A stretch of DNA of 64,000 nucleotides. Origin: Flaccisagitta enflata (Eukaryota). Positions 1-64,000 of the stretch are shown here, piece after piece. The stretch lies in contig OZ231126.1 of the NCBI GenBank assembly GCA_965153355.1, positions 17,608,001-17,672,000 of the forward strand. Reading direction: 5' to 3'. The notes under the pieces were generated by a model, which made no database searches, had not been told where the DNA came from, and saw only the letters and a list, made by a program, of their open reading frames with translations. How positions within the stretch are numbered: the first letter of the stretch is position 1; the number at the start of each line of letters is the position of its first letter. The position numbers and the translations under genes were made by a program.

Positions 1-672
1 TTCATGTACCCCCATGTACCATTTATATTTTTCATTGATATCGGCATCTCATGCCTCACAAACCCTCTTGTTACCTCGATGTACCCTTCATTGAGGCTCA
101 GATTCCATCTCTCATGTACCTCTCATGCACCATCTCCTTATCTCCATGTACCCTTCATTGAGACTGGGTTTTGATCTCTCATGTACCCCTCATGTACCCC
201 CTTTGCTTTTTCATGTACCCTACAATGAGACTGGGTTTCCATCTCTCATGTACCCCTCATGTACCCCCTTCTCTTCTCTATGTACCATTCATTGAGACTG
301 GGTTTCGATCTTTCATGTACCCCTCATGTACCCCATTCCATTCTCCATGTACCCTTCATTGAGATTGGGGTTCGATCTCTCATGTACCCCTCATGTACCC
401 CCCTCTCTTCTCTATGTACCCTTCATTGAGACTGGGTTTAGTTCTCCCATGTACCCCTTATGTACCCAATTCCATTCTTCATGTACCCCTCCTTGAGACT
501 TGGGTTCGATCTCTCATGTACCTCTCATGTACCCCCTTCTCATATCCATGTACCCTTTTATTGAGACCTGGTTTCAATTTTCCATGTGCCCCTCATGTAC
601 TCCCTTCTTATCTCCATGTACCCTTCCTCGAGACTGGGTTCTGATCCTTCATGTACCCCTCATGTACCCTTC
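1..672 (+). repeat. ~67-bp tandem repeat array (left, inverted arm)
   Basis: Repeated unit CATGTACCCCTCATGTACCCC...CATGTACCCTTCATTGAGACTGGGTTTCGATCTCT; reverse complement of the arrays at 3620-12640. The recurring 'MISHVPLMYP' ORFs are translations of this repeat. Confidence 0.95.
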
Positions 673-900
673 TATTCTCTATGTTTCCATCTGTCCGCAA
701 ATGTCTTGCTGTGTTTCCTTCCTTTTTTTTCACATCTAACTATAATTTTTTCTTATGTATTATTGGGCTGGTTCACTTTGTTTCTCTTCAATAGGAGGAT
801 GAGGGAAAAAAACATGGCTATCATCATAAATAATACTATGTTGTGAATGAGACAGTATCAATGTCATGGGCAAAACAATAAAGAGAAGATGCTACATCTA

Positions 901-1490
901 AATAGTCGCAAAAGCGTTAGATGGTCAGCGGTACCCGTTGCCCCTATGTGAATGTATGTGTGGGAGAGGTGGTTAGAGGGGCAGCGGCCCCCGAAGGGGC
1001 CGATGACCTATGCTGCTTTTATTTGAGCCTCAAGGCTGGGATTAGGGCCTGGAGGCTGGAATTTAGGCCTCCGGACTGGGATTTGAGCCTTGAGGCTGGG
1101 ATTTGAGCTTCAAGGCTGGGATTTGAGCTTCAAGGCTGAGATTTGAGCCTCAAGGCTAGGTTTTGAGCCTCGAGGCTGGGATTTGAGCCTCAAGACTGGG
1201 ATTGAGCCTCGGAGGCTGGGAATTGAGCCGAGGTTGGATTTGAGCCTTGAGGCTGGGAATTGAGTCAAGGCTGGGATTGAGCCGAGGTTGGGATTTGAGC
1301 CGAGGCTGGGTTTTGAGCCGAGGTTGACGAGCCCGAGGCTGGGATTTGAGCCTCGAGGCTAGAATTTCGGCCCGGGAGGGGGGGGGGACGGAGAAGAAGA
1401 AGAAGAAGAAGGAGAAGAAGGAGGAGAAGGAGAAAGTTTCCCATATGTGTGAAAGCATAGGTCATCGGCCCCTTCGGGCCGCTGCCCAAA
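901..1490 (-). mobile_element. Non-autonomous Helentron-type (HINE-like) element, family B, with internal 20-bp repeat
   Basis: Asymmetric subterminal inverted repeat GGGCAGCGGCCCC(C)GAAGGGGCCGATGACCTATGCT (~978-1014) and its complement (~1455-1487); internal (TTGAGCCTCAAGGCTGGGAT)n array; conserved end AATAGTCGCAAAAGCGTTAGATGGTCAGCGGTACCC shared with 45132. Confidence 0.7.
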
Positions 1491-1867
1491 AAAGGAAGAA
1501 GTGATTTAAAGAAAACTGAGAGCATTATAATGCTCCATATTTTCTTTGAATTACATACTTGGTTAATGGACCAGCCCACATGTGTATCATGCTATAATAA
1601 AATGAAACATTTTAGTGATTTTTGGAAGACACTTTTTTATTATATTATCAAGTATGTCTGTAGGATCATAATTTTTCTATTTCTGGTTTGTTATTTTGAA
1701 AAAAAGTTGAAACACGCAACTGTGGCCATGTTGGGCTTGTTTTTTTATCAGTTTCCAAACAGAATTATTTTCTTCCTACAATATGCCTTCCTTTGGATTC
1801 TGATTCCCTTCATTTATTCCATGGCAGTCAAACACACTCACTCACACACCATACATTAAAACTTTCC

Positions 1868-2603
1868 TTTTGGGCAGCGGCCCCAAAGGGGCCAATGACC
1901 TATGCTTTCACAAATAAGGGAAATTTCTCCTTCTTCTTCTCCTTCTTCTTCTCCTTCTCCTCCTTCTCCGTCCCCCCCCCCTCGAGGCCCAAATCCTAGT
2001 CTAGAGGCTAGAGGCCCTCCTAGTCTGGAGGCCCAAACCCTAGTCTCGAGGCACAAATCCTAGTCTCGAGGCCCAAATCCTAGCCTTGAGGTCTAATTCC
2101 TAGCCTCAAGGCTCAAATCCTACCCTCGGGTCCCAAATCCCAGCCTCAAGGCTCAAATCTCAGCCTCGAGCAAGCTCAAATCCCAGCCTGGAAAATAAAA
2201 TCCCAGCCTCGAGGCTCAAGTCCCCAGCCTCGAGGCCCCAAACTTCAACCTCAAGGTTCTAAATCCCAGCCTCGGGTGCTCAAACCAGCCTCGAGGCTCA
2301 GCTCCCAGCCTCGCGAGCTCAAATCCCAGCCTCCTCGAGGTTCAATACGAGCCATGAGCTCAACACGAGCCATGAGGCTCAAATACCAGCCATGAGGCTC
2401 AAACAACCCCAAGGCTCAAATTCTAGTCCCTCAGGCTCATATCCTGTTGCCTCCAGGCCCTAATTCCAGCCTTGAAGCTCAAATAAAAACAGCATAGGTC
2501 ATCAGCCCCTTCGGGGCCGCTGCCCCTGTAACCACCTCACACACACAGACACTCACATAGGGGCAACGGGTACCGCTGACCATCTGACGCTTTTGCAACT
2601 ATT
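1868..2603 (+). mobile_element. HINE-like family B element, inverted relative to the 901-1490 copy
   Basis: Starts TTTTGGGCAGCGGCCCCAAAGGGGCCAATGACCTATGCT, ends GGGTACCGCTGACCATCTGACGCTTTTGCAACTATT; internal 20-bp array. Confidence 0.7.
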
Positions 2604-3688
2604 ATTACTTGCCCTCATACAGACCAAAGAGTGCACTCTGCAGGAAAGGCAAAGAATGCTGATGGCAGCAGTGTCAAAGACCGTGAGAGTATGTTGGATA
2701 AACTTTCATGGTATTTTGACAACGATAAGATGGAAGCAGATGAGGATTCAGTTCTCCCTGGAAATTTCCAAATGATGAACAGCTTTTTCCCAACTGATTT
2801 TTAACACCTCAACTTCAAACTTCTGTATCTTTTTTACCATTTGACCGACATAATTCTGCTTGGTGGCAAATGCTTCATTTTTTTAAGCTCTGTAATTCTG
2901 TCATGAATTTTTTTATAATCTACTAATAGATATCTAAGATAAGACATGGAACAGACCTAAAACTTTTTTTTGCGCCGCACTGTAAAACAGACCAAAACCA
3001 GATGTAGATAAGGTGTAAACCAGACGTAAACCAGATGTAAATCAGACGTAAATCAGATGTACAGCAGACATAAACCAGGTACTGTTGAACAAATTGCTCT
3101 TACAGATTTTTCAAACAGGACCTGAATCAGACTAAAACCAGACTTAAACCAGACTTAAACCAGACGTAAACCAGACATAGACCAGACGTAAACCAGACTT
3201 ATGCCAGAATAAGACCAGACCTATTTAGGACTTAAACCAGGTACTGTTGAACAAAGGGGTATTTTGCCTACACCAATACATACATTGTAGCCAAATGAAT
3301 CTTTATTTCACTCAGTTGCTACAAGTTTTACATTTATCTTTGTTACGCTATGTGGACCTCAAGGGTAACAAATTACAGATTTTTTTTGGGTCCAATGTCA
3401 AATGGTGCTTTTATATTTTTCATTGTTCTTTGGGTATCAACTTGATGTATCTACCACCTCATTTACAAAATACAGTGCAATAACAATGTGATGTTAAATA
3501 AATGTAAAATAAAAGGATTAACTCATGTCTAGTCAAACAGTTCTTTGAAAGTCAGAAAATGATCTACCCAATGAGGATTAGTTTCATTAGAAGACTGGGA
3601 GGGGGTGCATGACATGACTGGTAAGGGGTACATGAGGGGTAAATGAAAGATCAGAACCCAGTCTCAATGAAAGGCACATAGCTAAGAG

Positions 3689-3918
3689 CAGGGGCGTAGG
3701 ACAAGGGCATGCCGGGCATGCCATGGCATGCCCTGTTGTCGGGACACTGAAGTTGTCGGGACACCAATTTCTTCAAAAAAAAACAAAAAAAAAGAAAAAA
3801 AAAAGAAGGGAGAAAGAAGGAGGAGTAAGAATAAGAAGGAAAGGAAGAAGAGGAAGAAAAGGAAGAAGGAAAAATTAAAGAAAATGAAAAAAGAAAAAAG
3901 AAAATAAAATGCGGACCA

Positions 3919-4011
<93 letters not shown>

Positions 4012-4609
4012 GACAGACTGGCAGACAAACAGAGGAATTTGAAGTAATAAGTTGAAAGATAAAAATATTTACATAGATTGGAAGTAAAAGGAGAAAGAAA
4101 AAAAAAGGAAAAAAAAGACAGTACAACACAGACACAAAGGTCACAAATTTTATTGAAAAAAATCAAATGGATGCTATGATTGATAAATTTGCTAAAAAAA
4201 CCTTCTTTGTTACAATTTTTTGTTCATGGATGTATAGTTGCACAAGTATGAAATAGTGTTATAGTACTGCCATCATTTTTGTTTTTCTACTCATTGATTT
4301 CCTTCCCCATTTCCAAACCCCTTGATTTTCCCCTCAACTGGGGAGTGGGGGGGGACAACTATATTGTAAGACCAGTAATTCAGAAATTGTCATGAAATTT
4401 TTCATTAAAAAAATTCATGAAGCAACTAAAGTTGCTAATAATGTCTTATCACTAGACAACTCATTAAGCAAGCAAATGTATAACAATAATTACTCTTTTT
4501 ACAGTTTATGACCCTAAAACCACAAGTTAGTTTCTGTTGGGACACTAAATTTGTCGGACACTAATTAGGGGGTGGCATGCCCTAAAAATTCAACTCTCCT
4601 ACGCCCCTG
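3689..4609. mobile_element. hAT-type MITE
   Basis: TIR CAGGGGCGTAGGA / TCCTACGCCCCTG; exact 8-bp TSD GCTAAGAG (3681-3688, 4610-4617); inserted in the 67-bp repeat. Confidence 0.9.
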
Positions 4610-6422
4610 GCTAAGAGAAAGGGGTATATGAGGGGTACATGAGAGATCGAAACCCAGTCTCAATGAAGGGTACATGGAGATAAGAAAGGGGGTACATGAG
4701 GGGTACATGAGAGATCAAACCAAGTCTCATTGTAGGGTACATGGAGAAACAAACCAAGTCTCATTGTAGGGTACATGGAGAAACAATGGGGGTATATGAG
4801 GGGTACATGAGAGATCGAAACCCAGTCTCAATGAAGGGTACATGGAGATAAAAAAGGGGGTACATGAGGGGTACATGAGAGATCGAAACCCAGTCTCATT
4901 GTAGGGTACATGAAAACGCAAAGGGGTTACATGAGGGGTACATGAGAGATCAAATTAGTCTCAATGAATGACATGAGATGGAATAGGAAATGAGGGGTAC
5001 ATGAGATTGAACTCAGTCTCAATGAAGGGTACATAGAGAATGAGGCATGAGGGGTACAGAGAGATCAAAAACCAGTTTGCTGTAGGGTACATGGAGAAAC
5101 AACGGGGGTACATGAGGGGTATATGAAAAATCAAAACCCAGTCTCAATGAAGGATACATGGAGAAAAGGAGGGGGTACATGAGGGGTACATGAGAGATCA
5201 AACCCCAGTCTCAATGAAGGGTACATTGAGAATGGAATAAGGTACAGGAGGGGTACATGAGAGATCAAAACCCAGCTAACTAAGGGCACATGGAGATAAG
5301 AAGGTACATGAGGGGCACAAGAGAGCTCAAAACCCAGTCTCAATGAAGGGCACATGGAGATAAGAAGGGGTACATGAGGTTATGAGAGATTAAACCTAGT
5401 CTCAATGAAGGGCACATAGAGAAGAGAAGGGGGTACATGAGGGGTACATGAGAGATCGAAACCCAGTCTCATTGTAGGGTACAGGAAGAAGCAAAGGGGG
5501 TACATGAGGGGTACATGAGAGATCAAACCCCAATCTCAATGAAGGGTACATGAAGAATGGAATTGGGTACATGAGGGGTACATGAGAGATTGAAACCCAG
5601 TCTCAATGAAGGGTACATAGAGAATGGGGTACATGAGGGGTACATGAGAGCTCAAAACCCAGTCTCAATGAAGGGTACATGGAGATAAGAAAGGGGGTAC
5701 ATGAGGGGTACATGATAGATTAAAACCCAGTCTCAATGAAGGATACATGGAGATAAGGAGGGGGTACATGAGGGGTACATGAGAGATCGAACCCCAGTCT
5801 TAATGAAGGGTACATTGAGAATGGAATAAGGTACATGAGGGGTACATGAGAGATCAAAACCCAGCTTAAATGAAGGGTACATGGAGATAAGAAGGGGGTA
5901 CATGAGGGGTACATGAGAGCTCAAATCCAATTCTCAATGAAGGGTATATGGAGATAAGAAAGGGGGTACATGAGGGGTACATGAGAGATCGGAACCCAGT
6001 CTCATTGTAGGGTACATGGAGATAAAGAGGGGGTACACGAGGGGTACATGAGAGATCAAAACCCAGTGTCAATGAAGGATACATAGAGATAAGGAGGGGG
6101 TACATGAGGGGTACATGAGAGATCCAGCACCAGTCTCAATGAAGGGTACATGGAGAATGGAATGGGGTACATGAGGGGTACATGAGAGATCAAAACCCAG
6201 CCTCAATGAAGGGTACATGGAGATAAGAAGGGGGTACATGAAAGGTTCATGAGAGCTCAAAACCCAGTCTCAATGAAGGGTACATGGAGAAAAGAAAGGG
6301 GGTACATGAGGGGTACATGAGAGATCAAAACCCTGTCTCAATGAAGGGTACATGAAGATAAGAAAGGGGATACATGAGGGGTACATGAGTGATTGAAACC
6401 CAGTCTCAATGAAGGTTACATA

Positions 6423-7417
6423 CACTGCGAACCATAAAAAAGGAAACAGCAGTTCTATAAGCTATTTCTTATGAAAAAAATGACTTTTTGATATTTTCTT
6501 TGTGAGATATGGAAAGAGTGTCATCAAATGAAGACAATGCTACAAATCTCACGAGTTTACATCAATTATTTTAGATTTTATAGTAAAAAGAAGATATGGT
6601 ATCAGAATCTGTTTATGAACTGTGAATTCTTCAAAAGATATGAAAATAGGGACCTTTTATTTTGATTTTTATCCTTTGCAGTACAGGAAATCAATTGATA
6701 TCATAGATCATTTGAAAGATATTCAAAAGAGCTTTCATTTGCCGCCAATCTCACATTTCTAGCTCAATTTGTTTGGACACAGTGAAAAAAAGACTGGAGA
6801 GCATTAATTTTCAAGTTTGAAATGGCGCATAACCAAAATGTACCCATTTAACTTTAAACTAATGCCATTTCCAAACGAGTAAAGCTGGGAGGCTGGGATT
6901 GGTCTAGAATGAAAGATCTTTTAAAGATCTTTCAAATGGTCACTGATTTTGTTTACTTTTTTCAATTCAAACATAGATATTTTAAGAGAGGAAAAAGTTC
7001 CCTCATTTCTAAAATTTCTATGAAGAAAAAATTCTTTCTATTGTCATTCACAAAACGTTTAAATCAAGAGAAAACCTATCAAAATCCATGACATTGAGAA
7101 AGCCCTTGAAAAAATCTGTCATTTGAGCCGTTTCTGGAGTTACTAGCTCAATTTGTTTAGAGATTACAACAGTTTTAGTAAAATTTCTCCTCTATAAACT
7201 ATGAAAGAAAATCTATTGTTTTCCCACTTAGGTTTTGATACATTTGTCTTCATTTTAACATAAGATCCAAACAAATTAATCAAATTTGATGAGACTGGTG
7301 GCAAATTGTTCATTTTTTGAAGCTCTTTGAAATGATCATGAATAACAATTTGATTTGTTGAATTTAAACTATGTAAAATTAGGATGAAAGTTGTTTCTTT
7401 TTTTATGGGTCGCACTG
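6423..7417. mobile_element. Tc1/mariner-type MITE
   Basis: ~28-bp imperfect TIR CACTGCGAACCATAAAAAAGGAAACAGC / GTTGTTTCTTTTTTTATGGGTCGCACTG; TA on both sides; splits the repeat unit at GGTACATA|GAGAAGAG. Confidence 0.85.
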
Positions 7418-8075
7418 TAGAGAAGAGAAGGGGGTAAATGAGGGGTACATGAGAGATCGAAACCCAGTCTCATTGTAGGGTACATGAAGAAGCAAAAGGG
7501 GTACATGAGGGGTACATGAGAGATCAAACCCCAGTCTCAATGATAGGTTTTACAAGTAATTCGAAATGCGCTTGAAATTATTTTCGGAACGAAACGACGG
7601 ATAATTGCGGCTCATTGAGTGCGCGGAAAGGCCCGAAAAATCGATCAAAACTGTAAAATCATCCTAAATAAAATATGCGTCCGGTAGATTTTTTTACGCT
7701 CTTTTCGATGGTGCGCTTTTCAAAACTTTTCGACGTCGGGAAGTATCATTTTTAATTCATTCTTGCTTTCTTTTCCTTCTTACGCCTTCCTGTCAAGTCT
7801 ACCCGTTTTCTTGCACCGCGCTCCGGACGACCCCAAAAGAGAGCTTTTTCAATCACTTTTCAGATTTTTTTTTCTCCTTGACAGAGTTTGTCAGGAAGCG
7901 ATTTTGTAAAACCAAAAGTAACCGGTATTGTGATTTTTTTCATCTCCGTTCTTCAGCCGTGTTTTTTGTTTTCGTTCAACGCAACCAAGTCATTGCTTGC
8001 AATCTAACGAAATTTCCTCGATTGCCAGTTACCAAATATCATTCATGCAGCTTTAAGTCATGGCAGGAAATACGT

Positions 8076-8148
<73 letters not shown>

Positions 8149-8175
8149 AAAGAGGAATGAATGAATGAATGAATG

Positions 8176-8660
8176 AACATTACCGCGAGTCGGAACATTA
8201 CCGCGAGTCGGAACATTACCGCGAGTCGGAACATTATGCGAGTCGAAACATTATGCGAGTCGGAACATTATGCGAGTCGGAACATTATGCGAGTCGGAAC
8301 ATTATGCGAGTCGGAACATTACTGCGAGTCGGAACATTACTGCGAGTCGGAACATTACTGCGAGTCGGAACATTACTGCGAGTTGGAACATTACTGCGAG
8401 TCGGAACATTACCGCGAGTCGGAACATTACCGTGAGTCGGAACATTACCGCGAGTCGGAACATTACCGCGAGTCGGAACATTACCACGAGTCGGAACATT
8501 ACCGCGAGTCGGAACATTACCGCGAGTCGGAACATTACCGCGAGTCGGAACATTACCGCGAGTCGGAACATTACCGCGAGTCGGAACAATAACGCGAGTC
8601 GGAACACTAACGCGAGTCGGAACAATCACACGAGTCAGGACAATAACGCGAGTCGGAACA
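8176..8660 (+). repeat. 18-bp minisatellite (CATTACCGCGAGTCGGAA)n
   Basis: Near-perfect tandem copies; source of the spurious RESEHY / ASRNIT ORFs. Confidence 0.95.
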
Positions 8661-8873
8661 TTTCCTTTGTTGAGTTAAAAAGTTTTACTAGTTAGAATAT
8701 TTCAGTTTTTACATTCTGCGCGTCAGACCAAGAGTTAGAGCATTTAATTTGAATGCAAGGAACTAGGTGAATGAAACGATTAAAGTGAATGAAGTGATGA
8801 GAGCGAATGAAATGATTAAAGTGAGTGAAATGATTAAAGCGAATGAAATGAATGAAAATAATAAAATGAATAG

Positions 8874-9483
8874 GTCAGGGTGCAAACGAAGACAAAATTT
8901 GATTTTCAGTCACAATAAATTGTTATATATAGTTATCTTTATAGGTAATATTTTTTTAAATAAAAAATTTTATATTCCTTATTTCTTTAAGAATATATAA
9001 AAATGATTACAATAAAAAAAAATTCTTTTGTATGTTCAAAAAGATCAAAGTTATTCTACAAAACTTGAGAAATTCTCCCAAAAATGAGAGGAAAAGTTCA
9101 GAAAGTTATTGGGTAAAATTATAATTCTGCTTCTGAATGCAAAATTTTGCATTTCTAAACATATGGTCCTCATCTTATGTGTCTTTAGAAAGACTCCATG
9201 TTTTTGAAAATCTCATTTTTTGAATCTCTATGTTAAGTTATAATTTTACCCAAAACATGTCAGATTGTAAAATAAGATTTCCCTTAAAAACTTCCTTTTT
9301 TCAGACATTTATCCCAACATTTCACTGTTACTTTGAACACAAAAACGTTTTGTATTGCAAAAATTCTTTAAACACAAACTAGTTATCATTTTTCTTTGAT
9401 GAAATATTTCAATTAATAATGTCTATCATATTGCTAAAAAAACATGTTGACTGATCAAATTCTGTCTTCGATTGCACCCTGAC
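8874..9483. mobile_element. MITE-like TIR element
   Basis: GTCAGGGTGCAAACGAAGACAAAATTTGAT / ATCAAATTCTGTCTTCGATTGCACCCTGAC; ATAG flanks both ends (possible TSD). Confidence 0.7.
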
Positions 9484-12400
9484 ATAGCTGATTGAAAAAG
9501 AGTTTCGAAATGCAAAAAATGCATTAAAACCTCATGAAAGGACTTGGTGGACTAACAGACAGACATATCAACCGACTGGCTGTCCAATTACCTTTGTCGT
9601 TATGCACACAAGTAAGAATTGCGGGTGCAACAGAAAGTGATTCACCAAAGCGGTAAAATGTAACATGAAAATCGCAGTCATTGAAGATAGCTACCATTTT
9701 CCTTCTTTTGGCACAATTTTGGGCAGCCCCCTGGGGATCTTAGATTAAAAGTTACCCTTTTTCATACTCAGCTGAAGAATATCTTTAAAACTAGACCAAT
9801 CCCAGGTTTGTAGCTCAATTCGTTTAGAAGTTATTAAGAAAACAAGACAGCTTCTCCGAATGACTAAAATCTGTCCATTCTTTCCTTGACACATTTGCCT
9901 TCATTTTGATATATCTCTTAAACAAATTGAGCTAGCAACCTCCGGTTAGGCTTAAATCAAAGCATTTTTACATAGCTTTCAGCCAAATACAACAAATGAC
10001 TACTGGGATTGATAGATAATGGTTGGTAAGGAAAAATAAGCCAGAAAAAGGAGGCCTCAAAACTGCTCGGAATTAAGCACCTAATTTTCATTCATACTAA
10101 ACGGTTAGAAGTTGATTTTTTTGCCATGAAATGTCCAAATCCTTTGTTTTTACACCCGTCGGCACTAATATAATGAGAAAACATGGACGGCAGAGAGTTG
10201 CCAAGATCCTGAAAAAAACACTTTCCATACCTATCAATGAAGGGTACATGAAGAATGGAATGGGGTACATGAGGGGTACATGAGATATCTAAACCCTGTC
10301 TCAATGAAGGGTTCATGGAGAAAAGAAAGAGGGTACATGAGGGGTAGATGAGAGATCGAAACCCAGTCTCAATGAAGGGTACATAAGGAAGAGAAGGGGG
10401 TACATGAGGGGTACATGAGAGATCGAAACCCAGTCTCATTGTAGGGTACATGAAGAAGCAAAGGGGGTACATGAGGGGTACATGAGAGATCAAACCCCAG
10501 TCTCAATGAAGGGTACATGAAGAATGGAATGGGGTACATGAGGGGTACATGAGAGATCAAAACCCTGTCTCAATGAAGGGTACATGGAGATAAGAAAGGG
10601 GGTACATGAGGGGTACATGAGGAAAACCCAGTCTCAATGAAGGTACATAAAAAGAGAAGGGTACAAGAGGGTGCATGAGAGATCGAAACCCAGTCTCATG
10701 GTAGGGTACATGAAAAAAAGGGGGCATGAAAGGCATAGAGATCAAACCCTGTCTCAATAAGGGTACATGGAGATAAGAAAAGAAGTACATGAGGGGTACA
10801 TGAGAGATCAAAAACCCAGTCTCAATGAAGGGTACATAAAGAGGAGAAGGGGGTACATGAGGGGTACATGAGAGATCGAAACCCAGTCTCATTGTAGGGT
10901 ACATGAAAAAGCAAAGGGGGTACATGAGGGGTACATGAGAGATCAAACCCCAGTCTCAATGAAGGGTACATGGAGAATGGAATGGGGTACATGAGGGGTA
11001 CATGAGAGATCGAAACTCAGTCTCAATGAAGGGTACATTGAGAATGGGGTACATGAGGGGTACATGAGAGATCAAAACCCAGTCTCATTGTAGGGTACAT
11101 GGAGAAACAACGGGGGTACATGAGGGGTACATGAGAGATCGAAACCCAGTCTCAATGAAGGATACATGGAGATAAGGAGGGGGTACATGAGGGGTACATG
11201 AGAGATCGAACCCCAGTCTCAATGAAGGGTACATTGAGAATGGAATGGGGTACATGAGGGGTACATGAGAGATCAAAACCCAACCTCAATGAAGGGTACA
11301 TGGAGATAAGAAGGGGGTACATGAGGGGTACATGAGAGCTCAAAACCCAGTCTCAAAAAGGGTACATGGAGAAAAGAAAGGGGGTACTTGAGGGGTACAT
11401 GAGAGATCAAAACCCAGTCTCATTGTAGGGTACTTGGAGAAGCAAAGGGGGTACATGAGGGGTACATGAGAGATCGAAACCCAGTCTCAATGAAGGGTAC
11501 ATAGAGAAGAGAAGGGGGTACATGAGGGGTACATGAGAGATCGAAACCCAGTCTCATTGTAGGGTACATGGAGATAAAAAGGGGGTACATGAGGGGTACA
11601 TGAGAGATCAAAACCCAGTGTCAATGAAGGGTACATGGAGAAAAGAGAGGGGGTACATGAGGGGTACATGGGAGATTGAAACCCAGTCTCAATGAAGGGT
11701 ACATAGAGAAGAGAAGGGGGTACATGAGGGGTACATGAGAGATTGAAACCCAGTCTCATTGTAGGGTACATGAAAAAGCAAAGGGGGTACATAAGGGGTA
11801 CATGAGAGATCGAACCCCAATCTCAATGAAGGGTACATGGAGAATGGAATGGGGTACATGAGGGGTACATGAAAGATCGAAACCCAGTCTCAATGAAGGC
11901 TCTCCTCATTTGCATATTATGGTGAGTTTCAGTTTTTACATCATTACTCTGGAACTATTTATCTCAGCTTATGTTGTGACCTGTCTAACATCAACTTACA
12001 TCTAGTTGTCAAATGGAACTTTTGGTGACACTTAGAAAGCTCTACGATCAACGGTTTCCGAGATAGCATGTCATGTCATGTAACATGGAATTTGCATTGG
12101 TTGATGGAGAATCAAAGGGGGTACATGGGGGTACATGAGAGATCAGACCCCAGTCTCAATGAAGGGTACATGGAGAAGCAAAGGGGGTACATGAGGGGTA
12201 CATGAGAGATCGAAACCCAGTCTCAATGAAGGGTACATGGAGAATAGAAGGGGGTACATGAGGGGTACATGAGAGATCAAACCCCAGTCTCAATGAAGGG
12301 TACATGGAGAAGCAAAGGGGGTACATGAGGGGTACATGAGAGATCGAAACCCAGTCTCAATGAAAGGTACATGGAGAATAGAAGGGGGTACATGAGGGGT

Positions 12401-13699
12401 ACATGAGAGATTAAAACCCACTCTCAATAAAAGGGGTACATGAGGGTTACTTTGGGTACATGAGGGATCAATCCCCAGTTTCAATGAAAGGTACATGAGC
12501 ATAACTTAGGGTACATGAGAGATCAATCCCCAGGATATTGTGTAGGGGTACATGGAGGGTACATATCAAAAAATCCCACTATATAGAGCCAGTTTCTCAT
12601 TTTGGGGTACATGAGGGCGGGGTACATGAGGATCCATCTTTCCGTTTTCTTTTAATATTCGGTTTAAGGGCAGCACATCCAAAGATACACTAACTTATCA
12701 TATAGGGGCAACGTAGAATGTTTGAGTAATTTGACGCTTATGCTACTGTATTTTAATTCAGTTGATAGAAACTAGTCAAGGCCTAGGATCGCGAACGGGT
12801 TGGCAGGGTGGTAACACAGAAGCTACTCTGGTCATTGAGCGATGGCAGTTGTAATGCCAAAAAACTATTGAGCTAAAAAAGTACCGAAGGCCGCTTGGCC
12901 AGATCGACGGGCATTGGAATGACACGACATAGCGATTGTTGAATCGCTGTCCCGCTGTAAGCCATTTTTATTTCGAACACCACCACCAGGTTGTCATGCA
13001 AAGACTTAATTTACATAAGGCAGTATAATTCTTTTGCACCTCTTTATGTTGTATACTCATTCCAAGAATACGGGAAAATCTTCACTGTTTCTTTATGTGG
13101 AATTTGCAAAAAATTCTACGACTTCAATCAAAAACAAATGATTTACTGATGGAACTAGCGAATGACATGACCTTTCACACTATCCCTTCTGTTCATTTCG
13201 AATCACTTTATCTATTTGAGTCTGTCATCATATCAGTAGTTCTTCGAATTCGACTCGGTCAAATATCAGGATATGTTTAAACGGCTTATGGGGATAAGCC
13301 CTGCTAACCCAAGTTCAACAGCGATTAGTTATGCATTACATCCGCTCGGTCACTCCTCTCATGGCGCGGAAAATGTCATGGAACGACCACTAGTAAGGGA
13401 GTACGAGATTTCCCAAAAATGAGCCAACTTCAAAAAACGGATTCAGATACTCGATAAACCTATGAGTGGGACCCTACTTAGTGGCAAATCACCAGTTAGA
13501 ACTCAGTCGGTAAAAATAAACCCCGCGGATGGGCTCAAAAACCAAATCTCAACTAATCTTTACATGATTTTTCGCCATTAATCAGATTTTAAAAGCTTAT
13601 TTGTTCATTCAGAATTCAACTTCATGAAAAAAGTAAAGCACTAACCAGGCAGGATCAATATTTCTCAAAAACATGAATTTAGCATGTGTTTTCGATATA

Positions 13700-13874
13700 C
13701 AGTGGAGCGCCACTAAAGTGCACCTGCTAATAAGGTATGCCCACCTATAATGCATATAACTTGTGGTCACCTGAGAGATTTTTGTAGTTGTTTTTACAGT
13801 GGTAATAAGGCAGCTTCACTATGAGGCATGATTTTGCTCAGTCCCCTGGCATGCGCTCTTGCGGAGCTCAACTG
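13700..13874. mobile_element. Small Tc1/mariner-type MITE
   Basis: TA-flanked imperfect TIR CAGTGGAGCGCC / GGAGCTCAACTG. Confidence 0.55.
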
Positions 13875-14629
13875 TATTGTAATCATTTCTCTTCAAATCA
13901 ACCTTATTCTATTAATCTAAACTAGCTCAGTAGTTTGTTTTCAATTACCTGCTCTCCCGCCTCTCTCTTCTTCTTTTCTTTTCTTTCCTTTCTTTTCTTT
14001 CTTTCCTCCTCTATCCCTCTCACTCCCTCCCCCTCTCTCTCCCTCCCTCACTCTCACTTTTTTTATCTCTCTCTCGTTGTCTTTCTCTTTATTTATCTTC
14101 TTTCTTTGAAAATTTGGAAGGCCAATCTGGCCGTGACAAACTGGAAGTAGCCTTACAAACCATTTCTGACAAAAGCAAGGTAAAGCAAGGTAAAGGACCT
14201 GGTATTGAAGTATGTTGCAATGGAGAATTCTTCAAAATCATAGACCAGAGCTGAGGAATTCAGTGCCTTTGAAGAGCAAAGAGGATGTAAAAATGATGGT
14301 ATGCTTATGAAGGAGGGAATAATTGGCAAGGCAAGGCAATTGTCAAGCTAGATAGCTTTTATCATATCTTGAGTGTTAGGAATACTGTGAAAAAAAGCAG
14401 CAGGCACTCATTGAAAGACACAGATGAAGCAAGTTTCAGAAATGTTCACAGAGGATGTACTTAAAACAAATTCCAGTGGACAAAAAAGCAGGAGAGACAC
14501 TTCTCACAATCGCTCAAAGCTAAAGGAGTTGTAGCATTTCAGGCCATAAATGACAGATTGTATTCAAATTGACAGACAAAGCATTTGCAAAGGGAGGTAA
14601 ATGCATGCTCAAAGACAAGGAATTGAAAG

Positions 14630-14765
14630 TAGGGATGTGGAAGCGATTGACCGCTTCCAATTTGGAGGATGGGATAGCTACTAGTATTTGAACTGTAAAA
14701 TGGAAGCGGAAGCGGAAGCGGATGCGGTGGAAGCGGCATGAAAATCGACCGCTTCCACATCCCTA
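14630..14765. mobile_element. 136-bp hAT-type MITE
   Basis: TIR TAGGGATGTGGAAGCG / CGCTTCCACATCCCTA; exact 8-bp TSD ATTGAAAG (14622-14629, 14766-14773). Confidence 0.9.
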
Positions 14766-16248
14766 ATTGAAAGCCTAGCAAAAGGAAGTTGCAGAAATAA
14801 AGACAGATTGGTCCAGGGCCCAAAAGGATTTGATGAAGTCCTTATCTGCTCTCACTGATCCAAAGGCAGATCAGCTAGCTAGAGGGCAGTCAAAAAACAA
14901 GGTGATGGCATTATGCTTAGATAATGACAAGAAACATAAATGTGATGCTTCATTGACAACCCAAAATGAATTTTACAAATGCAACAATTGAATCAAGATG
15001 TTGAAGGAGCAAAATAAACTATCTATTTTGAGCAGACAAATCAAGTTGAAAAAAATCATTTTTTCTGAGTTGCCTAGTGGCTTTGTTTACTTCAAGCAAT
15101 ACAATATCATTTCCTGAAAAATGTATGAAAATCTACTGGCATCACATTCTGTTCACCAATGCAGTCAAAAATTCATTACAGCTGATGATGTCTATGAAGC
15201 AACTAATATGCTTGATTCACCCACAGCAGTCTCAAGCAAAGAGAAAAAGATATACAGCACCCACTTTAGCTGATCCTGAACTGGACTTCCAATGGCCACT
15301 TCAGGAGGAAGAATTTCTTATTACTTTGGAAGTAGATGGTTGGAACCTTGGGTCAGTCCAATCATGCAACCAGGAGCAAGATACCACTTGTATTCAAGCC
15401 CTCACTACTCTAAAAACTTGTGCAAAAGATCACATAGGGAAGATATATTGGATTTACCCAACTGAGCAAAAAAATTTGGTCTTTGCACTTCTCAACAGAA
15501 AGGTCATCGAGGCTCTTTGAGGACAACTCATCACCTCTAATACCCCAGAATAGTAGCACAATAAAGATTAAGAAAAATTCATGACCATTCATGATCTGAC
15601 CTATGATTTTATTCTCCCTCTTACACAAATTTTATGAATTGGATGATTGCACTGCTATTTCATGGAACTTTGTTTGACTAGGATTGAGTTATCTTATTGA
15701 TAAAATGATCACAATTTCATTACAGATCATTAACTTAACATAGTTTGCAAGGTTTTATCAATATCTAGTGTAGGAGCTAGTGAGATATCTTATTCTATTG
15801 ATTTCAATAACAGTTTCCCGTTTTTGCGTGTTTTTCTGCAATTTTTACCTTTTTTTACTGGCTGATAGTAAAAATTTCAAGTAATTTTTTTTTCATGGGA
15901 TGAAGAATGCTACTGAGGCATGGCATGAACAATAGTAGTTTGAACAAGAAAAAATCTTTTGGAATGTTTTAGCTATCTATGAAAAAACGCCTAAAAATAC
16001 GCCTAAAAATATCGCAAAAATTGGTTTTTGGGGCCATCCACGGGGTATTTTTTGAGTGACAGCCCCAAAATTGATGGAAAACCTCATATTTTAAGCCCAC
16101 TAGCATGAAAATCAAGTATCTGAGGCGAGATTTTGACTCGCCCTACACTCGTACTCCCTTACCACTAGTGGCCTAAAAAAGCGAACTTCCAACTTCCACT
16201 AAATTGCTCGGTAATGATGGTCAGATGGTCAAATCTGGCTAGTTTTAC

Positions 16249-16382
16249 CTTTGTTCGGAAGCTGCTTCCTCTGCGTTAGACGTTCTTCTAGAATCGCCCG
16301 AGAATTTGATTGGCTTTGAAGTTGCAGTGGATGTGTTTCCGGTTGATTGTGTTGTTGATTTGTCTGCTGCCCCGACAGGAGT
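16249..16382 (-). CDS. Host gene exon D (copy 1)
   Basis: Acceptor tcttaag|A, donor G|gtaaaa, phase 2-1, 134 nt, RLLSGQQTNQ...RKQLPNK. Confidence 0.75.
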
Positions 16383-16505
16383 CTTAAGATTGAAGGGGTG
16401 GAAGGAGGAAACAAAAGAGGGGGAAATGGGAGTTAGCAAATAAGTGACTTCAAAAGAATCATTTAGTTTGTCGGGCGGGCAGCAAATTTCGCGCCTCTTT
16501 CTCCT

Positions 16506-16605
<100 letters not shown>

Positions 16606-17395
16606 CTTTCCCTCCCCACTTTTACGACTAACATTCACGACATGACATCGACATTTTTGCGGTCTTCTTTTTCCCCCTTTCATAAATTCAATTCTTCTTT
16701 TCCAAGGGAAAAAAGCCAAATCGATTTTTTTCCCTTGAAAGATTTTGATATTCACCCGCTGCGAAAGTAATGGCGCTTCCAACGCACGAATCTGACAGAC
16801 TGACAAATCGACTTATGAATAAATAAATTTTAAAATCCTAGTCTTTTCATCCCTTCCATACGCGATATCTCTCTCAACGAAATAGAAAAAAAAAAAGAAA
16901 GATTTTCTCTCTGAACTCATGATGAATGAAAGCTCTTCATTTGGACAATGGACATCAACTGATCGAGTTACAACGTGAACGTATGAGAACGAGCAACGTG
17001 AGTCGGAGTGAAGACTGACCCGCTTTTGCGTCAGTCTGAGTGACACGTAACACGTTCAACAATCAGACAAGAAAAAACGGTTTTTATTGGACGGAACTTA
17101 TAAATAACCGAAAAAAACCATGACCAATTTTTTTTTTTCATTAAATTCTACACGGGATAAAAATAACTGCACTGTCAGATCGTTATCACTTAACACAAAT
17201 GCACGATGAAACGATAAAAAGCCGGCATGTGTCACTGCGTTGTTACAAGTGGTTTAAAGTCACACCTGTAGACGTCGCGACAGAAAGACGTCTACCCATT
17301 ACCCAATGAATGAATGAATGAATGAATGAATATATCCTTTACAGCCTATATAATCGCTTTTCAGCTCACTAAAGCCATTTGACGTCTCTGTGTAC

Positions 17396-17659
17396 CTCGT
17401 TGATTTTTGAGCAGCATCTGTAGAATCGGTTTGATTGTCAGTGTTCGTGACTGGACGCGAAGACGTTGAAGGGGTTTTTGATTCGGTTGCTGTTGCTGTT
17501 GCTGTCGGTGTTGTTGCTATTGCTGTTGCTGTTGCTGTCGGTGTTGTTAGCGTTGCTGTTGCTGTCGATGTTGTTGCTGTTATCGCAGCCGCGGTCGAAT
17601 TTGGCTGCTGAGATTTTTCGTCACTGACGTCCAAGGATTCAAGCGATTCTCCACGATCG
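17396..17659 (-). CDS. Host gene exon C (T/A-rich)
   Basis: Acceptor tgcccag|C, donor AG|gtacac, phase 2-2, 264 nt, SDRGESLESLDVSDEK...AAQKST. Confidence 0.8.
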
Positions 17660-17780
17660 CTGGGCAGAAATTGAATTATTTTTCAAACAAAAAATGATTA
17701 TATTGTTGAGGATTAATATAATTATTAATTAATATATAAGGAATTTTTATAATCTAATAAATTGCTTCATATGATCTCCT

Positions 17781-17854
<74 letters not shown>

Positions 17855-18217
17855 TTGCTTTTTGATTCAAATAGTGTTTGTGGCTTTATTAACCAGATTC
17901 GAACATATTTTCCATCTTTTTATTTATTGATTAAAGAATATCATCATTTAATTATTAAATGATAAGTATATTATTTTTTTCACCAGCAAAAGCAATCGTT
18001 CTTGCTTTGTCTTATAAATGTTACTCTTGATTTTTGCCTAAAATAACTTCGAGTCATCACCACGAAGAAAGTTGAAAATGAACTAAATGAGGAGAGATAG
18101 GAGAGAGCAACAAAATCTATGGAAAGAAAAAAAAAACAACAAAAACAAAACAAAAAAATAAGGAGAAATTCAGTATACATGAGTGAAACCCCGGGAGAAT
18201 CCAAAGCAGGAAACAAG

Positions 18218-18248
<31 letters not shown>

Positions 18249-18411
18249 ATGGAGAGGAAAAAATAAAAGATTTTTTTCCTCTCTTTCTCTATGAATACGC
18301 GAAGAAAACGGTGATCAAACAAGAGTGAAAGGAGAGGTTTTTTTTGGAATTCGAATTTTGGCAGATGGGGTTATAGAAGGTGCGGAAGACTTCGTTAGGG
18401 GATGATGAGTA

Positions 18412-18540
18412 GGACAAGGCCAAGTAGGCCAATGAAGTGCGCCGTGTGGATCGTCAAACGTTTGCGTCACCGACAGACAAACCGACCGACCAACGGACAC
18501 AGCCAGTTATAGAGGTGCGCGTGCGTTGGCGCACCTAAAA
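18412..18540 (+). mobile_element. Short HINE-like element
   Basis: ACAAGGCC start, (GACC/GACA) microsatellite, terminal hairpin AGGTGCGC...GCGCACCT; inverted relative at ~42131-42254. Confidence 0.6.
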
Positions 18541-19116
18541 TAGCAAGTGCGTACCCATATTACTATTATTAGCTATAGTCGGGGGTCTTAAGGAAATGCC
18601 GTGCAAAAATTTTCAGCAAGCTCTATGAATTTGCATACGGGACTATTTTTTCATGCTGAAGACAGCCAAACCATCCGTTTTTCAAAAAAATTTTCGCACC
18701 CCTTCTAAAAATTGCTTTTTAGGCCATTTTTTTCACTTCAAAACGTCATAACGGGTAAAACGTTCAGGTTGGCTCAACAAAATTTTACATGGTGAAATAT
18801 GTGATATTTCTTTGGTTACATACCAAATTTCAGCTTAATCGGTTGAGTAGAAGCGGCGTTATTGAATTTTAAAGTCTAGGTACCTTTTTTCAAAAAAATG
18901 CCAAAATTTTGAAAAAGGGCTATCCCTAAGCTAAATGGTTCAACTTCATGCCACAAGATTTTGCATGGTCAAATGTATGATGAAAACCGACTTGCATGTC
19001 AAATTCTAACCTCTCAGCCCATATAGAAGCAGAGATATGAATGTTCAAAGTTAAGCATATTTTTTTGAGAAAAAATCAAAAACTACAAAAAAATGATTTT
19101 TTCTCCTCAACGACAA

Positions 19117-20713
19117 CTACGTGAGGTTTGTGCTTGTGGTACAAAGTTTAGGGAAAATCCTTATCTTACCATTGAGAAAATAAGGGCTCAGTTTAAGAAA
19201 GAGATAGATAGCCTTGTAGTGAAGCTATCGGGCAAGTTTAGAATATCGCGGACAGCTTTTAAGAAATGGAAGGGTGCTTTTCTGAGAAATTTTAACAATA
19301 AGCTGATGTCATGTAAGGAGACTACTAGCTATAGACTGCCGGTGCTCACGCGTCGGGAATGTAAGGCGGAACTTTTAAAGTTACAGGATAGTTATGTTAT
19401 CACTGTTGTAGATAAGGCTGCGGGCAATTTTGCTTTTACATGTAAAAAGTTCTATTTTTTGAGATTAGCGGAGGAGTTAGGACTCAATAACGATAACCCT
19501 GGAAATGAGACGTACAGGTTTTCACCGAATTCTGAAGGTGAGATAGTTGGTAGTATTAGGACAGATCTTTTGAGATTCAGGATTGCGCCCGACTCTAAAG
19601 AGGAAAAGTTAGCTCTTTTGTATCAGACTCCGAAGTTTCATAAGAATCCGCCAAAGATGCGATACATAGCTGGTAATGTCAGTACGGTCACATCAAGACT
19701 GGACAGAATTGTGGCTAGTGTCTTGAAAATGTGTAAGGAGCATTTCAGGAATTTGTGTAATAAGAATAAGAAATTTTCAGGTGTAAGATATTATTTTGAT
19801 GTTCAGACTAGCATTGAAGTGAAGGATATGTTTAATTCGGCATATGGATTGGCTGACTCTATTTCGATTAATGATTTTTCAACATTGTACACTCTTTTTG
19901 ATCATGACCATCTCATGACCAATATCAATTGGTTGCTTGCTAAGCTTAGCAAGAACTGTGGTATGGGTTTTTTAAGGATTGGTCATGAGAAATCCTGGTG
20001 GGTTGCTAACAATTCAGAAGGATTAGTGTACTCTGTTGGCGAATTTATTGAAATGGTTGACTACCTAATCCGCAATACCCACATAAAAGCTTTTGGACAT
20101 ATTTTCAGGCAAACTTTGGGGATAATTATGGGAGGTAAGAGTTCAGGCTGGCTTTCAGACTGCTCTCTTATGGTGGACGAGTTTAAATATATTGATAATA
20201 AGATAAAATCAGGACTTAGAGATGAGGCAGAATGTTTAAGATTTTTTAGAAGATATCGCGATGATTGTACTTCTATTAATTTAAGTAACCCAAGAGAATG
20301 ATCAGTCAGATCAGGCAAATGTTTTAGACATGCAGGTAAGAATAGAAGGAGGCAATATCATTACTAAGGTTTTTTGTAAGACAGACATTTTTCCATTCCA
20401 TGTAATATCCCTACCCTTTCTTGAGAGTAATCTAAATTCAAGGATTTGTTATAAAGTTTTTTATGGCCAAATCATAAGATTTCAGAGACTGTGTAATTTT
20501 CAGGAAGATTTTGAGGAACGTGTCAAATTTTTATTGGATACATTAACGGGTAGAGGTTATAAATTTGGGCTACTAAAAAGGGAATTTTGTAAATCTGTAA
20601 ACAAATATATTTCAGAATTTCAGAGATGGGCTATCCCTTTGGATTTTGATAAATGGTTTTTAAACATATCCAGAAATATTCCTTCTTCCATTACTTTTCA
20701 GGTAAGAAACTAG
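19117..20713 (+). pseudogene. PLE reverse transcriptase (truncated, frameshifted)
   Basis: PLE-type motifs GTKFRE, DKAAGNF, TPKFHKNPPKMRYI, DFSTLYT, QTLGIIMGGKSS, RRYRDD, ANVLDMQV and thumb region YGQIIRFQRLC..RGY. Frame shifts near 20287 (DDCTSINLS / TQENDQSDQANVLD), consistent with a short deletion. No GIY-YIG follows the thumb. Confidence 0.9.
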
Positions 20714-21450
20714 GTAAGAAACTAATCTAGCTTGTTAAACACCATTGAGCTTTATCTAGATTATTAATAAGCCAGCTAATTAGTTTGAGATCTAGGCTGT
20801 TTGGTGAGTTTTTGTATTATTCGGTGAAATTTGGGCTTGGTCTATTCATATAGCATGCTCATATTTCATTTATAAGATCATTGGTCTATTCACATAGCTG
20901 TGATCTATATTTGTAAATTTTTGTATGTATTTATGCTTATTGTAATTTGGTGAAATTTGGGCTTGGTCTATTCATATAGCAGGCTCATATTTCATCTATA
21001 TAGATCATTGGTCTATTCACATAGCTGTGATCTTTATTTGTAATTATAATTTGTAAATATGTAAACTATGTAGATTATGTATTCCATGTTTTATCAATCA
21101 AACTATGTTTTTGTGAAAGTTTTTATGAAAATTTATATGTATTCTTTATGAACTACATTTTTCATTTGCATGATTTGTTCAGATTTTCAACTGTTTCATT
21201 TGTTTTTCATTTCATTCCAGGACCTTTGTTTTCAATTTTCATTTTCATTTCAGGACCTCTGTCCTCCCTAATCTAAGACCTCTGTCCATCTGACTCTGTT
21301 TTATTTTGACCACTCCTATTTGACCAGGACTCTTCCTTTTGATCCTCTTCCTCTTCATTCTTCACCTCATTTACTTTCATTTCTACTTCTGATTCTTTTC
21401 TGCCTCTCCACTCTTCCATTTTTGTATTTTTTATGTTTTTAACTTGTATT

Positions 21451-21558
21451 TGTTGTACTTTGGGAAACGGTGATGGGGCCTAAACCGGCCAGGATTAGGG
21501 GTAATAATTTGTTTTACCCTTTTTCCTGCGAGTCCAAAGCCTCGGCTGAGGTACAACA
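21451..21558 (+). ncRNA. Twister ribozyme, type P5 permutation
   Basis: P5 UGUUGUACUUUGG/CUGAGGUACAACA; linker GAAA; P2 CGGU/ACCG; conserved GA (21472-73); T1 UGG pairing with CCA; UAA (21481-83); T2 GC/GC; P3 CAGGA..AGGGGUAA/UUACCCUU..UCCUG; P4 CGAG/CUCG closing loop UCCAAAGC. Confidence 0.85.
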
Positions 21559-22712
21559 TTATTTGTTCTTGTTTTTTGGTTTTTATTGTCTTTCTTTTCC
21601 TCATTGCCTACATTGACACAGTTATAAATGAAGAGGAAGGAGAAGAAGAAGAAGAAGAAGAGGAAGAAGAAGAAGAAGAAAAAGAAAAAGAAGAAGAAGA
21701 AGAAGAAGAAGAAGAAGAAGAAGAAGAAGAAGAAGAATTTTTTTCCAAATTAGGTTGCTTGCTTTCACCCTCGGACACCTAGCTGGTAACACCCAGCTAT
21801 TAGTTTTTCCACAAACTTTGGTTTGAAATATAAAGACAATCACTCACGTTTACTGGAAATCAATCAAAGTTCATGGACAAATCAAAAAACTTTTTATAAG
21901 CTTTTCAGTCAAGAAATCCGCATGTGATTTTCTGTCCTTTTATGGATTTGGTAGGCATTTGAAGTTAGTAAGGTTTTTTTGGCAATTTTGCAGTAATTTG
22001 CATGGGGAGTGTTTTGATCTCATTCGATTTTGTCTAAAGCATAAATAAAAGCGTAAGACTTTTTCAAGCTCTACCTGGTGAAAAAATCCGCGTGTGGCTA
22101 AATATTTCTATTTAGATGTGACAGTTGTTTGCTTTTGAGACAATATCAATTGGACAGGTGTTAAAGGAGCAACATGGGGACAGGTAAAGTAAGACCCCAC
22201 TAAAAGTATTTCAAATTCATCCATACTGTTCCAAAAAATGCAAAATTTTGAAAAGGGCCATGCCTAGGCCAGACGATTTGGCCGATTGCCACAAAATTTG
22301 ACATGGTGATAAGCATTATCAAAACAGAGTTATAAATTTTCAAAGAATCACCATTACTTTTGGAAAAAAAAAAACAACAAAAATAGAAAAAATACCATTA
22401 CTTCTGAAACATAGTGGCCTCGGAGATGAAATTTAAGATGATGAATTGCGTGATATTCATGACTCTACATGCCAATTTTTAGCTATCTAGCTCACACTGA
22501 GGTTTTAAATGACCATTTTTTAGCCTAAAGACCCAGTTTTAGTTCATCCACTGGTCCTTAATTGGGGATTTTCCTCTGACTAGATCTAATCTATCGCTAA
22601 CCAAAGAAAATTTGATGATTGGAGATCTAGTAAGGCTGATATGAAGCCTAATAGAGCAAAAATTTTGTCTGGAAGGCCTGATTTTGGACTGTGTAGACTG
22701 ATTCAAGGTGTA

Positions 22713-23304
22713 CTATCTAGGCGGAAAAAATCTTTCGGTACGTTGACATGCATATCTCAGGTTAGAATCAACCAATCGTCAAAAAATTGGTGAGACAATT
22801 AAAGCCCTTCAAATTTGCAAGAGATTGACGCAAACCGCATCCCTCTAGCTATATGCGTTTAAAAGCTATTCAACTCTGACTGAAATGCTTCAGTTACACT
22901 TTTGCCATTTCTACACAATCTTCTGATGATATCATATCACTCTTTTTTTAATCATTTCTAAACGCGTTGAGCTAGACAGATGCGATTTGCGTTGCCCGCT
23001 TGCAAATTCGAAGGGCTTCATTTAGGTCACCGATTTTTCTATGATTTGATATTTCTTCTGAAAGCTGTATGTCTAAATGTAGCGAAAGAAATTGAAAAAA
23101 AAAATCATGAGACAGATCTGGAAAGCCTTCACTCTTGAGTACCTCCAACAGCTTTACAAATCGCTTCCGAAACAAATGGCTGCCCTGATTCAGTCTAAGG
23201 AAGCTTACACTAATTATTAATGGATCTTTAATTGATTTGTATTCATTTTTACGGCAATGAATACGTTTTTAGTACAGGACGAAAGATTTTTTCCGCCTAG
23301 ATAG
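22713..23304. mobile_element. TA-flanked MITE inside the Academ left arm
   Basis: Perfect TIR CTATCTAGGCGGAAAAAATCTTTCG / CGAAAGATTTTTTCCGCCTAGATAG; absent from the mirror arm. Confidence 0.85.
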
Positions 23305-25094
23305 TAAGGATTTGATGTGTAAGGGAGGATTTAAGTTGCCCAAAAGCAGGATATGGGCAACAGTCCAAAAGGGCTGATGCCCTGTAGGACACAGGAGTGA
23401 ATTTCCTTATATATATCCTTCTGTTTGTCTGTATGTCCATCCATCTGTATATCTGTCTGTACGTCCTCACTTGGCTTCTCAGGCCCTAATCCAGTGTTTT
23501 TAGTTAAATAAATGCAATGCTTGATCTTGCTGTGTCAGTCTGTCAGTCTATTGTTCAGTCAGTTGGTGACCAAATAAAAATACAGGTTCTTTGGTCATAT
23601 TTAGGCATTAAAAGGTGATTACAGGTATTCAAAAGGGGAGTAAAGGTAATTAGGTTATTTAAGGTAATTCTAGGTCATTATAGATAATCATGTAATCATA
23701 GGTTATTACGGGTAATTTCAACCATGTAGTAATTAAAAGGTATTTATAGGTATTGAACAGGTAGATGCAGGTGATAAGTAATTGTAGGAAAATATAGCCA
23801 CTTCTTATTACCCTAGATACCATGAAACTAAGGTTTGTTGACCTTGTTTGGCCGGAAATCAGGACGAAGAAACCTGAATCATCCCTCTTAGACCCAAAAT
23901 CACCCCTTTTCTGCTACATCTACCTGGTAATACCTACAATTACCCGTAAATAACTATAATTACCAGACCAAATTACTATGAGTACCTTTACATACTCATA
24001 TTCAGTTTTCCATCGATCATCCAAACATGCTTCACTAAAGTTATGGAGACCCATATGACCCTAACAGGTTTAAAACTCAGCTTCCAGGTACCTATCTCAG
24101 CTTAAGCTTCAAATCTCAACTTGAAGCTTAAAGCTTTAGAGCCACTGCCCCTCTTACTATCAAACATTCACAAACACTCATTTAGGGGCCAAAGATACTG
24201 CTGACCATCTAATACTTTTGCAACTATTCAAGAATAGCACTCCTCCTTCTACTCCCATGCTGAAACTACCACTTTCACCCACTTCTTTTTCTTCACTTCT
24301 TTTTCTTCATTTCTAGTTGAAAGAGGCAAGGGGTAATTAAAGTCAAAAACAAAGTTTCTTTATGGCTTTTGAAACATACCCAAATATACTCAAAAATACT
24401 AAGTAATACCCAAAAGTACCCAAAAATATCTGGAAGTACCCTAAAGTACCTTAAGTACCAAGAAAACTTAAGTACCCTAAAGTACCCTGAAGTACCCTAA
24501 AGTACCCTGATATACCCTAGAGTACCTTTAATTGCCTAAAATCACCTTTTAATGCCTAAAAGTGACTAAAGAACCTGTATTTTGATTTGGTTACCAACAG
24601 ACTGACCAATAAACTGACAGACTGACACAGCAAGTCCAAGATTTGCGTTCATTCAACTAAAAACAATAGATTTGGGTCTGAGAAGCTGGGTGAGGACGTA
24701 CAGACAGATGTACAGATGGATGGACATGGAGACAAACAGAAGGATATAAGGAAATTCACTCCTGTGTCCTACAGGACATCAGGCCTTTTGGACTGTTACC
24801 CATGTCCTGCTTTTGGGCAACTTCATTAGATCTCAAAACAGCCTTCATAGACCTTAAATCAGTCTACACAGTCCAAAATCAGGCCTTCCAGACAAAATTT
24901 TTGCTCTGTTAGGCTTCATATCAGCCTCTAGATCTCCAATCATCAAATTTTTTTTGGTTAGTGATAGATTAGATCCAGTCAGAGGAAAATCCCCAATTAA
25001 GGACCAGTGGATGAACTAAAACTGGGTTTTTAGCCCAAAAAGTTGAAAAAATGGTCAATTTAAGCCATTTTTAGTTGCGTGCTACGCGACTCTA

Positions 25095-26013
25095 CAGTGG
25101 GTGGCTTAAAGTGGTGTCATTTTCAAATCTGATGACGCCCGCGGAGAAAATGAGACCATTTACATCATAGATGAGAATTCCCAAATTTGGGGGTGATCGG
25201 ATAAACTTTGCTCATACCCGCCACCCCACCCCCCTAGATTTGAGCCATGGTGGCGTTTCTAACAATCCCTGTTTGAACAGGTTACTTTAAAAGATTATAG
25301 CTCCCAAACAAATTGAGCTAGAGACCTCAACTTGGGCTCATTTTAAAGAGCAGACAAAGTTCTTTAAAATGAGCCCAAGTTGAAGTCGGTAGCTCAATTC
25401 GTCTAGGAGCGACAGTCTTTCAAAGTTAATGCTTCTTTTAAGAAAAAGAACCATTTACCCCTCTCTTTGTGGGCCTATATCTTTGAAACGAATTGAGCTG
25501 CTGACCTCAATTTGGGCTCATTTTAAAGAACAGAAAGAGCTCTTTAAAATGAGCCCAAATTGAAGTCTTTAACTCAATTCGTTTGGGGGCAACAGTCTTC
25601 CAAATTTTATGTTATTACGTTATTATAAGAAAAGCATACTGTAAATTCTGTCTGGACATGAGAAAAAAAAATGGTAGTATAATAATAACATTAAAATGAT
25701 GTAAAAAAATCAAACAAACAATATTTCTATAAGATATAAGAAAGTTATAGTGAATTTAATTATATATTTGATTTGATTATTTGATTTTTTGATTATATAT
25801 TTTCTGTACAAGATTTTTGCATGAGTATATAAAGATATGTTTTCATGATAACTGTCTGTAATAAATGATAAAATAAATTATTATTTGTTTATACTTTAAA
25901 TCTCACTTCTGTAGCTTAATTTTTCTCTCTATTGTGCTCACCCCTGTTATCTCAACTTTAGACAGAATCTACTGTACAATCCTTCTAGAAGCATGTTTCA
26001 CGTAAACGCAAGT

Positions 26014-26076
<63 letters not shown>

Positions 26077-27468
26077 TTTACACTGATGAAGAGACAGCGA
26101 GTTATGGAACTCTTAAGCAGAATGGATTGCCGTTGCAACGAGTGCAACGAGTTTGACGAGAAGACGCAGAATAAAGTCAAGCCCATTTTCGAGAATGGAA
26201 CGTATTGGCTACATCCAGAGAATATCCTCCTTACGGCACTGGCAGATTCAAGACAAGAGATAAGGTCACAAGCAGTTGAGCAAATTCTGAGGATAAGGCA
26301 TGACGAGCGTACAAAAAAGCTGGCAGAAGAAGAGCAGCTGAGGTTGAAGAAAGAAAAAAATGCACATTCAAAAGACAGAGTTTTCATAAAGCCAGCGCCA
26401 AATTATGGTGCAAACGATTATATCAAATTCAAAGGAGAATCAGAGAACATTTTGATTTATGAACCACCATTTAAGTCGAAGACAGAAGATCAATTAAGAG
26501 AATTCATTGGCGAGAAGTGACATTTGGACATCAGCAGCAATTCGGTCACAACAGAACGAATAATCCGCAACATGTCAAGTGTTGCAGCCACAACAACGTC
26601 GGCGGAAAGACGAGATGGACTAATTTGAGTGATTCATCTGGAACGCGAAAAATCGGCATCCAACTAAAGGCTTCTTTTGTATTTGTTTTGTAATGTTTTG
26701 GAGTTTGTATTTGAATTCCTGCGATTCCTGTTATAATGAAAGCTAATATTCCAATAGATGCGTGTCTAAGATGAAAGCTTTCCTATTAATCGTAAACATG
26801 CAACTCTATAAGGGGCTTTGTCTGTCTGTCACGCTTGAGTCAAAAACGGGCATTTATATAAGTATGTGAGGGGGGTTGAGGGGTGGGGCTTTGGTTAGTC
26901 TGGGGGTTGGATGCCCCTGCCCTACCATCTGCAACAATATTGTAACACCACATCACTTGTTCTTTAAAGAATGTCAACTTTGGAAGACTGTCGCTCCAAA
27001 ACGAATCAACTTAGGCTCGTTTAAAGAACTTTGTCTGCTCCTTAAAATGAGCCCAAGTTGAGGTCAGTAGCTCAATTCATTTAGAAGATGCAGGTCTACA
27101 AAGAGAGGGGTAAATGCATCTTTTTTCTCAAACGAAGCATCAACTTTGGAAGACTCTCTCTCCTAAATAGACTGAGCTACAGACTTCGACTTAGGCTCAT
27201 TTTAAAGAGCTTTGTCTGCTCTTTAAAATGAGCCCAAGATGAGGTCAGTAGCTCAATTTGTTTGGGAGCTATGAGCTTTTAAAGCAACCACTTGAAATAG
27301 GAATCATTAGAGAATGCACCATCTTTCAAATTAGGGGGGGGTGGTGGGTATGAGCAAAGTTTAACCAATCACCTTCAGATTTGGGAATACTCATCTACGA
27401 TAGAAATGGTCTTATTTTCTCCGCGGGCGTCATGAGGTTTGAAAATGGCACCACTTTAAGCCACCCAC
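25095..27468 (+). mobile_element. DNA transposon with ~510-bp TIRs, inserted in a HINE
   Basis: CAGTGGGTGGCTTAAAGTGGTG... mirrored by ...CACCACTTTAAGCCACCCAC (terminal bases lost); arms ~25095-25606 and ~26976-27468. Confidence 0.85.
26086..26667 (+). pseudogene. C-terminal transposase remnant (hAT-superfamily-like)
   Basis: YWLHPENILLTALAD..IR..AV..IL.IR, RVFIKP..NY.A.DY, EPP, then past a TGA: SNSVTTERIIR...RRDGLI*. By recall this resembles a widespread invertebrate hAT-like transposase C-terminus (HPENxL ... QxVERxVK ... RDGxIR). Confidence 0.65.
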
Positions 27469-27653
27469 CTTTGTCAGTCCGTGGGTCCATCCATCCGTTG
27501 GTCCGTTGGTCCGTCGGTCCATCCGTCACACTTTACTTTTTTTGGGTTTTTGCGGTTTTTGGCTTCACTGCTCCTGCCCAAATGATCTGGTGACCTCAAT
27601 TACAGCCCCTGCCCACCTGCACGCGACTGGGGTAGCCGTGTATCCGGCCTTGT
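27469..27653 (-). mobile_element. HINE family A copy (split; remainder at ~25068-25094)
   Basis: GGGGTAGCCGTGTATCCGGCCTTGTT end, GTCC microsatellite; the hairpin end TAGTTGCGTGCTACGCGACTCTA lies left of the nested transposon. Confidence 0.8.
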
Positions 27654-29888
27654 TCTGGAGGGTTTTAGACTATGAGAGCTTATATATCGGCCTTAGTGTG
27701 AGCTAGATAGCTAGAAATTGGCATGTAGAGTTGTAAATATCACACAATTCATCATGTTAAATTTCATCTCCATGGCTACTATGGTTCAAAAGTAATGGTA
27801 CTTTTTCTATTTTTTTTTTTTTTCCAAAAGTAATGGTAAATCTTTAAAAATTCATAACTCTGTTTTAATAAGGGTTTGATAGCTCAGATTTGACATGGAA
27901 TTAGGTATTAATAATGCTTATCACCATGTCAAATTTTGTGGCAATCGGCCAAATTGTTTGGCCTAGGCATAGCCCTTTTCAAAATTTTGCATTTTTTGGA
28001 ACAGTGGGTACCTAGACTTTAAATGACAATATCTCCGCTTCTATTTGAGTTTTTAGACTCAACTCAAAAAATATCATATTATTCATCATGTAAAATTTCA
28101 GGTCAGTGGCATTTGTCGTTGAGGAGAAAAAATCATTTTTTTGTAATTTGTAGTTTTTTTCTCAAAAAAATATTATTAACTTTGAACATTCATATCTCCG
28201 CTTCTATATGGGCTGAGAGGCTAAGATTTGACATGCAAGTCGGTTTTTATCATACATTTGGCCATGCAAAATCTTGTGGCATGAAGTTAAACCATTTAGC
28301 TTAGGGATAGCCCTTTTCAAAATTTTGGCATTTTTTTGAAAAAAGGTACCTAGACTTTAAAATTGAATAACGCCGCTTCTACTCAACTGCTTAAGCTGAA
28401 ATTTGGTATGTTAACCAAAAAAATATCACATATTTCACCATGTAAAATTTTGTTGAGCCAACCTGAACGGTTTACCCGTTATGATGTTTTGAAATAAAAA
28501 AATGGCCTAAAAAGCAATTTTTAGAAGGGGTGCTAAAAATTTTTTGAAAAACGGATGGTTTGGCTGTCTTCAGCATGAAAAAATAGTCCCATATGCAAAT
28601 TTCTAGAGCTTGCTGAATATTTTTGCACGCCATCCTTGATTTTGGCGCTAAGATCCCCGACTACTAGGGACAGATACAGGCTCAGAGGATGGCGTGTGAG
28701 AGAAAGGAAATGTTGGCCATCTTGATTCATAATCATTAGTGCAATGACTAATGAGTGGAGACGGGGGAGGGGGGGGAGGGTTTGGTAAGAAGGTAGGGAG
28801 GATCACAACTGTTAAAAAGAGACAGAGGGGAGGGAAAGGGAGGATGGTGAGGGATGAGGGAGGGTGTAAACAGCGGATAGAACTCTCACCCTCACTTTAC
28901 TGGCACAAATAACAGAAAAACGCGTATGGTTTTAATTCAATGTGTTTAATGATGCGTGAATGGATGATAAAGCATGCAAACTGTGGGCCACCGGAGAATT
29001 TGCCGGGGATGATATGATAGAAATATCCTAAAAGGATAAATAAATCTGGAGGAAGATAAACAGAAAGGAAGGCATGATAGATGTAGTGAAAACACTCGGG
29101 AAAACCCGGTGGGATCCACACAACTTTTGGCATCAAAGATTTGATGATGAGCGCAAAATTTCAACGGACTGTGTTATGAGGCACGTGCACGCGAGCGCGT
29201 AGTTAAATTGGTTCCTCGGTTCGTCGGTCCAATGACAGGGTTTCCCCTTTACTAGCATGCTAGCATGCTTTTCTCCTCTTGTTGATCTATTGTTGAAACA
29301 TTGAACAACTGTTTTTTGACAAAATTGGACATAATGGTTCCTTCTGCCGATAATTATCAAAGCAAACCATGAACATACATCAATGTTCTCCATTCATTCA
29401 TTTATTCATTTGTATATTCGTTCAGTCATTCACTCATTCTTTCTATCATTCGTCCATTCATTCATTAGCTAACTAATCCAATTCTTTCTAGCCATTCCGC
29501 CAGTAGCACTTTCTGCCTTGTTTCTGTGGTAAATGAAGAGATCCGAGAAAAAAATGAAATATGAGCGAATTCATATTTTCATTTGCTCCAGTAATAATTC
29601 GTACGTAGAATCATTAAAAATCATTTTAAAAATAAAATCTAATCTCACTGGGATAAAATCGAACTTCGGAAAGAGGCAGTTTGATGGTTGGAGTTTGTGA
29701 GATGGCTCTCATCAAAGTCAGTATTCAAATGCTTGTCATCGTTAAATCATCAGCGACAGGATGCAGGGTATACGATGCGCTGGTTTGTTTTGAGATCAGG
29801 GTGCAAGCAGATAAAGCATTTCTTGATGATGATGATTTTGATGACGATGCCGATGCCGATGTCGATGACTATGATTATTTTGTTTACG

Positions 29889-29919
<31 letters not shown>

Positions 29920-29930
29920 TGTCGTTGTCG

Positions 29931-30071
<141 letters not shown>

Positions 30072-30108
30072 TTGTTGTTGCTTTTGCAGTCACACTTTTC
30101 CACTTTAC

Positions 30109-30273
30109 CTCGTAGTTTCTGTTGAGGCGCAGGCGAGAGCGAATCCTTCCTTTGCCTTTTGTTTCTTTTCTTTTTTCTTGTTTTTAAAGGTGAAAAATCC
30201 CGAGAGGCCGCTGGAGGCTCTCGCTGTCAAATCCGAGAGGGACAAAGCACGACTGCTTTTGTTGATGGAGACC
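30109..30273 (-). CDS. Host gene exon B
   Basis: Acceptor tgtccag|G, donor AG|gtaaag, phase 2-2, 165 nt, RSPINKSSRALSLSDL...ASTETT. Confidence 0.8.
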
Positions 30274-30437
30274 TGGACATTGAGAAAGAAAGAAAGAAGT
30301 GCCCAAATTCAAACTGTTACTGTAAGGACTAATATTTCTGAATGAAATATTGAACGCAAGAAAAGACTATACATGAAGAAACGGATGAACGAATCGACTA
30401 ATGAATAATCATATTTTGATAGATTCGACTTTTGTTT

Positions 30438-30635
30438 TTTTAGTCGTGTGATACGCGACACTGCACCCTGCTTTGTCGGTCCATCCTTCCGTACGTCGGT
30501 CCGTCCATCCGTCACATTCTACTTTTTTGCGGTCTTTGGCTTCACTACTCCTGCCAAAATGATGAAGTGACCTCAAATACGGCCCCTGCCATGCCCACCC
30601 GCACGCGACTGGGGTAGCCGTGTATTCGGCCTTGT
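30438..30635 (-). mobile_element. HINE family A copy
   Basis: TTTTAGTCGTGTGATACGCGAC hairpin, GTCC microsatellite, GGGGTAGCCGTGTATTCGGCCTTGT end. Confidence 0.75.
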
Positions 30636-32722
30636 GGCCGAGGATTGATCGTGATCGAAAACATGATGGAACAATATTATCCTTTTGAAAAATACAGCGA
30701 CATCTTAAAAATTAACACCAACATTGGAAGAGTGCCGCTCCCAAACTAAAGCTACAATTACCAGATTGATTCTTCTTTTTAGACGACGCTATAACTATAA
30801 TCAGAGTTATAAGAACTGGATTGCAGTTTTGATTAAATCAACGTCATTAATTCATACTTTTCTTAACTGTTTCTCTACATTACTCAAATTGCTCTTCCCT
30901 ATGGCTGGCAACAAATCCTACAACATTTGAGCCTCTTCAGTGAACAGATTTTAAACAGCTTACTCATGTATCTCACTTTCTCTCTGAGGTCTTGTTTTTT
31001 CCTCTTTCTCCCGGGGTCTTCGGGCGTGTTTTTTCCCTTATTTTCTCGATCTGGAGCTAAAATTCATCCATCATTTTGAAGGCTTCAGGGACTATTTTTT
31101 TTCCAAAAATCATTCACCCAACCAAACTTTTGGAGGGTTCCTTGTTTTGTTTTTAAAAAGAGGGTAAGAACCTAAGTACTGTAGTTCTAGGCCTAGGCAC
31201 CGGTAAACTGTTGAGTCCTAGGCATAATGATAATGAAAAAAACAAAAACAATGAGCTTTTTGTTTTATTCTTGTTTTTTTCTCTTTAACTCATCAACGTA
31301 GACTTTCTCGATGTAGCTTGTTGCACATCTTGGCTGATATCTACAGTCCTATCGGTAAATCAATTTTTTTCTAACATTCTTTCCCTTACATTCCAACCTC
31401 TCATTATCCGATCCACCACATACAAATTATCGACCTGTAGGTGTACCTCCTCCGACCCAGCACCCATTCGATTCCAACCTCGAAAAGACTTGAGGATAAA
31501 ATAATTTCTCAAATGAGAACCAGCTGTATTCAAAGCCTTACATAAGCGACTGGAAGGAGAGAGAGTCGGTATACCTAGAAATCTGCTTCAGCAATTAATG
31601 AAATTCGATCATTCTTGAATTGAACTCTCTACTTCTTCCTTGTATTTTTTTTCCCATGATCATCTTTCGCCAAACGTCTTTTCTTGATCTTGGTCGGAGC
31701 AAGGCCAGATACATGGTTCTAGATGTTCTCGGCGTGAAATGAAACTAAATCAGGATCAACGATTCGTTTTGTGAGTTTGTAGCGATCAATCCTCACAACC
31801 TCCCATCAATCATAGTAGAGCACCGCTATAGCGCACTCGCTAATAAGGCATACCTGCCTACAAGGCATAGAACTTACCGTCCCTTGAGATATTTCATAAT
31901 TATTTCTATATTGGCAATAAGGCTGCTTCACTTTGAAGCATAATTGGAGCCCAACTGAATGTGGTTTAGCCATGAGCACGCTTTTATGCATGAAATCATT
32001 AGATGTCATTGGTCAAAGGGTAACCACCACGGTCGATTTGTGTATTAACGACTAAGGATCCCTCAACCAAATCTGATGGCAAGCTCTAGAGACGAAGGGA
32101 CTTAAAGAAAGAATGGAATTTAAGGGGAAAACCGAAAGAATTCTGTGGGCCTCGAAATCGAGTTTGAATTTAGGAGATTTAGTTGAACAAACAAAAACAA
32201 GAAAAAAATCGATTTTGGCTGAAAAAAAGTTTTCAGACTAAATCGCCGATTTAAACTTAAAGCTCAGCAAAACTGTTTAATTTTTGAATCCTATTCTTTA
32301 ATTCGATAACATACCTAAGAGCGCCAACTTCTTGTTTACTATTTTCAAAACCTTAAGATTTCCATATTTGATTATCACTCTATAATTTATTCTATGATTA
32401 TTTTTGCTGCTACGTGTATACGGTAAGCTGTGGTAATCGAGCCATAATTTGCATATTGCCATCATGTGAAACCATCGGCATCAATGGAATGACAGCTTCT
32501 TATTTAGACAAAAGAGATGATATACCGCAGTATGGCATTGTCCAAGCTGTGTTCCATAAGAGTAAAGTGTGGGGATTCATTTCCGTGCCAGAAACTGCGC
32601 GCAAGTGGTGAACAAGACGCCATAGTTTCCCGTTCATGTTTTTTCATTGTATTGGGCCAATTTTATTCCAAAAAGGTTTTCCATCTGGCTTGGTTCTAAA
32701 GTTCAAACGCCTTCCGGATTAC

Positions 32723-33382
<660 letters not shown>

Positions 33383-33488
33383 CTGTGAGAATCGTGTGTG
33401 TTTGTTGTTTGGTATGCATGTGGACGAGAGATAGGAAATTGAAATGGAAAGAGAAAAAGAGAGAAAGATGAATGATATTGGATAAAAA

Positions 33489-33670
33489 AAACAAGGCTGG
33501 ATACACGGCTACCCAAGTCACGTGCTGATGGGCAGGGGCAGTGGTAAATGCATTTGAGCAGGAGCAGTGATGCAATGATCAGCCGTAAATGTAAAGGGCG
33601 ACGGACCGACGGACAGACTGACGGAAAAAGCGGACTAGCGAAGTGTAGAGTCGCGTTGTACGCGACTATT
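33489..33670 (+). mobile_element. HINE family A copy
   Basis: AACAAGGCTGGATACACGGCTACCC start, (GGAC)n, GTAGAGTCGCGTTGTACGCGACTA hairpin end. Confidence 0.8.
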
Positions 33671-35294
33671 TAACGTTCTAAAGAGGCCTGTAAACAATCA
33701 ATTACTTCATTAAAGATCAATCACATTTTTTTTACTTTCATATATGATTGATACCAAACATGAGTCCGGCTTCTTAATGATCTAAGTCTCAAATTATCCT
33801 TGAGATTGTAAATAATGGTAGTATTTGTTTTTTTGTCATGAGCCGACGTTGTTTTGAAAGGGAGAAAATAAATGGCTTATTGAATATTTTTATAGAGAGA
33901 GAGAGAGAGACAGAGACAGACAGAGAGAGACAAACAGACAGACCCGCAGCTATCAGAAACGTTCCTATTTTTTCTGTGATCAACGCCTTAAGAAAATCGA
34001 CCAAATCAAAAGGTGTAAAATTTGCTGCGTCCATCAACAACTAAAGAGTCTGCAGTAAAGACTAAATGCAATAAAATGAAAGCAAAACTTGGACGAGAAA
34101 GGAGACTTGTGTCCAAAGCATGAAAAATAATGAAAGGAAAACACCACTACAATCGAAAAAAATAAACAAGGCTTCCAAAGGCAAATAAGTGCGACCGAAA
34201 GAAATTTAAGATTTTTGAACCTTAATGACCGACACCAGACCAGAAGCGACATTCCCAATGCTAGCATAAGCTGACCTAGAGGCATCAACTGTTCTATTCT
34301 ATTCTAAATAGGCAGGTAGGACGGATAGATGGACAGATTTACAAAGAGATGCAAAATGGCGGAAAGAAATAAACCGACAGATAGGCAGGCAGACAGAGAC
34401 AGACCGGTAGAAAGAGTGATAGCCGTATAGACTCTATAGACGCAAGGAGAAACCGAGAGAAAAAGTGACGCGGGGTCACAATATCGTTGTGGACGGGTGG
34501 GCAGGGGCATCCAACCCTCAGCATCACCCCCCCCCCTACATCCCTCCCATACACAAACCTATCCAAAAAGAATCTAAATCGTTTGTTTTTCCATTTTTTA
34601 TCGCAATCATCATGCACCAATGGACCAACGGACCAACGGACAAAGTCACTTATAGAGTTACGTGTCCGCAACAAAGAAGAGAGAAAAAGAGAGAAAAAGA
34701 GAGAAAAAAAGCAGAGAAAAGCGAAACCTTCAGAATAAGGAAAACAAAAAAAAAGAGATTAAAAAGTCAAAACTCTCGGACCAAAACAGATGCTCGAATC
34801 TGTGGATAATGACGCTCGGTTTTGAAGAGAAGCATCTTTTGAAAAGGGTGAGCGGCCTAGCGGTGGTTTATAGCAGCGGGGAGTGCTATGAATTTAAAGT
34901 GAAAATCAAGGGAGAGAGAAGCAGAGAGAGAAAGGGCACTGAGTGGGTGTTTCTATCGTCATATAGCGTGTCCGATGGGAAGCATTTTAGTAAACAAGAG
35001 TGCATGCGATGGTTAAAATAATACATATCCTCGGTGAGTCCATCTGTCTGTCGCCTCCTTTCACAGTTATGTGATTATGAGTCGATAAATAACTGGAGAG
35101 ATCTGCAACTTTGTAGTTTGTAAATACGTTTCAGAGTAACTATAAAAGTGTCCTGTTGTCGGTCCGTCGATCCGTCAGTTCGTTCTTCCGATTGTCAAAG
35201 GCAAAGCGTCGACAGTTATGCGTAAAGCGAAGCGCGGCTAGCTTTCACAAAGTTGTTTTTTTTTTTTTTTGAGTCGTCCAAAACATTCATGTCT

Positions 35295-37645
35295 CTCAAC
35301 GCACAGACCACCAAATCCCACCTGATGAAATAAGCCCCTGCGACACTGTCCGCTCTCCAGAAAGCCTACACAGACCACCAAATCCCACCCTGATGGAGGA
35401 AGCAAGCCCCTAACATTGCCTCCCTACTCAAGCCACCTACACAGACCACCAAATCCCACCCTGATGAAATAAGCCCCTAACGAGCTTACTTTATCCGCTC
35501 AAGCCACCTCACATGAACCACCAATCCCACCTGATGAAATAAGCCCCTAATGACACTTTGTCCCGCTCAGCCACCTACAGACACCGTCCCACCTGATGGA
35601 AATAGCCCCTAAGGACACTTTGCTCCCTCCAAACACCTACACAGACCACCCAAATCCCCTGATGAAGCCAAGCTTTGCGGCACTTTATCCTCAAGCCACC
35701 CACACAGACCACCAAATCCCCACCTGATGGCAAATCAGCCCCTAACGACTCTTTATCACGCTCAAACCACCTACACAGAACTCTAAAAATCCCACCCTGA
35801 TGAAATAAGCCCCTAACGACACTTTATCCCGCTCAAGCCACCTACACAGACCACCAAATCCCACCCTGATGGGAAATAAGCCCCTAACGACACTTTATCC
35901 CGCTCAAGCCACCTACACAGACCACCAAATCACACCCTGATAGGAAATAAGCCCCTAACGACACTTTATCACTCTAAAGCCCACCCCACAGAGATGCACT
36001 GAAATCCCACCCCGATGAAGCCAGCCTAACGACACTTTATCGCTCATTACCCACACAGACCACCGTCCACCCGATGGGAACTAAGCCCCTAACGACACTT
36101 TATCCAATCAGCCACACCCACACAGACCACCGTCCCACCCCGATGTAAAATAAGCCCCTAACGACACTTTATCTCGCTCAAGCCACCTACACAGACCACC
36201 AAATCCCACCCAGATGGGAAACAAGCCCCTAACGACACTTTATCGCTCAGCCCTCCCTACCTGAACCACCGTCCCACAGCTGGGAAATAAGCCCTGTGGC
36301 TTGCTTTAATAAAACAAACCTTCGCACAGACCACCAAATCACCCACGATGAAATAAGCCCCTAACGTGACACTTTATCCGCTCAAACTGCTGAACCACCG
36401 TCACGATGAAATGACCCCTAACGACACTTTATCCCGCTCAAGCCACTGCTGAACCACAAAATCCCCACCTGATGAAATAAGCCCTAACGACTTCTTTATC
36501 CATCAAGCCACCACGCACAGACCACCAAATCCCACCCTTGGGAAATAAGCCCCTAACGACACTTTATCGCTCCAAGCCACCGCACAGACCACAATCCCAC
36601 CTGATGGGAAATAAGCTAACGACATAATCGCTCCCAAAGCCCCACCACCCACAGACCACCCAAATCCCACACGATGAAATGGCTAACGACACTGTCCCGC
36701 TCAAGCCACCACGACCACAAATCACCCAGATGGGAAATAAGCTGCGGCACGCTGTCCCACGCTCCGTACCCACACAGACCACCGTCCCACCCAGATAGAA
36801 ATAAGCCCCTAACGCTGCTGTCCCGCTCCAAACCACACAGACCACCAAATCACCGATGGGAAATAATAACCTAACCCACTTTATCCCGCTCAAGCCACCC
36901 ACAGACCACCAAATCCCACCCTGATGGGAAATAAGCCCCTAACTACACACATCCCGCTCAAGCCACCCACAGACCACCAAATCCCACCCTGAAGAAATGG
37001 CCTAACCACACTTTATCCTCAAAAGCCACCCACACAGACCACCGTCCCACCTGAGAAATAAGCCCCTAACATTGCTATCCCGACTCAGCTACCCACACAC
37101 AGACCACAGAAATCCCACCATGAGAAATAAGCCCCTAACGACACTTTATCGCTCAAGCCCTGCCAGACCTGGGATCCCTGCATGAAATAAGCTGCGACAC
37201 TTTATCGCTCTCAAGCCACCTACACAGACCTGGAAATCACCTGATGGAAAAATAAGCCCCCTAAACACTTTATCCGCTCAAGCCACCACAGGCCTAATCC
37301 CACCCTGATGAAACCATCCCCTATGACACTATCCGCTCAGCCGCACGAACCACGTCCACCCTGATGGGAAATAAGCCCCTAACAAACACTTTATCCGCTC
37401 AGCCACCGCCTGAACCACCAGAATTCCTGATGGAAAAAAGCCCTAAAAGCACTTTGTCCGCTCAAGCCGCACATTTTAATGAACACCAATCCCCACCTGA
37501 TGAGAGTGCGCCCCCTAACGACACTTTATCCGCTCAAGCCACCCTTTGAGCCACAAATCCCACCCTGATGGAAAATAAACCCTACGCCTTTATCACTCAA
37601 GCCACCACATTTAGACAACGTCACTGATGGGAAACAAGCCCCCTA
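35295..37645 (+). repeat. ~65-70-bp satellite array abutting an assembly gap
   Basis: Unit CACAGACCACCAAATCCCACCCTGATGGGAAATAAGCCCCTAACGACACTTTATCCCGCTCAAGCCACCTA; many scattered indels. Confidence 0.9.
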
Positions 37646-37665
37646 TTTGACAAGCCAATACATGC

Positions 37666-37698
37666 NNNNNNNNNNNNNNNNNNNNNNNNNNNNNNNNN
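37666..37698. other. Assembly gap (33 N)
   Basis: Run of N. Confidence 1.
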
Positions 37699-37699
37699 G

Positions 37700-37706
37700 G
37701 GGAGGG

Positions 37707-37778
<72 letters not shown>

Positions 37779-38866
37779 AGGAGAAAGAGGCGCGAAATTT
37801 GCTGCCCGCCCGACAAACTAAATGATTCTTTTGAAGTCACTTATTTGCTAACTCCCATTTCCCCCTCTTTTGTTTCCTCCTTCCACCCCTTCAATCTTAA
37901 GACTCCTGTCGGGGCAGCAGACAAATCAACAACACAATCAACCGGAAACACATCCACTGCAACTTCAAAGCCAATCAAATTCTCGGGCGATTCTAGAAGA
38001 ACGTCTAACGCAGAGGAAGCAGCTTCCGAACAAAGGTAAAACTAGCCAGATTTGACCATCTGACCATCATTACCGAGCAATTTAGTGGAAGTTGGAAGTT
38101 CGCTTTTTTAGGCCACTAGTGGTCGTTCCATGACATTTTCCGCGCCATGAGAGGAGTGACCGAGCGGATGTAATGCATAACTAATCGCTGTTGAACTTGG
38201 GTTAGCAGGGCTTATCCCCATAAGCCGTTTAAACATATCCTGATATTTGACCGAGTCGAATTCGAAGAACTACCGATATGATGACAGACTCAAATAGATA
38301 AAGTGATTCGAAATGAACAGAAGGGATAGTGTGAAAGGTCATGTCATTCGCTAGTTCCATCAGTAAATGATTTGTTTTTAATTGAAGTCGTAGAATCTTT
38401 TGCAAATTCCACATAAAGAAACAGTGAAGATTTTCCCGTATTCTTGGAATGAGTATACAACATAAAGAGGTGCAAAAGAATTATACTGCCTTATGTAAAT
38501 TAAGTCTTTGCATGACAACCTGGTGGTGGTGTTCGAAATAAAAATGGCTTACAGCGGGACAGCGATTCAACAATCGCTATGTCGTGTCATTCCAATGCCC
38601 GTCGATCTGGCCAAGCGGCCTTCGGTACTTTTTTAGCTCAATAGTTTTTTGGCATTACAACTGCCATCGCTCAATGACCAGAGTAGCTTCTGTGTTACCA
38701 CCCTGCCAACCCGTTCGCGATCCTAGGCCTTGACTAGTTTCTATCAACTGAATTAAAATACAGTAGCATAAGCGTCAAATTACTCAAACATTCTACGTTG
38801 CCCCTATATGATAAGTTAGTGTATCTTTGGATGTGCTGCCCTTAAACCGAATATTAAAAGAAAACG
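37700..38866 (+). repeat. Inverted duplicate of 12643-13394 plus 16161-~16613
   Basis: Near-identical reverse complement (compare ORFs 13095-13280 and 38229-38414, or 16229-16414 and 37870-38055). Confidence 0.95.
37902..38035 (+). CDS. Host gene exon D (copy 2, inverted duplicate)
   Basis: Reverse complement of 16249-16382 with the same splice sites. Confidence 0.75.
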
Positions 38867-38916
38867 TCCTTAAGACATTCATTTGCCATTTTCTGAATGT
38901 TTTCTCCCCTTTTCAG

Positions 38917-39886
38917 CCCCTCCTTCTGCGTCTTCTTCTTCCTTCTCATCGGCTGATTATCGTCACCGACGTCGCGTCCCGACAACTCGACGGGTTGCCT
39001 TCAGCGCGTCGGCATTAGACTTGACTCACGTCGGGGTCAAAACTGGGGATTCCTCTCAACATCAACAAGATCAAATACAGCAAAGACAGCGACAGCAGCC
39101 TCGTAGCAGCAGCAGCAGCGGCGGCGGAAGCAGCGCGTGTCGACCGATCGACGTTATCAATCTTGACAACGGATTCCAAACTCATTACGCGTCTTTCGTC
39201 GATTTGTCCAAAAACAACGTCGTTTTTGTCAGTGGCGGCCAAAGAGGTGGTGGTAGTAGCGGTGATAATGGTAGCAGCTACAGTGTAGCCAGAAAATCAC
39301 GATCAGCGGATTCGAGGCCAAAATCCGAATTCCTAGAATCAGTTTCGAATCGATTCAATTTTGATTTCGCTTCGTCGACGCAGCCTTCCGTTTCTTCATG
39401 CGCCTCTAAAGTACCGCTGTCGCCAGCGACACCGGCGTCTCCCGCTTCTGCCTCATCGGTACAATCAGCAACGTTACCCTCGACTAGCGTCACCTCGTGC
39501 TCCACCGTCGCACTTACGGCCGCATCCTACCGCCTCGTCACTGCCGCGGCGCCAACTTCCAAGTGCTTCACTTCCGTTTTTCTTCCAGCGTCTTCATCGT
39601 CTTCCGCCATCGCGCCATCAACTGTGACGTGGACTACTCAAACGCCATCTGTCAGCGTCAGAGAAAACGCCACTCAACCTATTTCCCTTCCTCTGCCGCA
39701 TCCTGCTCCGCCTCCTCCTCATCGGCCTCCTCCCGGCTGTCGACAGGATAGAAGAGCTTCTCTCGGACCGATTGAACACTTCGGACCAGGACCCAAGGCA
39801 CAAGGGGGGTTGCCTGTCATTAAAAGCTTTTCGGTGTGGAACTTGTCTTCTGATGGAGCGGAAAACTCTTATCAAAATTTGAACAG
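38917..39886 (+). CDS. Host gene exon E (S/T/P-rich)
   Basis: Acceptor ttttcag|CC, donor AG|gtttga, phase 1-2, 970 nt, within ORF 38883-39902. Confidence 0.85.
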
Positions 39887-40195
39887 GTTTGAATTTCCAT
39901 GATGATTGCTTCCAATGAATGAATTTTCGGAAACAAGAGGGTTTACTTCCTCTGCATTATCTATTCTTTCATTCACTTAAATTCATTCATTCATTCATTC
40001 ATTCATTCATTCACTCATTCGATCATTTATTCATTCTTTCATTCATTCACTCATTTATTCAAACCTTCCATTCATTTTTTCATCCATTCATTCACTCGTT
40101 CTTTCATTGACCCATTGACTGCATTTCATTCGTTTGCTATAAGAATTATGTAAAGATTTGAGTTAAAAGTTATTTACTCTCTCTCTCTCCATCAG

Positions 40196-40336
40196 ACTGC
40201 AGTCCAAGTCCAGCTTTGGGTCCCAATTTCGATTAGATCGAAATTCGTTCTCTCCAAACGGAACTTTGCCCGATTGGAAGACGAGTGGCAAAATGGGCGC
40301 AAACCAGAGTCAACTTCCCAGTGGATCCGCGCAAGG
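40196..40336 (+). CDS. Host gene exon F (contains in-frame MGANQS)
   Basis: Acceptor ccatcag|A, donor GG|gtgagt, phase 2-2, 141 nt, RLQSKSSFGSQF...KMGANQSQLPSGSAQ. Confidence 0.8.
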
Positions 40337-40554
40337 GTGAGTGTGAAGTGATTAAGTTGCGTTGGCATGAGTGAAAGATGTGGTTTTGTCCTGCCTCAGC
40401 CCTCAATTCATATGAAACATTGTTTTCCATTACGATTAGATTACGATTTGAAATGTCCAGAATCTTATGTCCTCCATTTCTTTTATTGCCAATCATCTGT
40501 CGGCACTGTGTCAAGACTGACCGACAACTCTTTATTTCCTCTACCGCATATCAG

Positions 40555-41107
40555 CACGTATCAGCAGAGGTGTCACAGTCGGCGAAACGGTGATTCGAAT
40601 CCTTCAGCTCGATACTCCTATCACGAGGACATCGATCGGCGCGTCAACGTTGGCGTCGATGGCGCTTCCGGCGTCGGGATAACCGGAAATGGCGGCGTAA
40701 ACGGCGTCGCTCCCAATCCGAACGCCGCCGCTTCGGCGAGATACGCATCTTGTCCTGGTCTGGCTGCCGGCGCGGTGCAGATTGCGGGCGATTCGACGAC
40801 GTCGACAACTCCCAACGGCGGAGGAGGTGGAAACGGAAGTGGAGGCGGAGGAGGAGGATCAAGAAGTCGTTCCTACCAACCCCCTGCTCCTCCTCCTCCT
40901 CCGACCCGTGGGTCCTCGGCGGGATCTTCCTCCATCTCCTCCAGTGGCATGTCGACGTCGTCTTCCAGTCACGCCAGCGTCTCTTTGCATCTCATCGCTT
41001 CCAGTCAAGACTTGAGGCGCATCTCGGAAGCGCCCGCGGAAGAGGAAAGAGCCGCCACGCAGCAGATGATGGCGGAAAGTGGCAGCGGAGGATTTCAGAT
41101 GAGACAG
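40555..41107 (+). CDS. Host gene exon G (G/S/P-rich)
   Basis: Acceptor atatcag|C, donor CAG|gtttaa, phase 2-0, 553 nt, within ORF 40367-41113. Confidence 0.85.
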
Positions 41108-41458
41108 GTTTAATACAGCGTTTAATCTTCTAAAAGAAACCAAGATCTTCAAGATTAACACGGAAAGTCGGACACTTTTTGTTTCGTCTACTGACAGACA
41201 GACAGACTCTCATTGGACATTCCTTTTGTTGCATGCAAAATCGTGATTAGCAAACAAGGTCGAGGCTCTGAGTAAGACAATTGCACTATAGCAACGATCA
41301 GTCGGAAGGATGGGCCATGGATGAGTCGGAAAACCTGGCTCTTAATGACTTCCGAACGGGAATATGAGGGTAATCTCGGAAAATGGAAATAGAATCCAAA
41401 CATCCGGTCGTTAACTTGTTATTGTATTATTCGACTAACTTTTTGCGCTTGACTTTAT

Positions 41459-41566
<108 letters not shown>

Positions 41567-41717
41567 CCATTTTTTTTGGCAAAAAGATGTTGATACGCAC
41601 GTATCTTTTTAATAAATCTCGGCGGAGGTTGCCTGATTTTTGCGTTGCCCCTAATTCTTATCAGATTTGCTTTTGCCCTAAATCTTTGTTTTCGACCAAC
41701 GATTTCATTCTTCAAAT

Positions 41718-41796
41718 CGTATGTTGTGTTTACATTGCGCATATACATACGCTAAACTCTGTTTGCGCTATTCCTCTTATTTCGTTTTCTTCCGTC

Positions 41797-41885
<89 letters not shown>

Positions 41886-42019
41886 GCTGTTGTTGTTGTT
41901 GTTTTTCCTTATCTCCTTCATCATCGTCTTTAAATTTCGTATGTTGTGTTTACATTGCGCATATACATACGCTAAACTCTGTTTGCGCTATTCCTCTTAT
42001 TTCGTTTTCTTCCGTCTTC

Positions 42020-42088
<69 letters not shown>

Positions 42089-42122
42089 TTCCTTATCTCC
42101 TTCATCATCGTCTTTAAATTTC
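41718..42122 (+). repeat. Tandem duplication (~220 bp) containing (GTT)n
   Basis: CGTATGTTGTGTTTACATTGCGC...CATCGTCTTTAAATTTC occurs twice; the copies differ mainly in microsatellite length. Confidence 0.9.
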
Positions 42123-42825
42123 AAAGTGTCTTTTTAGGTGCGACAATGCACCTCTATAAATGGCTGTGTCCGTCGGTCGGTCGGTCGGTTGGTCGGGTAA
42201 CACATTCTTTCGACGATCCACACGTCGCTCCTTATTGGCCTACTTGGTCTTGTTTCCTTCATTTTTTTTTTAGTGTGTCGACTCTTTCTTCTGTTTTCTT
42301 TGATTTCTTCTTTTTCTTTTTCTTTTTTTTTCTTCTTTTTCTTTTTCCTTTTCTATTTTTTCTTCTTTTGCTTCTTTTTCTTTTTCTTTTTCTTTTTTCT
42401 TCTTTTTCTGTTTCTTCTTCTTCTTCTTCTTCGTTTTCTTTTTCTTTTTCTTTTTCTTTTTCTTTTTCTTTTTCTTTTTCTTTTTCTTTTTCTTCTTCTT
42501 CTTCTTCTTTTTCTTCTATTTCTTCTTCTTCTTCTTCTCTGCCACATATTGTCAGTTCATTCTCCTCTTACACATTTCATGAATCGTTTTTTTTTCTTCC
42601 TCTTCCCTGTCTTTCGAGTAAATATGACCTTTCCCATGATGATTCCCATGTTCTCGCCCTTTTTTCCCAAACCTTCGTTTTTCGAGGCAAAACTGATGAA
42701 TCTGTTACGTAAATATCGTCTTTCTCAATCTCTCAAATCTGATGGGATAATAGTTCCGGTCATGCCGGGTCATGAAAAGGTGTTTTAATTACTACATCCA
42801 TGTACACTAAAGGTTTCCGATGCCC

Positions 42826-43477
42826 TTTTTGGGTAGCGGCCCCAAAGGGCCGATGTCCTGTAGGACACAGGGGTGAATTTCCAGACGTCCGTCCGTACGT
42901 CCGTACGTCCCCCCCGAAGCTTCTCAAGCCTCATATTCCTATTGAATAACATGGGAAATTGACAAAATACAAACTTCCCATTGAATAACATAGAGAATTA
43001 ACAAAACAAGGCCGGATACACGGCCAATACCAGTCGCGGACGAGTGGGCAGGGGCGGAAACGCTGGTTTTTCCACTTTTCAACTCGTGCTCACCTATGGA
43101 CCAACAGACCGACTGACGGACAAATGGACAGACAGACGGACAAAGCCTCTGATAGAGTCGCTTATCCGCGACTAAAAATAACAAATTGCATGATTCCCAT
43201 TGAATAACATAGAAAATAATGAAAATTGAGAAAAATGTAAAATTCCCATTGAATAACATGGTAAATTGACAAGAAATTGAAAAAAATGCAAAATTCCTAT
43301 TGAATAACATGGAAAGTTGCTACCAAGGCCTCAAATACGCCCTCTCAGGACGTCTGGAAATTCGCCCCTGTATCCTACAGGACATCGGCCCTTTGAGGCC
43401 ACTCCAATTCTTCAGCTAATCACTCCAAGCAGGGCATCGGGTACCGCTGACCATGTGCGATCCTTGGATGATTTGTT
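42826..43477 (+). mobile_element. HINE-like family B relative containing a nested family A copy
   Basis: Subterminal IR GGCCCCAAAGGGCCGATGTCCTGTAGGACACAGGGG and its complement; end GGGTACCGCTGACCAT; internal ATTGAATAACAT repeats. Confidence 0.65.
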
Positions 43478-44176
43478 AGATGCGCATCGCAACTCTAAAA
43501 GAGGACTTGTTAATCCGTACGTCCGTCTGTCCATTCAAAGTCATGTCATTTCTTGATATCTTGCTTTGCATATGTATATATCTCGATTGAACGCATCGTT
43601 TGGACATGTCATTGCCTTGCTCTTTTCTCTCATCCGTTGTTTCGAAATCCCCTTTTCTTCATAATATTCCAATTTTTTTGTTTTTCAAAAATTTTTCGTA
43701 CGCTCGTCTTTCGTTTAATTGGTCGTTAACCTTTCGATAAAATCATTATTTACTGTTTATTCTCCTCTTATTTTCCTGTATTTTGTTTTACTCAATAAGA
43801 TCTCTCACTTTCCGTCTGCTCTAACTGTTGGTCCAAGTGATATAACGCTCGATGCACAACTTATGAGTTATTTTTTTCTGCAATTTTTACAAACATCTTG
43901 TAGAAGATAGTAACGTTTTTTTTCTCAAAATAACTAGATTTTTACTAATTTTACTGCCTTTGGAATTTCTAACGCGAATGAAAGATTGATACCGAACATT
44001 TGCCGCATAACAACTTATTAGCATTGGATTAATTGATATTCTTTATACTGAATCTTTGGACCATCGAACATGTTGCTATGCACAGAAAGTTCATAAGTGC
44101 ATATTTCCGATAATCGGCAATTGTCATGCAGCGCTCATGACATGAGGAAGGAAATCATAGGGATCATCATGATATG

Positions 44177-44229
<53 letters not shown>

Positions 44230-44597
44230 ATTGTTCATTTATGGTCTTATTCCAAAAACTCAAATTTAAGTCCAAATCTTTGTTTCAATTTTTCCTTGCA
44301 ACAACTGTCGATTTTCTCAGTACTTACAGAAACAAGCAGGAGCGATACCCAACCTTTGAACCCGGACTTTTAAGAATTCTCGCTGCTCTTTTCAAGTTCC
44401 TTTGAGTCTTGACTACAAAATTGCCAATTAATTTCCAATTACTGAGGACAATACTCACTGCAATTATTCCTTCACACAGAAAAAAAAACTCAATTAAGAA
44501 TAATGGGGAAAAAATTTTCTTTCTTTGTTTTTCTTTTTTTTTTTTCTTTTTTGTTCTCCTATGCTCTTTTTTTTTTCTGTATTATTGGATTCTGGAT

Positions 44598-44810
44598 AAA
44601 CAAGGCCGGATACACGGCTACCCCAGTCGCGTGCGGGTGGGCAAGGGCTGTATTTGAGGTCACTTGATCATTTGGGCAGGAGCAGTGAGGCCATAGACCG
44701 CAAAAAAAAAAAAAAAAAAAAAAAGTGAAGTGTGACGGACCGACGGACAGACCGACAGACCGACGAACCGACAAAGCGGGGTGTAGAGTCGTGCAGCACG
44801 CGATTAGAAA
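44598..44810 (+). mobile_element. HINE family A copy
   Basis: AACAAGGCCGGATACACGGCTACCCCAGTCGCG start, (GACC/GGAC)n, GTAGAGTCGTGCAGCACGCGATTA end. Related copies at ~43005-43177, ~57510-57700, ~58580-58778 and ~59463-59630. Confidence 0.8.
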
Positions 44811-45131
44811 GCTTTTCTGGAGGCGAAAGTCGTTTATCCTTCAATTGTCAGTTCGAGTCCTCGAGTTTTCAGTCACGCTTTTATGATTTTCCATAATTTT
44901 GCGCGATATTTTAACCAGTTTTACGCTCTCAAAATCTCGGACGGAGGAAAAAGTAAACGCTTTTAATTAATTGGGCCATGAAATTTCTAAAAAAAAATTG
45001 GCAAGACATTTTTTTCAAGCAATGAAAAAAATGCGGGCAAATTAGTTGGAATAAAAAGTATAATTTTGCTCTACATTCTCTTTATTCGGACGTTTTCCGT
45101 TTCTTTAGGCCATCGATAATGTGCCATTGAA

Positions 45132-45549
45132 AAATAGTCGCAAAAGCGTTAGATGGTCAGCGGTACCCATGCCCTGCTTAAGCAGGCTGTTGAGGTTGAG
45201 GGGGGAGCAGGGCAGCGGCCCCGAAGGGGTCGATGACCTATGCTTTCACACATTTGGGGAATTTTCTCCTTCTCCTTCTCCTCCTCCTCCGTATCCCCCC
45301 TCCCCCCAGCCTCTAGGCCTATATCTCAGCCTGGAGGCCCATGTCCCAGCCTCGAGGCCCAAATCCCAGTCTTGAGGCCCAAATCCTAGAGACTGGGATT
45401 GGGCCTCGAGGATATGGGCCTCAGGCAGATATGGGCCTGGGAGGCTGGGGAGGGGGTGCGGAGGAAGGGGGAGGAGGAGGGGAGAGGAGAAAATTCCCAT
45501 ATGTGTGAAAGCATAGGTCATCGACCCCTTCGGGGCCGCTGCCCAAAAA
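45132..45549 (-). mobile_element. HINE-like family B copy
   Basis: Same ends as 901-1490; long IR GGGCAGCGGCCCCGAAGGGGTCGATGACCTATGCTTTCACACAT. Confidence 0.75.
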
Positions 45550-45707
45550 TGGAGTAAAGCCACTTTATTGACGCTTTCCGAAAAAAAAAAGAATATTCGA
45601 AAGCTTCAAGCTATGCACGATTTATCATCATCATCATTATCAAATCTTAAGAGAAAAAAGTATCAATGATTTCATCTTTTTTTTCTTGTTACCTCTCATT
45701 ATTTCAG

Positions 45708-46449
45708 CTGTCATCGTCGCCGACATACGCGGGGACATCATCCGGCCTTCAAACGATGCATCCTCCTCATCCGACAATTTCTTCGTCTTTTCCACACTCG
45801 GCCTCCTTTCCTAACGCACACTCAACGGCGGCGCCTTCGCAGCCGCGTCCTTCCTCGCAGCAGCACCAACAGCAGCACCAACAGCAGCATCCACAACAAC
45901 GCTCTTCCTCTTCCTCCTCCACTCGACATCCTTCTTCGCCTCTCGACGCCGTCGTCGGCGCTTCCGACGAAGTGTTTGTCGACGCAACAGCAGCTTCCAC
46001 GCCGACGACGCCACCGCCTACAGCAACTTTTTTCATCGGCGGCAGCGGCGCCTCTGACCGACCTCGACGTTCATCGACGCCGGCGTCGGTTCATCATTCC
46101 ACTTCGTCGTCGACGGCGGCAGCATCGACGTCAGCCGCTGCAACAGCAGCACGACCTTCAACTTCTTCATCAATCAATAACGCTGCTGCAGCGTGTCCAT
46201 CCGTTTCCGGCGCCACCGTCATCATAGAAAACGTGGCGTTGAAAGCGGCGCCTCTTTCTCCGGCTGTGACGCCAGTGACGCCGGTCTCTTTACCATCATC
46301 GGCGGCGTCACCGTCGTCTGCGATGGATCCGGCAATGAGGAATTCGAGGGACTCGAGTTCATCGCCGGAAACAACGGGATCGAAAAAACTCATGGGCTGT
46401 TTTGGAGGAGGAAATCATATCAAAAAACACAAAAGAAGCAGAAGTCAAG
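45708..46449 (+). CDS. Host gene exon H
   Basis: Acceptor atttcag|CTG, donor G|gtgaga, phase 0-1, 742 nt, LSSSPTYAG...KKHKRSRSQ. Confidence 0.85.
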
Positions 46450-46461
46450 GTGAGAAGGTGG

Positions 46462-46546
<85 letters not shown>

Positions 46547-46753
46547 CGGACATACCTTGGATTGGAATGTCCGGCGGTCGCATTAAGCTTGACCTCGATT
46601 CTATCCTCTAAGGGTATGGTTCCTAACAATGTAACCCTCGGGTGATTTGTTGAATTTTGGTAACAAAGGTAACAAACATAAGCCCTTAACTACTTTGGTA
46701 AGGATTTTTCTTTTGGGTTAGAGTGAGAGGGATTGTTATTCAAATTCTGTTTT

Positions 46754-46817
46754 ATGGAAAACTAGGAGTGATGCGCGTAGTAACTAGTCAGTGAGGGCTC
46801 ACAAGGCCCTCTTCCAT
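46754..46817 (+). ncRNA. Twister-like ribozyme, type P5 (unit 1)
   Basis: P5 AUGGAA/UUCCAU; AA; P2 CUAG/CUAG; GA (46766-67); T1 GUG pairing with CAC; P1 region AUGCGCGUAG; UAA (46781-83); P4 GAGGGC/GCCCUC with loop UCACAAG; T2 atypical; no P3. Confidence 0.65.
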
Positions 46818-47072
46818 TTATTTTAGTTTGGGTATAGTGAGGGATGTTGTTCCACCTATCATACTACTCAGTACCTTGGATTGGAATGTCCGGCGGTCGC
46901 ATTAAGCTTGACCTCGATTCTATCCTCTAAGGGTATGGTTTCTTAACAATGTAACCCTCGGGTGATTTGTTGAATTTTGGTAACAAAGGTAACAAACATA
47001 AGCCCTAACTACTTTGGTAAGGATTTTTCTTTTGAATTAGAGTGAGAGGGATTATTATTCAAATTCTGTTTT

Positions 47073-47136
47073 ATGGAAAACTAGAAGTGATGCGCGTAGT
47101 AACTAGTCAGTGAGGGCTCACAAGGCCCTCTTCCAT
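47073..47136 (+). ncRNA. Twister-like motif (unit 2) with the catalytic-position G changed to A
   Basis: Same as unit 1 except CUAG-AA-GUG (A at 47085) replaces CUAG-GA-GUG. Confidence 0.55.
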
Positions 47137-47527
47137 TTATTTTAGTTTGGGTATAGTGAGGGATGTTGTTCCACCTATCATACAGATTGTGGAGGATTGT
47201 TGACATAATGCCAGTCGGAAAATCTTGTTGTGACTTGTGAGTTGGATAGCAATGGGAACAATTTCATCATTCATAACTTAATTTGCATATTGGAGTTTTT
47301 GGATTTCGGTTTCTCAAAATGACTAACATTTGATCTTCACTATATTGGAATGATTGCTGAGTATCAATATACTGCTTTAGCCAAGTGAAGAGACAATATG
47401 AGCATTTTCCATGTGCAAAAAACTCATTTTTGTTTCAGTTTTGGTGAAATGTCAATAAAATGATGTTTACAACGTAACCTATATCTACTGAAAAAAGGCT
47501 ATGGTATTTGGAATACTGCCTGCTCAT

Positions 47528-47875
47528 TACGTCCCATGAACCGCCCCAAACTTCGACGCTGACTCTCACCAATATTACCATGGTTGAGGCTTGGTAAAAA
47601 AACATCCCATGCAAAATTTCAGGCCTCTGGTACAGCAGGAATCTTTGTCAGGGTGACCATGAAGTTTCCATAGAAACCTATGGCAGAGACAAAATTTGCA
47701 TAATAGAAATATTGATTCCAATGCTAATTCAATACAAACTTCAACCTAACCCTGACGAAGGTTCCTGCTATCTCAGAGGCCCAAAATTGTGCATGGAATG
47801 TTTTTTTAACAAGCCTCAACTGTGGTAAGATTGGTGAGAGCCATAGTCAAAGTTTGGGGCGCTTCACGGGACGTA
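47528..47875. mobile_element. Foldback-type MITE with 8-bp TSD
   Basis: TACGTCCCATGAACCGCCCCAAACTT / AAGTTTGGGGCGCTTCACGGGACGTA; IR extends over 100 bp; TSD CTGCTCAT on both sides. Confidence 0.9.
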
Positions 47876-48028
47876 CTGCTCATTCTGTGTAAGATGGTTA
47901 TCTTGTCGTTGCGCTTCGGTTCATAGTGGAGCCTCGTTGGCCTAATGTAAGTTGGAAACAAGGCGGGTGGTCTGAAAAATCTGCATGTCTGATTGTAGTG
48001 TGTTGTTGTTGCGTTTTGTGGTTATGAT

Positions 48029-48783
48029 CTCGGCCGCCAACTTAGCTAATAGTTAGCTAAATTTAGCTACTACAGAGGGGTGCTTAGCTACCAAAAAAGG
48101 CGTTTAGCTACCGGCTACTAATTTAGATACTTTTGACGATTTCCTTAAGATACTCAAGCTTGTATTTAGCTACTTGAGACTGATGCTTTTTGCTACAAAA
48201 TAACTTTTTATTGACCAATATATACAGAAGGAACGGTTATAAGAGGTGTGGAGGGACCAAAATTGTAGCACCCCCTACAGCCAACACCATTACTATATAT
48301 TTCTTTACTCTGGGTAGTGGGTTATACTTTAGATAAATTCTTTTTTTTTTCATCAAGGCGATTTTTGAAATTTTGTTGAGAACCTTTCAAAATCTTTAAT
48401 TTTCCCCCACTTTTGGAGGGATTCAAAAACTCTGAAATTTTAGCATAAAAAGGTCAACTATGGTAATTCTAAGAGGAATCTCAAAAAAAGCCTGGATGAA
48501 AAAATTTGTTTTTACCTAAGGTATGAGCCACTGACCAGAAAAAAAAAAGCATTAGGGTGGGCTGTAGAGCTCTACAGAGGGGGTGCTACAACTTTTGGTC
48601 CCTCCACACCTGTTTAAACGGTTCCTCCTGTATATATCAGTCAATAAAAAGTTATTTGTATATTTTTTGTTAACTGCCTTTTGCTACTTACTGTAGATAC
48701 TGGAGGTTTTCATTTGTCATAAGAGGGAAAATGTATGTGTCTCTGTCTCTCTGTCTGTCAGTCTGTCTGTCTCTCTGTCTCTC

Positions 48784-48873
<90 letters not shown>

Positions 48874-49162
48874 GCACACACTCACGCGCACACACTCACG
48901 CGCACACACTCACGGACACACACGCGTACACACTAACACAAACATTGTCTTTCATGTCACTCTGTGATTTCTGTTTGATTTTTGTTGGATACAAAACCTT
49001 GTTCTTTACTTGCAGTCATTCTATTTGGTGTCATATTGTGCTAAGGTATGACGAGAGAAATTTAGCTACTTATTCAGATACTTAAAAAAAATTTTAGGTA
49101 TTTTTTAGATACCTAGAGAGCTACCGGCAGATACTTGGGCAAGGACCGTTTTGGCGGCCGAG
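48029..49162. mobile_element. MITE with 8-bp TSD and internal inverted repeat
   Basis: TIR CTCGGCCGCCAA / TTGGCGGCCGAG; TSD GTTATGAT; inner IR at ~48198-48280 and ~48575-48656. Confidence 0.85.
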
Positions 49163-49259
49163 GTTATGATTTGTTCTTGTGGTGTTTTGTTGTTGTTGTG
49201 GTTATGGTTGCTGCTGTTGTTCTACTTTGATTGATACATCGATAATTTTCTTCTTACAG

Positions 49260-49395
49260 GTTCTGAGAAACTTGGTCGTCGACGACCAGATCGAAGTGGC
49301 GATGACGCGATGGCGGCGTCGACGATCAACTTGACTTCCACTGGAAACGATGACGTCATGACCAGATCATGTCACGTCATCACACACGATGTCAG
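49260..49395 (+). CDS. Host gene exon I
   Basis: Acceptor cttacag|GT, donor AG|gttagt, phase 1-2, 136 nt, GSEKLGRRRPDRSGDD...VITHDV. Confidence 0.8.
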
Positions 49396-49407
49396 GTTAG
49401 TTTACGT

Positions 49408-49676
49408 GTTTTTAGATGCGTCCGTCAGGAACGCATCTCTATAAGAGGGTCTGTCTGTCCGTCCGTCCGTCCGTCCGTCACGCCTGTGCAAAAAACGCGT
49501 TTCTTGATTGTTTTTGGCCACGGTGAGATCCTACACTGAAACAAATGATCAACCAACATGTTTTGAGAGTCTTTTCACCCGCCAGTTCGTCCATCTGTCT
49601 CTCCATACATATGTCACATGATCAATACACGCTGAGACACAGCCCGGACGCATCGTTGCCCGGTCGGGCTTGTTTT
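49408..49676 (-). mobile_element. HINE-like element
   Basis: TTTTAGATGCGT...ACGCATCT hairpin, (GTCC)n, GCCCGGTCGGGCTTGTT end. Confidence 0.65.
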
Positions 49677-50227
49677 TTAAATGATTGCAATGGTTACTAT
49701 TTTTTAGTTTCCATCTAGGTAACCCTTCAAACCCCCCCCCCACACCATACAAACACCCCAAAACCCAAAACCAGCCGCATAGAAGTAATAGAAAACTAAT
49801 AAATCTCCTTGTGCCAATCAGCTGAATTTCATTGCAAACAGTCATGACCAATTTTCGCAACTTGAAGTTGAATCCAATAATGGGAGCTGCTGATTGAGTC
49901 TCTGCACGATTTTGTTTTTCTTTTAGAATCCTCCGCCAGAGCGAATTAAATTCGAATAGCTTCGGGTCGCAATACATAAAACCCAGCCAACCCTTAGCCC
50001 TAAAGCTAACCTAGTCCCTAACCCTAAAACTATCCCCAACCCTAACCCTAACCCTAAACCCACCCCTAACCCTAATTTTGAAAAAACGCTTAAAAAGTCT
50101 TAAAAACAAAAGATCGACAGCAGATACTAATATTCTTCCAAGCTTCCGGGAAGCAATAATTCTTCTCTTAAGATTCCGACAAGCAGAATACAGTCTAAAA
50201 TGATTATTTTATGGAAAAATCAAGTCT

Positions 50228-51565
50228 TTTTGTCCGCGACGGAATATCATTCCGACGCGGACTATAATTCAAGGCGGGTGGGTGTCGTCGTCGTCGTCGT
50301 CGTTGTCGTCGTCGTTGTCGTCGTAACGGATTTTAAAAAATGGATAACTTTTTTATGCTTTGACCGATTTGGTTCATATTTGGTGGGAAGTTGTGCTAGG
50401 GTAAGGCGCTTTACATCCTATCCGATTTTTGTGATCCGACCAACCCAACCGGCCCAACCAGCCTACCGGCCTAAAAGTGAAAAACGTGCATAACTTTGGC
50501 ATTTTTCAACCGATTTGGCTGAAATTTGGTATGGAGTCTCTAAATGGAAGGCCTCAACATATGTATATGATTTATATGCATTTGAGCATGCTAACCGGCC
50601 AAACCGACCTACCACCCAACCAGCCAACCGGCCTAAAAGTGAAAAACTTGCGTAACTTTGTCATTTTTCAACTGATTTGGTTGAAACTTGGTATGGAGTC
50701 TCTAAATGGAAGAACTCAACATATGCACACTATTTATCCTGTCAAACCAGCCTACCACCCAACCAGCCTACCAGCCTAAAAATGAAAAATGTGCATATCT
50801 TTGGCATTTTTCAACCGATTTTGTTGAAATTTGGTGTGGAGTCTCTAAATGGAAGGACTCAACATACATATGTGATTTATATGCATTTGAGCATGCTAAC
50901 CGGCCAAACCGACCTACCACCCAACCAGCCTACCTACCAAAAACTTGCATAACTTTGTCATTTTTCAACCAATTTGGTTGAAACTTGGTATGGAGTCTCT
51001 AAATGGAAGAACTCAACATATGCACACTATTTATCCTGTCAAACCAGCCTACCACTCAACCAGCCTACCAGCCTAAAAGTGAAAAATGTGCATATCTTTG
51101 GCGTTTTTCAACCAATTTGGTTGAAATTTGGTATGGAGTCTCTAAATGGAAGGACTCAGCACATGTATGTGATTTATTTATGTTTGAGCATGCCAACCAG
51201 CCAAACCCACCTACCACCCAACCAGCTTACCGGCCTAAAAGTTAAAAACTTGCATAAATTGGACATTTTTCAACCAATTTGGTTGAAACTTGGTATGGAG
51301 TCTCTAAATGAAAGAACTCAACATATGCACACTATTTATCCAAACCAGTTTACCAACCAACCACCCTACTAGCCTAAAAGTGAAAAATGTGCATAACTTT
51401 GCCATTTTTCATCGGATTTGCATGAAACTTTGTATGGAGGCTCTTAATGTAAAGAATTATAGTTTTAGCGAACTTACGAGGTTAGCGATCTTTTGGTCAT
51501 AGCGATCTTATGGAATTGGTGATCTATAACCCCCTTCCGTCGCGGACCCAGATACTGATCAGATT
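50228..51565 (+). mobile_element. HINE-like element carrying a ~300-bp dimeric tandem array
   Basis: Subterminal IR GTCCGCGACGGAA (50232-50244) / TTCCGTCGCGGAC (51535-51547); alternating ~170 and ~130-bp units with TGGTATGGAGTCTCTAAATGGAAG at ~50440-51440. Confidence 0.7.
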
Positions 51566-52375
51566 TTTTTTATAAAATCAATCTTGAAAATGGTAGATTT
51601 GTGGAAAAAATACAGATCCTTTAGATTATTCAATCAGAAACTGATTCATGACAAATGTTCTTGAGCTCTCCTAAAACAAAAATTCAATTTTTTTAATCTT
51701 TTCTGATGTCATATTGCATGATCTTCCGACTCCGTCATCCTGTTTCTGAGAAGCGGCGCTTCCCGCTTCTCCACAATCTGTATGGCTGATCGACAGATGC
51801 TTGTACAAGTGTACCCAATAAGGAGCTGATATGACAATTAATATGTTCATGTGCTTTGCTCCGCTTTTAGCACGCCCCCGTTGATTGTCTGAAATGATTT
51901 ATTTTTTCGAGAGCGGCGATCACGTTAGAATTGCCCTTTTGAGTGCATTTGAGCACAGAACTTGTCTTATCTTTCTTAGATTGTTTAAAGAGACATTTCC
52001 GGTTTGGGTTAAGAAAGAGAAAAAAAAAGATTTAATTTGCCCTACTTTAGGTCGCTTTTACTCGCGAATGTATAAAAGTCGTTAAATCGAGTGTGGTTGA
52101 TCCGTCCGTCGTTCCGTCCGAGCTTAGCCGTATCGACCATGAATGTTTTTTTTTACGGCGGCCTAAACGGGGACAACTAATGATACAAAGAGTATAATTT
52201 TCCTTCACCACGTCTAGAACTAAGCTTGGGACCTAAGTTATGGTCTCTAGGTAATACTATGGGATGAATGGGATATCCCAGCCTCTCTTTTTTTACTTGG
52301 TTAGGTTGGCCTTGTTTCTTTTTTTTTTTTCTTTTTTTGATTTCAACTGTCTTTTTCGCATTTTCTTATCAATAG

Positions 52376-52772
52376 CCACATCTATGCGGAATTAAACGAC
52401 CTTCACCCGACCAATCAAACGACTGCGCGGTCTTCCAATCAAAATCTCTCGTCTTCCCATGACATTTCTACGTCGCAAAACCAAATTGGACAAAACGTGA
52501 TTAGGCCAAATTTGGCTGGACGACAAGACTCAGCGTCGTCATCGGGACAATTATTACCTGGACAATCGGGACAATTTACACATGGACAATCGGGACAACC
52601 TACACCTGGACATAATACTCAACGCGTTTCGTCGGTTACAAACAATCGCCTTGCGCATCATCAGGACAACAATACCCCGCCGCGCCACAAAGCCATGGCA
52701 GGCGACGCTTCCTCCTCCGATGCAACGGGGCAACAACAGCAAGATCTCTCTTCAACCGGGGCCAGTCTCCAG
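52376..52772 (+). CDS. Host gene exon J
   Basis: Acceptor tcaatag|C, donor CAG|gtgagt, phase 2-0, 397 nt, SHIYAELNDL...STGASLQ; no stop reached, so further exons are expected, but I did not locate them. Confidence 0.8.
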
Positions 52773-52919
52773 GTGAGTTGAAAATTACCTCTGCCTCATC
52801 TATCAACTGTTGCAACGAAAATTCGGAATTCAGTATATTCTGCTTTGATAAAGGATTAAGACTAGAAGAAATAGCTGGCCCTTCGGCAAGCTTGTCCTTT
52901 GATTTACTATTCTTCATGT

Positions 52920-53014
<95 letters not shown>

Positions 53015-53415
53015 ATCATCTTTTCCTACGGGACTTCTGTTACAAAAGTTTGTCTTATCAGCTATAATGTTTACTTTGGCCATTTTCCAATTGGCGGGAA
53101 ACTTTTTCACCTGTTTTCTAAAATTCACCTCAAAATCCACGAAAAAAAAAATCGGGAGTACTTTTTTTTTCTCCTCTTATTTGCATCTGTCGAAGTTTGA
53201 ATCCTAAATCTCAGCCATACTTCATAGGCTCACTTCTATTAACGGATCTGTATTGGTTTTCCTCCTAAAATCTTTTCCACCTTCCCTAAATATGATTTTT
53301 TTTATATCGTTATGTTTTTGGCAGATACTTTCAAATAAAAGATGAAAAAAAAAAATTCTTCCTTTTCTTATTTTCCCTTGATCACTGCCAAACTTTACCA
53401 CATCTTTTATATATA

Positions 53416-53998
53416 CACGGTGAACAAGCTCAAGTGGGGGAAAGTAAAAGCTTTGGCTTCCAAAACTGTCAGATTATCATATTTCATCTTTTGCGGTGTT
53501 GAAGAAAATTACCTGACATTTTATATAAGCCAAAGCTGAGGTTATTAGCTCAAATACTTTAGAGGATATATTAAAATCTTTAAAATGTCCAAAACTAGGA
53601 ATGGCTCAAAAACAACTTGAGTGCTTTGAAACTGGTAAATGGTGCTGTTGCATTCTTTCATCAATTATTGAACCAAAGGGTACATTCTTGGTTTCTACCT
53701 GAAGCACCATGAATGCCTTTTAGGTTTTTTATCCAACTTGATATAGTCATGCCATTTTCTTCCCCGCAACTTGAGTTAGACTGAGAATCAATGAACAATT
53801 TTTTAAGGTTGGAGAGGAACCTTCACATTTTTGGTCATATCTTTTCAGCTGTTTCAATTTTTCTATTTTGACCAACCAATGCAAGAGGAACAAACGTCAG
53901 GCAGTTCCCTACAAAGAGCAACTTTCAAATTATGAATATCTCAAGTTGTTTAGGCGTTATTAGCTTTTACTTTCCCCCACTTGAGGTTGTTCACCCTG
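53416..53998. mobile_element. Tc1/mariner-type MITE
   Basis: TA-flanked ~37-bp TIR CACGGTGAACAAGCTCAAGTGGGGGAAAGTAAAAGCT / AGCTTTTACTTTCCCCCACTTGAGGTTGTTCACCCTG. Confidence 0.85.
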
Positions 53999-54251
53999 TA
54001 TATCTGAAGAAGAAAAAAAAAGAAGTAGGTGAAGATTGCGTCGAGGTATCCAAGTTATATTTACCCTCGAATAAAAATCGTTTTGGACCAATTTAACAGC
54101 TTCTTTGAGAAGTAGGTTGGGAGTTACATCGCCGAGTTGAAGAGTAAAGAGTGAAAAAGGTCGGCTCATCCCCCCACTCTGTCTTTTTTAAACATATTTT
54201 TTTTTCTCAGTTGATCTTTTTATTGCATCTAATTTTTAAGTCGCTGGCTAA

Positions 54252-57200
54252 TAGGGTGTAGTGAAATGCGTAAAAATGGATTAAATATCTCCATGGGGGA
54301 TTTTTACTACAGTTCTTAGGTTACTAGACCAGAATGGAACAGTTTAATCATTATATATGTTGATCTAGTTGCGCGGAATTTGACCACAATATGCAAATGA
54401 GATCATTGGATTTTTTAACTTTTTTTGTTGTGACTTGTGGGTTAGCCACAACATGTAGGGTAGAAGGTCGATTGCCTAGATTGGAGTTAGTAATTGGTTT
54501 CCATTTTTTCATCAAAATTAATATATTAGAGGATGAATGCTACAATTCTTGTACTTATTTTGATCTATTTCACCCGGGGGCCCACTTGTTTTAAGTAAGA
54601 GGTAAGGTGCGCGAAAATTGCAAAAATGAGAGAACTTGTTTAATTTATGACTTACCTTGTTATTTTCATATTTTATCGATGGATTGATAAAAAAATCATA
54701 GTATTGGTCTTGATTGAACGATATTTAGTAGTAGAATATAAAGTTCTAAGAAAAAGATAAAAGTAGCCTCTAGGGGGCCCCTTCACGGGTCCTCATAGTG
54801 CCCCAATTAGCTAAAATGATGATTAATAATGAGTTTTTTGTCGCAATTTCCCCTTAGAGATTGATGGAGCTGTATTTTTCATATGAATGTACTTTTATCT
54901 GGTGGTGGGGTAAACAGATTAAGGATAGAGACCTCCGAGGGGGCCCATCTAGGGTCCCCTAAAGGACCAATCAGTCATAAATAACCAAAATCTTTGCATT
55001 TTCAGTAGTTTTTGGGCAGCGGCTCCGAAGGGGACGAAGTCCTGTGGAACATAGGGGGACTTATATCCGTTTGTCCATTTGTCTGTTTGTTTGTTTTCCC
55101 GCTTCTCAGGCTTCAAACTAGGCCTCTTGAGGCCTCAACTCAGCTCTTTTAGGCCTCAAATCATCCCTCTGAGGCCACAAATCAGCCCTCTCAAGCCTTA
55201 AATAATCCCTCTCAAGCCTCAAATCAGTCCTTTCAGGCATCAAATCAAGCCCCTCAAATCAGTCCTCTAAAGCCTTTAGTCAGTCCTATCAGGCCACAAA
55301 TCAAGCCTCTCTGGCCTCATCATTGATGATGAGTCATCAGTTCTCTTGAGCCGGAAATCATCACTCTTGGGCCTCAAATCATCACTCTTGGGCCTCAAAT
55401 TGTCCCTCTCAGGCCTCAAATCAGCCCTCTCAAGCCTCAAGTGATCTATCTAGGGCCTCGAATAAGCCCTCTCAGATCTGTATCAAGCCCTCTCAGGCTG
55501 CAAGTCTGCCCTCTCAGACCTCAAACCATGGATAGACGAGCGAACAAATGAAAGTTCCCCTTTAATCTATAGGACTTCGTCCCCTTCCAGGCCACTGCCC
55601 TGCTTCCCCCCCTCAAATTCACAACCATGCAAAGCAGGGCATCGGGTAACGCTGACCACATATTGTTTTGGGCGACTGGTTTTCTCTTTTATGGCATTGA
55701 AGGGCCAATTTATTTATTCAGACACTGTCATCTAGGGCAGGAGAGCTAGATGGGAATAAAAGAGCTGGTTTATGATCCTCTATGGGCCCTTCCTGAGGGC
55801 TTAAGGGACCCAAAACTGTCAGGAAAGACCAAAATCTTCCTATTTTTCATGTTTTATTTGTTTTGCTTCAAAGTCGATAAACTGGTTTATCACACCTGTA
55901 TCATATTTTTGGAAAAATAACTTCATTCATTCGTTCATACATCCATCCAATCATTCATCCTTTTGTTTATTCATCCATTCATACATTGATTGATTTGTTG
56001 ACTAATTCATTCATACATTCATTGTTTCACTGATTGATGAATGAAACAAGTTATTCACTCTTGGAAAAATTATCAATTTAGCTCTTTGCCTACACTTTCA
56101 ATCCCAGACTTGCTACTGGAACTGTAAAAAATATTATTGTGTTGGTTTAACAGCTAGTTGCTGCCTCATTTACCATCTTTATTCCATGTTCAGCTGCCTA
56201 TGTGTGGCAAGGATATGAGGGTGGTTTAAAAGGGAGGGGAATGAAGCCTCTGATTTCAACATTTGAATTTTGTGAACGAATTCAATCATAGAATGAGAAT
56301 ATTTCAATTCTCTCCAAACAATCATAGCGGAAGCTCAGGTTGATCAAGCTACAGAGTTGTGTGAGAGTGTAATGCTTGGACAAAAGATGAAAAACAATGC
56401 TGAAGCTAATCAGGTTGCTATTGGCACTTGGCACCTGAAAGAACAGGCAACGGAGGGAAGCGCAAGATTTGTGCTCTTGGATTTAGGCTTTAAAGCTGGA
56501 TCTTGGGCCTTGATGCTAGGTTTTGCGCCATGAGGCTAGGATGTGCGTCATGAGGCTGGGATCCGGGCCTTGAGACTCGAATGAGTGGGGGGGGGGGGAG
56601 GAGAAGAAGAAGACGAAGAAGAAGGAGAAAATTTCCCATATGTGTGAAGGCATGGATCATGGACACTTTGGGTCTGCTGCCCAGAAACAGATTCACTGGC
56701 CTTGTTTCAGGTGCCAGAAGACGGATCAATGACGGCGATTGAAAAAAAATCCTAAGATCTTACCAAGGGTTAAACTTTAATGCTGAATTCGCTCTCTCGC
56801 CTCTGTCTCTCTGTCTCTCTGTCTCTCTCTCTCTCATATTAAAATTTAATTTATACCTTGTATGTCTTATTCATTATTGAGTTGAGGCGCTAGACAGAAA
56901 AGTTGAAAAATTCAGATCACTAACTCTCCTCCCTCCTCCTCCTCCTCCTCCTCCTCCTCCACAACCCCTAACAACCCCTCAATCACTTAAGTTCCTCCTC
57001 CTATGTATTTGTCACGTCAATTGGGTCCATTAAAGTATCTATGGTTTTTTTTTCCAGAGTTTAATGAGGGCTGTTTACTTAAACCTAACTGGCACATATA
57101 GCGAAAATCTTGAAAAATCATGAAAATCTCATTTGCATATTGTGGTCAAATTCCGCGCAACTAGACCATTTAAAATTGACTCCAAACTGGTTCATTCTCA

Positions 57201-57277
57201 TTCCTAAGACCCATACCCGTCATAAAAATCCCCCATGAGGTCTGTGAAAATGAATCCCAACACCTGACTACGCCCTA
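54252..57277. mobile_element. Non-autonomous hAT element (3.0 kb) inserted in a HINE hairpin
   Basis: Termini TAGGGTGTAGT / ACTACGCCCTA; exact 8-bp TSD CTGGCTAA; perfect subterminal IR CTAGTTGCGCGGAATTTGACCACAATATGCAAATGAGAT (54365-54403, 57126-57164); nested family B HINE at ~55009-55682. Confidence 0.9.
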
Positions 57278-58341
57278 CTGGCTAAGCGACTCTATAAGTG
57301 GGTGTGTCCGTGGGAGGTAAGTTAGGAAGGTATATGGAAATTGAGATGACGCGAAATCGACTGAAATAGTGGTTTCTAAGCGTTACTGCCCCTGCCCAGC
57401 CACATTACAGACCCCGCCCTGCCCAATGCTGCTCTACCCACCCGCATAAGTTCACCTGCCCTCTCGCCAGCGACTACTTAATGACTGTGTATCCGGCCTT
57501 GTTTCTTAACTTTTTACTCGCAGACTTGCGACTCTAAAAATGGCAGTGGCCATCCATCCATCCCTCAATCCGATGGTACGTCCCCCTGTTGGTTTGTTGG
57601 TCCGTCGGTCGATCCTTAGTACTCGAGTTGAAATGTGTGAAAAAGCGCGCTGCTGTCCACCCTTGCACGACTGGTATTGGTTGTGTGTCCGGCCTTGTTA
57701 CGTCTTTACTCGGTAATCAAGGGTTAGGATATTTCGGCTTTTCCTCTCGACCAGGAGACAAAACATTCTTATCATTTTTTTATCGTCCGTGACAATGACT
57801 TCTTGATGATTGTTAAACAAAGCAGATAGTCGTCGTAGATTTGCGCTTGTCTAAATTTTTGGCAAAATGCCTCACTTTTTGAGTCACTTAACCCTTTGAG
57901 ATTTTGTTGTTGAGCAAAAACCGTAAAGAAATCACAATGTGCGATTATTAGGACGCTATTTTCAGTGTAAGACATCGAAAAAATAACTGCTTAAATAAGT
58001 AAGGACCACATGATAACCACGACGGACGGACCAATCGACTTTCGAATGAGAGCCACTACTATCAACACAAGGATGGCAGAAAGCCCAAAGATATAGGCGA
58101 AGAGTGATATAATTTAGGAGAGATACAGGCGAAGAGAGATATAGGTAAAGAGGATGTCTTGATGACTTTTGATCCGATTTAAACCCCAACAAGTCACGTC
58201 GCGTCATAATTCGTTTGGTTGAAAGAGTTCCCATCACACCAGGTCGGCGTAAATTTATAATCCCCAACTCTCCTCCCTCTCTCCTCCTTTGCCTTCATCA
58301 TCTTCAACGGTCATCTACTTCCAACGTGAAAACGGTTGGCG

Positions 58342-58392
<51 letters not shown>

Positions 58393-60019
58393 ATGGGGTT
58401 GGGGGTGTTGGCGGATGTTTACCAATGTGTAAATTGTTGAAGAAAGCATTTTGTGTCAAATCTTGGTCATGGCCATTCTTCGCTATGATGTGCTTCTACT
58501 TAAGCCTGACAAAATATGGTTTCATATTTGTTTTGATTTATGGTATCTGCGCGTCAGGCGAAGGAGAATTTTTTTTCAAAAACAAGGCCGGATACACGGC
58601 CATCAAGTAGTCGTTGGCGGTTGGTCAACGGTAGGGCGGGGGCTGTAATATGGCTGGGCAGGGGTTGAAATGCTCAGAAATCACTACTCTAATCGATTTC
58701 GCGTCATCTCAATTTTTTGTTACCTTCCCACCTTCCTAGGGACACACCCTCCTACAGAGTCACTTAGCCAGCGACTAACGATCTGATTTGGGGACATCAT
58801 TGTCGAGAAGGGCGAGAAGGTAGAAAGGGGCTCAAGGCCGCGGACAGGGACCTACGACGGCGAGCATCAGACGGCAAGATTTTGTGTGTCAACTGGGGTT
58901 AAAATAGAAAATTTCATGAGAATGAAAATGAAAAATAATATGAAAAGAAGTATATCACAATAAATAATATGAAAAGAAGTATATCACAATAAATAGAAGT
59001 ATATCACAGTAAATATTTCATTGCAAAATTTGCATTCAAGTAGGACAAAAGAGCAAATAAAGCTATCATTAACAAAATATATTCATGAAAGAATATTTTA
59101 AATTTTGTATTTGTTCATTGATAGGAGGCTCGTCAAAATTATAGCTTTGCATAGAAGATTAAAAAACACAAAAATGAAGAACATAGCCGCCTTCCAAAAT
59201 TGCTTATGGAGGCGGCTATGTTCTTAAAAATGCAAAATTTCTCTGAATTTGTGAGTCTTCTAATTTTGACAGCAGCAATGAGATGAAAAATGTAAGTAAA
59301 ATCTCACTAAAGACCCTAATTTTCTTTGCTTTTCTCATGTGCATTGCTGATTGAAAGGTTCTTTTGAGGTCAACATATGACATAAGCAAACACAAAGAGT
59401 ATTTCTTAAAACAATTTATCTCATGAAAGTAATTGTTGCATCATAAGTTTTCAACTATAGTTAAAACAAGGCCGGATACACGGCCATGAGTTGCGGACGG
59501 GTGGGCTGGGGCATCCAACCTTCATCTACACCTCAATGTTCTACCCACATACACAAAGATCTAAAACGCCTATTTCTCACTGACTTAGAAATTCACGGAT
59601 CGACGGACGGACTGGACAGACCACGACGGATCACCTGACTCACCCCATTTGACGGATGTGCCTCATGGGAATACTTCTGCACAGTAGTTATGTCCATAAC
59701 TAAAACAGAAACACTATATGTTGACATCAAATGCTCGCCGTCATACGTCTTCTACTACCACAAGAGGTTCGGCAATGGCTGTTCCACATCAACCCAGATT
59801 TCATGGCAGTCGTTAGACTTTAGCAGGAGTGTCAGCTGCTTCATGCAAATTAGGGTGAGATCAGAACAACGTTTCTTACGACGATCTTTAAAAAACAAAC
59901 GAGTTTCATGTTTCTGACTTGCAATTATGCCCAACTTGATCATGCCTGTCATGTTGACTCTTCCTTAGTTTTACTCTTCCACTGCCGCCCACTCCACCTC
60001 CACAATTCGGCCTTCCCAC

Positions 60020-61520
<1,501 letters not shown>

Positions 61521-63885
61521 AAAGATGGAGAGAATGAGAGCGTGAGTGAGTGCGAATTTGTTAAGAATAAGGTGTCCGGCTCGATCGCGCGTGCGATTCA
61601 TTTGTTCTCCGCTTTTCACTCCCAAGCACAGCCTTCATCTTCATCTTCATCAGTCAAAGATCTAAAAAAAACAAACAAACAAATAAACTCATAACTCTTT
61701 GCTAAAGACAGTAGCTGAAGAACAGCGAAGAAATTATTTCGACATCATTAAAACTTAGTTCTTGGCCCTTTTTCAATGCACCACTTAATTTCATTAATTC
61801 AGCTCATTGGTAAAATTGGATTCTCATCTTTATTTCGTCATAGCGTCCTTTTTTTTTGTCTTTGGGTTCCCATTGCGTCGTCTTAACTCTGCAATTCTTC
61901 AGGTACTGTGTGCATTGTTTTTTTTTCAACCGCAATCAACTTTCTGAATACTCAGATTAGTTTTGATAACCTTTTCATAAATTCTTGTTCTGAGAATTGG
62001 TGGGATATCAAGAGTAGGTCTACGTTTTTGACCAAAAAATTGTTGTTCTTCTCATTCTTGAACATATTTCCTAGGCCGGTAGGAAATTGGCATAAATAAC
62101 GTGATCTGTAAAACCCAGTCACAATAAAATCCAGGACAAAATACTGAGTCCTGGATTTTCCTCGACTTGATCAGCGTTTTGACCTCCAAAGAAGAATGTC
62201 TTTTCTATTCTAATGGCCCACCTCGAGTCGACCCAGAATCCTACGTGCAGCTGCCCTAAAGACCACACTATAGAACAAAGTTGCCTCTTTGTCTCAATTT
62301 GTCAATTTGTCACCCGCCGATTGAAACGGTTATTTTGTCTTAAGAATGAAAAGGTTTTGACCCACAATTTGCCTGTGTCAGTATCGATCTGCCTGTGTCA
62401 GTATCGATGTCATCGACGTACAGCTTTCACCTGGATTCACTTTCTGATGTTTGACCTAATTGTCGATTCGTTATCATTCGTCTGAATTAAGTCACGCGGT
62501 GACATGACGCTATCCTGTGTTTGAGAGTTCATTTCTGGGTTGAAATATAAATACTTTCCATCTGATTGATTGGTTTTTGTCAGCCTGTATGTCTATCAAT
62601 TTTTCGGTCGGTCGATCTGTGTGGCCTGTCTGTGACTTTATCCGTCTGTCCCTCCGCTAGATCGTCTTTTCTCCTGGTGCTTTTATATGTAAATGATGAT
62701 ATATATCTGGGGCAAGGTCGTGCATTTGCATATAAAAAGTGTTTGGCGACTAAACTTTTCGCACCTCGCGACACTTAAGCGGGGGAATTTTTATTTTGTT
62801 TGCTCAAAGGCGGCAACGGTTTTCAGCCTTTGATATTTTTCTCGCCGGGACGCCGGACCCCGGGCAGAATAACGGCCACTCCGCCGGACAGAGCTCAACG
62901 ATGCCGATGGCAGCTTGGCCGGACAGATTGATTGTCGGCTTACTCGCCGGAAAGGCTACAAATTGTCTGTAGGACTGCAGTATGTCCTTAATGTGATGAG
63001 CTGAGATCAAGCTCAAGATAATAGGATGAATTGCAATGTACCAGACACTCTGACCGGATTTAGAATAGGGCATTGAAGAACTAAGAAAACTGTTGACCGA
63101 TGTTTATTATCGATCGCATCACTGATCAAGATGTCGTATGAAACTCTAGCAATAATTAGGGTCAGGGATTTAAGATTGTAGAATCATCACCAACTTGTTC
63201 TTGCTTCCTTCGTCCATCCTGATAAACGAATCATAAGAAGGGAAAATTCTTCTTATTTTCTACTTGCTTCCGGTTCCATATAGATTTCCATTAACATGTT
63301 CAGTTGAGCACTTTCTTTTTAGCTGACCATGTCTTGGCCCTTGTCGCGGCCGCGTCGTATCGAAGCGTTCTGCCCCATTTCCTTTACCATTCCCCTCTTT
63401 TAACTCTCAGCCTGATGTCGGGTCATGCAAATGCGTGTTAAGATAACTTACACGCAATAAAAGATGTAACTACAGTTACATGCGCATGAATGAACGAGAA
63501 GAGAGATAACGCGTGTGCGATAGATCCGCGCACGCAACTTAAAACTCCTTCCTGTCTGCGTGTTGAATAATTTATGCGTGTTCATGATCGCGTTTTTATC
63601 TCGTCTTATCTCTTCAAGTCCGAGAGAGAGAAATCCAGGTCGGAGTCGTGGAGTCGTTTTGAGGCTGGGCAGTTTCGTGGCAAACAATCCACGCGCAAAC
63701 AACTGATTTGCATAAAAATCCCCCGAAATAAAGTTTCTCTCGTGATGATAACTGATGAATGAGGAGAGAATGAAGTGGCCATCTTTTAAGATAATGTAAC
63801 ATCTACCAGAACATGTAACTGATAATCTGAACGCACAACTTTTTGCACTGTATATTGTAGATCCGATTTAAGAATTACCCAAGTA

Positions 63886-63974
<89 letters not shown>

Positions 63975-64000
63975 TGTGTGTGTGCTCTAACAGACCCGTG

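Follow-up and report, generated by a model that had tools for sequence, protein, structure and literature searches.

The window (the whole stretch of DNA analysed, 64,000 nt) carries part of a Penelope-like retroelement (PLE) on its forward strand. The reverse transcriptase (RT) part is followed by a 3' untranslated region (UTR), a module of approximately 181 nt which holds a twister-like motif, and a (GAA)36 microsatellite. The coordinates of these features, and of the single elements of the motif, are collected in Table 1.

Table 1. Features of the locus (positions in the window) and the basis on which each was placed
Feature	Position	Strand	Basis or remark
RT part of Naiad-clade PLE, 5'-truncated, frameshifted	19111-20713	+	Protein comparison
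3' UTR of the Naiad copy	20714-21446	+	Without hammerhead or other Rfam family
Tandem duplication (20809-20916 / 20937-21043, 92.7% identical)	20809-21043	+	Self-comparison
High-copy module of ~181 nt with twister-like motif	21447-21627	+	Public contig depth and contig ends
Twister-like core, P5-permuted order	21451-21558	+	Read from sequence, pairs checked one by one
P5, 5' strand	21451-21463	+	Pairs with 21546-21558; pair probabilities 0.54-1.0
AAA, 3' strand of L2, immediately 5' of P2	21465-21467	+	Compare GUAAA in the twister table of PMC8501958
P2, CGGU with ACCG	21468-21471 with 21484-21487	+	Sequence, descriptor, pair check
GA of L1	21472-21473	+	G21472 aligned to the conserved G of Rfam consensus GAGgG
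T1, UGG with CCA	21474-21476 with 21534-21536	+	Pairing potential
GGCC, palindromic, at the place of the P1 hairpin	21477-21480	+	Sequence; 8-bp P1 hairpin at this place in the Rfam model
UAA of L1	21481-21483	+	Predicted scissile bond U21481/A21482, by analogy with the U-A site of PMC8501958
T2, GC with GC	21488-21489 with 21539-21540	+	Pairing potential
P3 hairpin, long, optional	21490-21528	+	Pair probabilities 0.90-1.0
P4, CGAG with CUCG	21529-21532 with 21541-21544	+	Encloses L4
L4, UCCAAAGC	21533-21540	+	Contains T1 strand CCA and T2 strand GC; consensus loop GUCcCAAGCC
P5, 3' strand	21546-21558	+	Partner of 21451-21463
(GAA)36 microsatellite, directly 3' of the module	21630-21737	+	Repeat reading

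The Naiad-clade element and its 3' UTR

The RT is encoded in two frames, 19069-20301 and 20285-20713, which correspond to residues 438-973 of a 981-aa homologue (P0006); identity is 67% over residues 438-830 and 64% over residues 845-973. The two frames share positions 20285-20301, and the alignment with P0006 is interrupted at 20285-20289. Public contigs which are identical to the window on both sides of this break carry approximately 45 extra letters at it (X1 record).

The published markers of the Naiad clade are a GIY-YIG domain at the N-terminus, a linker with a CxC motif and a change of DKG to DKA (PMC8557442). The window ORF has the DKA motif (VVDKAAGNF), which is near-invariant in 27 homologues. 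CxC is seen as 'CDC' in the consensus of 27 homologues; the truncated window copy does not extend to this region. The GIY-YIG domain is N-terminal in homologues P0006 (residues 106-203), P0033 and P0050 (residues 20-118), at or above the Pfam cut-off, and a precomputed PF01541 is found in 14 of 50 homologue matches. As the window copy begins only at residue 438, it has no GIY-YIG part. By sequence comparison, the RT upstream of the twister-like motif belongs to the Naiad clade.

The UTR contains no hammerhead and no other Rfam family (0 matches at E<=5 in 20690-21460, and none at gathering thresholds in a search of the whole window), which agrees with the published absence of canonical hammerheads in Naiads (PMC8557442). 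The earlier note had regarded a hammerhead as expected in this PLE. Since Naiads are published as a clade lacking canonical hammerheads (PMC8557442), that expectation does not apply to this locus; a twister would instead fill a gap that has already been noted. The tandem duplication in the UTR holds four copies of a motif, GGTCTATTCA(Y)ATAGC, that is common to the UTRs of other Naiad loci, and has deeper contig coverage than any other part of the stretch, in DNA as in RNA.

The (GAA)36 array is likely to be the insertion target or the 3' boundary of the copy. Naiads insert preferentially into microsatellites; (TA)n is the motif named (PMC8557442). The RT fragment is the only one in the window, where tblastn with PLE queries finds no second RT. 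Pseudo-LTRs made of partial tandem copies are likewise not found in the window, which has one RT fragment and no second module or UTR end; this says little about the family because the window copy is 5'-truncated.

A P5-permuted, twister-like core lacking P1

The RT frame stops at 20713 and the motif begins 738 nt downstream on the same strand, at the distance of approximately 740 nt given earlier. Reading of 21451-21558 together with a pair-by-pair check confirms what the earlier note had reported: every core twister element is present, in P5-permuted order and on the sense strand. The closing P5 is 13 bp long as claimed, with 10 Watson-Crick and 3 G-U pairs. The P2 helix encloses L1, one strand of which carries UAA and the other GA followed by the T1 triplet, and fits the Twister-P5 consensus. 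P4 closes an L4 of the form U-NNN-AAGC (CGAG-UCCAAAGC-CUCG), and P3 consists of 4-5 bp, a 2x2 internal loop, 8 bp and a 9-nt loop. T1 (3 bp, between L1 and L4) and T2 (GC/GC) are present as letters able to pair.

The Rfam Twister-P5 consensus reads, segment by segment, cGCA, GAGgG, P1, UAA, UGCg, GC, Aaga, cCG, GUCcCAAGCC, CGg. All of its conserved letters outside P1 are present in the motif, with two exceptions: a T1 pair is changed on both sides, and C, P3 and G stand where the consensus has the 'Aaga' junction. The change in T1 turns one G:C pair of the consensus into U:A and is compensated on both strands, so CCA/UGG was correctly described as a compensated version of T1. By analogy with published twisters (PMC5408937, PMC8501958), G21472 would have a catalytic role and the RNA would be cut at 21481/21482.

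A motif of this kind is rarely met by chance. A core-only descriptor, consisting of P2, GA, T1, UAA, GC and P4/L4 (P5, P3 and AAA were left out), gives one match on both strands of the real 64,000-nt window. The same descriptor gives 4 matches in 300 dinucleotide-preserving shuffled windows, or approximately 0.013 per window. By our estimate, which is no computation, a chance origin is far less likely when the well-formed P3 and the 13-bp P5 that flanks the core exactly are taken into account.

Predicted folding depends on how the tertiary contacts are treated. If the T1 and T2 letters are held unpaired, the minimum-energy fold is the exact twister fold (-40.4 kcal/mol). The unconstrained minimum-energy fold, which has no pseudoknot terms, scores -44.2 kcal/mol and favours another pairing of the core; P2 and P4 have pair probabilities of 0.01-0.02. 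The folding z of the 131-nt region is -3.9, a stability matched by 0 of 200 shuffles. The RNA may adopt the twister fold with T1 and T2 as pseudoknots. An in-silico domain-swapped dimer with GGCC:GGCC pairing scores -90.7 kcal/mol.

A P1 hairpin is impossible in this motif because only GGCC (21477-21480) separates T1 from UAA. The Rfam twister covariance model, which the earlier note had proposed as a check, gives no match, an outcome that the note had listed among those refuting its claim. Across the whole window at gathering thresholds there are 0 twister matches (the 37.6 bits of Twister-P5, RF02684, are not reached); at E<=10, none of the 4 matches in a 261-nt segment and none of the 8 matches in a 114-nt segment is a twister. 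These weak matches (mir-1502, frameshift sites and similar) were judged to be chance. Rfam E-values are multiplied by 4227 families, and a weak score for a single family would stay hidden. The miss can plausibly be explained by the absence of P1, which takes up 20 positions (8 bp plus loop) of the 58 in the Twister-P5 model, together with the 37-nt insert of P3. Both the absent P1 and the absent Rfam match are additions to the earlier note.

According to PMC5408937, P1 is dispensable in vitro, where a 'mini-twister' cleaves at near wild-type rate. The same paper describes P1 as phylogenetically conserved in twisters and as one of the three stems called 'essential' (P1, P2 and P4). The P1-less constructs presented there have a free 5' nucleotide; in contrast, the corresponding nucleotide here is tethered by 4 nt.

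The high-copy module and the related Naiad loci

Public contigs show that the motif lies in a discrete module. X2 word depth is 38,078 and 40,570 in the twister bins (21434-21551), 2,803 in the preceding bin and 1,917-7,637 over the RT; X1 depth is 294 and 228 in the twister bins against 62. The module is approximately 10x (10-14x) deeper than the adjoining UTR bin, where summed word depth is not equivalent to copy number. Four X2 contigs have loose ends at 21447 (median 193 nt, agreement 0.74), which represent a different upstream sequence shared among them. An X10 RNA-library contig of 188 nt spans exactly 21447-21627 with 0 differences, and an X2 contig spans 21449-21627 with 21 differences. 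Other sequence lies upstream of the module several-fold more often than the Naiad UTR does; taken with the roughly tenfold abundance, this means that it may belong primarily to another element.

The junction between UTR and module is nevertheless present in public data. Position 21442, 5 nt 5' of the module, is covered by each of the 7 X2 contigs (depth 7,751) and by both X1 contigs (depth 39.5), the latter with at least 56 letters to the contig ends. Depth at the family-specific start of the UTR is 1,625-3,350 in X2 and 16.8-28.2 in X1. The junction is bridged at or above family-level depth, and contigs of both sets therefore join UTR and module. The earlier claim that the motif is the ribozyme of the PLE holds in part: the motif has the sense orientation and lies in the 3' region of a PLE-type RT, but it sits in a discrete high-copy module which also occurs behind other upstream sequence.

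The X10 contig runs uncut across 21481/21482; this is weak evidence, since DNA carry-over is possible. Raw reads of poly-A RNA (X24) include 10 poorly matching reads, all less than 95% alike and T-rich, and there is no pile of ends among those 10; these reads carry no information on expression or RNA ends. A tandem array of the module is found neither in the window nor among the joints listed, and the joints listed include no 'goes back' joint for the module.

A search with the Naiad protein alignment retrieved 15 related Naiad loci from metagenome contigs, six of which have at least 700 nt behind the ORF; the same alignment found nothing in viral contigs. The strict twister descriptor has no match in the 15 loci, including these six. 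The relaxed descriptor gives two AT-rich matches, inside the ORFs of loci L005 and L010, which were rejected as twisters. No similarity to 21451-21558 is found by blastn in the 15 loci, and the only Rfam match in them at E<=1 is a chance match to mir-297. The presence of the core in 0 of 15 related loci speaks against the suggestion that this PLE lineage as such uses a twister.

A module-specific pattern has no match in viral contigs. In prokaryote genomes it has 36 matches, which are attributed to chance as 0 of 36 have a matching L4. No second copy of the module was found as sequence in the window, the 15 Naiad loci, viral contigs or prokaryote genomes. A 30-letter consensus of the upstream sequence of the other copies is absent from the window (up to 3 mismatches) and from the 15 loci (exact match).

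Interpretation and comparison with known systems

With moderate confidence, we regard the motif as probably a real P1-less twister variant which is tied to the Naiad family or to its non-autonomous derivatives. A more specific reading is that 21451-21558 is a P1-less, P5-permuted twister core in a module that forms the 3' end of a young Naiad copy, as a pseudo-LTR-like unit; the case for this reading is evenly balanced. The module would be a 3'-terminal unit of the Naiad family that is shared with short non-autonomous copies or has spawned them. Read-through or tandem transcripts would fold P5, P2, P3 and P4 and be locked by T1 (UGG/CCA) and T2 (GC/GC). G21472 would then help to cut the U21481-A21482 bond, leaving a 2',3'-cyclic phosphate and a 5'-OH. 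Such a cut could trim the element RNA to unit length, which is the role proposed for the hammerheads of PLEs and animal retrozymes.

Alternatively, the module could be a 181-nt, 5'-truncated copy of some short high-copy element that is unrelated to the Naiad, whether SINE-like or the 3' end of a different retroelement family, and could have inserted next to the Naiad at (GAA)n; the Naiad itself would then have no ribozyme. The sharp border at 21447 with other shared upstream sequence in four X2 contigs, the depth of approximately 10-14x the adjoining bin and the RNA-library contig that ends exactly at both module borders all fit this origin, as do the 15 related Naiad loci, which have no twister and nothing similar to 21451-21558. 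We consider it somewhat unlikely nonetheless. In X2 and X1, which are independent run sets, contigs span the junction at 21442 at a depth no lower than that of the family, and the same strand and the terminal place by a microsatellite are what is expected of a Naiad 3' end. In addition, another deep block of the UTR (20844-21079) is demonstrably associated with Naiads; high depth alone is therefore not proof of foreign origin, and summed word depth is no copy number.

The right placing of the 13-bp P5, the AAA before P2, the clean P3 between T2 and P4 and the doubly compensated T1 pair all argue against a decayed or fortuitous cluster of twister-like hairpins in a repeat, whose RNA would resemble a twister in sequence and not cleave. 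The depth maximum on the motif itself and the dispensability of P1 in vitro (PMC5408937) also speak for a functional RNA, and make this explanation unlikely. It would account for the absence of an Rfam match and of P1, for the minimum-energy fold that favours another core pairing and for the uncut RNA-library contig. In a scan of very many windows, chance cores will also be met at approximately 0.013 per window for the core alone.

Twister variants have been published at the 5' ends of RTE-clade elements (PMC8501958; announced as 'in preparation' in PMC7761336), and the motif might likewise process the 5' end of a downstream RTE-type non-LTR element, as in Perere-3 of Schistosoma mansoni. This is highly improbable. 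The known variants are of type P1 and are cut at the very 5' end, whereas the order here is P5-permuted and the predicted cut lies 31 nt inside the motif; the part upstream of the cut would therefore not be inherited. The module is followed by the (GAA)36 array, the next downstream ORF of at least 110 aa starts at 25915, and tblastn (PLE queries only) finds no further RT in the window. A downstream RTE-type element was rejected given the array behind the module and the lack of a nearby ORF.

An extension of the Naiad reading was also considered. In Naiads, a large invertebrate clade, a P5-permuted twister without P1 might have taken the place of the hammerhead; its GGCC would pair as P1 solely across two molecules or two tandem copies, giving a domain-swapped dimer. 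The twister might also have seeded abundant twister-bearing 'retrozyme-like' non-autonomous elements in a marine animal. We consider this version quite unlikely. If it is true, the dimer would mirror the dimeric minimal hammerheads of canonical PLEs.

Hammerheads are known in the pseudo-LTRs of PLEs (PMC6765202) and twisters have been linked to a non-LTR element of Schistosoma (PMC8501958), as the earlier note states. Its impression that a twister in a PLE is undescribed also stands: literature searches found no report linking twisters to PLEs or Naiads (the Naiad consensus files of PMC8557442, the 2060 T-variants of PMC8501958 and the sequences listed in Roth et al. 2014 lie outside their scope). 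Hammerheads are regarded as near-universal in PLEs, and their function there is unresolved. The hammerhead-less Naiads have been taken to mean that a ribozyme may be unnecessary (PMC8557442). If the preferred reading of the module as a Naiad 3' unit is true, a twister at the place of the hammerhead would point to a need for self-cleavage which any ribozyme class can serve, as is seen for circular RNAs. It would also widen the roles of twisters beyond 5'-end processing of RTE elements. The motif would be a natural P1-less permuted twister, and its palindromic linker would allow dimer-dependent cleavage to be tested as a general trait of PLEs. A motif with every catalytic-core element goes unreported by the Rfam twister models, which indicates a blind spot.

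The closest known structure is Twister-P5 (RF02684, clan CL00120). It has the same order of elements (P5, P2 strand, GA, T1, UAA, P2 strand, GC, optional P3, P4/L4) and the same conserved letters (GA, UAA, GC, U-CC-AAGC), and T1 and T2 are possible in both. Unlike Twister-P5, the motif is without P1, has a P3 hairpin of 37-39 nt and a U:A pair in T1, and escapes the Rfam model even at E<=10. It is also located in a eukaryotic retroelement, whereas the two real type-P5 examples retrieved are bacterial; a search of 150 genomes gave 2 type-P5 twisters at E<=0.01, with 1 above the cut-off.

The minimal hammerheads of PLEs and retrozymes are comparable small self-cleaving motifs near a PLE 3' end or pseudo-LTR; here the motif is predicted from its sequence. 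In both cases one stem is cut down to a palindromic tetranucleotide, in this motif GGCC at P1. The minimal hammerhead has a helix III with a palindromic tetraloop and is active as a dimer (PMC7229834; for dimer activity, also Lunse et al. as cited in PMC6765202). Short non-autonomous copies outnumber the autonomous element in PLE hammerhead systems, and would do so here as well. The differences are the ribozyme class, the lack of a tandem array in the window or among the joints listed, and the dimer, which here is a model.

Animal non-LTR retrozymes are tandem repeats of 170-400 nt, each with a type I hammerhead, and are expressed as circular RNA. The module is 181 nt long and high-copy, but it is twister-like, without a hammerhead and single in the window. 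Published Naiads (Craig et al. 2021, PMC8557442) share with the window copy the RT homology to GIY-YIG/CxC/DKA proteins, multiple copies, a microsatellite at the insertion and the absence of a canonical hammerhead. PMC8557442 describes no ribozyme, of whichever class, in Naiads ('twister' occurs 0 times there), and the window copy differs in being truncated; it is without EN and CxC parts of its own, and without any pseudo-LTR upstream. The T-variants of Perere-3 (PMC8501958) resemble the motif in being twister-class, borne by a retrotransposon and weak or variable in P1. They belong to type P1, sit at the 5' end and are cut at the element boundary, with P1 formed partly by the target-site duplication (PMC8501958). 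In contrast, the motif described here has no nearby downstream ORF, is P5-permuted with an internal predicted cut site, and lies in the 3' region of a PLE rather than in a non-LTR element.

Twister core and the missing P1

All core twister elements claimed in the earlier note are present in the window, at the coordinates it gave, as reading the sequence and checking it pair by pair shows (see table); the observation of a twister core is confirmed. A descriptor of the catalytic core alone (without P5, P3 and AAA), scanned on both strands, has one match in the real window versus four matches in 300 dinucleotide-preserving shuffles. Folding of the 131-nt region gives z = -3.9, and none of 200 shuffles does equally well.

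Elements of the twister-like core (plus strand) and word depth in the DNA run X2 along 19900-21640
Feature	Positions	Composition	X2 word depth
P5	21451-63 / 21546-58	13 bp, including three G-U	
AAA	21465-67		
P2	21468-71 / 21484-87	CGGU / ACCG	
GA	21472-73		
T1	21474-76 / 21534-36	UGG / CCA	
UAA	21481-83		
T2	21488-89 / 21539-40	GC / GC	
P3	21490-21528	long hairpin	
P4	21529-32 / 21541-44	CGAG / CUCG	
L4	21533-40	UCCAAAGC	
RT	19900-20725		1,917-7,637
Interval	20726-20843		1,625-3,350
Interval	20844-21079		8,753-43,720
Interval	21080-21433		2,290-9,201
Two bins on twister	21434-21551		38,078 and 40,570
Interval	21552-21640		19,369 and 14,703

GGCC (21477-80) provides the sole letters separating T1 from UAA; four letters are too few for the P1 hairpin found in type-P5 twisters to form. 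The missing P1 and the silence of Rfam were both overlooked in the earlier note, and the covariance-model hit it proposed as a check is strictly lacking. Rfam gives no twister match at the gathering threshold in the whole window; at E<=10 it gives four matches on 261 nt and eight on 114 nt, none to twister, with E-values multiplied by 4227 families, so that a weak single-family score would stay hidden. Real type-P5 twisters are found at E<=0.01 in 2 of 150 bacterial genomes, one of them above the cut-off.

The type-P5 model consensus (cmscan) runs cGCA, GAGgG, an 8-bp P1 hairpin, UAA, UGCg, GC, Aaga, cCG, GUCcCAAGCC and CGg. P1 occupies 20 of the 58 positions of the twister model; P5 is absent from it. 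Outside P1, the window departs from the upper-case letters in two places only: a T1 pair has gone from G:C to U:A, both partners having changed, and a 37-39-nt P3 sits in the 'Aaga' junction. The silence of the model is plausibly explained by the absence of P1 and the long P3 insert.

The upstream Naiad element

Only one RT fragment lies in the window, and truncation has removed its 5' part up to about 19111. Its frames match the 981-aa homologue P0006 at residues 438-830 (19069-20301, 67% identity) and 845-973 (20285-20713, 64%); P0006 is one of 50 homologues at E<=0.001 among 4681 candidates scored. An N-terminal GIY-YIG domain lies above the Pfam cut-off in P0006 (106-203) and the homologues P0033 (89-156) and P0050 (20-118), and slightly under it in P0002. 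VVDKAAGNF is found in the window ORF and a CxC motif in the consensus of 27 homologues; GIY-YIG, DKA and CxC are markers of the Naiad clade according to the consulted part of PMC8557442. The same part describes Naiads as being without canonical hammerheads, and the word 'twister' is absent from the paper. Between 20690 and 21460, Rfam finds no match of any family at E<=5.

At the RT frame break (20285-20301), contigs of X1 (a marine metagenome) and X2 (organism A) are identical on both sides and hold about 45 extra letters. This indicates that the window copy is defective within a young family that otherwise looks intact, and that it arose recently by deletion. An inverted 523-nt repeat, 94% identical (18596-19116 and 28113-28633), ends exactly at the Naiad start (about 19111-19116); a second, weaker match joins 18848-19091 with 27802-28043 (75%).

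The Naiad 3' UTR contains the GGTCTATTCA(Y)ATAGC motif four times (starts near 20839, 20883, 20965 and 21010; span 20838-21060) in a 127-nt tandem duplication. By blastn, the motif recurs, frequently in several copies, in the UTRs of eight or more of 15 metagenome Naiad loci, and its 10-letter core is exact in two of them (L003 and L004). Within the stretch, DNA word depth peaks in the duplication block (up to 43,720 in X2), and so, by a wide margin, does depth in the metatranscriptome X10 (616.8 at 21021-21079). This block may be the RNA element that is conserved at Naiad 3' ends. Elsewhere in the window, a 316-aa open frame (32719-33669, minus strand) weakly matches Piezo TM1-24 in Pfam, below the threshold (E 4e-4, 19.3 bits versus a cut-off of 28.8), and could be an exon from a Piezo-type channel gene of an animal.

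The module and its junction with Naiad

Contigs of four public runs (X1, X2, X10 and the poly-A RNA reads X24) were compared with 19900-21640 at 80% likeness; word depth is summed contig depth and does not give copy number. X1 has depths of 294 and 228 in the twister bins versus 62 and 65 in flanking bins. Loose ends 'before' 21447 are seen in four X2 contigs, with a median of 193 nt and an agreement of 0.74. A 188-nt X10 contig spans precisely 21447-21627 with no differences, while an X2 contig spans 21449-21627 with 21 differences and five gaps. These loose ends and bounded contigs place the motif in a discrete module of about 181 nt which also occurs behind other sequence. Long GAA/TTC microsatellite arrays lie at 21630-21737, abutting the module, and on the opposite strand at about 42286-42539 and 60026-60634.

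At 21442, all seven X2 contigs (depth 7,751) and both X1 contigs (depth 39.5, no closer than 56 letters to a contig end) differ from the window; the UTR-module junction is therefore bridged. The bridging depth is at least that of the family-specific UTR start (X2 1,625-3,350; X1 16.8-28.2), and on summed word depth we read the junction as present in many copies. Joints from 21362 or 21372 to the module are given little weight, having sides of only 26-28 letters in low-complexity sequence. The X2 and X1 contigs all have G instead of A at 21442 and most have A instead of T at 21432, so just ahead of the module the window copy has substitutions of its own.

Among the 15 metagenomic Naiad loci (50-66% protein identity; in six, the sequence continues for 700 nt or more past the ORF), none has a twister core, and the strict descriptor has no match; these loci nonetheless have the other UTR motif in common with the window. 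A relaxed descriptor has two matches there, rejected as twisters since they are AT-rich and inside ORFs. In the RNA library X10, contigs cover RT end, UTR and module at a low depth of about 4-12, with DNA carry-over possible; one crosses the predicted cleavage site uncut. Ten poorly matching X24 reads could be placed, with no pile of molecule ends among them.

Competing readings and possible cleavage

The likeliest reading, with about an even chance of being right, is that a Naiad family and its derivatives carry, in their 3'-terminal module, a variant twister lacking P1 and in P5-permuted order. The earlier interpretation, a twister in a Penelope-like element (PLE), is partly supported. The main rival, an unrelated short element inserted as a neighbour, is doubtful. 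An RTE-type 5' processing twister is published for Schistosoma (consulted part of PMC8501958), with an 'in preparation' notice in the available part of PMC7761336. Such a twister does not fit here and is very improbable: with the order permuted, the cut would fall within the motif itself, the module is directly followed by a (GAA)36 array, and the nearest downstream ORF of at least 110 aa begins at 25915.

The literature search (titles and abstracts) found no report of a twister in a PLE, in line with the earlier note; an earlier listing, for example among the Naiad consensus sequences or the 2060 T-variants, is possible. Several papers naming both 'twister ribozyme' and 'Penelope-like' mention them together, in the parts consulted, in general lists only.

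A non-catalytic look-alike of a twister ranks second among the rivals and is unlikely. The nested twister fold has -40.4 kcal/mol versus an unconstrained MFE of -44.2, so pseudoknots would need to add about 4 kcal/mol; barring the T1 and T2 letters from pairing makes the MFE identical to the twister fold. P1 is phylogenetically conserved yet dispensable, and a 'mini-twister' removes a single nucleotide at nearly wild-type rate, according to excerpts of a review (PMC5408937); cleavage without P1 is termed inefficient in the consulted part of PMC8501958. In the window, the nucleotide 5' of the predicted cut is joined to T1 through the GGCC tether; the sections examined of the literature on P1-less twisters describe no construct with a similar tether.

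A domain-swapped dimer with GGCC:GGCC as a 4-bp P1 has -90.7 kcal/mol in silico (any long hairpin could dimerise so), compared with -80.8 for two monomer twister folds and -88.4 for two monomer MFEs. As modelled, it would resemble the minimal hammerheads that depend on dimers in PLEs and amphibian retrozymes, in which helix III is shortened to a palindromic tetraloop (PMC7229834, in the part available).

Follow-up and report, generated by a model that had tools for sequence, protein, structure and literature searches.

How does a twister ribozyme work, if it works at all, when its P1 hairpin has been reduced to four bases? The question is raised by positions 21451-21558 (+) of the window, the whole 64-kb stretch of DNA analysed here, where a twister-like motif follows the coding part of a Penelope-like element. 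An earlier note had seen only GGCC joining the pseudoknot strand T1 to the UAA cleavage site. It proposed that this self-complementary word could let two copies share a P1 by strand swapping, which would make cleavage depend on a tandem arrangement.

We compared the stretch with the Rfam Twister-P5 consensus line, as printed by cmscan for a bacterial Twister-P5 example scoring 41.7 bits. This line runs in the order P2 strand, GAGgG, P1 hairpin, UAA, P2 strand, GC, a short joiner, P4 and the L4 sequence GUCcCAAGCC. Its P1 hairpin has a 4-nt loop on a stem of 8 bp (6 bp in the bacterial example). With P1 excepted, 21451-21558 (+) fits the type-P5 consensus base for base, in the following layout.

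21451-21463 (+): 5′ strand of P5, with 8 Watson-Crick pairs (21451-58) and 5 more that include wobbles; its partner is 21546-58
21464-21467 (+): P5-P2 junction GAAA, which is GUAAA in published twisters (Liu et al.)
21468-21471 (+): 3′ strand of P2, CGGU, complementary to 21484-87
21472-21476 (+): 3′ strand of L1, a conserved G-A (21472-73) and then the T1 strand UGG (21474-76)
21477-21480 (+): GGCC connector in the P1 position, read from the letters and compatible with 19 of 19 other copies
21481-21483 (+): UAA, with cleavage predicted between U21481 and A21482 from the consensus position
21484-21489 (+): 5′ strand of P2, ACCG (21484-87), and GC (21488-89), a conserved part of pseudoknot T2
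21492-21526 (+): optional P3 hairpin of 35 nt, with 11 pairs and a 9-nt loop
21529-32 / 21541-44 (+): P4, 4 pairs, which closes L4
21532-41 (+): L4, GUCCAAAGCC, with 9 of 10 letters as in the Rfam L4 consensus
21546-21558 (+): 3′ strand of P5, pairing with 21451-63; the core 21451-58 / 21551-58 can be extended to 13 bp

Every pair of this layout was verified individually. Only two conserved consensus letters depart, with U in place of G in the L1 strand and A in place of C in L4, and both are partners of a single T1 pair (C-G to A-U), so the change is two-sided. The layout agrees with the published twister table (Liu et al., PMC8501958) and with the structure described in the consulted part of the review PMC5408937, which counts four pairs in P2 and three in T1 and assigns a GC to T2. 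P2 here has 4 bp (CGGU 21468-71 with ACCG 21484-87) and flanks L1, and an N-A cleavage step followed by an A lies within L1 (UAA, 21481-83). Pseudoknot T1 pairs UGG 21474-76 with CCA 21534-36 (GGG/CCC in the consensus), and T2 pairs G21488 and C21489 with G21539 and C21540. The P1 helix of twisters, phylogenetically conserved and of at least 2 pairs, is replaced by GGCC only. The earlier note's identification of the surroundings as a twister is thereby upheld.

Rfam returned no match at the gathering threshold anywhere in the 64-kb window, and thus no twister or hammerhead. Weak matches numbered 12 in 21000-22000 and 10 in 21440-21570 (131 nt, E ≤ 10), none of them a ribozyme, and the twister models RF02684, RF03160 and RF02681 gave no match at gathering or at E ≤ 10. 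This miss is understandable, because aligning this form obliges a model to drop eight pairs and accommodate an insert of 35 nt; Rfam twister models miss forms with a collapsed P1. The absence of a match would also be expected if the likeness to a twister had arisen by chance inside an ordinary repeat, and a core-only descriptor, written without P5 and P3, does hit 3% of shuffled windows (1 site in the 64-kb window, 6 in 200 Markov-shuffled windows). P5 and P3, however, lie exactly where the consensus permits them, conservation among copies reaches its maximum on the motif, and the changes seen there are compensatory or preserve pairs. We consider a chance likeness very improbable. The stretch 21451-21558 itself folds with z = -3.9, and 0 of 200 shuffles were equally stable.

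The motif lies in the 3′ part of a mobile element, the features of which are as follows.

19111-20713 (+): RT part of the ORF of a 5′-truncated Naiad-type Penelope-like element, located by tblastn, with one frameshift near 20289
20714-21447 (+): 3′ UTR upstream of the ribozyme, with high k-mer depth, including a tandem duplication
20809-20916 / 20937-21043 (+): tandem duplication, a blastn self-match of 92.7% over 109 nt
21559-21629 (+): variable 3′ tail; contigs stop at 21627 and peptide identity falls to 43%
21630-21737 (no strand assigned): purine-rich (GAA)n microsatellite flank, read from the letters

The ORF covers residues ~438-970 of full-length relatives of ~975 aa (tblastn) and lacks the N-terminal half. 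Three relatives carry a GIY-YIG domain at the N terminus (residues ~20-203), and RVT_1 is detectable in one relative, where it is C-terminal. The family consensus contains CDC (the CxC linker) and the window ORF contains VVDKAAG, an instance of the DKA motif that Craig et al. 2021 (PMC8557442) describe as diagnostic of Naiads. Going by these clade features, found across the relatives and the window ORF, we assign the predicted protein to a Naiad-type Penelope-like element. At its 5′ end the element is truncated, and the sequence upstream of about 19116 is another repeat. The repeat family at this truncation point (18901-19116) recurs at 28113-28328 (-), 27802-27989 (-) and 22241-22331, with identities between copies of up to 93.5%. 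Elsewhere in the window, 37666-37698 consists of 33 N, probably an assembly gap.

The 3′ end of the element falls near 21627-29, against the (GAA)n tract, and this places the ribozyme ~70 nt from the end. It is here that canonical Penelope-like elements have their hammerheads. The (GAA)n flank also fits the microsatellite bias reported for Naiads, which insert into such tracts (PMC8557442). Within the 3′ UTR, the duplicated module of ~108 nt forms a stable hairpin in each copy (z = -4.7), and part of it is conserved in a metagenome locus (L001, 2562-2624). Depth over 20885-21019 in the DNA run is 27,044-46,489, as high as that of the ribozyme, and an Rfam search with the module gave no match.

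A collapsed P1 in one copy could be a local deletion, and the other copies bear on this. They were read through spurious small peptides that had been called as genes on both strands in public assemblies, 19 in all (6 in plus frames and 13 in minus frames). Two proteins longer than 1,100 aa, which align with the query only in part (P0069 and P0071), were left aside, changes in P0070 past its frameshift were disregarded, and lower-scoring wrong-frame alignments gave way to the anchored comparison. In nucleotide terms, silent changes are invisible to such a reading, and the copies may not be independent of each other. The peptide MGPKPA stands in 6 of 6 plus-frame peptides and GRFRPHH in 12 of 13 minus-frame peptides; the thirteenth has the same letters read in a third frame. 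Because these words are kept, an insertion at P1, in the interval between T1 and UAA, is absent from every copy. An ordinary longer P1 in other copies, which the earlier note had named as an observation that would count against its proposal, did not appear, and the 4-nt spacing holds in all 19. The collapsed P1 is thus, as read from these peptides, a trait of the family and not the deletion of a single copy.

The ribozyme is also the most conserved part of the copies. Peptide identity to the window inside 21449-21559 is 94% (579 of 613 residues), and it is 56% (77/137) in the 30 nt upstream and 43% (36/84) in the 30 nt downstream, a drop exaggerated by the ungapped comparison and by indels in the flanks. 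These counts cover 17 of the 19 peptides, P0066 and P0070 being excluded for frameshifts. Changes could be deduced at five stem positions, and pairing is kept at all five. They are 21468 C>U in P0063 (P2), 21529 C>U in P0061 (P4), 21546 C>U and 21462 G>A (both in the P5 extension), and the P3 pair 21498/21520, which is G-U in the window and P0057, A-U in 16 copies and G-C in P0063. All the remaining changes fall outside the stems: in the P3 loop, in an internal loop, at the P5-P2 junction and immediately beyond P5. L1, T1, T2, L4 and the connector are untouched by any of the deduced changes. At the junction, A21465 is U in 6 other copies, giving GUAA(A) as in published twisters; at this position the window copy may be in the minority.

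Public sequencing runs were compared with the window as well. In a DNA run of the same organism, k-mer depth peaks over the ribozyme, with summed contig depths of 42,515 over 21470-21514 and 46,381 over 21515-21559, and 1,255-7,533 over 20300-20884. Among 12 of the 13 indel entries listed for matching contigs, none falls between 21431 and 21556, and among 42 of the 152 substitution entries, 21498 G>A is the only one inside the ribozyme. In three runs the contigs begin to match the window at 21447/8 and cease at 21627. Upstream of 21447/21448 they carry at least two different sequences. This divergence makes 21448-21627 a ribozyme module common to subfamilies with different 3′ UTRs, or to non-autonomous elements. 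Taking letters, layout and copies together, we regard 21451-21558 as a true type-P5 (circularly permuted) twister ribozyme that is common to the family, an identification made at the level of sequence.

The loss of P1 and the change in T1 might have disabled catalysis, with the fold kept for another task at the 3′ end, for example recognition by the RT, or the copies might simply be young. A contig from an RNA library crosses the predicted cleavage site unbroken, the Rfam models fail, and the high identity of the copies could reflect recent amplification. The contig, from a metatranscriptome, weighs little on cleavage, as contigs cannot show ends. A poly(A) RNA run contributed 4 poor reads from ~6% of the run, without a pile-up of ends, too few for a cleavage readout. 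Against a non-cleaving RNA, the catalytic and pseudoknot positions are all kept while the flanks diverge, stem changes preserve pairing and the T1 change is compensated. We therefore hold the loss of cleavage to be unlikely.

The connector itself agrees with what the earlier note had described. Positions 21472-21489 read GAUGGGGCCUAAACCGGC, with GGCC alone at 21477-80 between T1 (UGG) and UAA, and the word is self-complementary. The same is true of 16 of the 256 tetramers, and the palindromy of GGCC is no more than chance. Most simply, the connector is the two core-nearest base pairs of P1 with nothing remaining between them, and in that case palindromy needs no further cause, since joining the two strands of such a 2-bp remnant always yields a palindrome. 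Under the codon constraint of the peptides, all 19 copies must have G21477 and C21480. G21478 is certain in 12 copies and C21479 in 7, most of the others allowing either C or U at 21479. The four unchanged bases are not evidence of special constraint, because variable sites are so few.

We favour the reading that the element carries a natural closed-loop "mini-twister" whose P1 has shrunk to GGCC and which cleaves in cis without a partner, and we put its probability at roughly one half. With the P1 hairpin reduced to a four-base connector, the role of GGCC would be confined to linking, as a short loop, the T1 strand with the cleavage-site U. Folding would proceed through P5, P2, P3 and P4 and the pseudoknots T1 and T2, and the RNA, acting as a monomer, would cleave in cis between U21481 and A21482. 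In the life cycle of the element it would replace the hammerhead of other Penelope-like elements, trimming long or tandem transcripts.

Published work on P1 bears on such a monomer. According to the consulted part of the review PMC5408937, P1 is dispensable, and twisters lacking it cleave off a single nucleoside at almost the wild-type rate; the earlier note's statement that P1-less twisters can stay active is borne out there. Natural T-variants with a degenerate P1 are reported to show activity in vitro as well as in cells (Liu et al. 2021, PMC8501958), although the same paper, as far as consulted, terms cleavage without P1 'inefficient'. De la Pena (PMC7761336) describes truncated but competent twisters in RTE elements. 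Geometrically, a four-base connector across the end of the T1 helix would resemble a tetraloop. A 4-nt tether might on the other hand strain the site, whereas the engineered mini-twister has a free 5′ nucleoside.

Should the tether be unable to support the active site, a monomer would be inactive or slow, and two copies could swap strands so that GGCC/GGCC forms a shared P1 of 4 bp. Cleavage would then be restricted to tandem or concentrated transcripts. The word is self-complementary and compatible with all 19 copies seen. Penelope-like hammerheads with a very short palindromic stem III loop act as dimers, as the earlier note had stated and as is reported in the consulted part of PMC6765202, and the same oddity sits here beside the cleavage site in the same class of element. 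The 'inefficient' cleavage without P1 (PMC8501958) would also suit a dimer. Against a dimer, P1 is reported to be dispensable (PMC5408937), and a palindrome would arise from any stem that collapses and is found in 1 of 16 tetramers. A nested energy model does allow a swapped homodimer, at about -8 kcal/mol for the ensemble and a rough Kd of ~2 uM. Its lowest-energy form pairs UGGG with CCUA across strands and leaves G21478 unpaired, which buries T1 and the scissile U-A and contains no shared GGCC/GGCC P1. The 64-kb window holds no second twister copy and no tandem pLTRs; the element is 5′-truncated and an upstream pLTR lies outside the view. The connector is invariant among the copies, and conservation of its palindromy offers no informative variation. 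These observations neither support nor refute the dimer idea, and nothing positive for dimer activation emerged; we consider it unlikely.

The same letters allow an intramolecular arrangement. GGCC 21477-80 could pair with GGCC 21487-90 in a hairpin over UAAACC, competing with P2 and T2, and the ribozyme would be held off until this brake is opened, for instance by co-transcriptional timing, a protein or the RT. The pseudoknot-free minimum free energy structure uses exactly this hairpin, at -45.0 kcal/mol against -37.3 for the nested twister fold, a gain of 7.7 kcal/mol. Pseudoknot and tertiary energies are unscored in these values. These two are the only GGCC words in 21000-22000. The match may nevertheless be a coincidence, since P2 and T2 already dictate the letters of the second GGCC, and there is no variation between the two words from which covariation could be drawn. 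We give such a brake little credence, and keep the closed-loop monomer as the preferred reading.

Similar twisters were sought in other collections. A pattern built from the flanks in the window, with a P1 of 0-30 nt, found 5 viral stretches and at least 120 in prokaryote genomes; we reject them as chance matches, because none of the 125 examined had a twister L4 in context. A second window-derived pattern and a search for relatives of the element protein each gave 0 matches in viral contigs. There, a generic twister pattern found 116 stretches, and none of the 20 scored with Rfam reached the twister threshold. Among 47 protein-guided JGI metagenome loci, only L001-L005 are close relatives of the element, and the 3′ sequence present in them contains no twister; their contigs may end too early. 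Three distant loci resembling Penelope-like elements, L031 (-) at ~1634, L037 (-) at ~3097 and L039 (-) at ~2287, share a stretch with the word UCCCAAGC. Two of them have a UAA-N4-GC word upstream, and the stretch lies on the strand opposite the RT match. As a twister it was rejected, having failed a fuller twister descriptor.

The context in the element may be a more important result than the collapse of P1. Naiads rank with the most abundant Penelope-like elements of invertebrates (PMC8557442), and their reported lack of hammerheads had raised the question of whether they depend on self-cleavage at all. That a conserved twister stands at the corresponding 3′ place in a Naiad lineage suggests that the need for a ribozyme persists and is met by a different class. 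Our literature search found no paper linking twisters with Naiads, and no such case in the titles and opening abstract lines of papers on twister ribozymes and Penelope-like elements, a point on which the supplements of Craig et al. and Liu et al. may bear. In that search this is also the first natural closed-loop counterpart of the engineered mini-twister that we found. Dimer gating, if true, would confine cleavage to the meeting of two copies, in tandem pLTRs or multimeric transcripts, and would release unit-length RNA that is afterwards, as a monomer, safe from being cut again. Penelope-like elements would in that event have evolved dimer-gated ribozymes twice, in hammerheads with a palindromic stub as stem III and in a Naiad twister with GGCC as P1, which we think doubtful.

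How the motif stands to known ribozymes can be set out class by class. Its parts follow the order of the type-P5 twister of Rfam (RF02684), with the ends in P5, and the conserved letters agree. It differs in that P1 is GGCC only, a 35-nt P3 is inserted and one T1 pair is A-U, and the model does not detect it. With the engineered mini-twister (Kosutic et al. 2015, as cited in PMC5408937), it shares the lack of a P1 helix and an otherwise intact fold; that construct is reported to cleave at almost the wild-type rate. The engineered construct has an open form in which one free nucleoside precedes the cut on its 5′ side, whereas the Naiad twister is permuted and closed by a 4-nt tether.

The T-variant twisters of Perere-3, an RTE element of Schistosoma mansoni (PMC8501958), are likewise natural, reside in retrotransposons and have a degenerate or missing P1, and they are reported to be active and used in transcript processing. 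They are type P1 and lie at the 5′ end of LINE-like non-LTR elements, and the 5′ strand of their P1 comes from the target-site duplication. The Naiad twister, in contrast, is type P5, lies near the 3′ end of a Penelope-like element and has a fixed connector.

The minimal hammerheads of Penelope-like elements (Lunse et al., as cited in PMC6765202) have the same class of host and a short palindromic closure beside the cleavage site. A very short closure of this kind, a trait of dimer ribozymes, is present here as GGCC, and it is also expected from a collapsed stem. Hammerheads belong to another ribozyme class and need stem III, whereas the P1 of twisters is reported to be dispensable.

The window element and its relatives share with the Naiad clade (Craig et al. 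2021, PMC8557442) an N-terminal GIY-YIG domain and a C-terminal RT (both seen in the relatives) and the motifs CxC and DKA, and resemble it further in a high copy number and in a flanking microsatellite. Every other endonuclease-bearing clade is described there as carrying a hammerhead, and Naiads as lacking canonical ones; the main text, taken apart from its supplements, does not mention a twister. Unlike the Naiads so described, the element in the window bears a putative ribozyme near its 3′ end, and that ribozyme is a twister.

What the first reader, a model, noticed from the sequence alone, without database searches (positions are those of the whole stretch)
46553..47183. 319-bp tandem repeat with one twister-like motif per unit: candidate twister retrozyme
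Seen: two near-identical non-coding 319-bp units in an intron. Each has a P5-type arrangement AUGGAA-AA-CUAG-GA-GUG-[AUGCGCGU]AG-UAA-CUAG-UC-AGU-GAGGGC-UCACAAG-GCCCUC-UUCCAU, with T1 as CAC/GUG. The P1 region AUGCGCGU is again self-complementary (8 bp with two G-U pairs). Other short hairpins occur in the unit (GGUC..GACC, CCUUA..UAAGG). Established: metazoan non-LTR retrozymes are tandem repeats of a few hundred bp with hammerheads that yield monomeric circular RNAs. Inference: this is the twister equivalent, releasing a 319-nt monomer (cuts at 46781/46782 and one period later). Caveats: T2 is non-canonical, P3 is absent and there is an extra AG before UAA.
Basis: partly seen in the sequence, partly recalled or inferred. 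Interest (0 to 1): 0.85.

Follow-up and report, generated by a model that had tools for sequence, protein, structure and literature searches.

The report
Twister-like ribozyme motif in abundant repeat
Two tandem copies of a 319-base non-coding repeat, from a family very common in marine plankton DNA, carry a fold that fits a variant twister self-cutting RNA, but cutting has not been shown.

Summary
TRF finds 2.0 copies of a 319-bp unit at 46553-47183 (97% alike), and the motif string is at 46754-46817. Unit 2 differs at one key base (47085 A for G).

The unit belongs to a large family. One marine metagenome run gave 4442 matching contigs, and three marine RNA libraries also hold it. Of 112 metagenome-derived translations analysed, 87 reach the same element end (about 46863) with at least 10 flank residues. 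82 of those 87 flanks are unrelated to one another and 2 show the window's tandem junction.

No Rfam ribozyme model matches, even at E<=10. Read against the published twister architecture, the motif nevertheless has every element in type-P5 order: UAA, a 4-bp P2, GA, a 3-bp T1 plus A.A, U.A, a 2-bp T2, P4 and P5. Both pseudoknots are kept by paired changes (GGG/CCC to GUG/CAC; GC/GC to UC/GG). The chance rate for this descriptor is 0.004 per window.

Against it:
- 4-5 "invariant" bases differ.
- P1 has only 2-3 bp.
- In the window copy a competing helix is predicted to beat P2.
- Cleavage is untested.

Verdict: a probable but unproven twister-class variant in a retrozyme/SINE-like repeat (about 0.45).

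The parts
46553..46863 (+). Repeat unit 1, a discrete element of about 311 nt
   Evidence: TRF and alignment. The end at about 46863 is shared by 87 of 112 metagenome translations that reach it with at least 10 flank residues.
46864..46871 (+). 8-nt junction (CTACTCAG) between the two units. The same junction is read in tandem copies elsewhere.
   Evidence: P0136 and P0180 read through it. Contigs of X16, X17, X20 and X2 bridge it (table 8).
46872..47183 (+). Repeat unit 2. The array stops at the family's fixed 3' end.
   Evidence: There is no cover to the right of 47185 in any run (table 2).
46754..46817 (+). Twister-like domain of unit 1, in type-P5 order
   Evidence: The sequence read against the segment map of PMC8501958 Table 1 and the contacts described in PMC5408937. 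It is the only descriptor hit in the window.
46754..46759 (+). P5 5' strand AUGGAA, pairing with 46812-46817 UUCCAU
   Evidence: Pair probabilities 0.63-1.0. Present in the MFE.
46762..46765 (+). P2 3' strand CUAG, pairing with 46784-46787 CUAG. It is preceded by AA(A) at 46759/60-46761, the L2 3' strand.
   Evidence: Four Watson-Crick pairs by sequence. Predicted probability is 0.13 in the window copy and 0.94 with the family variant 46780 U.
46766..46770 (+). L1 3' strand GAGUG. G46766 is the candidate general base, A46767 the A.A partner, and G46768-U-G46770 is T1.
   Evidence: Mapping onto GAGGG. Roles taken.
46771..46780 (+). P1 mini-hairpin AUGCGCGUAG: 2 bp plus a CGCG loop. The outer A.G becomes A-U or G.U in family variants.
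   Evidence: Variants 46771 A>G and 46780 G>T are, table 3.
46781..46783 (+). L1 5' strand UAA. The predicted cut is between U46781 and A46782; the next one is at 47100/47101.
   Evidence: Position relative to P1 and P2 as described. Not tested.
46788..46792 (+). L2 5' strand. U46788 and C46789 form the T2 strand, and AGU is a linker in place of P3.
   Evidence: Mapping onto the conserved GC. P3 is absent in about 20% of twisters.
46793..46811 (+). P4 (GAGGG/CCCUC) with L4 (C/U)UCACAAGG. CAC is T1, A46803 forms A.A, U46799.A46804 pair, and G46805-G46806 is T2.
   Evidence: P4 pair probability 1.0. L4 compared with GUCCCAAGC. 46798 C>T is at 40-70% in X2, X16 and X20, and 0 of 24.4 in X17.
47073..47136 (+). 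Twister-like domain of unit 2, with A at 47085 in place of the general-base G
   Evidence: It fails the descriptor.
46461..46546 (+). (GTT)28.7 microsatellite, 6 nt before the left end of the array
   Evidence: TRF.

Best explanation
The 319-bp unit is a copy, here a dimer, of a very abundant non-coding repeat of a marine eukaryote. The family exists both as tandem arrays with a constant 8-nt junction and as solo copies at many loci that share one fixed 3' end.

Its best-conserved block (46754-46817) is most likely a diverged type-P5 twister-class self-cleaving ribozyme. P5 closes the domain. P2 (CUAG/CUAG) and P4 flank the loops. T1 (GUG with CAC, plus A46767.A46803) and T2 (C46789-G46805, U46788.G46806) tie L4 to L1 and L2. 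G46766 and A46782 would be the catalytic pair, and the chain would be cut between U46781 and A46782.

Transcripts of an array would then fall into 319-nt RNAs with 5'-OH and 2',3'-cyclic phosphate ends. A cellular ligase could close these into circles, as in hammerhead retrozymes. Reverse transcription from a fixed priming site near 46863 would give new solo or tandem copies.

What is shown: the repeat, the family, the tandem and solo arrangement, the fixed end, and the match to the twister connectivity. What is inferred: folding, cleavage, circularisation and retro-copying.

The window's own dimer is probably a poor ribozyme. Unit 1 carries G46780, which favours a competing helix, and unit 2 has lost the general-base G.
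For: 1. All twister elements are present in the correct permuted order, when the sequence is compared with the segment map P1|UAA|P2|GC|P3|P4|GUCCCAAGC|P4|(G/A)UAAA|P2|GAGGG|P1 (PMC8501958 Table 1) and with the crystal-structure contacts (PMC5408937, passages).
2. The differences from consensus come in pairs that keep both pseudoknots. The T1 middle pair changes G-C to U-A, and the T2 outer pair changes G-C to U.G. Replaced pairs in T1 and T2 retain activity, C-to-U wobbles are tolerated and P1 is dispensable (PMC5113685). Wobbles in both pseudoknots, P1/P2/P4 imperfections and any N-1 base are tolerated, and about 94% of some 2600 natural candidates cleave (PMC11662667, abstract and section 32).
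3. The descriptor gives 1 hit in 128 kb of window sequence, at this site, against 0.004 expected. A closing 6-bp helix has a chance of 0.03.
4. Within the 64-nt motif, only 46771, 46780 and 46798 vary at >=10% in the family (table 3). All three lie in the 15 positions the twister model leaves free, p=0.011, or 0.023 with a looser set.
5. The motif bins carry the highest or near-highest depth in all four runs laid (table 2).
6. With the common variant 46780 U, the predicted ensemble adopts P2 (0.94) and a 3-bp P1 (0.43), and the competing helix vanishes.
7. The context fits metazoan retrozymes: a 150-450-bp tandem repeat with GC below 45% (PMC7229834). Here the unit is 319 bp with GC 39.5% and 70% of bases paired. 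The family is present in 7 RNA libraries.
Against: 1. No twister, twister-sister or other ribozyme family of Rfam matches. This holds at gathering score and at E<=5 over the whole window, and at E<=10 over 901-nt and 86-nt stretches.
2. The counterparts of G13, C26, C31 and G48 differ from bases reported as more than 97% conserved or intolerant to single change. The near-invariant G-C pair that closes L4 is C.C or U.C here; imperfections at that pair lower mean cleavage from 0.76 to 0.58.
3. P1 has 2 bp, or 3 in some variants.
4. In the window copy P2 has probability 0.13 against 0.77 for a competing helix (46761-64 with 46778-81). The model secondary structure scores -9.9 to -12.2 against an MFE of -20.2 kcal/mol. 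The 46771 G variant lowers P2 to 0.01.
5. Fold z-scores are unremarkable: -1.7 for the motif, -1.3 for the unit and -1.6 for the circle.
6. In 112 mostly solo copies, the codons over the core are no better kept (84-93%) than those over the 3' tail (78-95%). Density of variable sites is not lower than in the next 164 nt (p=0.57).
7. The family's fixed 3' end is 82 nt from the proposed cut.
8. The descriptor was fitted after the fact.
9. No read ends, no circles and no cleavage assay. Presence in RNA libraries does not prove transcription.
Confidence: 0.45

Rival explanations
1. This is an ordinary SINE-like or satellite-like repeat with no catalytic RNA. The twister resemblance would then be a chance fit found by pattern matching, and the conserved block would serve something else or nothing.
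For: - No Rfam hit.
- 4-5 consensus bases are missing, P1 is tiny and both pseudoknots are weak.
- Thermodynamics favours a competing helix in the window copy.
- The core shows no excess conservation in 112 copies.
- The fixed 3' end with unrelated flanks (82 of 87), and possible 5' truncations, are typical of retroposed SINE-type copies and need no ribozyme.
- The scan covers very many windows, so rare chance fits will occur.
Against: - The chance rate is 0.004 per window and 2e-5 per unit, times 0.03 for P5.
- The deviations from consensus are pairwise compensated rather than random.
- All three common polymorphisms avoid the core (p=0.011).
- The 46780 U subfamily folds into the model.
- A constant templated 8-nt junction in tandem copies is not expected from independent SINE insertions.
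Confidence: 0.4
2. The conserved block is a structured RNA or DNA element of another kind. Examples would be a reverse-transcriptase recognition or priming structure for the partner retroelement, a Pol III related signal, or a different, undescribed ribozyme that cuts at the unit ends (about 46863 and 46872).
For: - Both ends of the unit are defined. The window array starts at unit position 1 and stops at the family's fixed end.
- The unit MFE brings the two ends together, pairing positions 62-68 with 306-312.
- P5 and P4 are robust helices.
- An RT-like ORF lies in the same window.
Against: - No Rfam family, HDV-like ones included, matches the unit.
- ARAGORN finds no tRNA-like head.
- The junction region fold has z = -0.28.
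- There is no sequence similarity between the unit and the RT-like element.
- I did not run a dedicated HDV-like descriptor.
Confidence: 0.12

Closest known systems
Twister ribozyme, type P5 permutation (class reviewed in PMC5408937; natural variants tested in PMC11662667)
   Same: - The order P5 - AA(A) - P2 - GA+T1 - P1 hairpin - UAA - P2 - T2 dinucleotide - linker - P4/L4 - P5.
- A 4-bp P2.
- An A two places after the cut.
- G and A at the start of the 3' L1 strand.
- An L4 of type N-U-(T1)-A-A-G-N.
- Absence of P3, as in about 20% of twisters.
   Different: - T1 is GUG/CAC rather than GGG/CCC.
- T2 is UC/GG rather than GC/GC.
- The closing G-C pair of L4 is missing.
- P1 has only 2-3 bp.
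- No covariance-model match.
- Activity is unknown.
Metazoan non-LTR retrozymes: tandem repeats with type I hammerheads that give small circRNAs (PMC7229834)
   Same: - Non-coding tandem units of a few hundred bp, from dimers to multimers.
- GC below 45%.
- High copy number.
- Presence in RNA libraries.
- An RT-encoding element in the same genome.
   Different: - No hammerhead; the candidate ribozyme is of the twister class.
- Circles are not shown.
- Many solo copies share a fixed 3' end.
T-variant twisters at the 5' end of Perere-3 (RTE) retrotransposons of Schistosoma mansoni (PMC8501958). Truncated twisters in RTE elements are also mentioned in PMC7761336.
   Same: A twister-class motif carried by a retroelement, with relaxed P1 requirements.
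   Different: Those are type P1, with the canonical loops GUCCCAAGC and GAGGG. They sit at the element's 5' end and cut there. Here the motif is permuted, internal (82 nt from the 3' end), and lies in a non-coding unit.
SINE-like hammerhead repeats (schistosome Sm-alpha, newt satellite 2). The names are recalled; the newt satellite is mentioned in PMC7229834.
   Same: A short non-coding unit found both in tandem and dispersed, with a small ribozyme domain.
   Different: The ribozyme class differs. No Pol III boxes or tRNA head were demonstrated here.

Membership tests
Twister ribozyme | Match to the curated covariance models (Rfam twister P1, P3, P5 and twister-sister) | tested here: not met
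   No hit at gathering score, at E<=5 over the whole window, or at E<=10 over 901 nt and 86 nt.
Twister ribozyme | Essential stems P1, P2 and P4 in a permitted circular permutation | tested here: inconclusive
   The order is correct for type P5. P4 pair probability is 1.0. P2 has 4 Watson-Crick pairs by sequence, but probability 0.13 in the window copy and 0.94 in the 46780 U variant. P1 has only 2-3 bp.
Twister ribozyme | N-A cleavage step followed by A (L1 5' strand UAA) next to P1 and P2 | tested here: met
   U46781-A46782-A46783 lies between P1 and P2.
Twister ribozyme | General-base G and following A at the start of the 3' L1 strand | tested here: met
   G46766 and A46767 in unit 1. Unit 2 has A at 47085; in CHiTA a G-to-A change there gave 0.54 against 0.76.
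Twister ribozyme | Pseudoknot T1: three pairs between L4 and L1, plus A.A | tested here: met
   G46768-C46802, U46769-A46801, G46770-C46800, and A46767 with A46803. This is complementarity only; the middle pair differs from the consensus G-C.
Twister ribozyme | Pseudoknot T2: two pairs between the L2 dinucleotide and the 3' end of L4 | tested here: met
   C46789-G46805 and U46788.G46806, a wobble in place of G-C. Wobbles were tolerated in CHiTA.
Twister ribozyme | At least ten nucleotides more than 97% conserved in L1 and L4 | tested here: not met
   The counterparts of G13, C26, C31 and G48 differ, as does the G that closes L4. The full list of the ten was not visible to me, because it is given in figures and supplements that were not held.
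Twister ribozyme | Site-specific self-cleavage | not testable with these tools
   All runs were kept as contigs, which cannot show RNA ends.
Metazoan non-LTR retrozyme | Non-coding tandem repeat of 150-450 bp, dimer to multimer, GC below 45% | tested here: met
   319 bp in 2 copies, GC 39.5%. Tandem read-through is seen in P0136 and in bridging contigs.
Metazoan non-LTR retrozyme | Type I hammerhead ribozyme in each unit | tested here: not met
   No hammerhead family at E<=10.
Metazoan non-LTR retrozyme | Expressed as monomeric linear and circular RNA | not testable with these tools
   The unit is held by 7 RNA libraries, but contigs cannot show circles, and DNA carry-over is not excluded.
SINE | Dispersed copies with a fixed 3' end and unrelated flanks | tested here: met
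   87 of 112 translations reach the end at about 46863 with at least 10 flank residues. 82 of those flanks are unrelated, with a median pairwise identity of 8%.
SINE | Pol III head derived from tRNA, 7SL or 5S, and a simple-repeat or A-rich tail | tested here: not met
   ARAGORN finds no tRNA. No Rfam tRNA, 7SL or 5S match. No A-rich tail at 46864 or at 47184.

The most novel reading that the evidence does not exclude
This would be the first natural twister-based retrozyme. The picture is a non-coding 319-nt element, hugely abundant in marine zooplankton DNA and present in marine RNA libraries. Its transcripts would be cut by a twister lineage with co-varied pseudoknots (GUG/CAC and UC/GG) that covariance models cannot see. 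The pieces would be closed into circles and then copied by rolling-circle reverse transcription from one fixed priming site. That mechanism would explain three observations: the constant junction inside arrays, the fixed 3' end of more than 80 solo copies, and arrays that stop just short of whole turns, as here at 1.98 units.
Probability: 0.25. Interest if true: 0.85.

Novelty: new variant of a known kind. Interest (0 to 1): 0.62.

Why it matters
All retrozymes described so far use hammerheads. In my full-text searches I found no paper reporting a natural twister inside tandem repeats or retrozymes.

A working twister here would matter for four reasons:
- It would show that the circle-forming retroelement lifestyle has been reached with a second ribozyme class.
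- It would be a natural counterpart of the engineered twister-flanked circRNA constructs mentioned in PMC7229834.
- It would show that twisters with paired changes in both pseudoknots exist in nature and escape Rfam-based surveys.
- It would point to a very abundant small RNA in marine plankton.

If it does not cleave, the finding is an ordinary abundant repeat and a caution about motif matching.

Tried and rejected
1. Fetching family DNA failed. Exact-pattern scans found 0 matches in metagenome contigs (two seeds), genome contigs and viral contigs. No genome is held for the window.
2. Four sequence words from the unit occur in no paper of the library.
3. Earlier findings of the scan gave nothing for this genome or sequence. 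The one word hit is an unrelated phage RNA.
4. There is no tRNA-like head.
5. Fold z-scores for the unit, the minus strand, the linear element and the junction are all unremarkable.
6. A P1-order twister descriptor found 0 hits. A canonical GUCCCAAGC word at 52232 (minus strand) has a flanking stem but no other twister part, and no Rfam hit, so I take it as chance.
7. Expression cannot be concluded. The RNA runs are contigs. The single-copy flank (47185-47400) is uncovered even in the DNA run, so it cannot serve as a silent control. The summed depths are not copy numbers.
8. Core positions show no excess conservation in 112 translations.
9. A translated search with the unit's 5' region found nothing. 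A 33-aa query was too short.
10. I considered an HDV-like ribozyme at the unit start only by eye. P1 would have 5 bp and odd spacing, so I dropped the idea without a proper descriptor search.
11. The RT-like ORF (19069-20301) has no Pfam or PDB match.
I could not see the RNArobo descriptors of PMC11662667, or the full twister alignments that would show whether co-varied T1/T2 variants are already known.
Full report
**Observation.** TRF finds a 319-bp period at 46553-47183 with 2.0 copies, 97% matches and score 1211. The two units align at 98% column identity, with eight differing columns before the array ends. blastn finds no other copy in the window. The array starts 6 nt after a (GTT)28.7 microsatellite. 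It lies about 100 nt after a long low-complexity ORF (45651-46449) that ends at a GT. An intronic position is plausible but not shown. Unit 2 differs within the motif at 47085, which is A where unit 1 has G.

**Database tests.** No Rfam family reaches gathering score anywhere in the window. No ribozyme family of any class appears at E<=5 over the whole window, or at E<=10 over 46400-47300 or 46745-46830. ARAGORN finds no tRNA. On the curated models, this is not a recognisable twister.

**The unit belongs to a large family.**
- No genome is held for the window. Exact-pattern scans of the JGI metagenome, prokaryote genome and viral contig collections found nothing.
- The run index lists 20 runs from 11 studies that hold part of the stretch. 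One coded organism has a word share of 0.79. Marine and seawater metagenomes have 0.36-0.49, and 7 marine RNA libraries have 0.23-0.36.
- Laying four runs at >=85% likeness gave 4442 contigs from DNA run X2. By identity these were 770 at 99% or more, 1458 at 95-99%, 1602 at 90-95% and 612 under 90%. The RNA runs X16, X17 and X20 gave 394, 6 and 37 contigs.
- Cover stops at 47185 in every run. It is highest or near-highest over the motif bins (46750-46807 and 47098-47155) and lowest over the middle of the unit.
- Contigs bridge the unit junction. One X17 contig covers 46768-46888 with no mismatch.
- These are contigs. They show presence and variants. They do not show copy number, transcription or RNA ends.

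**A second route to family members.** The minus-strand frame over 46765-46863 is open. Searching the 60-aa ORF of unit 2 found 14 metagenome 'proteins'. A profile search of 1.84 billion representatives found 113. I dropped three long, unrelated, multi-stretch proteins (P0224-P0226) and analysed 112.
- 87 of the 112 reach the repeat end with at least 10 flank residues. In 82 of these the flanks are unrelated to one another, with a median pairwise identity of 8%.
- P0136 and P0180 carry the window's own tandem junction. P0136 reads through more than one full unit. Three others share a different flank.
- The family therefore has a fixed plus-strand 3' end at about 46863, many solo insertions, and tandem arrays with a constant 8-nt junction. 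One solo copy lies just after a ribosomal protein L38e exon (P0126).
- The window's array ends at that same position (47183) and begins 8 nt after it in phase (46553).
- This sample is biased. The standard tandem junction puts a stop codon in this frame, so tandem copies are under-represented.

**Is the motif a twister?** I compared it with the segment map in Table 1 of PMC8501958: P1 | UAA | P2 | GC | P3 | P4 | GUCCCAAGC | P4 | (G/A)UAAA | P2 | GAGGG | P1. I also used the crystal-structure contacts summarised in PMC5408937 (passages). In type-P5 order the candidate reads as follows:
- P5: 46754-59 with 46812-17.
- L2 3' strand: AA(A).
- P2: CUAG 46762-65 with CUAG 46784-87.
- L1 3' strand: GAGUG 46766-70.
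- P1 hairpin: 46771-80.
- U46781 | A46782 A46783, with the predicted cut between the first two.
- T2 strand: U46788 and C46789.
- An AGU linker in place of P3, which is absent in about 20% of twisters.
- P4: GAGGG with CCCUC.
- L4: (C/U)UCACAAGG.

The tertiary partners are all available:
- T1: G46768-C46802, U46769-A46801 and G46770-C46800.
- The A.A pair: A46767 with A46803.
- The U.A pair: U46799 with A46804.
- T2: C46789-G46805 and U46788.G46806.

Relative to consensus, the T1 middle pair has changed on both sides (G-C to U-A). The T2 outer pair has also changed on both sides (G-C to U.G).

Published mutational data bear on exactly these changes:
- In Osa-1-4, T1 and T2 pairs can be replaced by other pairs with retained activity. 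C-to-U wobbles are tolerated and P1 is dispensable (PMC5113685, passages).
- Among about 2600 natural candidates, about 94% cleave. Wobbles in both pseudoknots, imperfections in P1, P2 and P4, and any base at N-1 are tolerated.
- An imperfect fourth P4 pair lowers mean cleavage from 0.76 to 0.58. A G-to-A change at the general base gives 0.54. Changes at the A after the cut, or at the next A, abolish activity (PMC11662667, abstract and section 32).
- The candidate keeps both A's and, in unit 1, the G.

**Chance.** A descriptor coding this connectivity, with G.U pairs allowed, hits once on both strands of the window, at this site. Unit 2 fails it because of 47085 A. A first-order Markov model gives 3.3e-8 hits per base per strand. 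That is 0.004 per window and 2e-5 per unit. A closing 6-bp helix in the right place has a chance of 0.03. The descriptor was written after seeing the site, and the scan is very large, so these figures overstate significance.

**Family variation.** Within 46754-46817, only 46771 (A>G, 20-35% in X2, X16 and X20), 46780 (G>T, 26-52% in those runs) and 46798 (C>T, 40-70% in those runs) vary at >=10%. X17, whose depth at these places is only 24-32, shows none of the three. Five rows of that table were not shown.
- All three fall among the 15 positions that the twister model leaves free: the P1 region, N-1, the linker and L4 position 1. The probability of that is p=0.011, or 0.023 with a looser set.
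- 46771 and 46780 face each other at the outer end of P1. The window copy has A.G there, and the variants would give A-U or G.U. Whether the two variants are linked is unknown.
- Stems do not vary, so there is no covariation evidence either way.
- In the 112 translations, per-codon conservation is 84-93% over the core and 78-95% over the tail. There is no extra constraint, as expected if most are dead insertions. Isolated copies break or weaken pairs. P0123, for example, has lost the general base and one T2 pair.
- Density of variable sites in the motif is not lower than in the following 164 nt (p=0.57). It is lower than in the preceding 92 nt (p=0.04).

**Thermodynamics.** The MFE of the motif and of the whole unit contains P5 and P4 but not P2. 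It pairs 46761-64 with 46778-81 instead. In the window copy P2 has probability 0.13 against 0.77 for this competitor. The pseudoknot-free model scores -9.9 to -12.2 against -20.2 kcal/mol. With the common variant 46780 U the competitor disappears, P2 rises to 0.94 and a 3-bp P1 to 0.43. With 46771 G, P2 falls to 0.01. Fold z-scores are unremarkable. The circular monomer has GC 39.5% and 70% of its bases paired.

**Comparison with known systems.**
- Metazoan non-LTR retrozymes are 150-450-bp, low-GC tandem repeats with type I hammerheads. They give monomeric linear and circular RNAs (PMC7229834, passages). This family shares the DNA architecture but has no hammerhead.
- Twister variants are known at the 5' ends of RTE-type elements (PMC8501958; PMC7761336). 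Those are type P1, canonical in their loops, and terminal.
- My searches found no report of a natural twister in tandem repeats or retrozymes. The library lacks most subscription papers and all supplements.
- An RT-like ORF lies at 19069-20713. It has 172 metagenome homologues and language-model features of reverse transcriptases, but no Pfam or PDB match. It shares no sequence with the unit.

**Verdict.** The repeat and the family are real. The element is a retrozyme/SINE-like non-coding repeat with a fixed 3' end and a templated tandem junction. The twister reading is structurally coherent, statistically unlikely by chance, and consistent with what twisters are known to tolerate. It fails the curated models and the conserved-nucleotide criterion, has weak helices, and is untested. 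I put a functional twister-class variant at about 0.45, at least in the family's 46780 U form. A chance look-alike in an ordinary repeat is at about 0.40, and another function of the block at about 0.12. The fixed 3' end is not explained by the proposed cut. One speculative reconciliation is rolling-circle reverse transcription from a fixed priming site on a circular monomer. That would also explain the constant internal junction and the 1.98-unit array.

Noticed in passing
window 19069-20713 (+): A long ORF in two overlapping frames (410 aa and 142 aa). It has 172 homologues among metagenome proteins. The protein atlas's nearest clusters are named reverse transcriptase (score 0.96), but there is no Pfam or PDB match. 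It is probably a retroelement RT of a poorly described family.
   Followed up: partly
P0126 (metagenome protein): Another copy of the repeat lies just after an exon of a ribosomal protein L38e gene, with the exon read through into the repeat (Pfam PF01781 on record). This resembles the position of the window's array just after an ORF.
   Followed up: no
P0121 and P0132: P0121's contig carries two copies of the repeat's 3' part in inverted orientation, about 90 nt apart. P0132 has a short terminal fragment followed about 150 nt later by a second copy.
   Followed up: no
flanks of 87 family copies: The residue just outside the fixed repeat end is L, V, I, M or F in 50 of 87 cases. That puts an A at the second base beyond the end on the plus strand. 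It may be a target-site preference, or the element may run 1-3 nt further.
   Followed up: no
window 45256-45499 and 25284-25426: Sub-threshold matches on both strands to plant miRNA-precursor models (MIR7533, MIR6457; 41-65 bits against gathering scores of 140-230). The pattern suggests long inverted repeats, perhaps a MITE-like element. A 20-nt tandem repeat lies at 45305-45386.
   Followed up: no
window 35805-37142: Weak blastn matches recur at a spacing of 71 nt (35805, 35876, 35947) and again near 36545-37142. This suggests another tandem repeat.
   Followed up: no
window 50435-51372 (+): Successive ORF translations repeat the same peptide of about 99 aa (...LNGRTQH.Y.IY...), which indicates a tandem repeat of about 297 bp.
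   Followed up: no
window 52232 (-): The canonical twister L4 word GUCCCAAGC, flanked by a 6-of-7-bp stem and preceded by UAA. It has no GAGGG or T2 partner and no Rfam hit, so I take it as chance.
   Followed up: yes
whole window: The window is very rich in microsatellites: (GTT)n, (CT)n, (GA)n, poly-T/C tracts and (TCTC)n at 48740-48869. It also holds 33 N.
   Followed up: no
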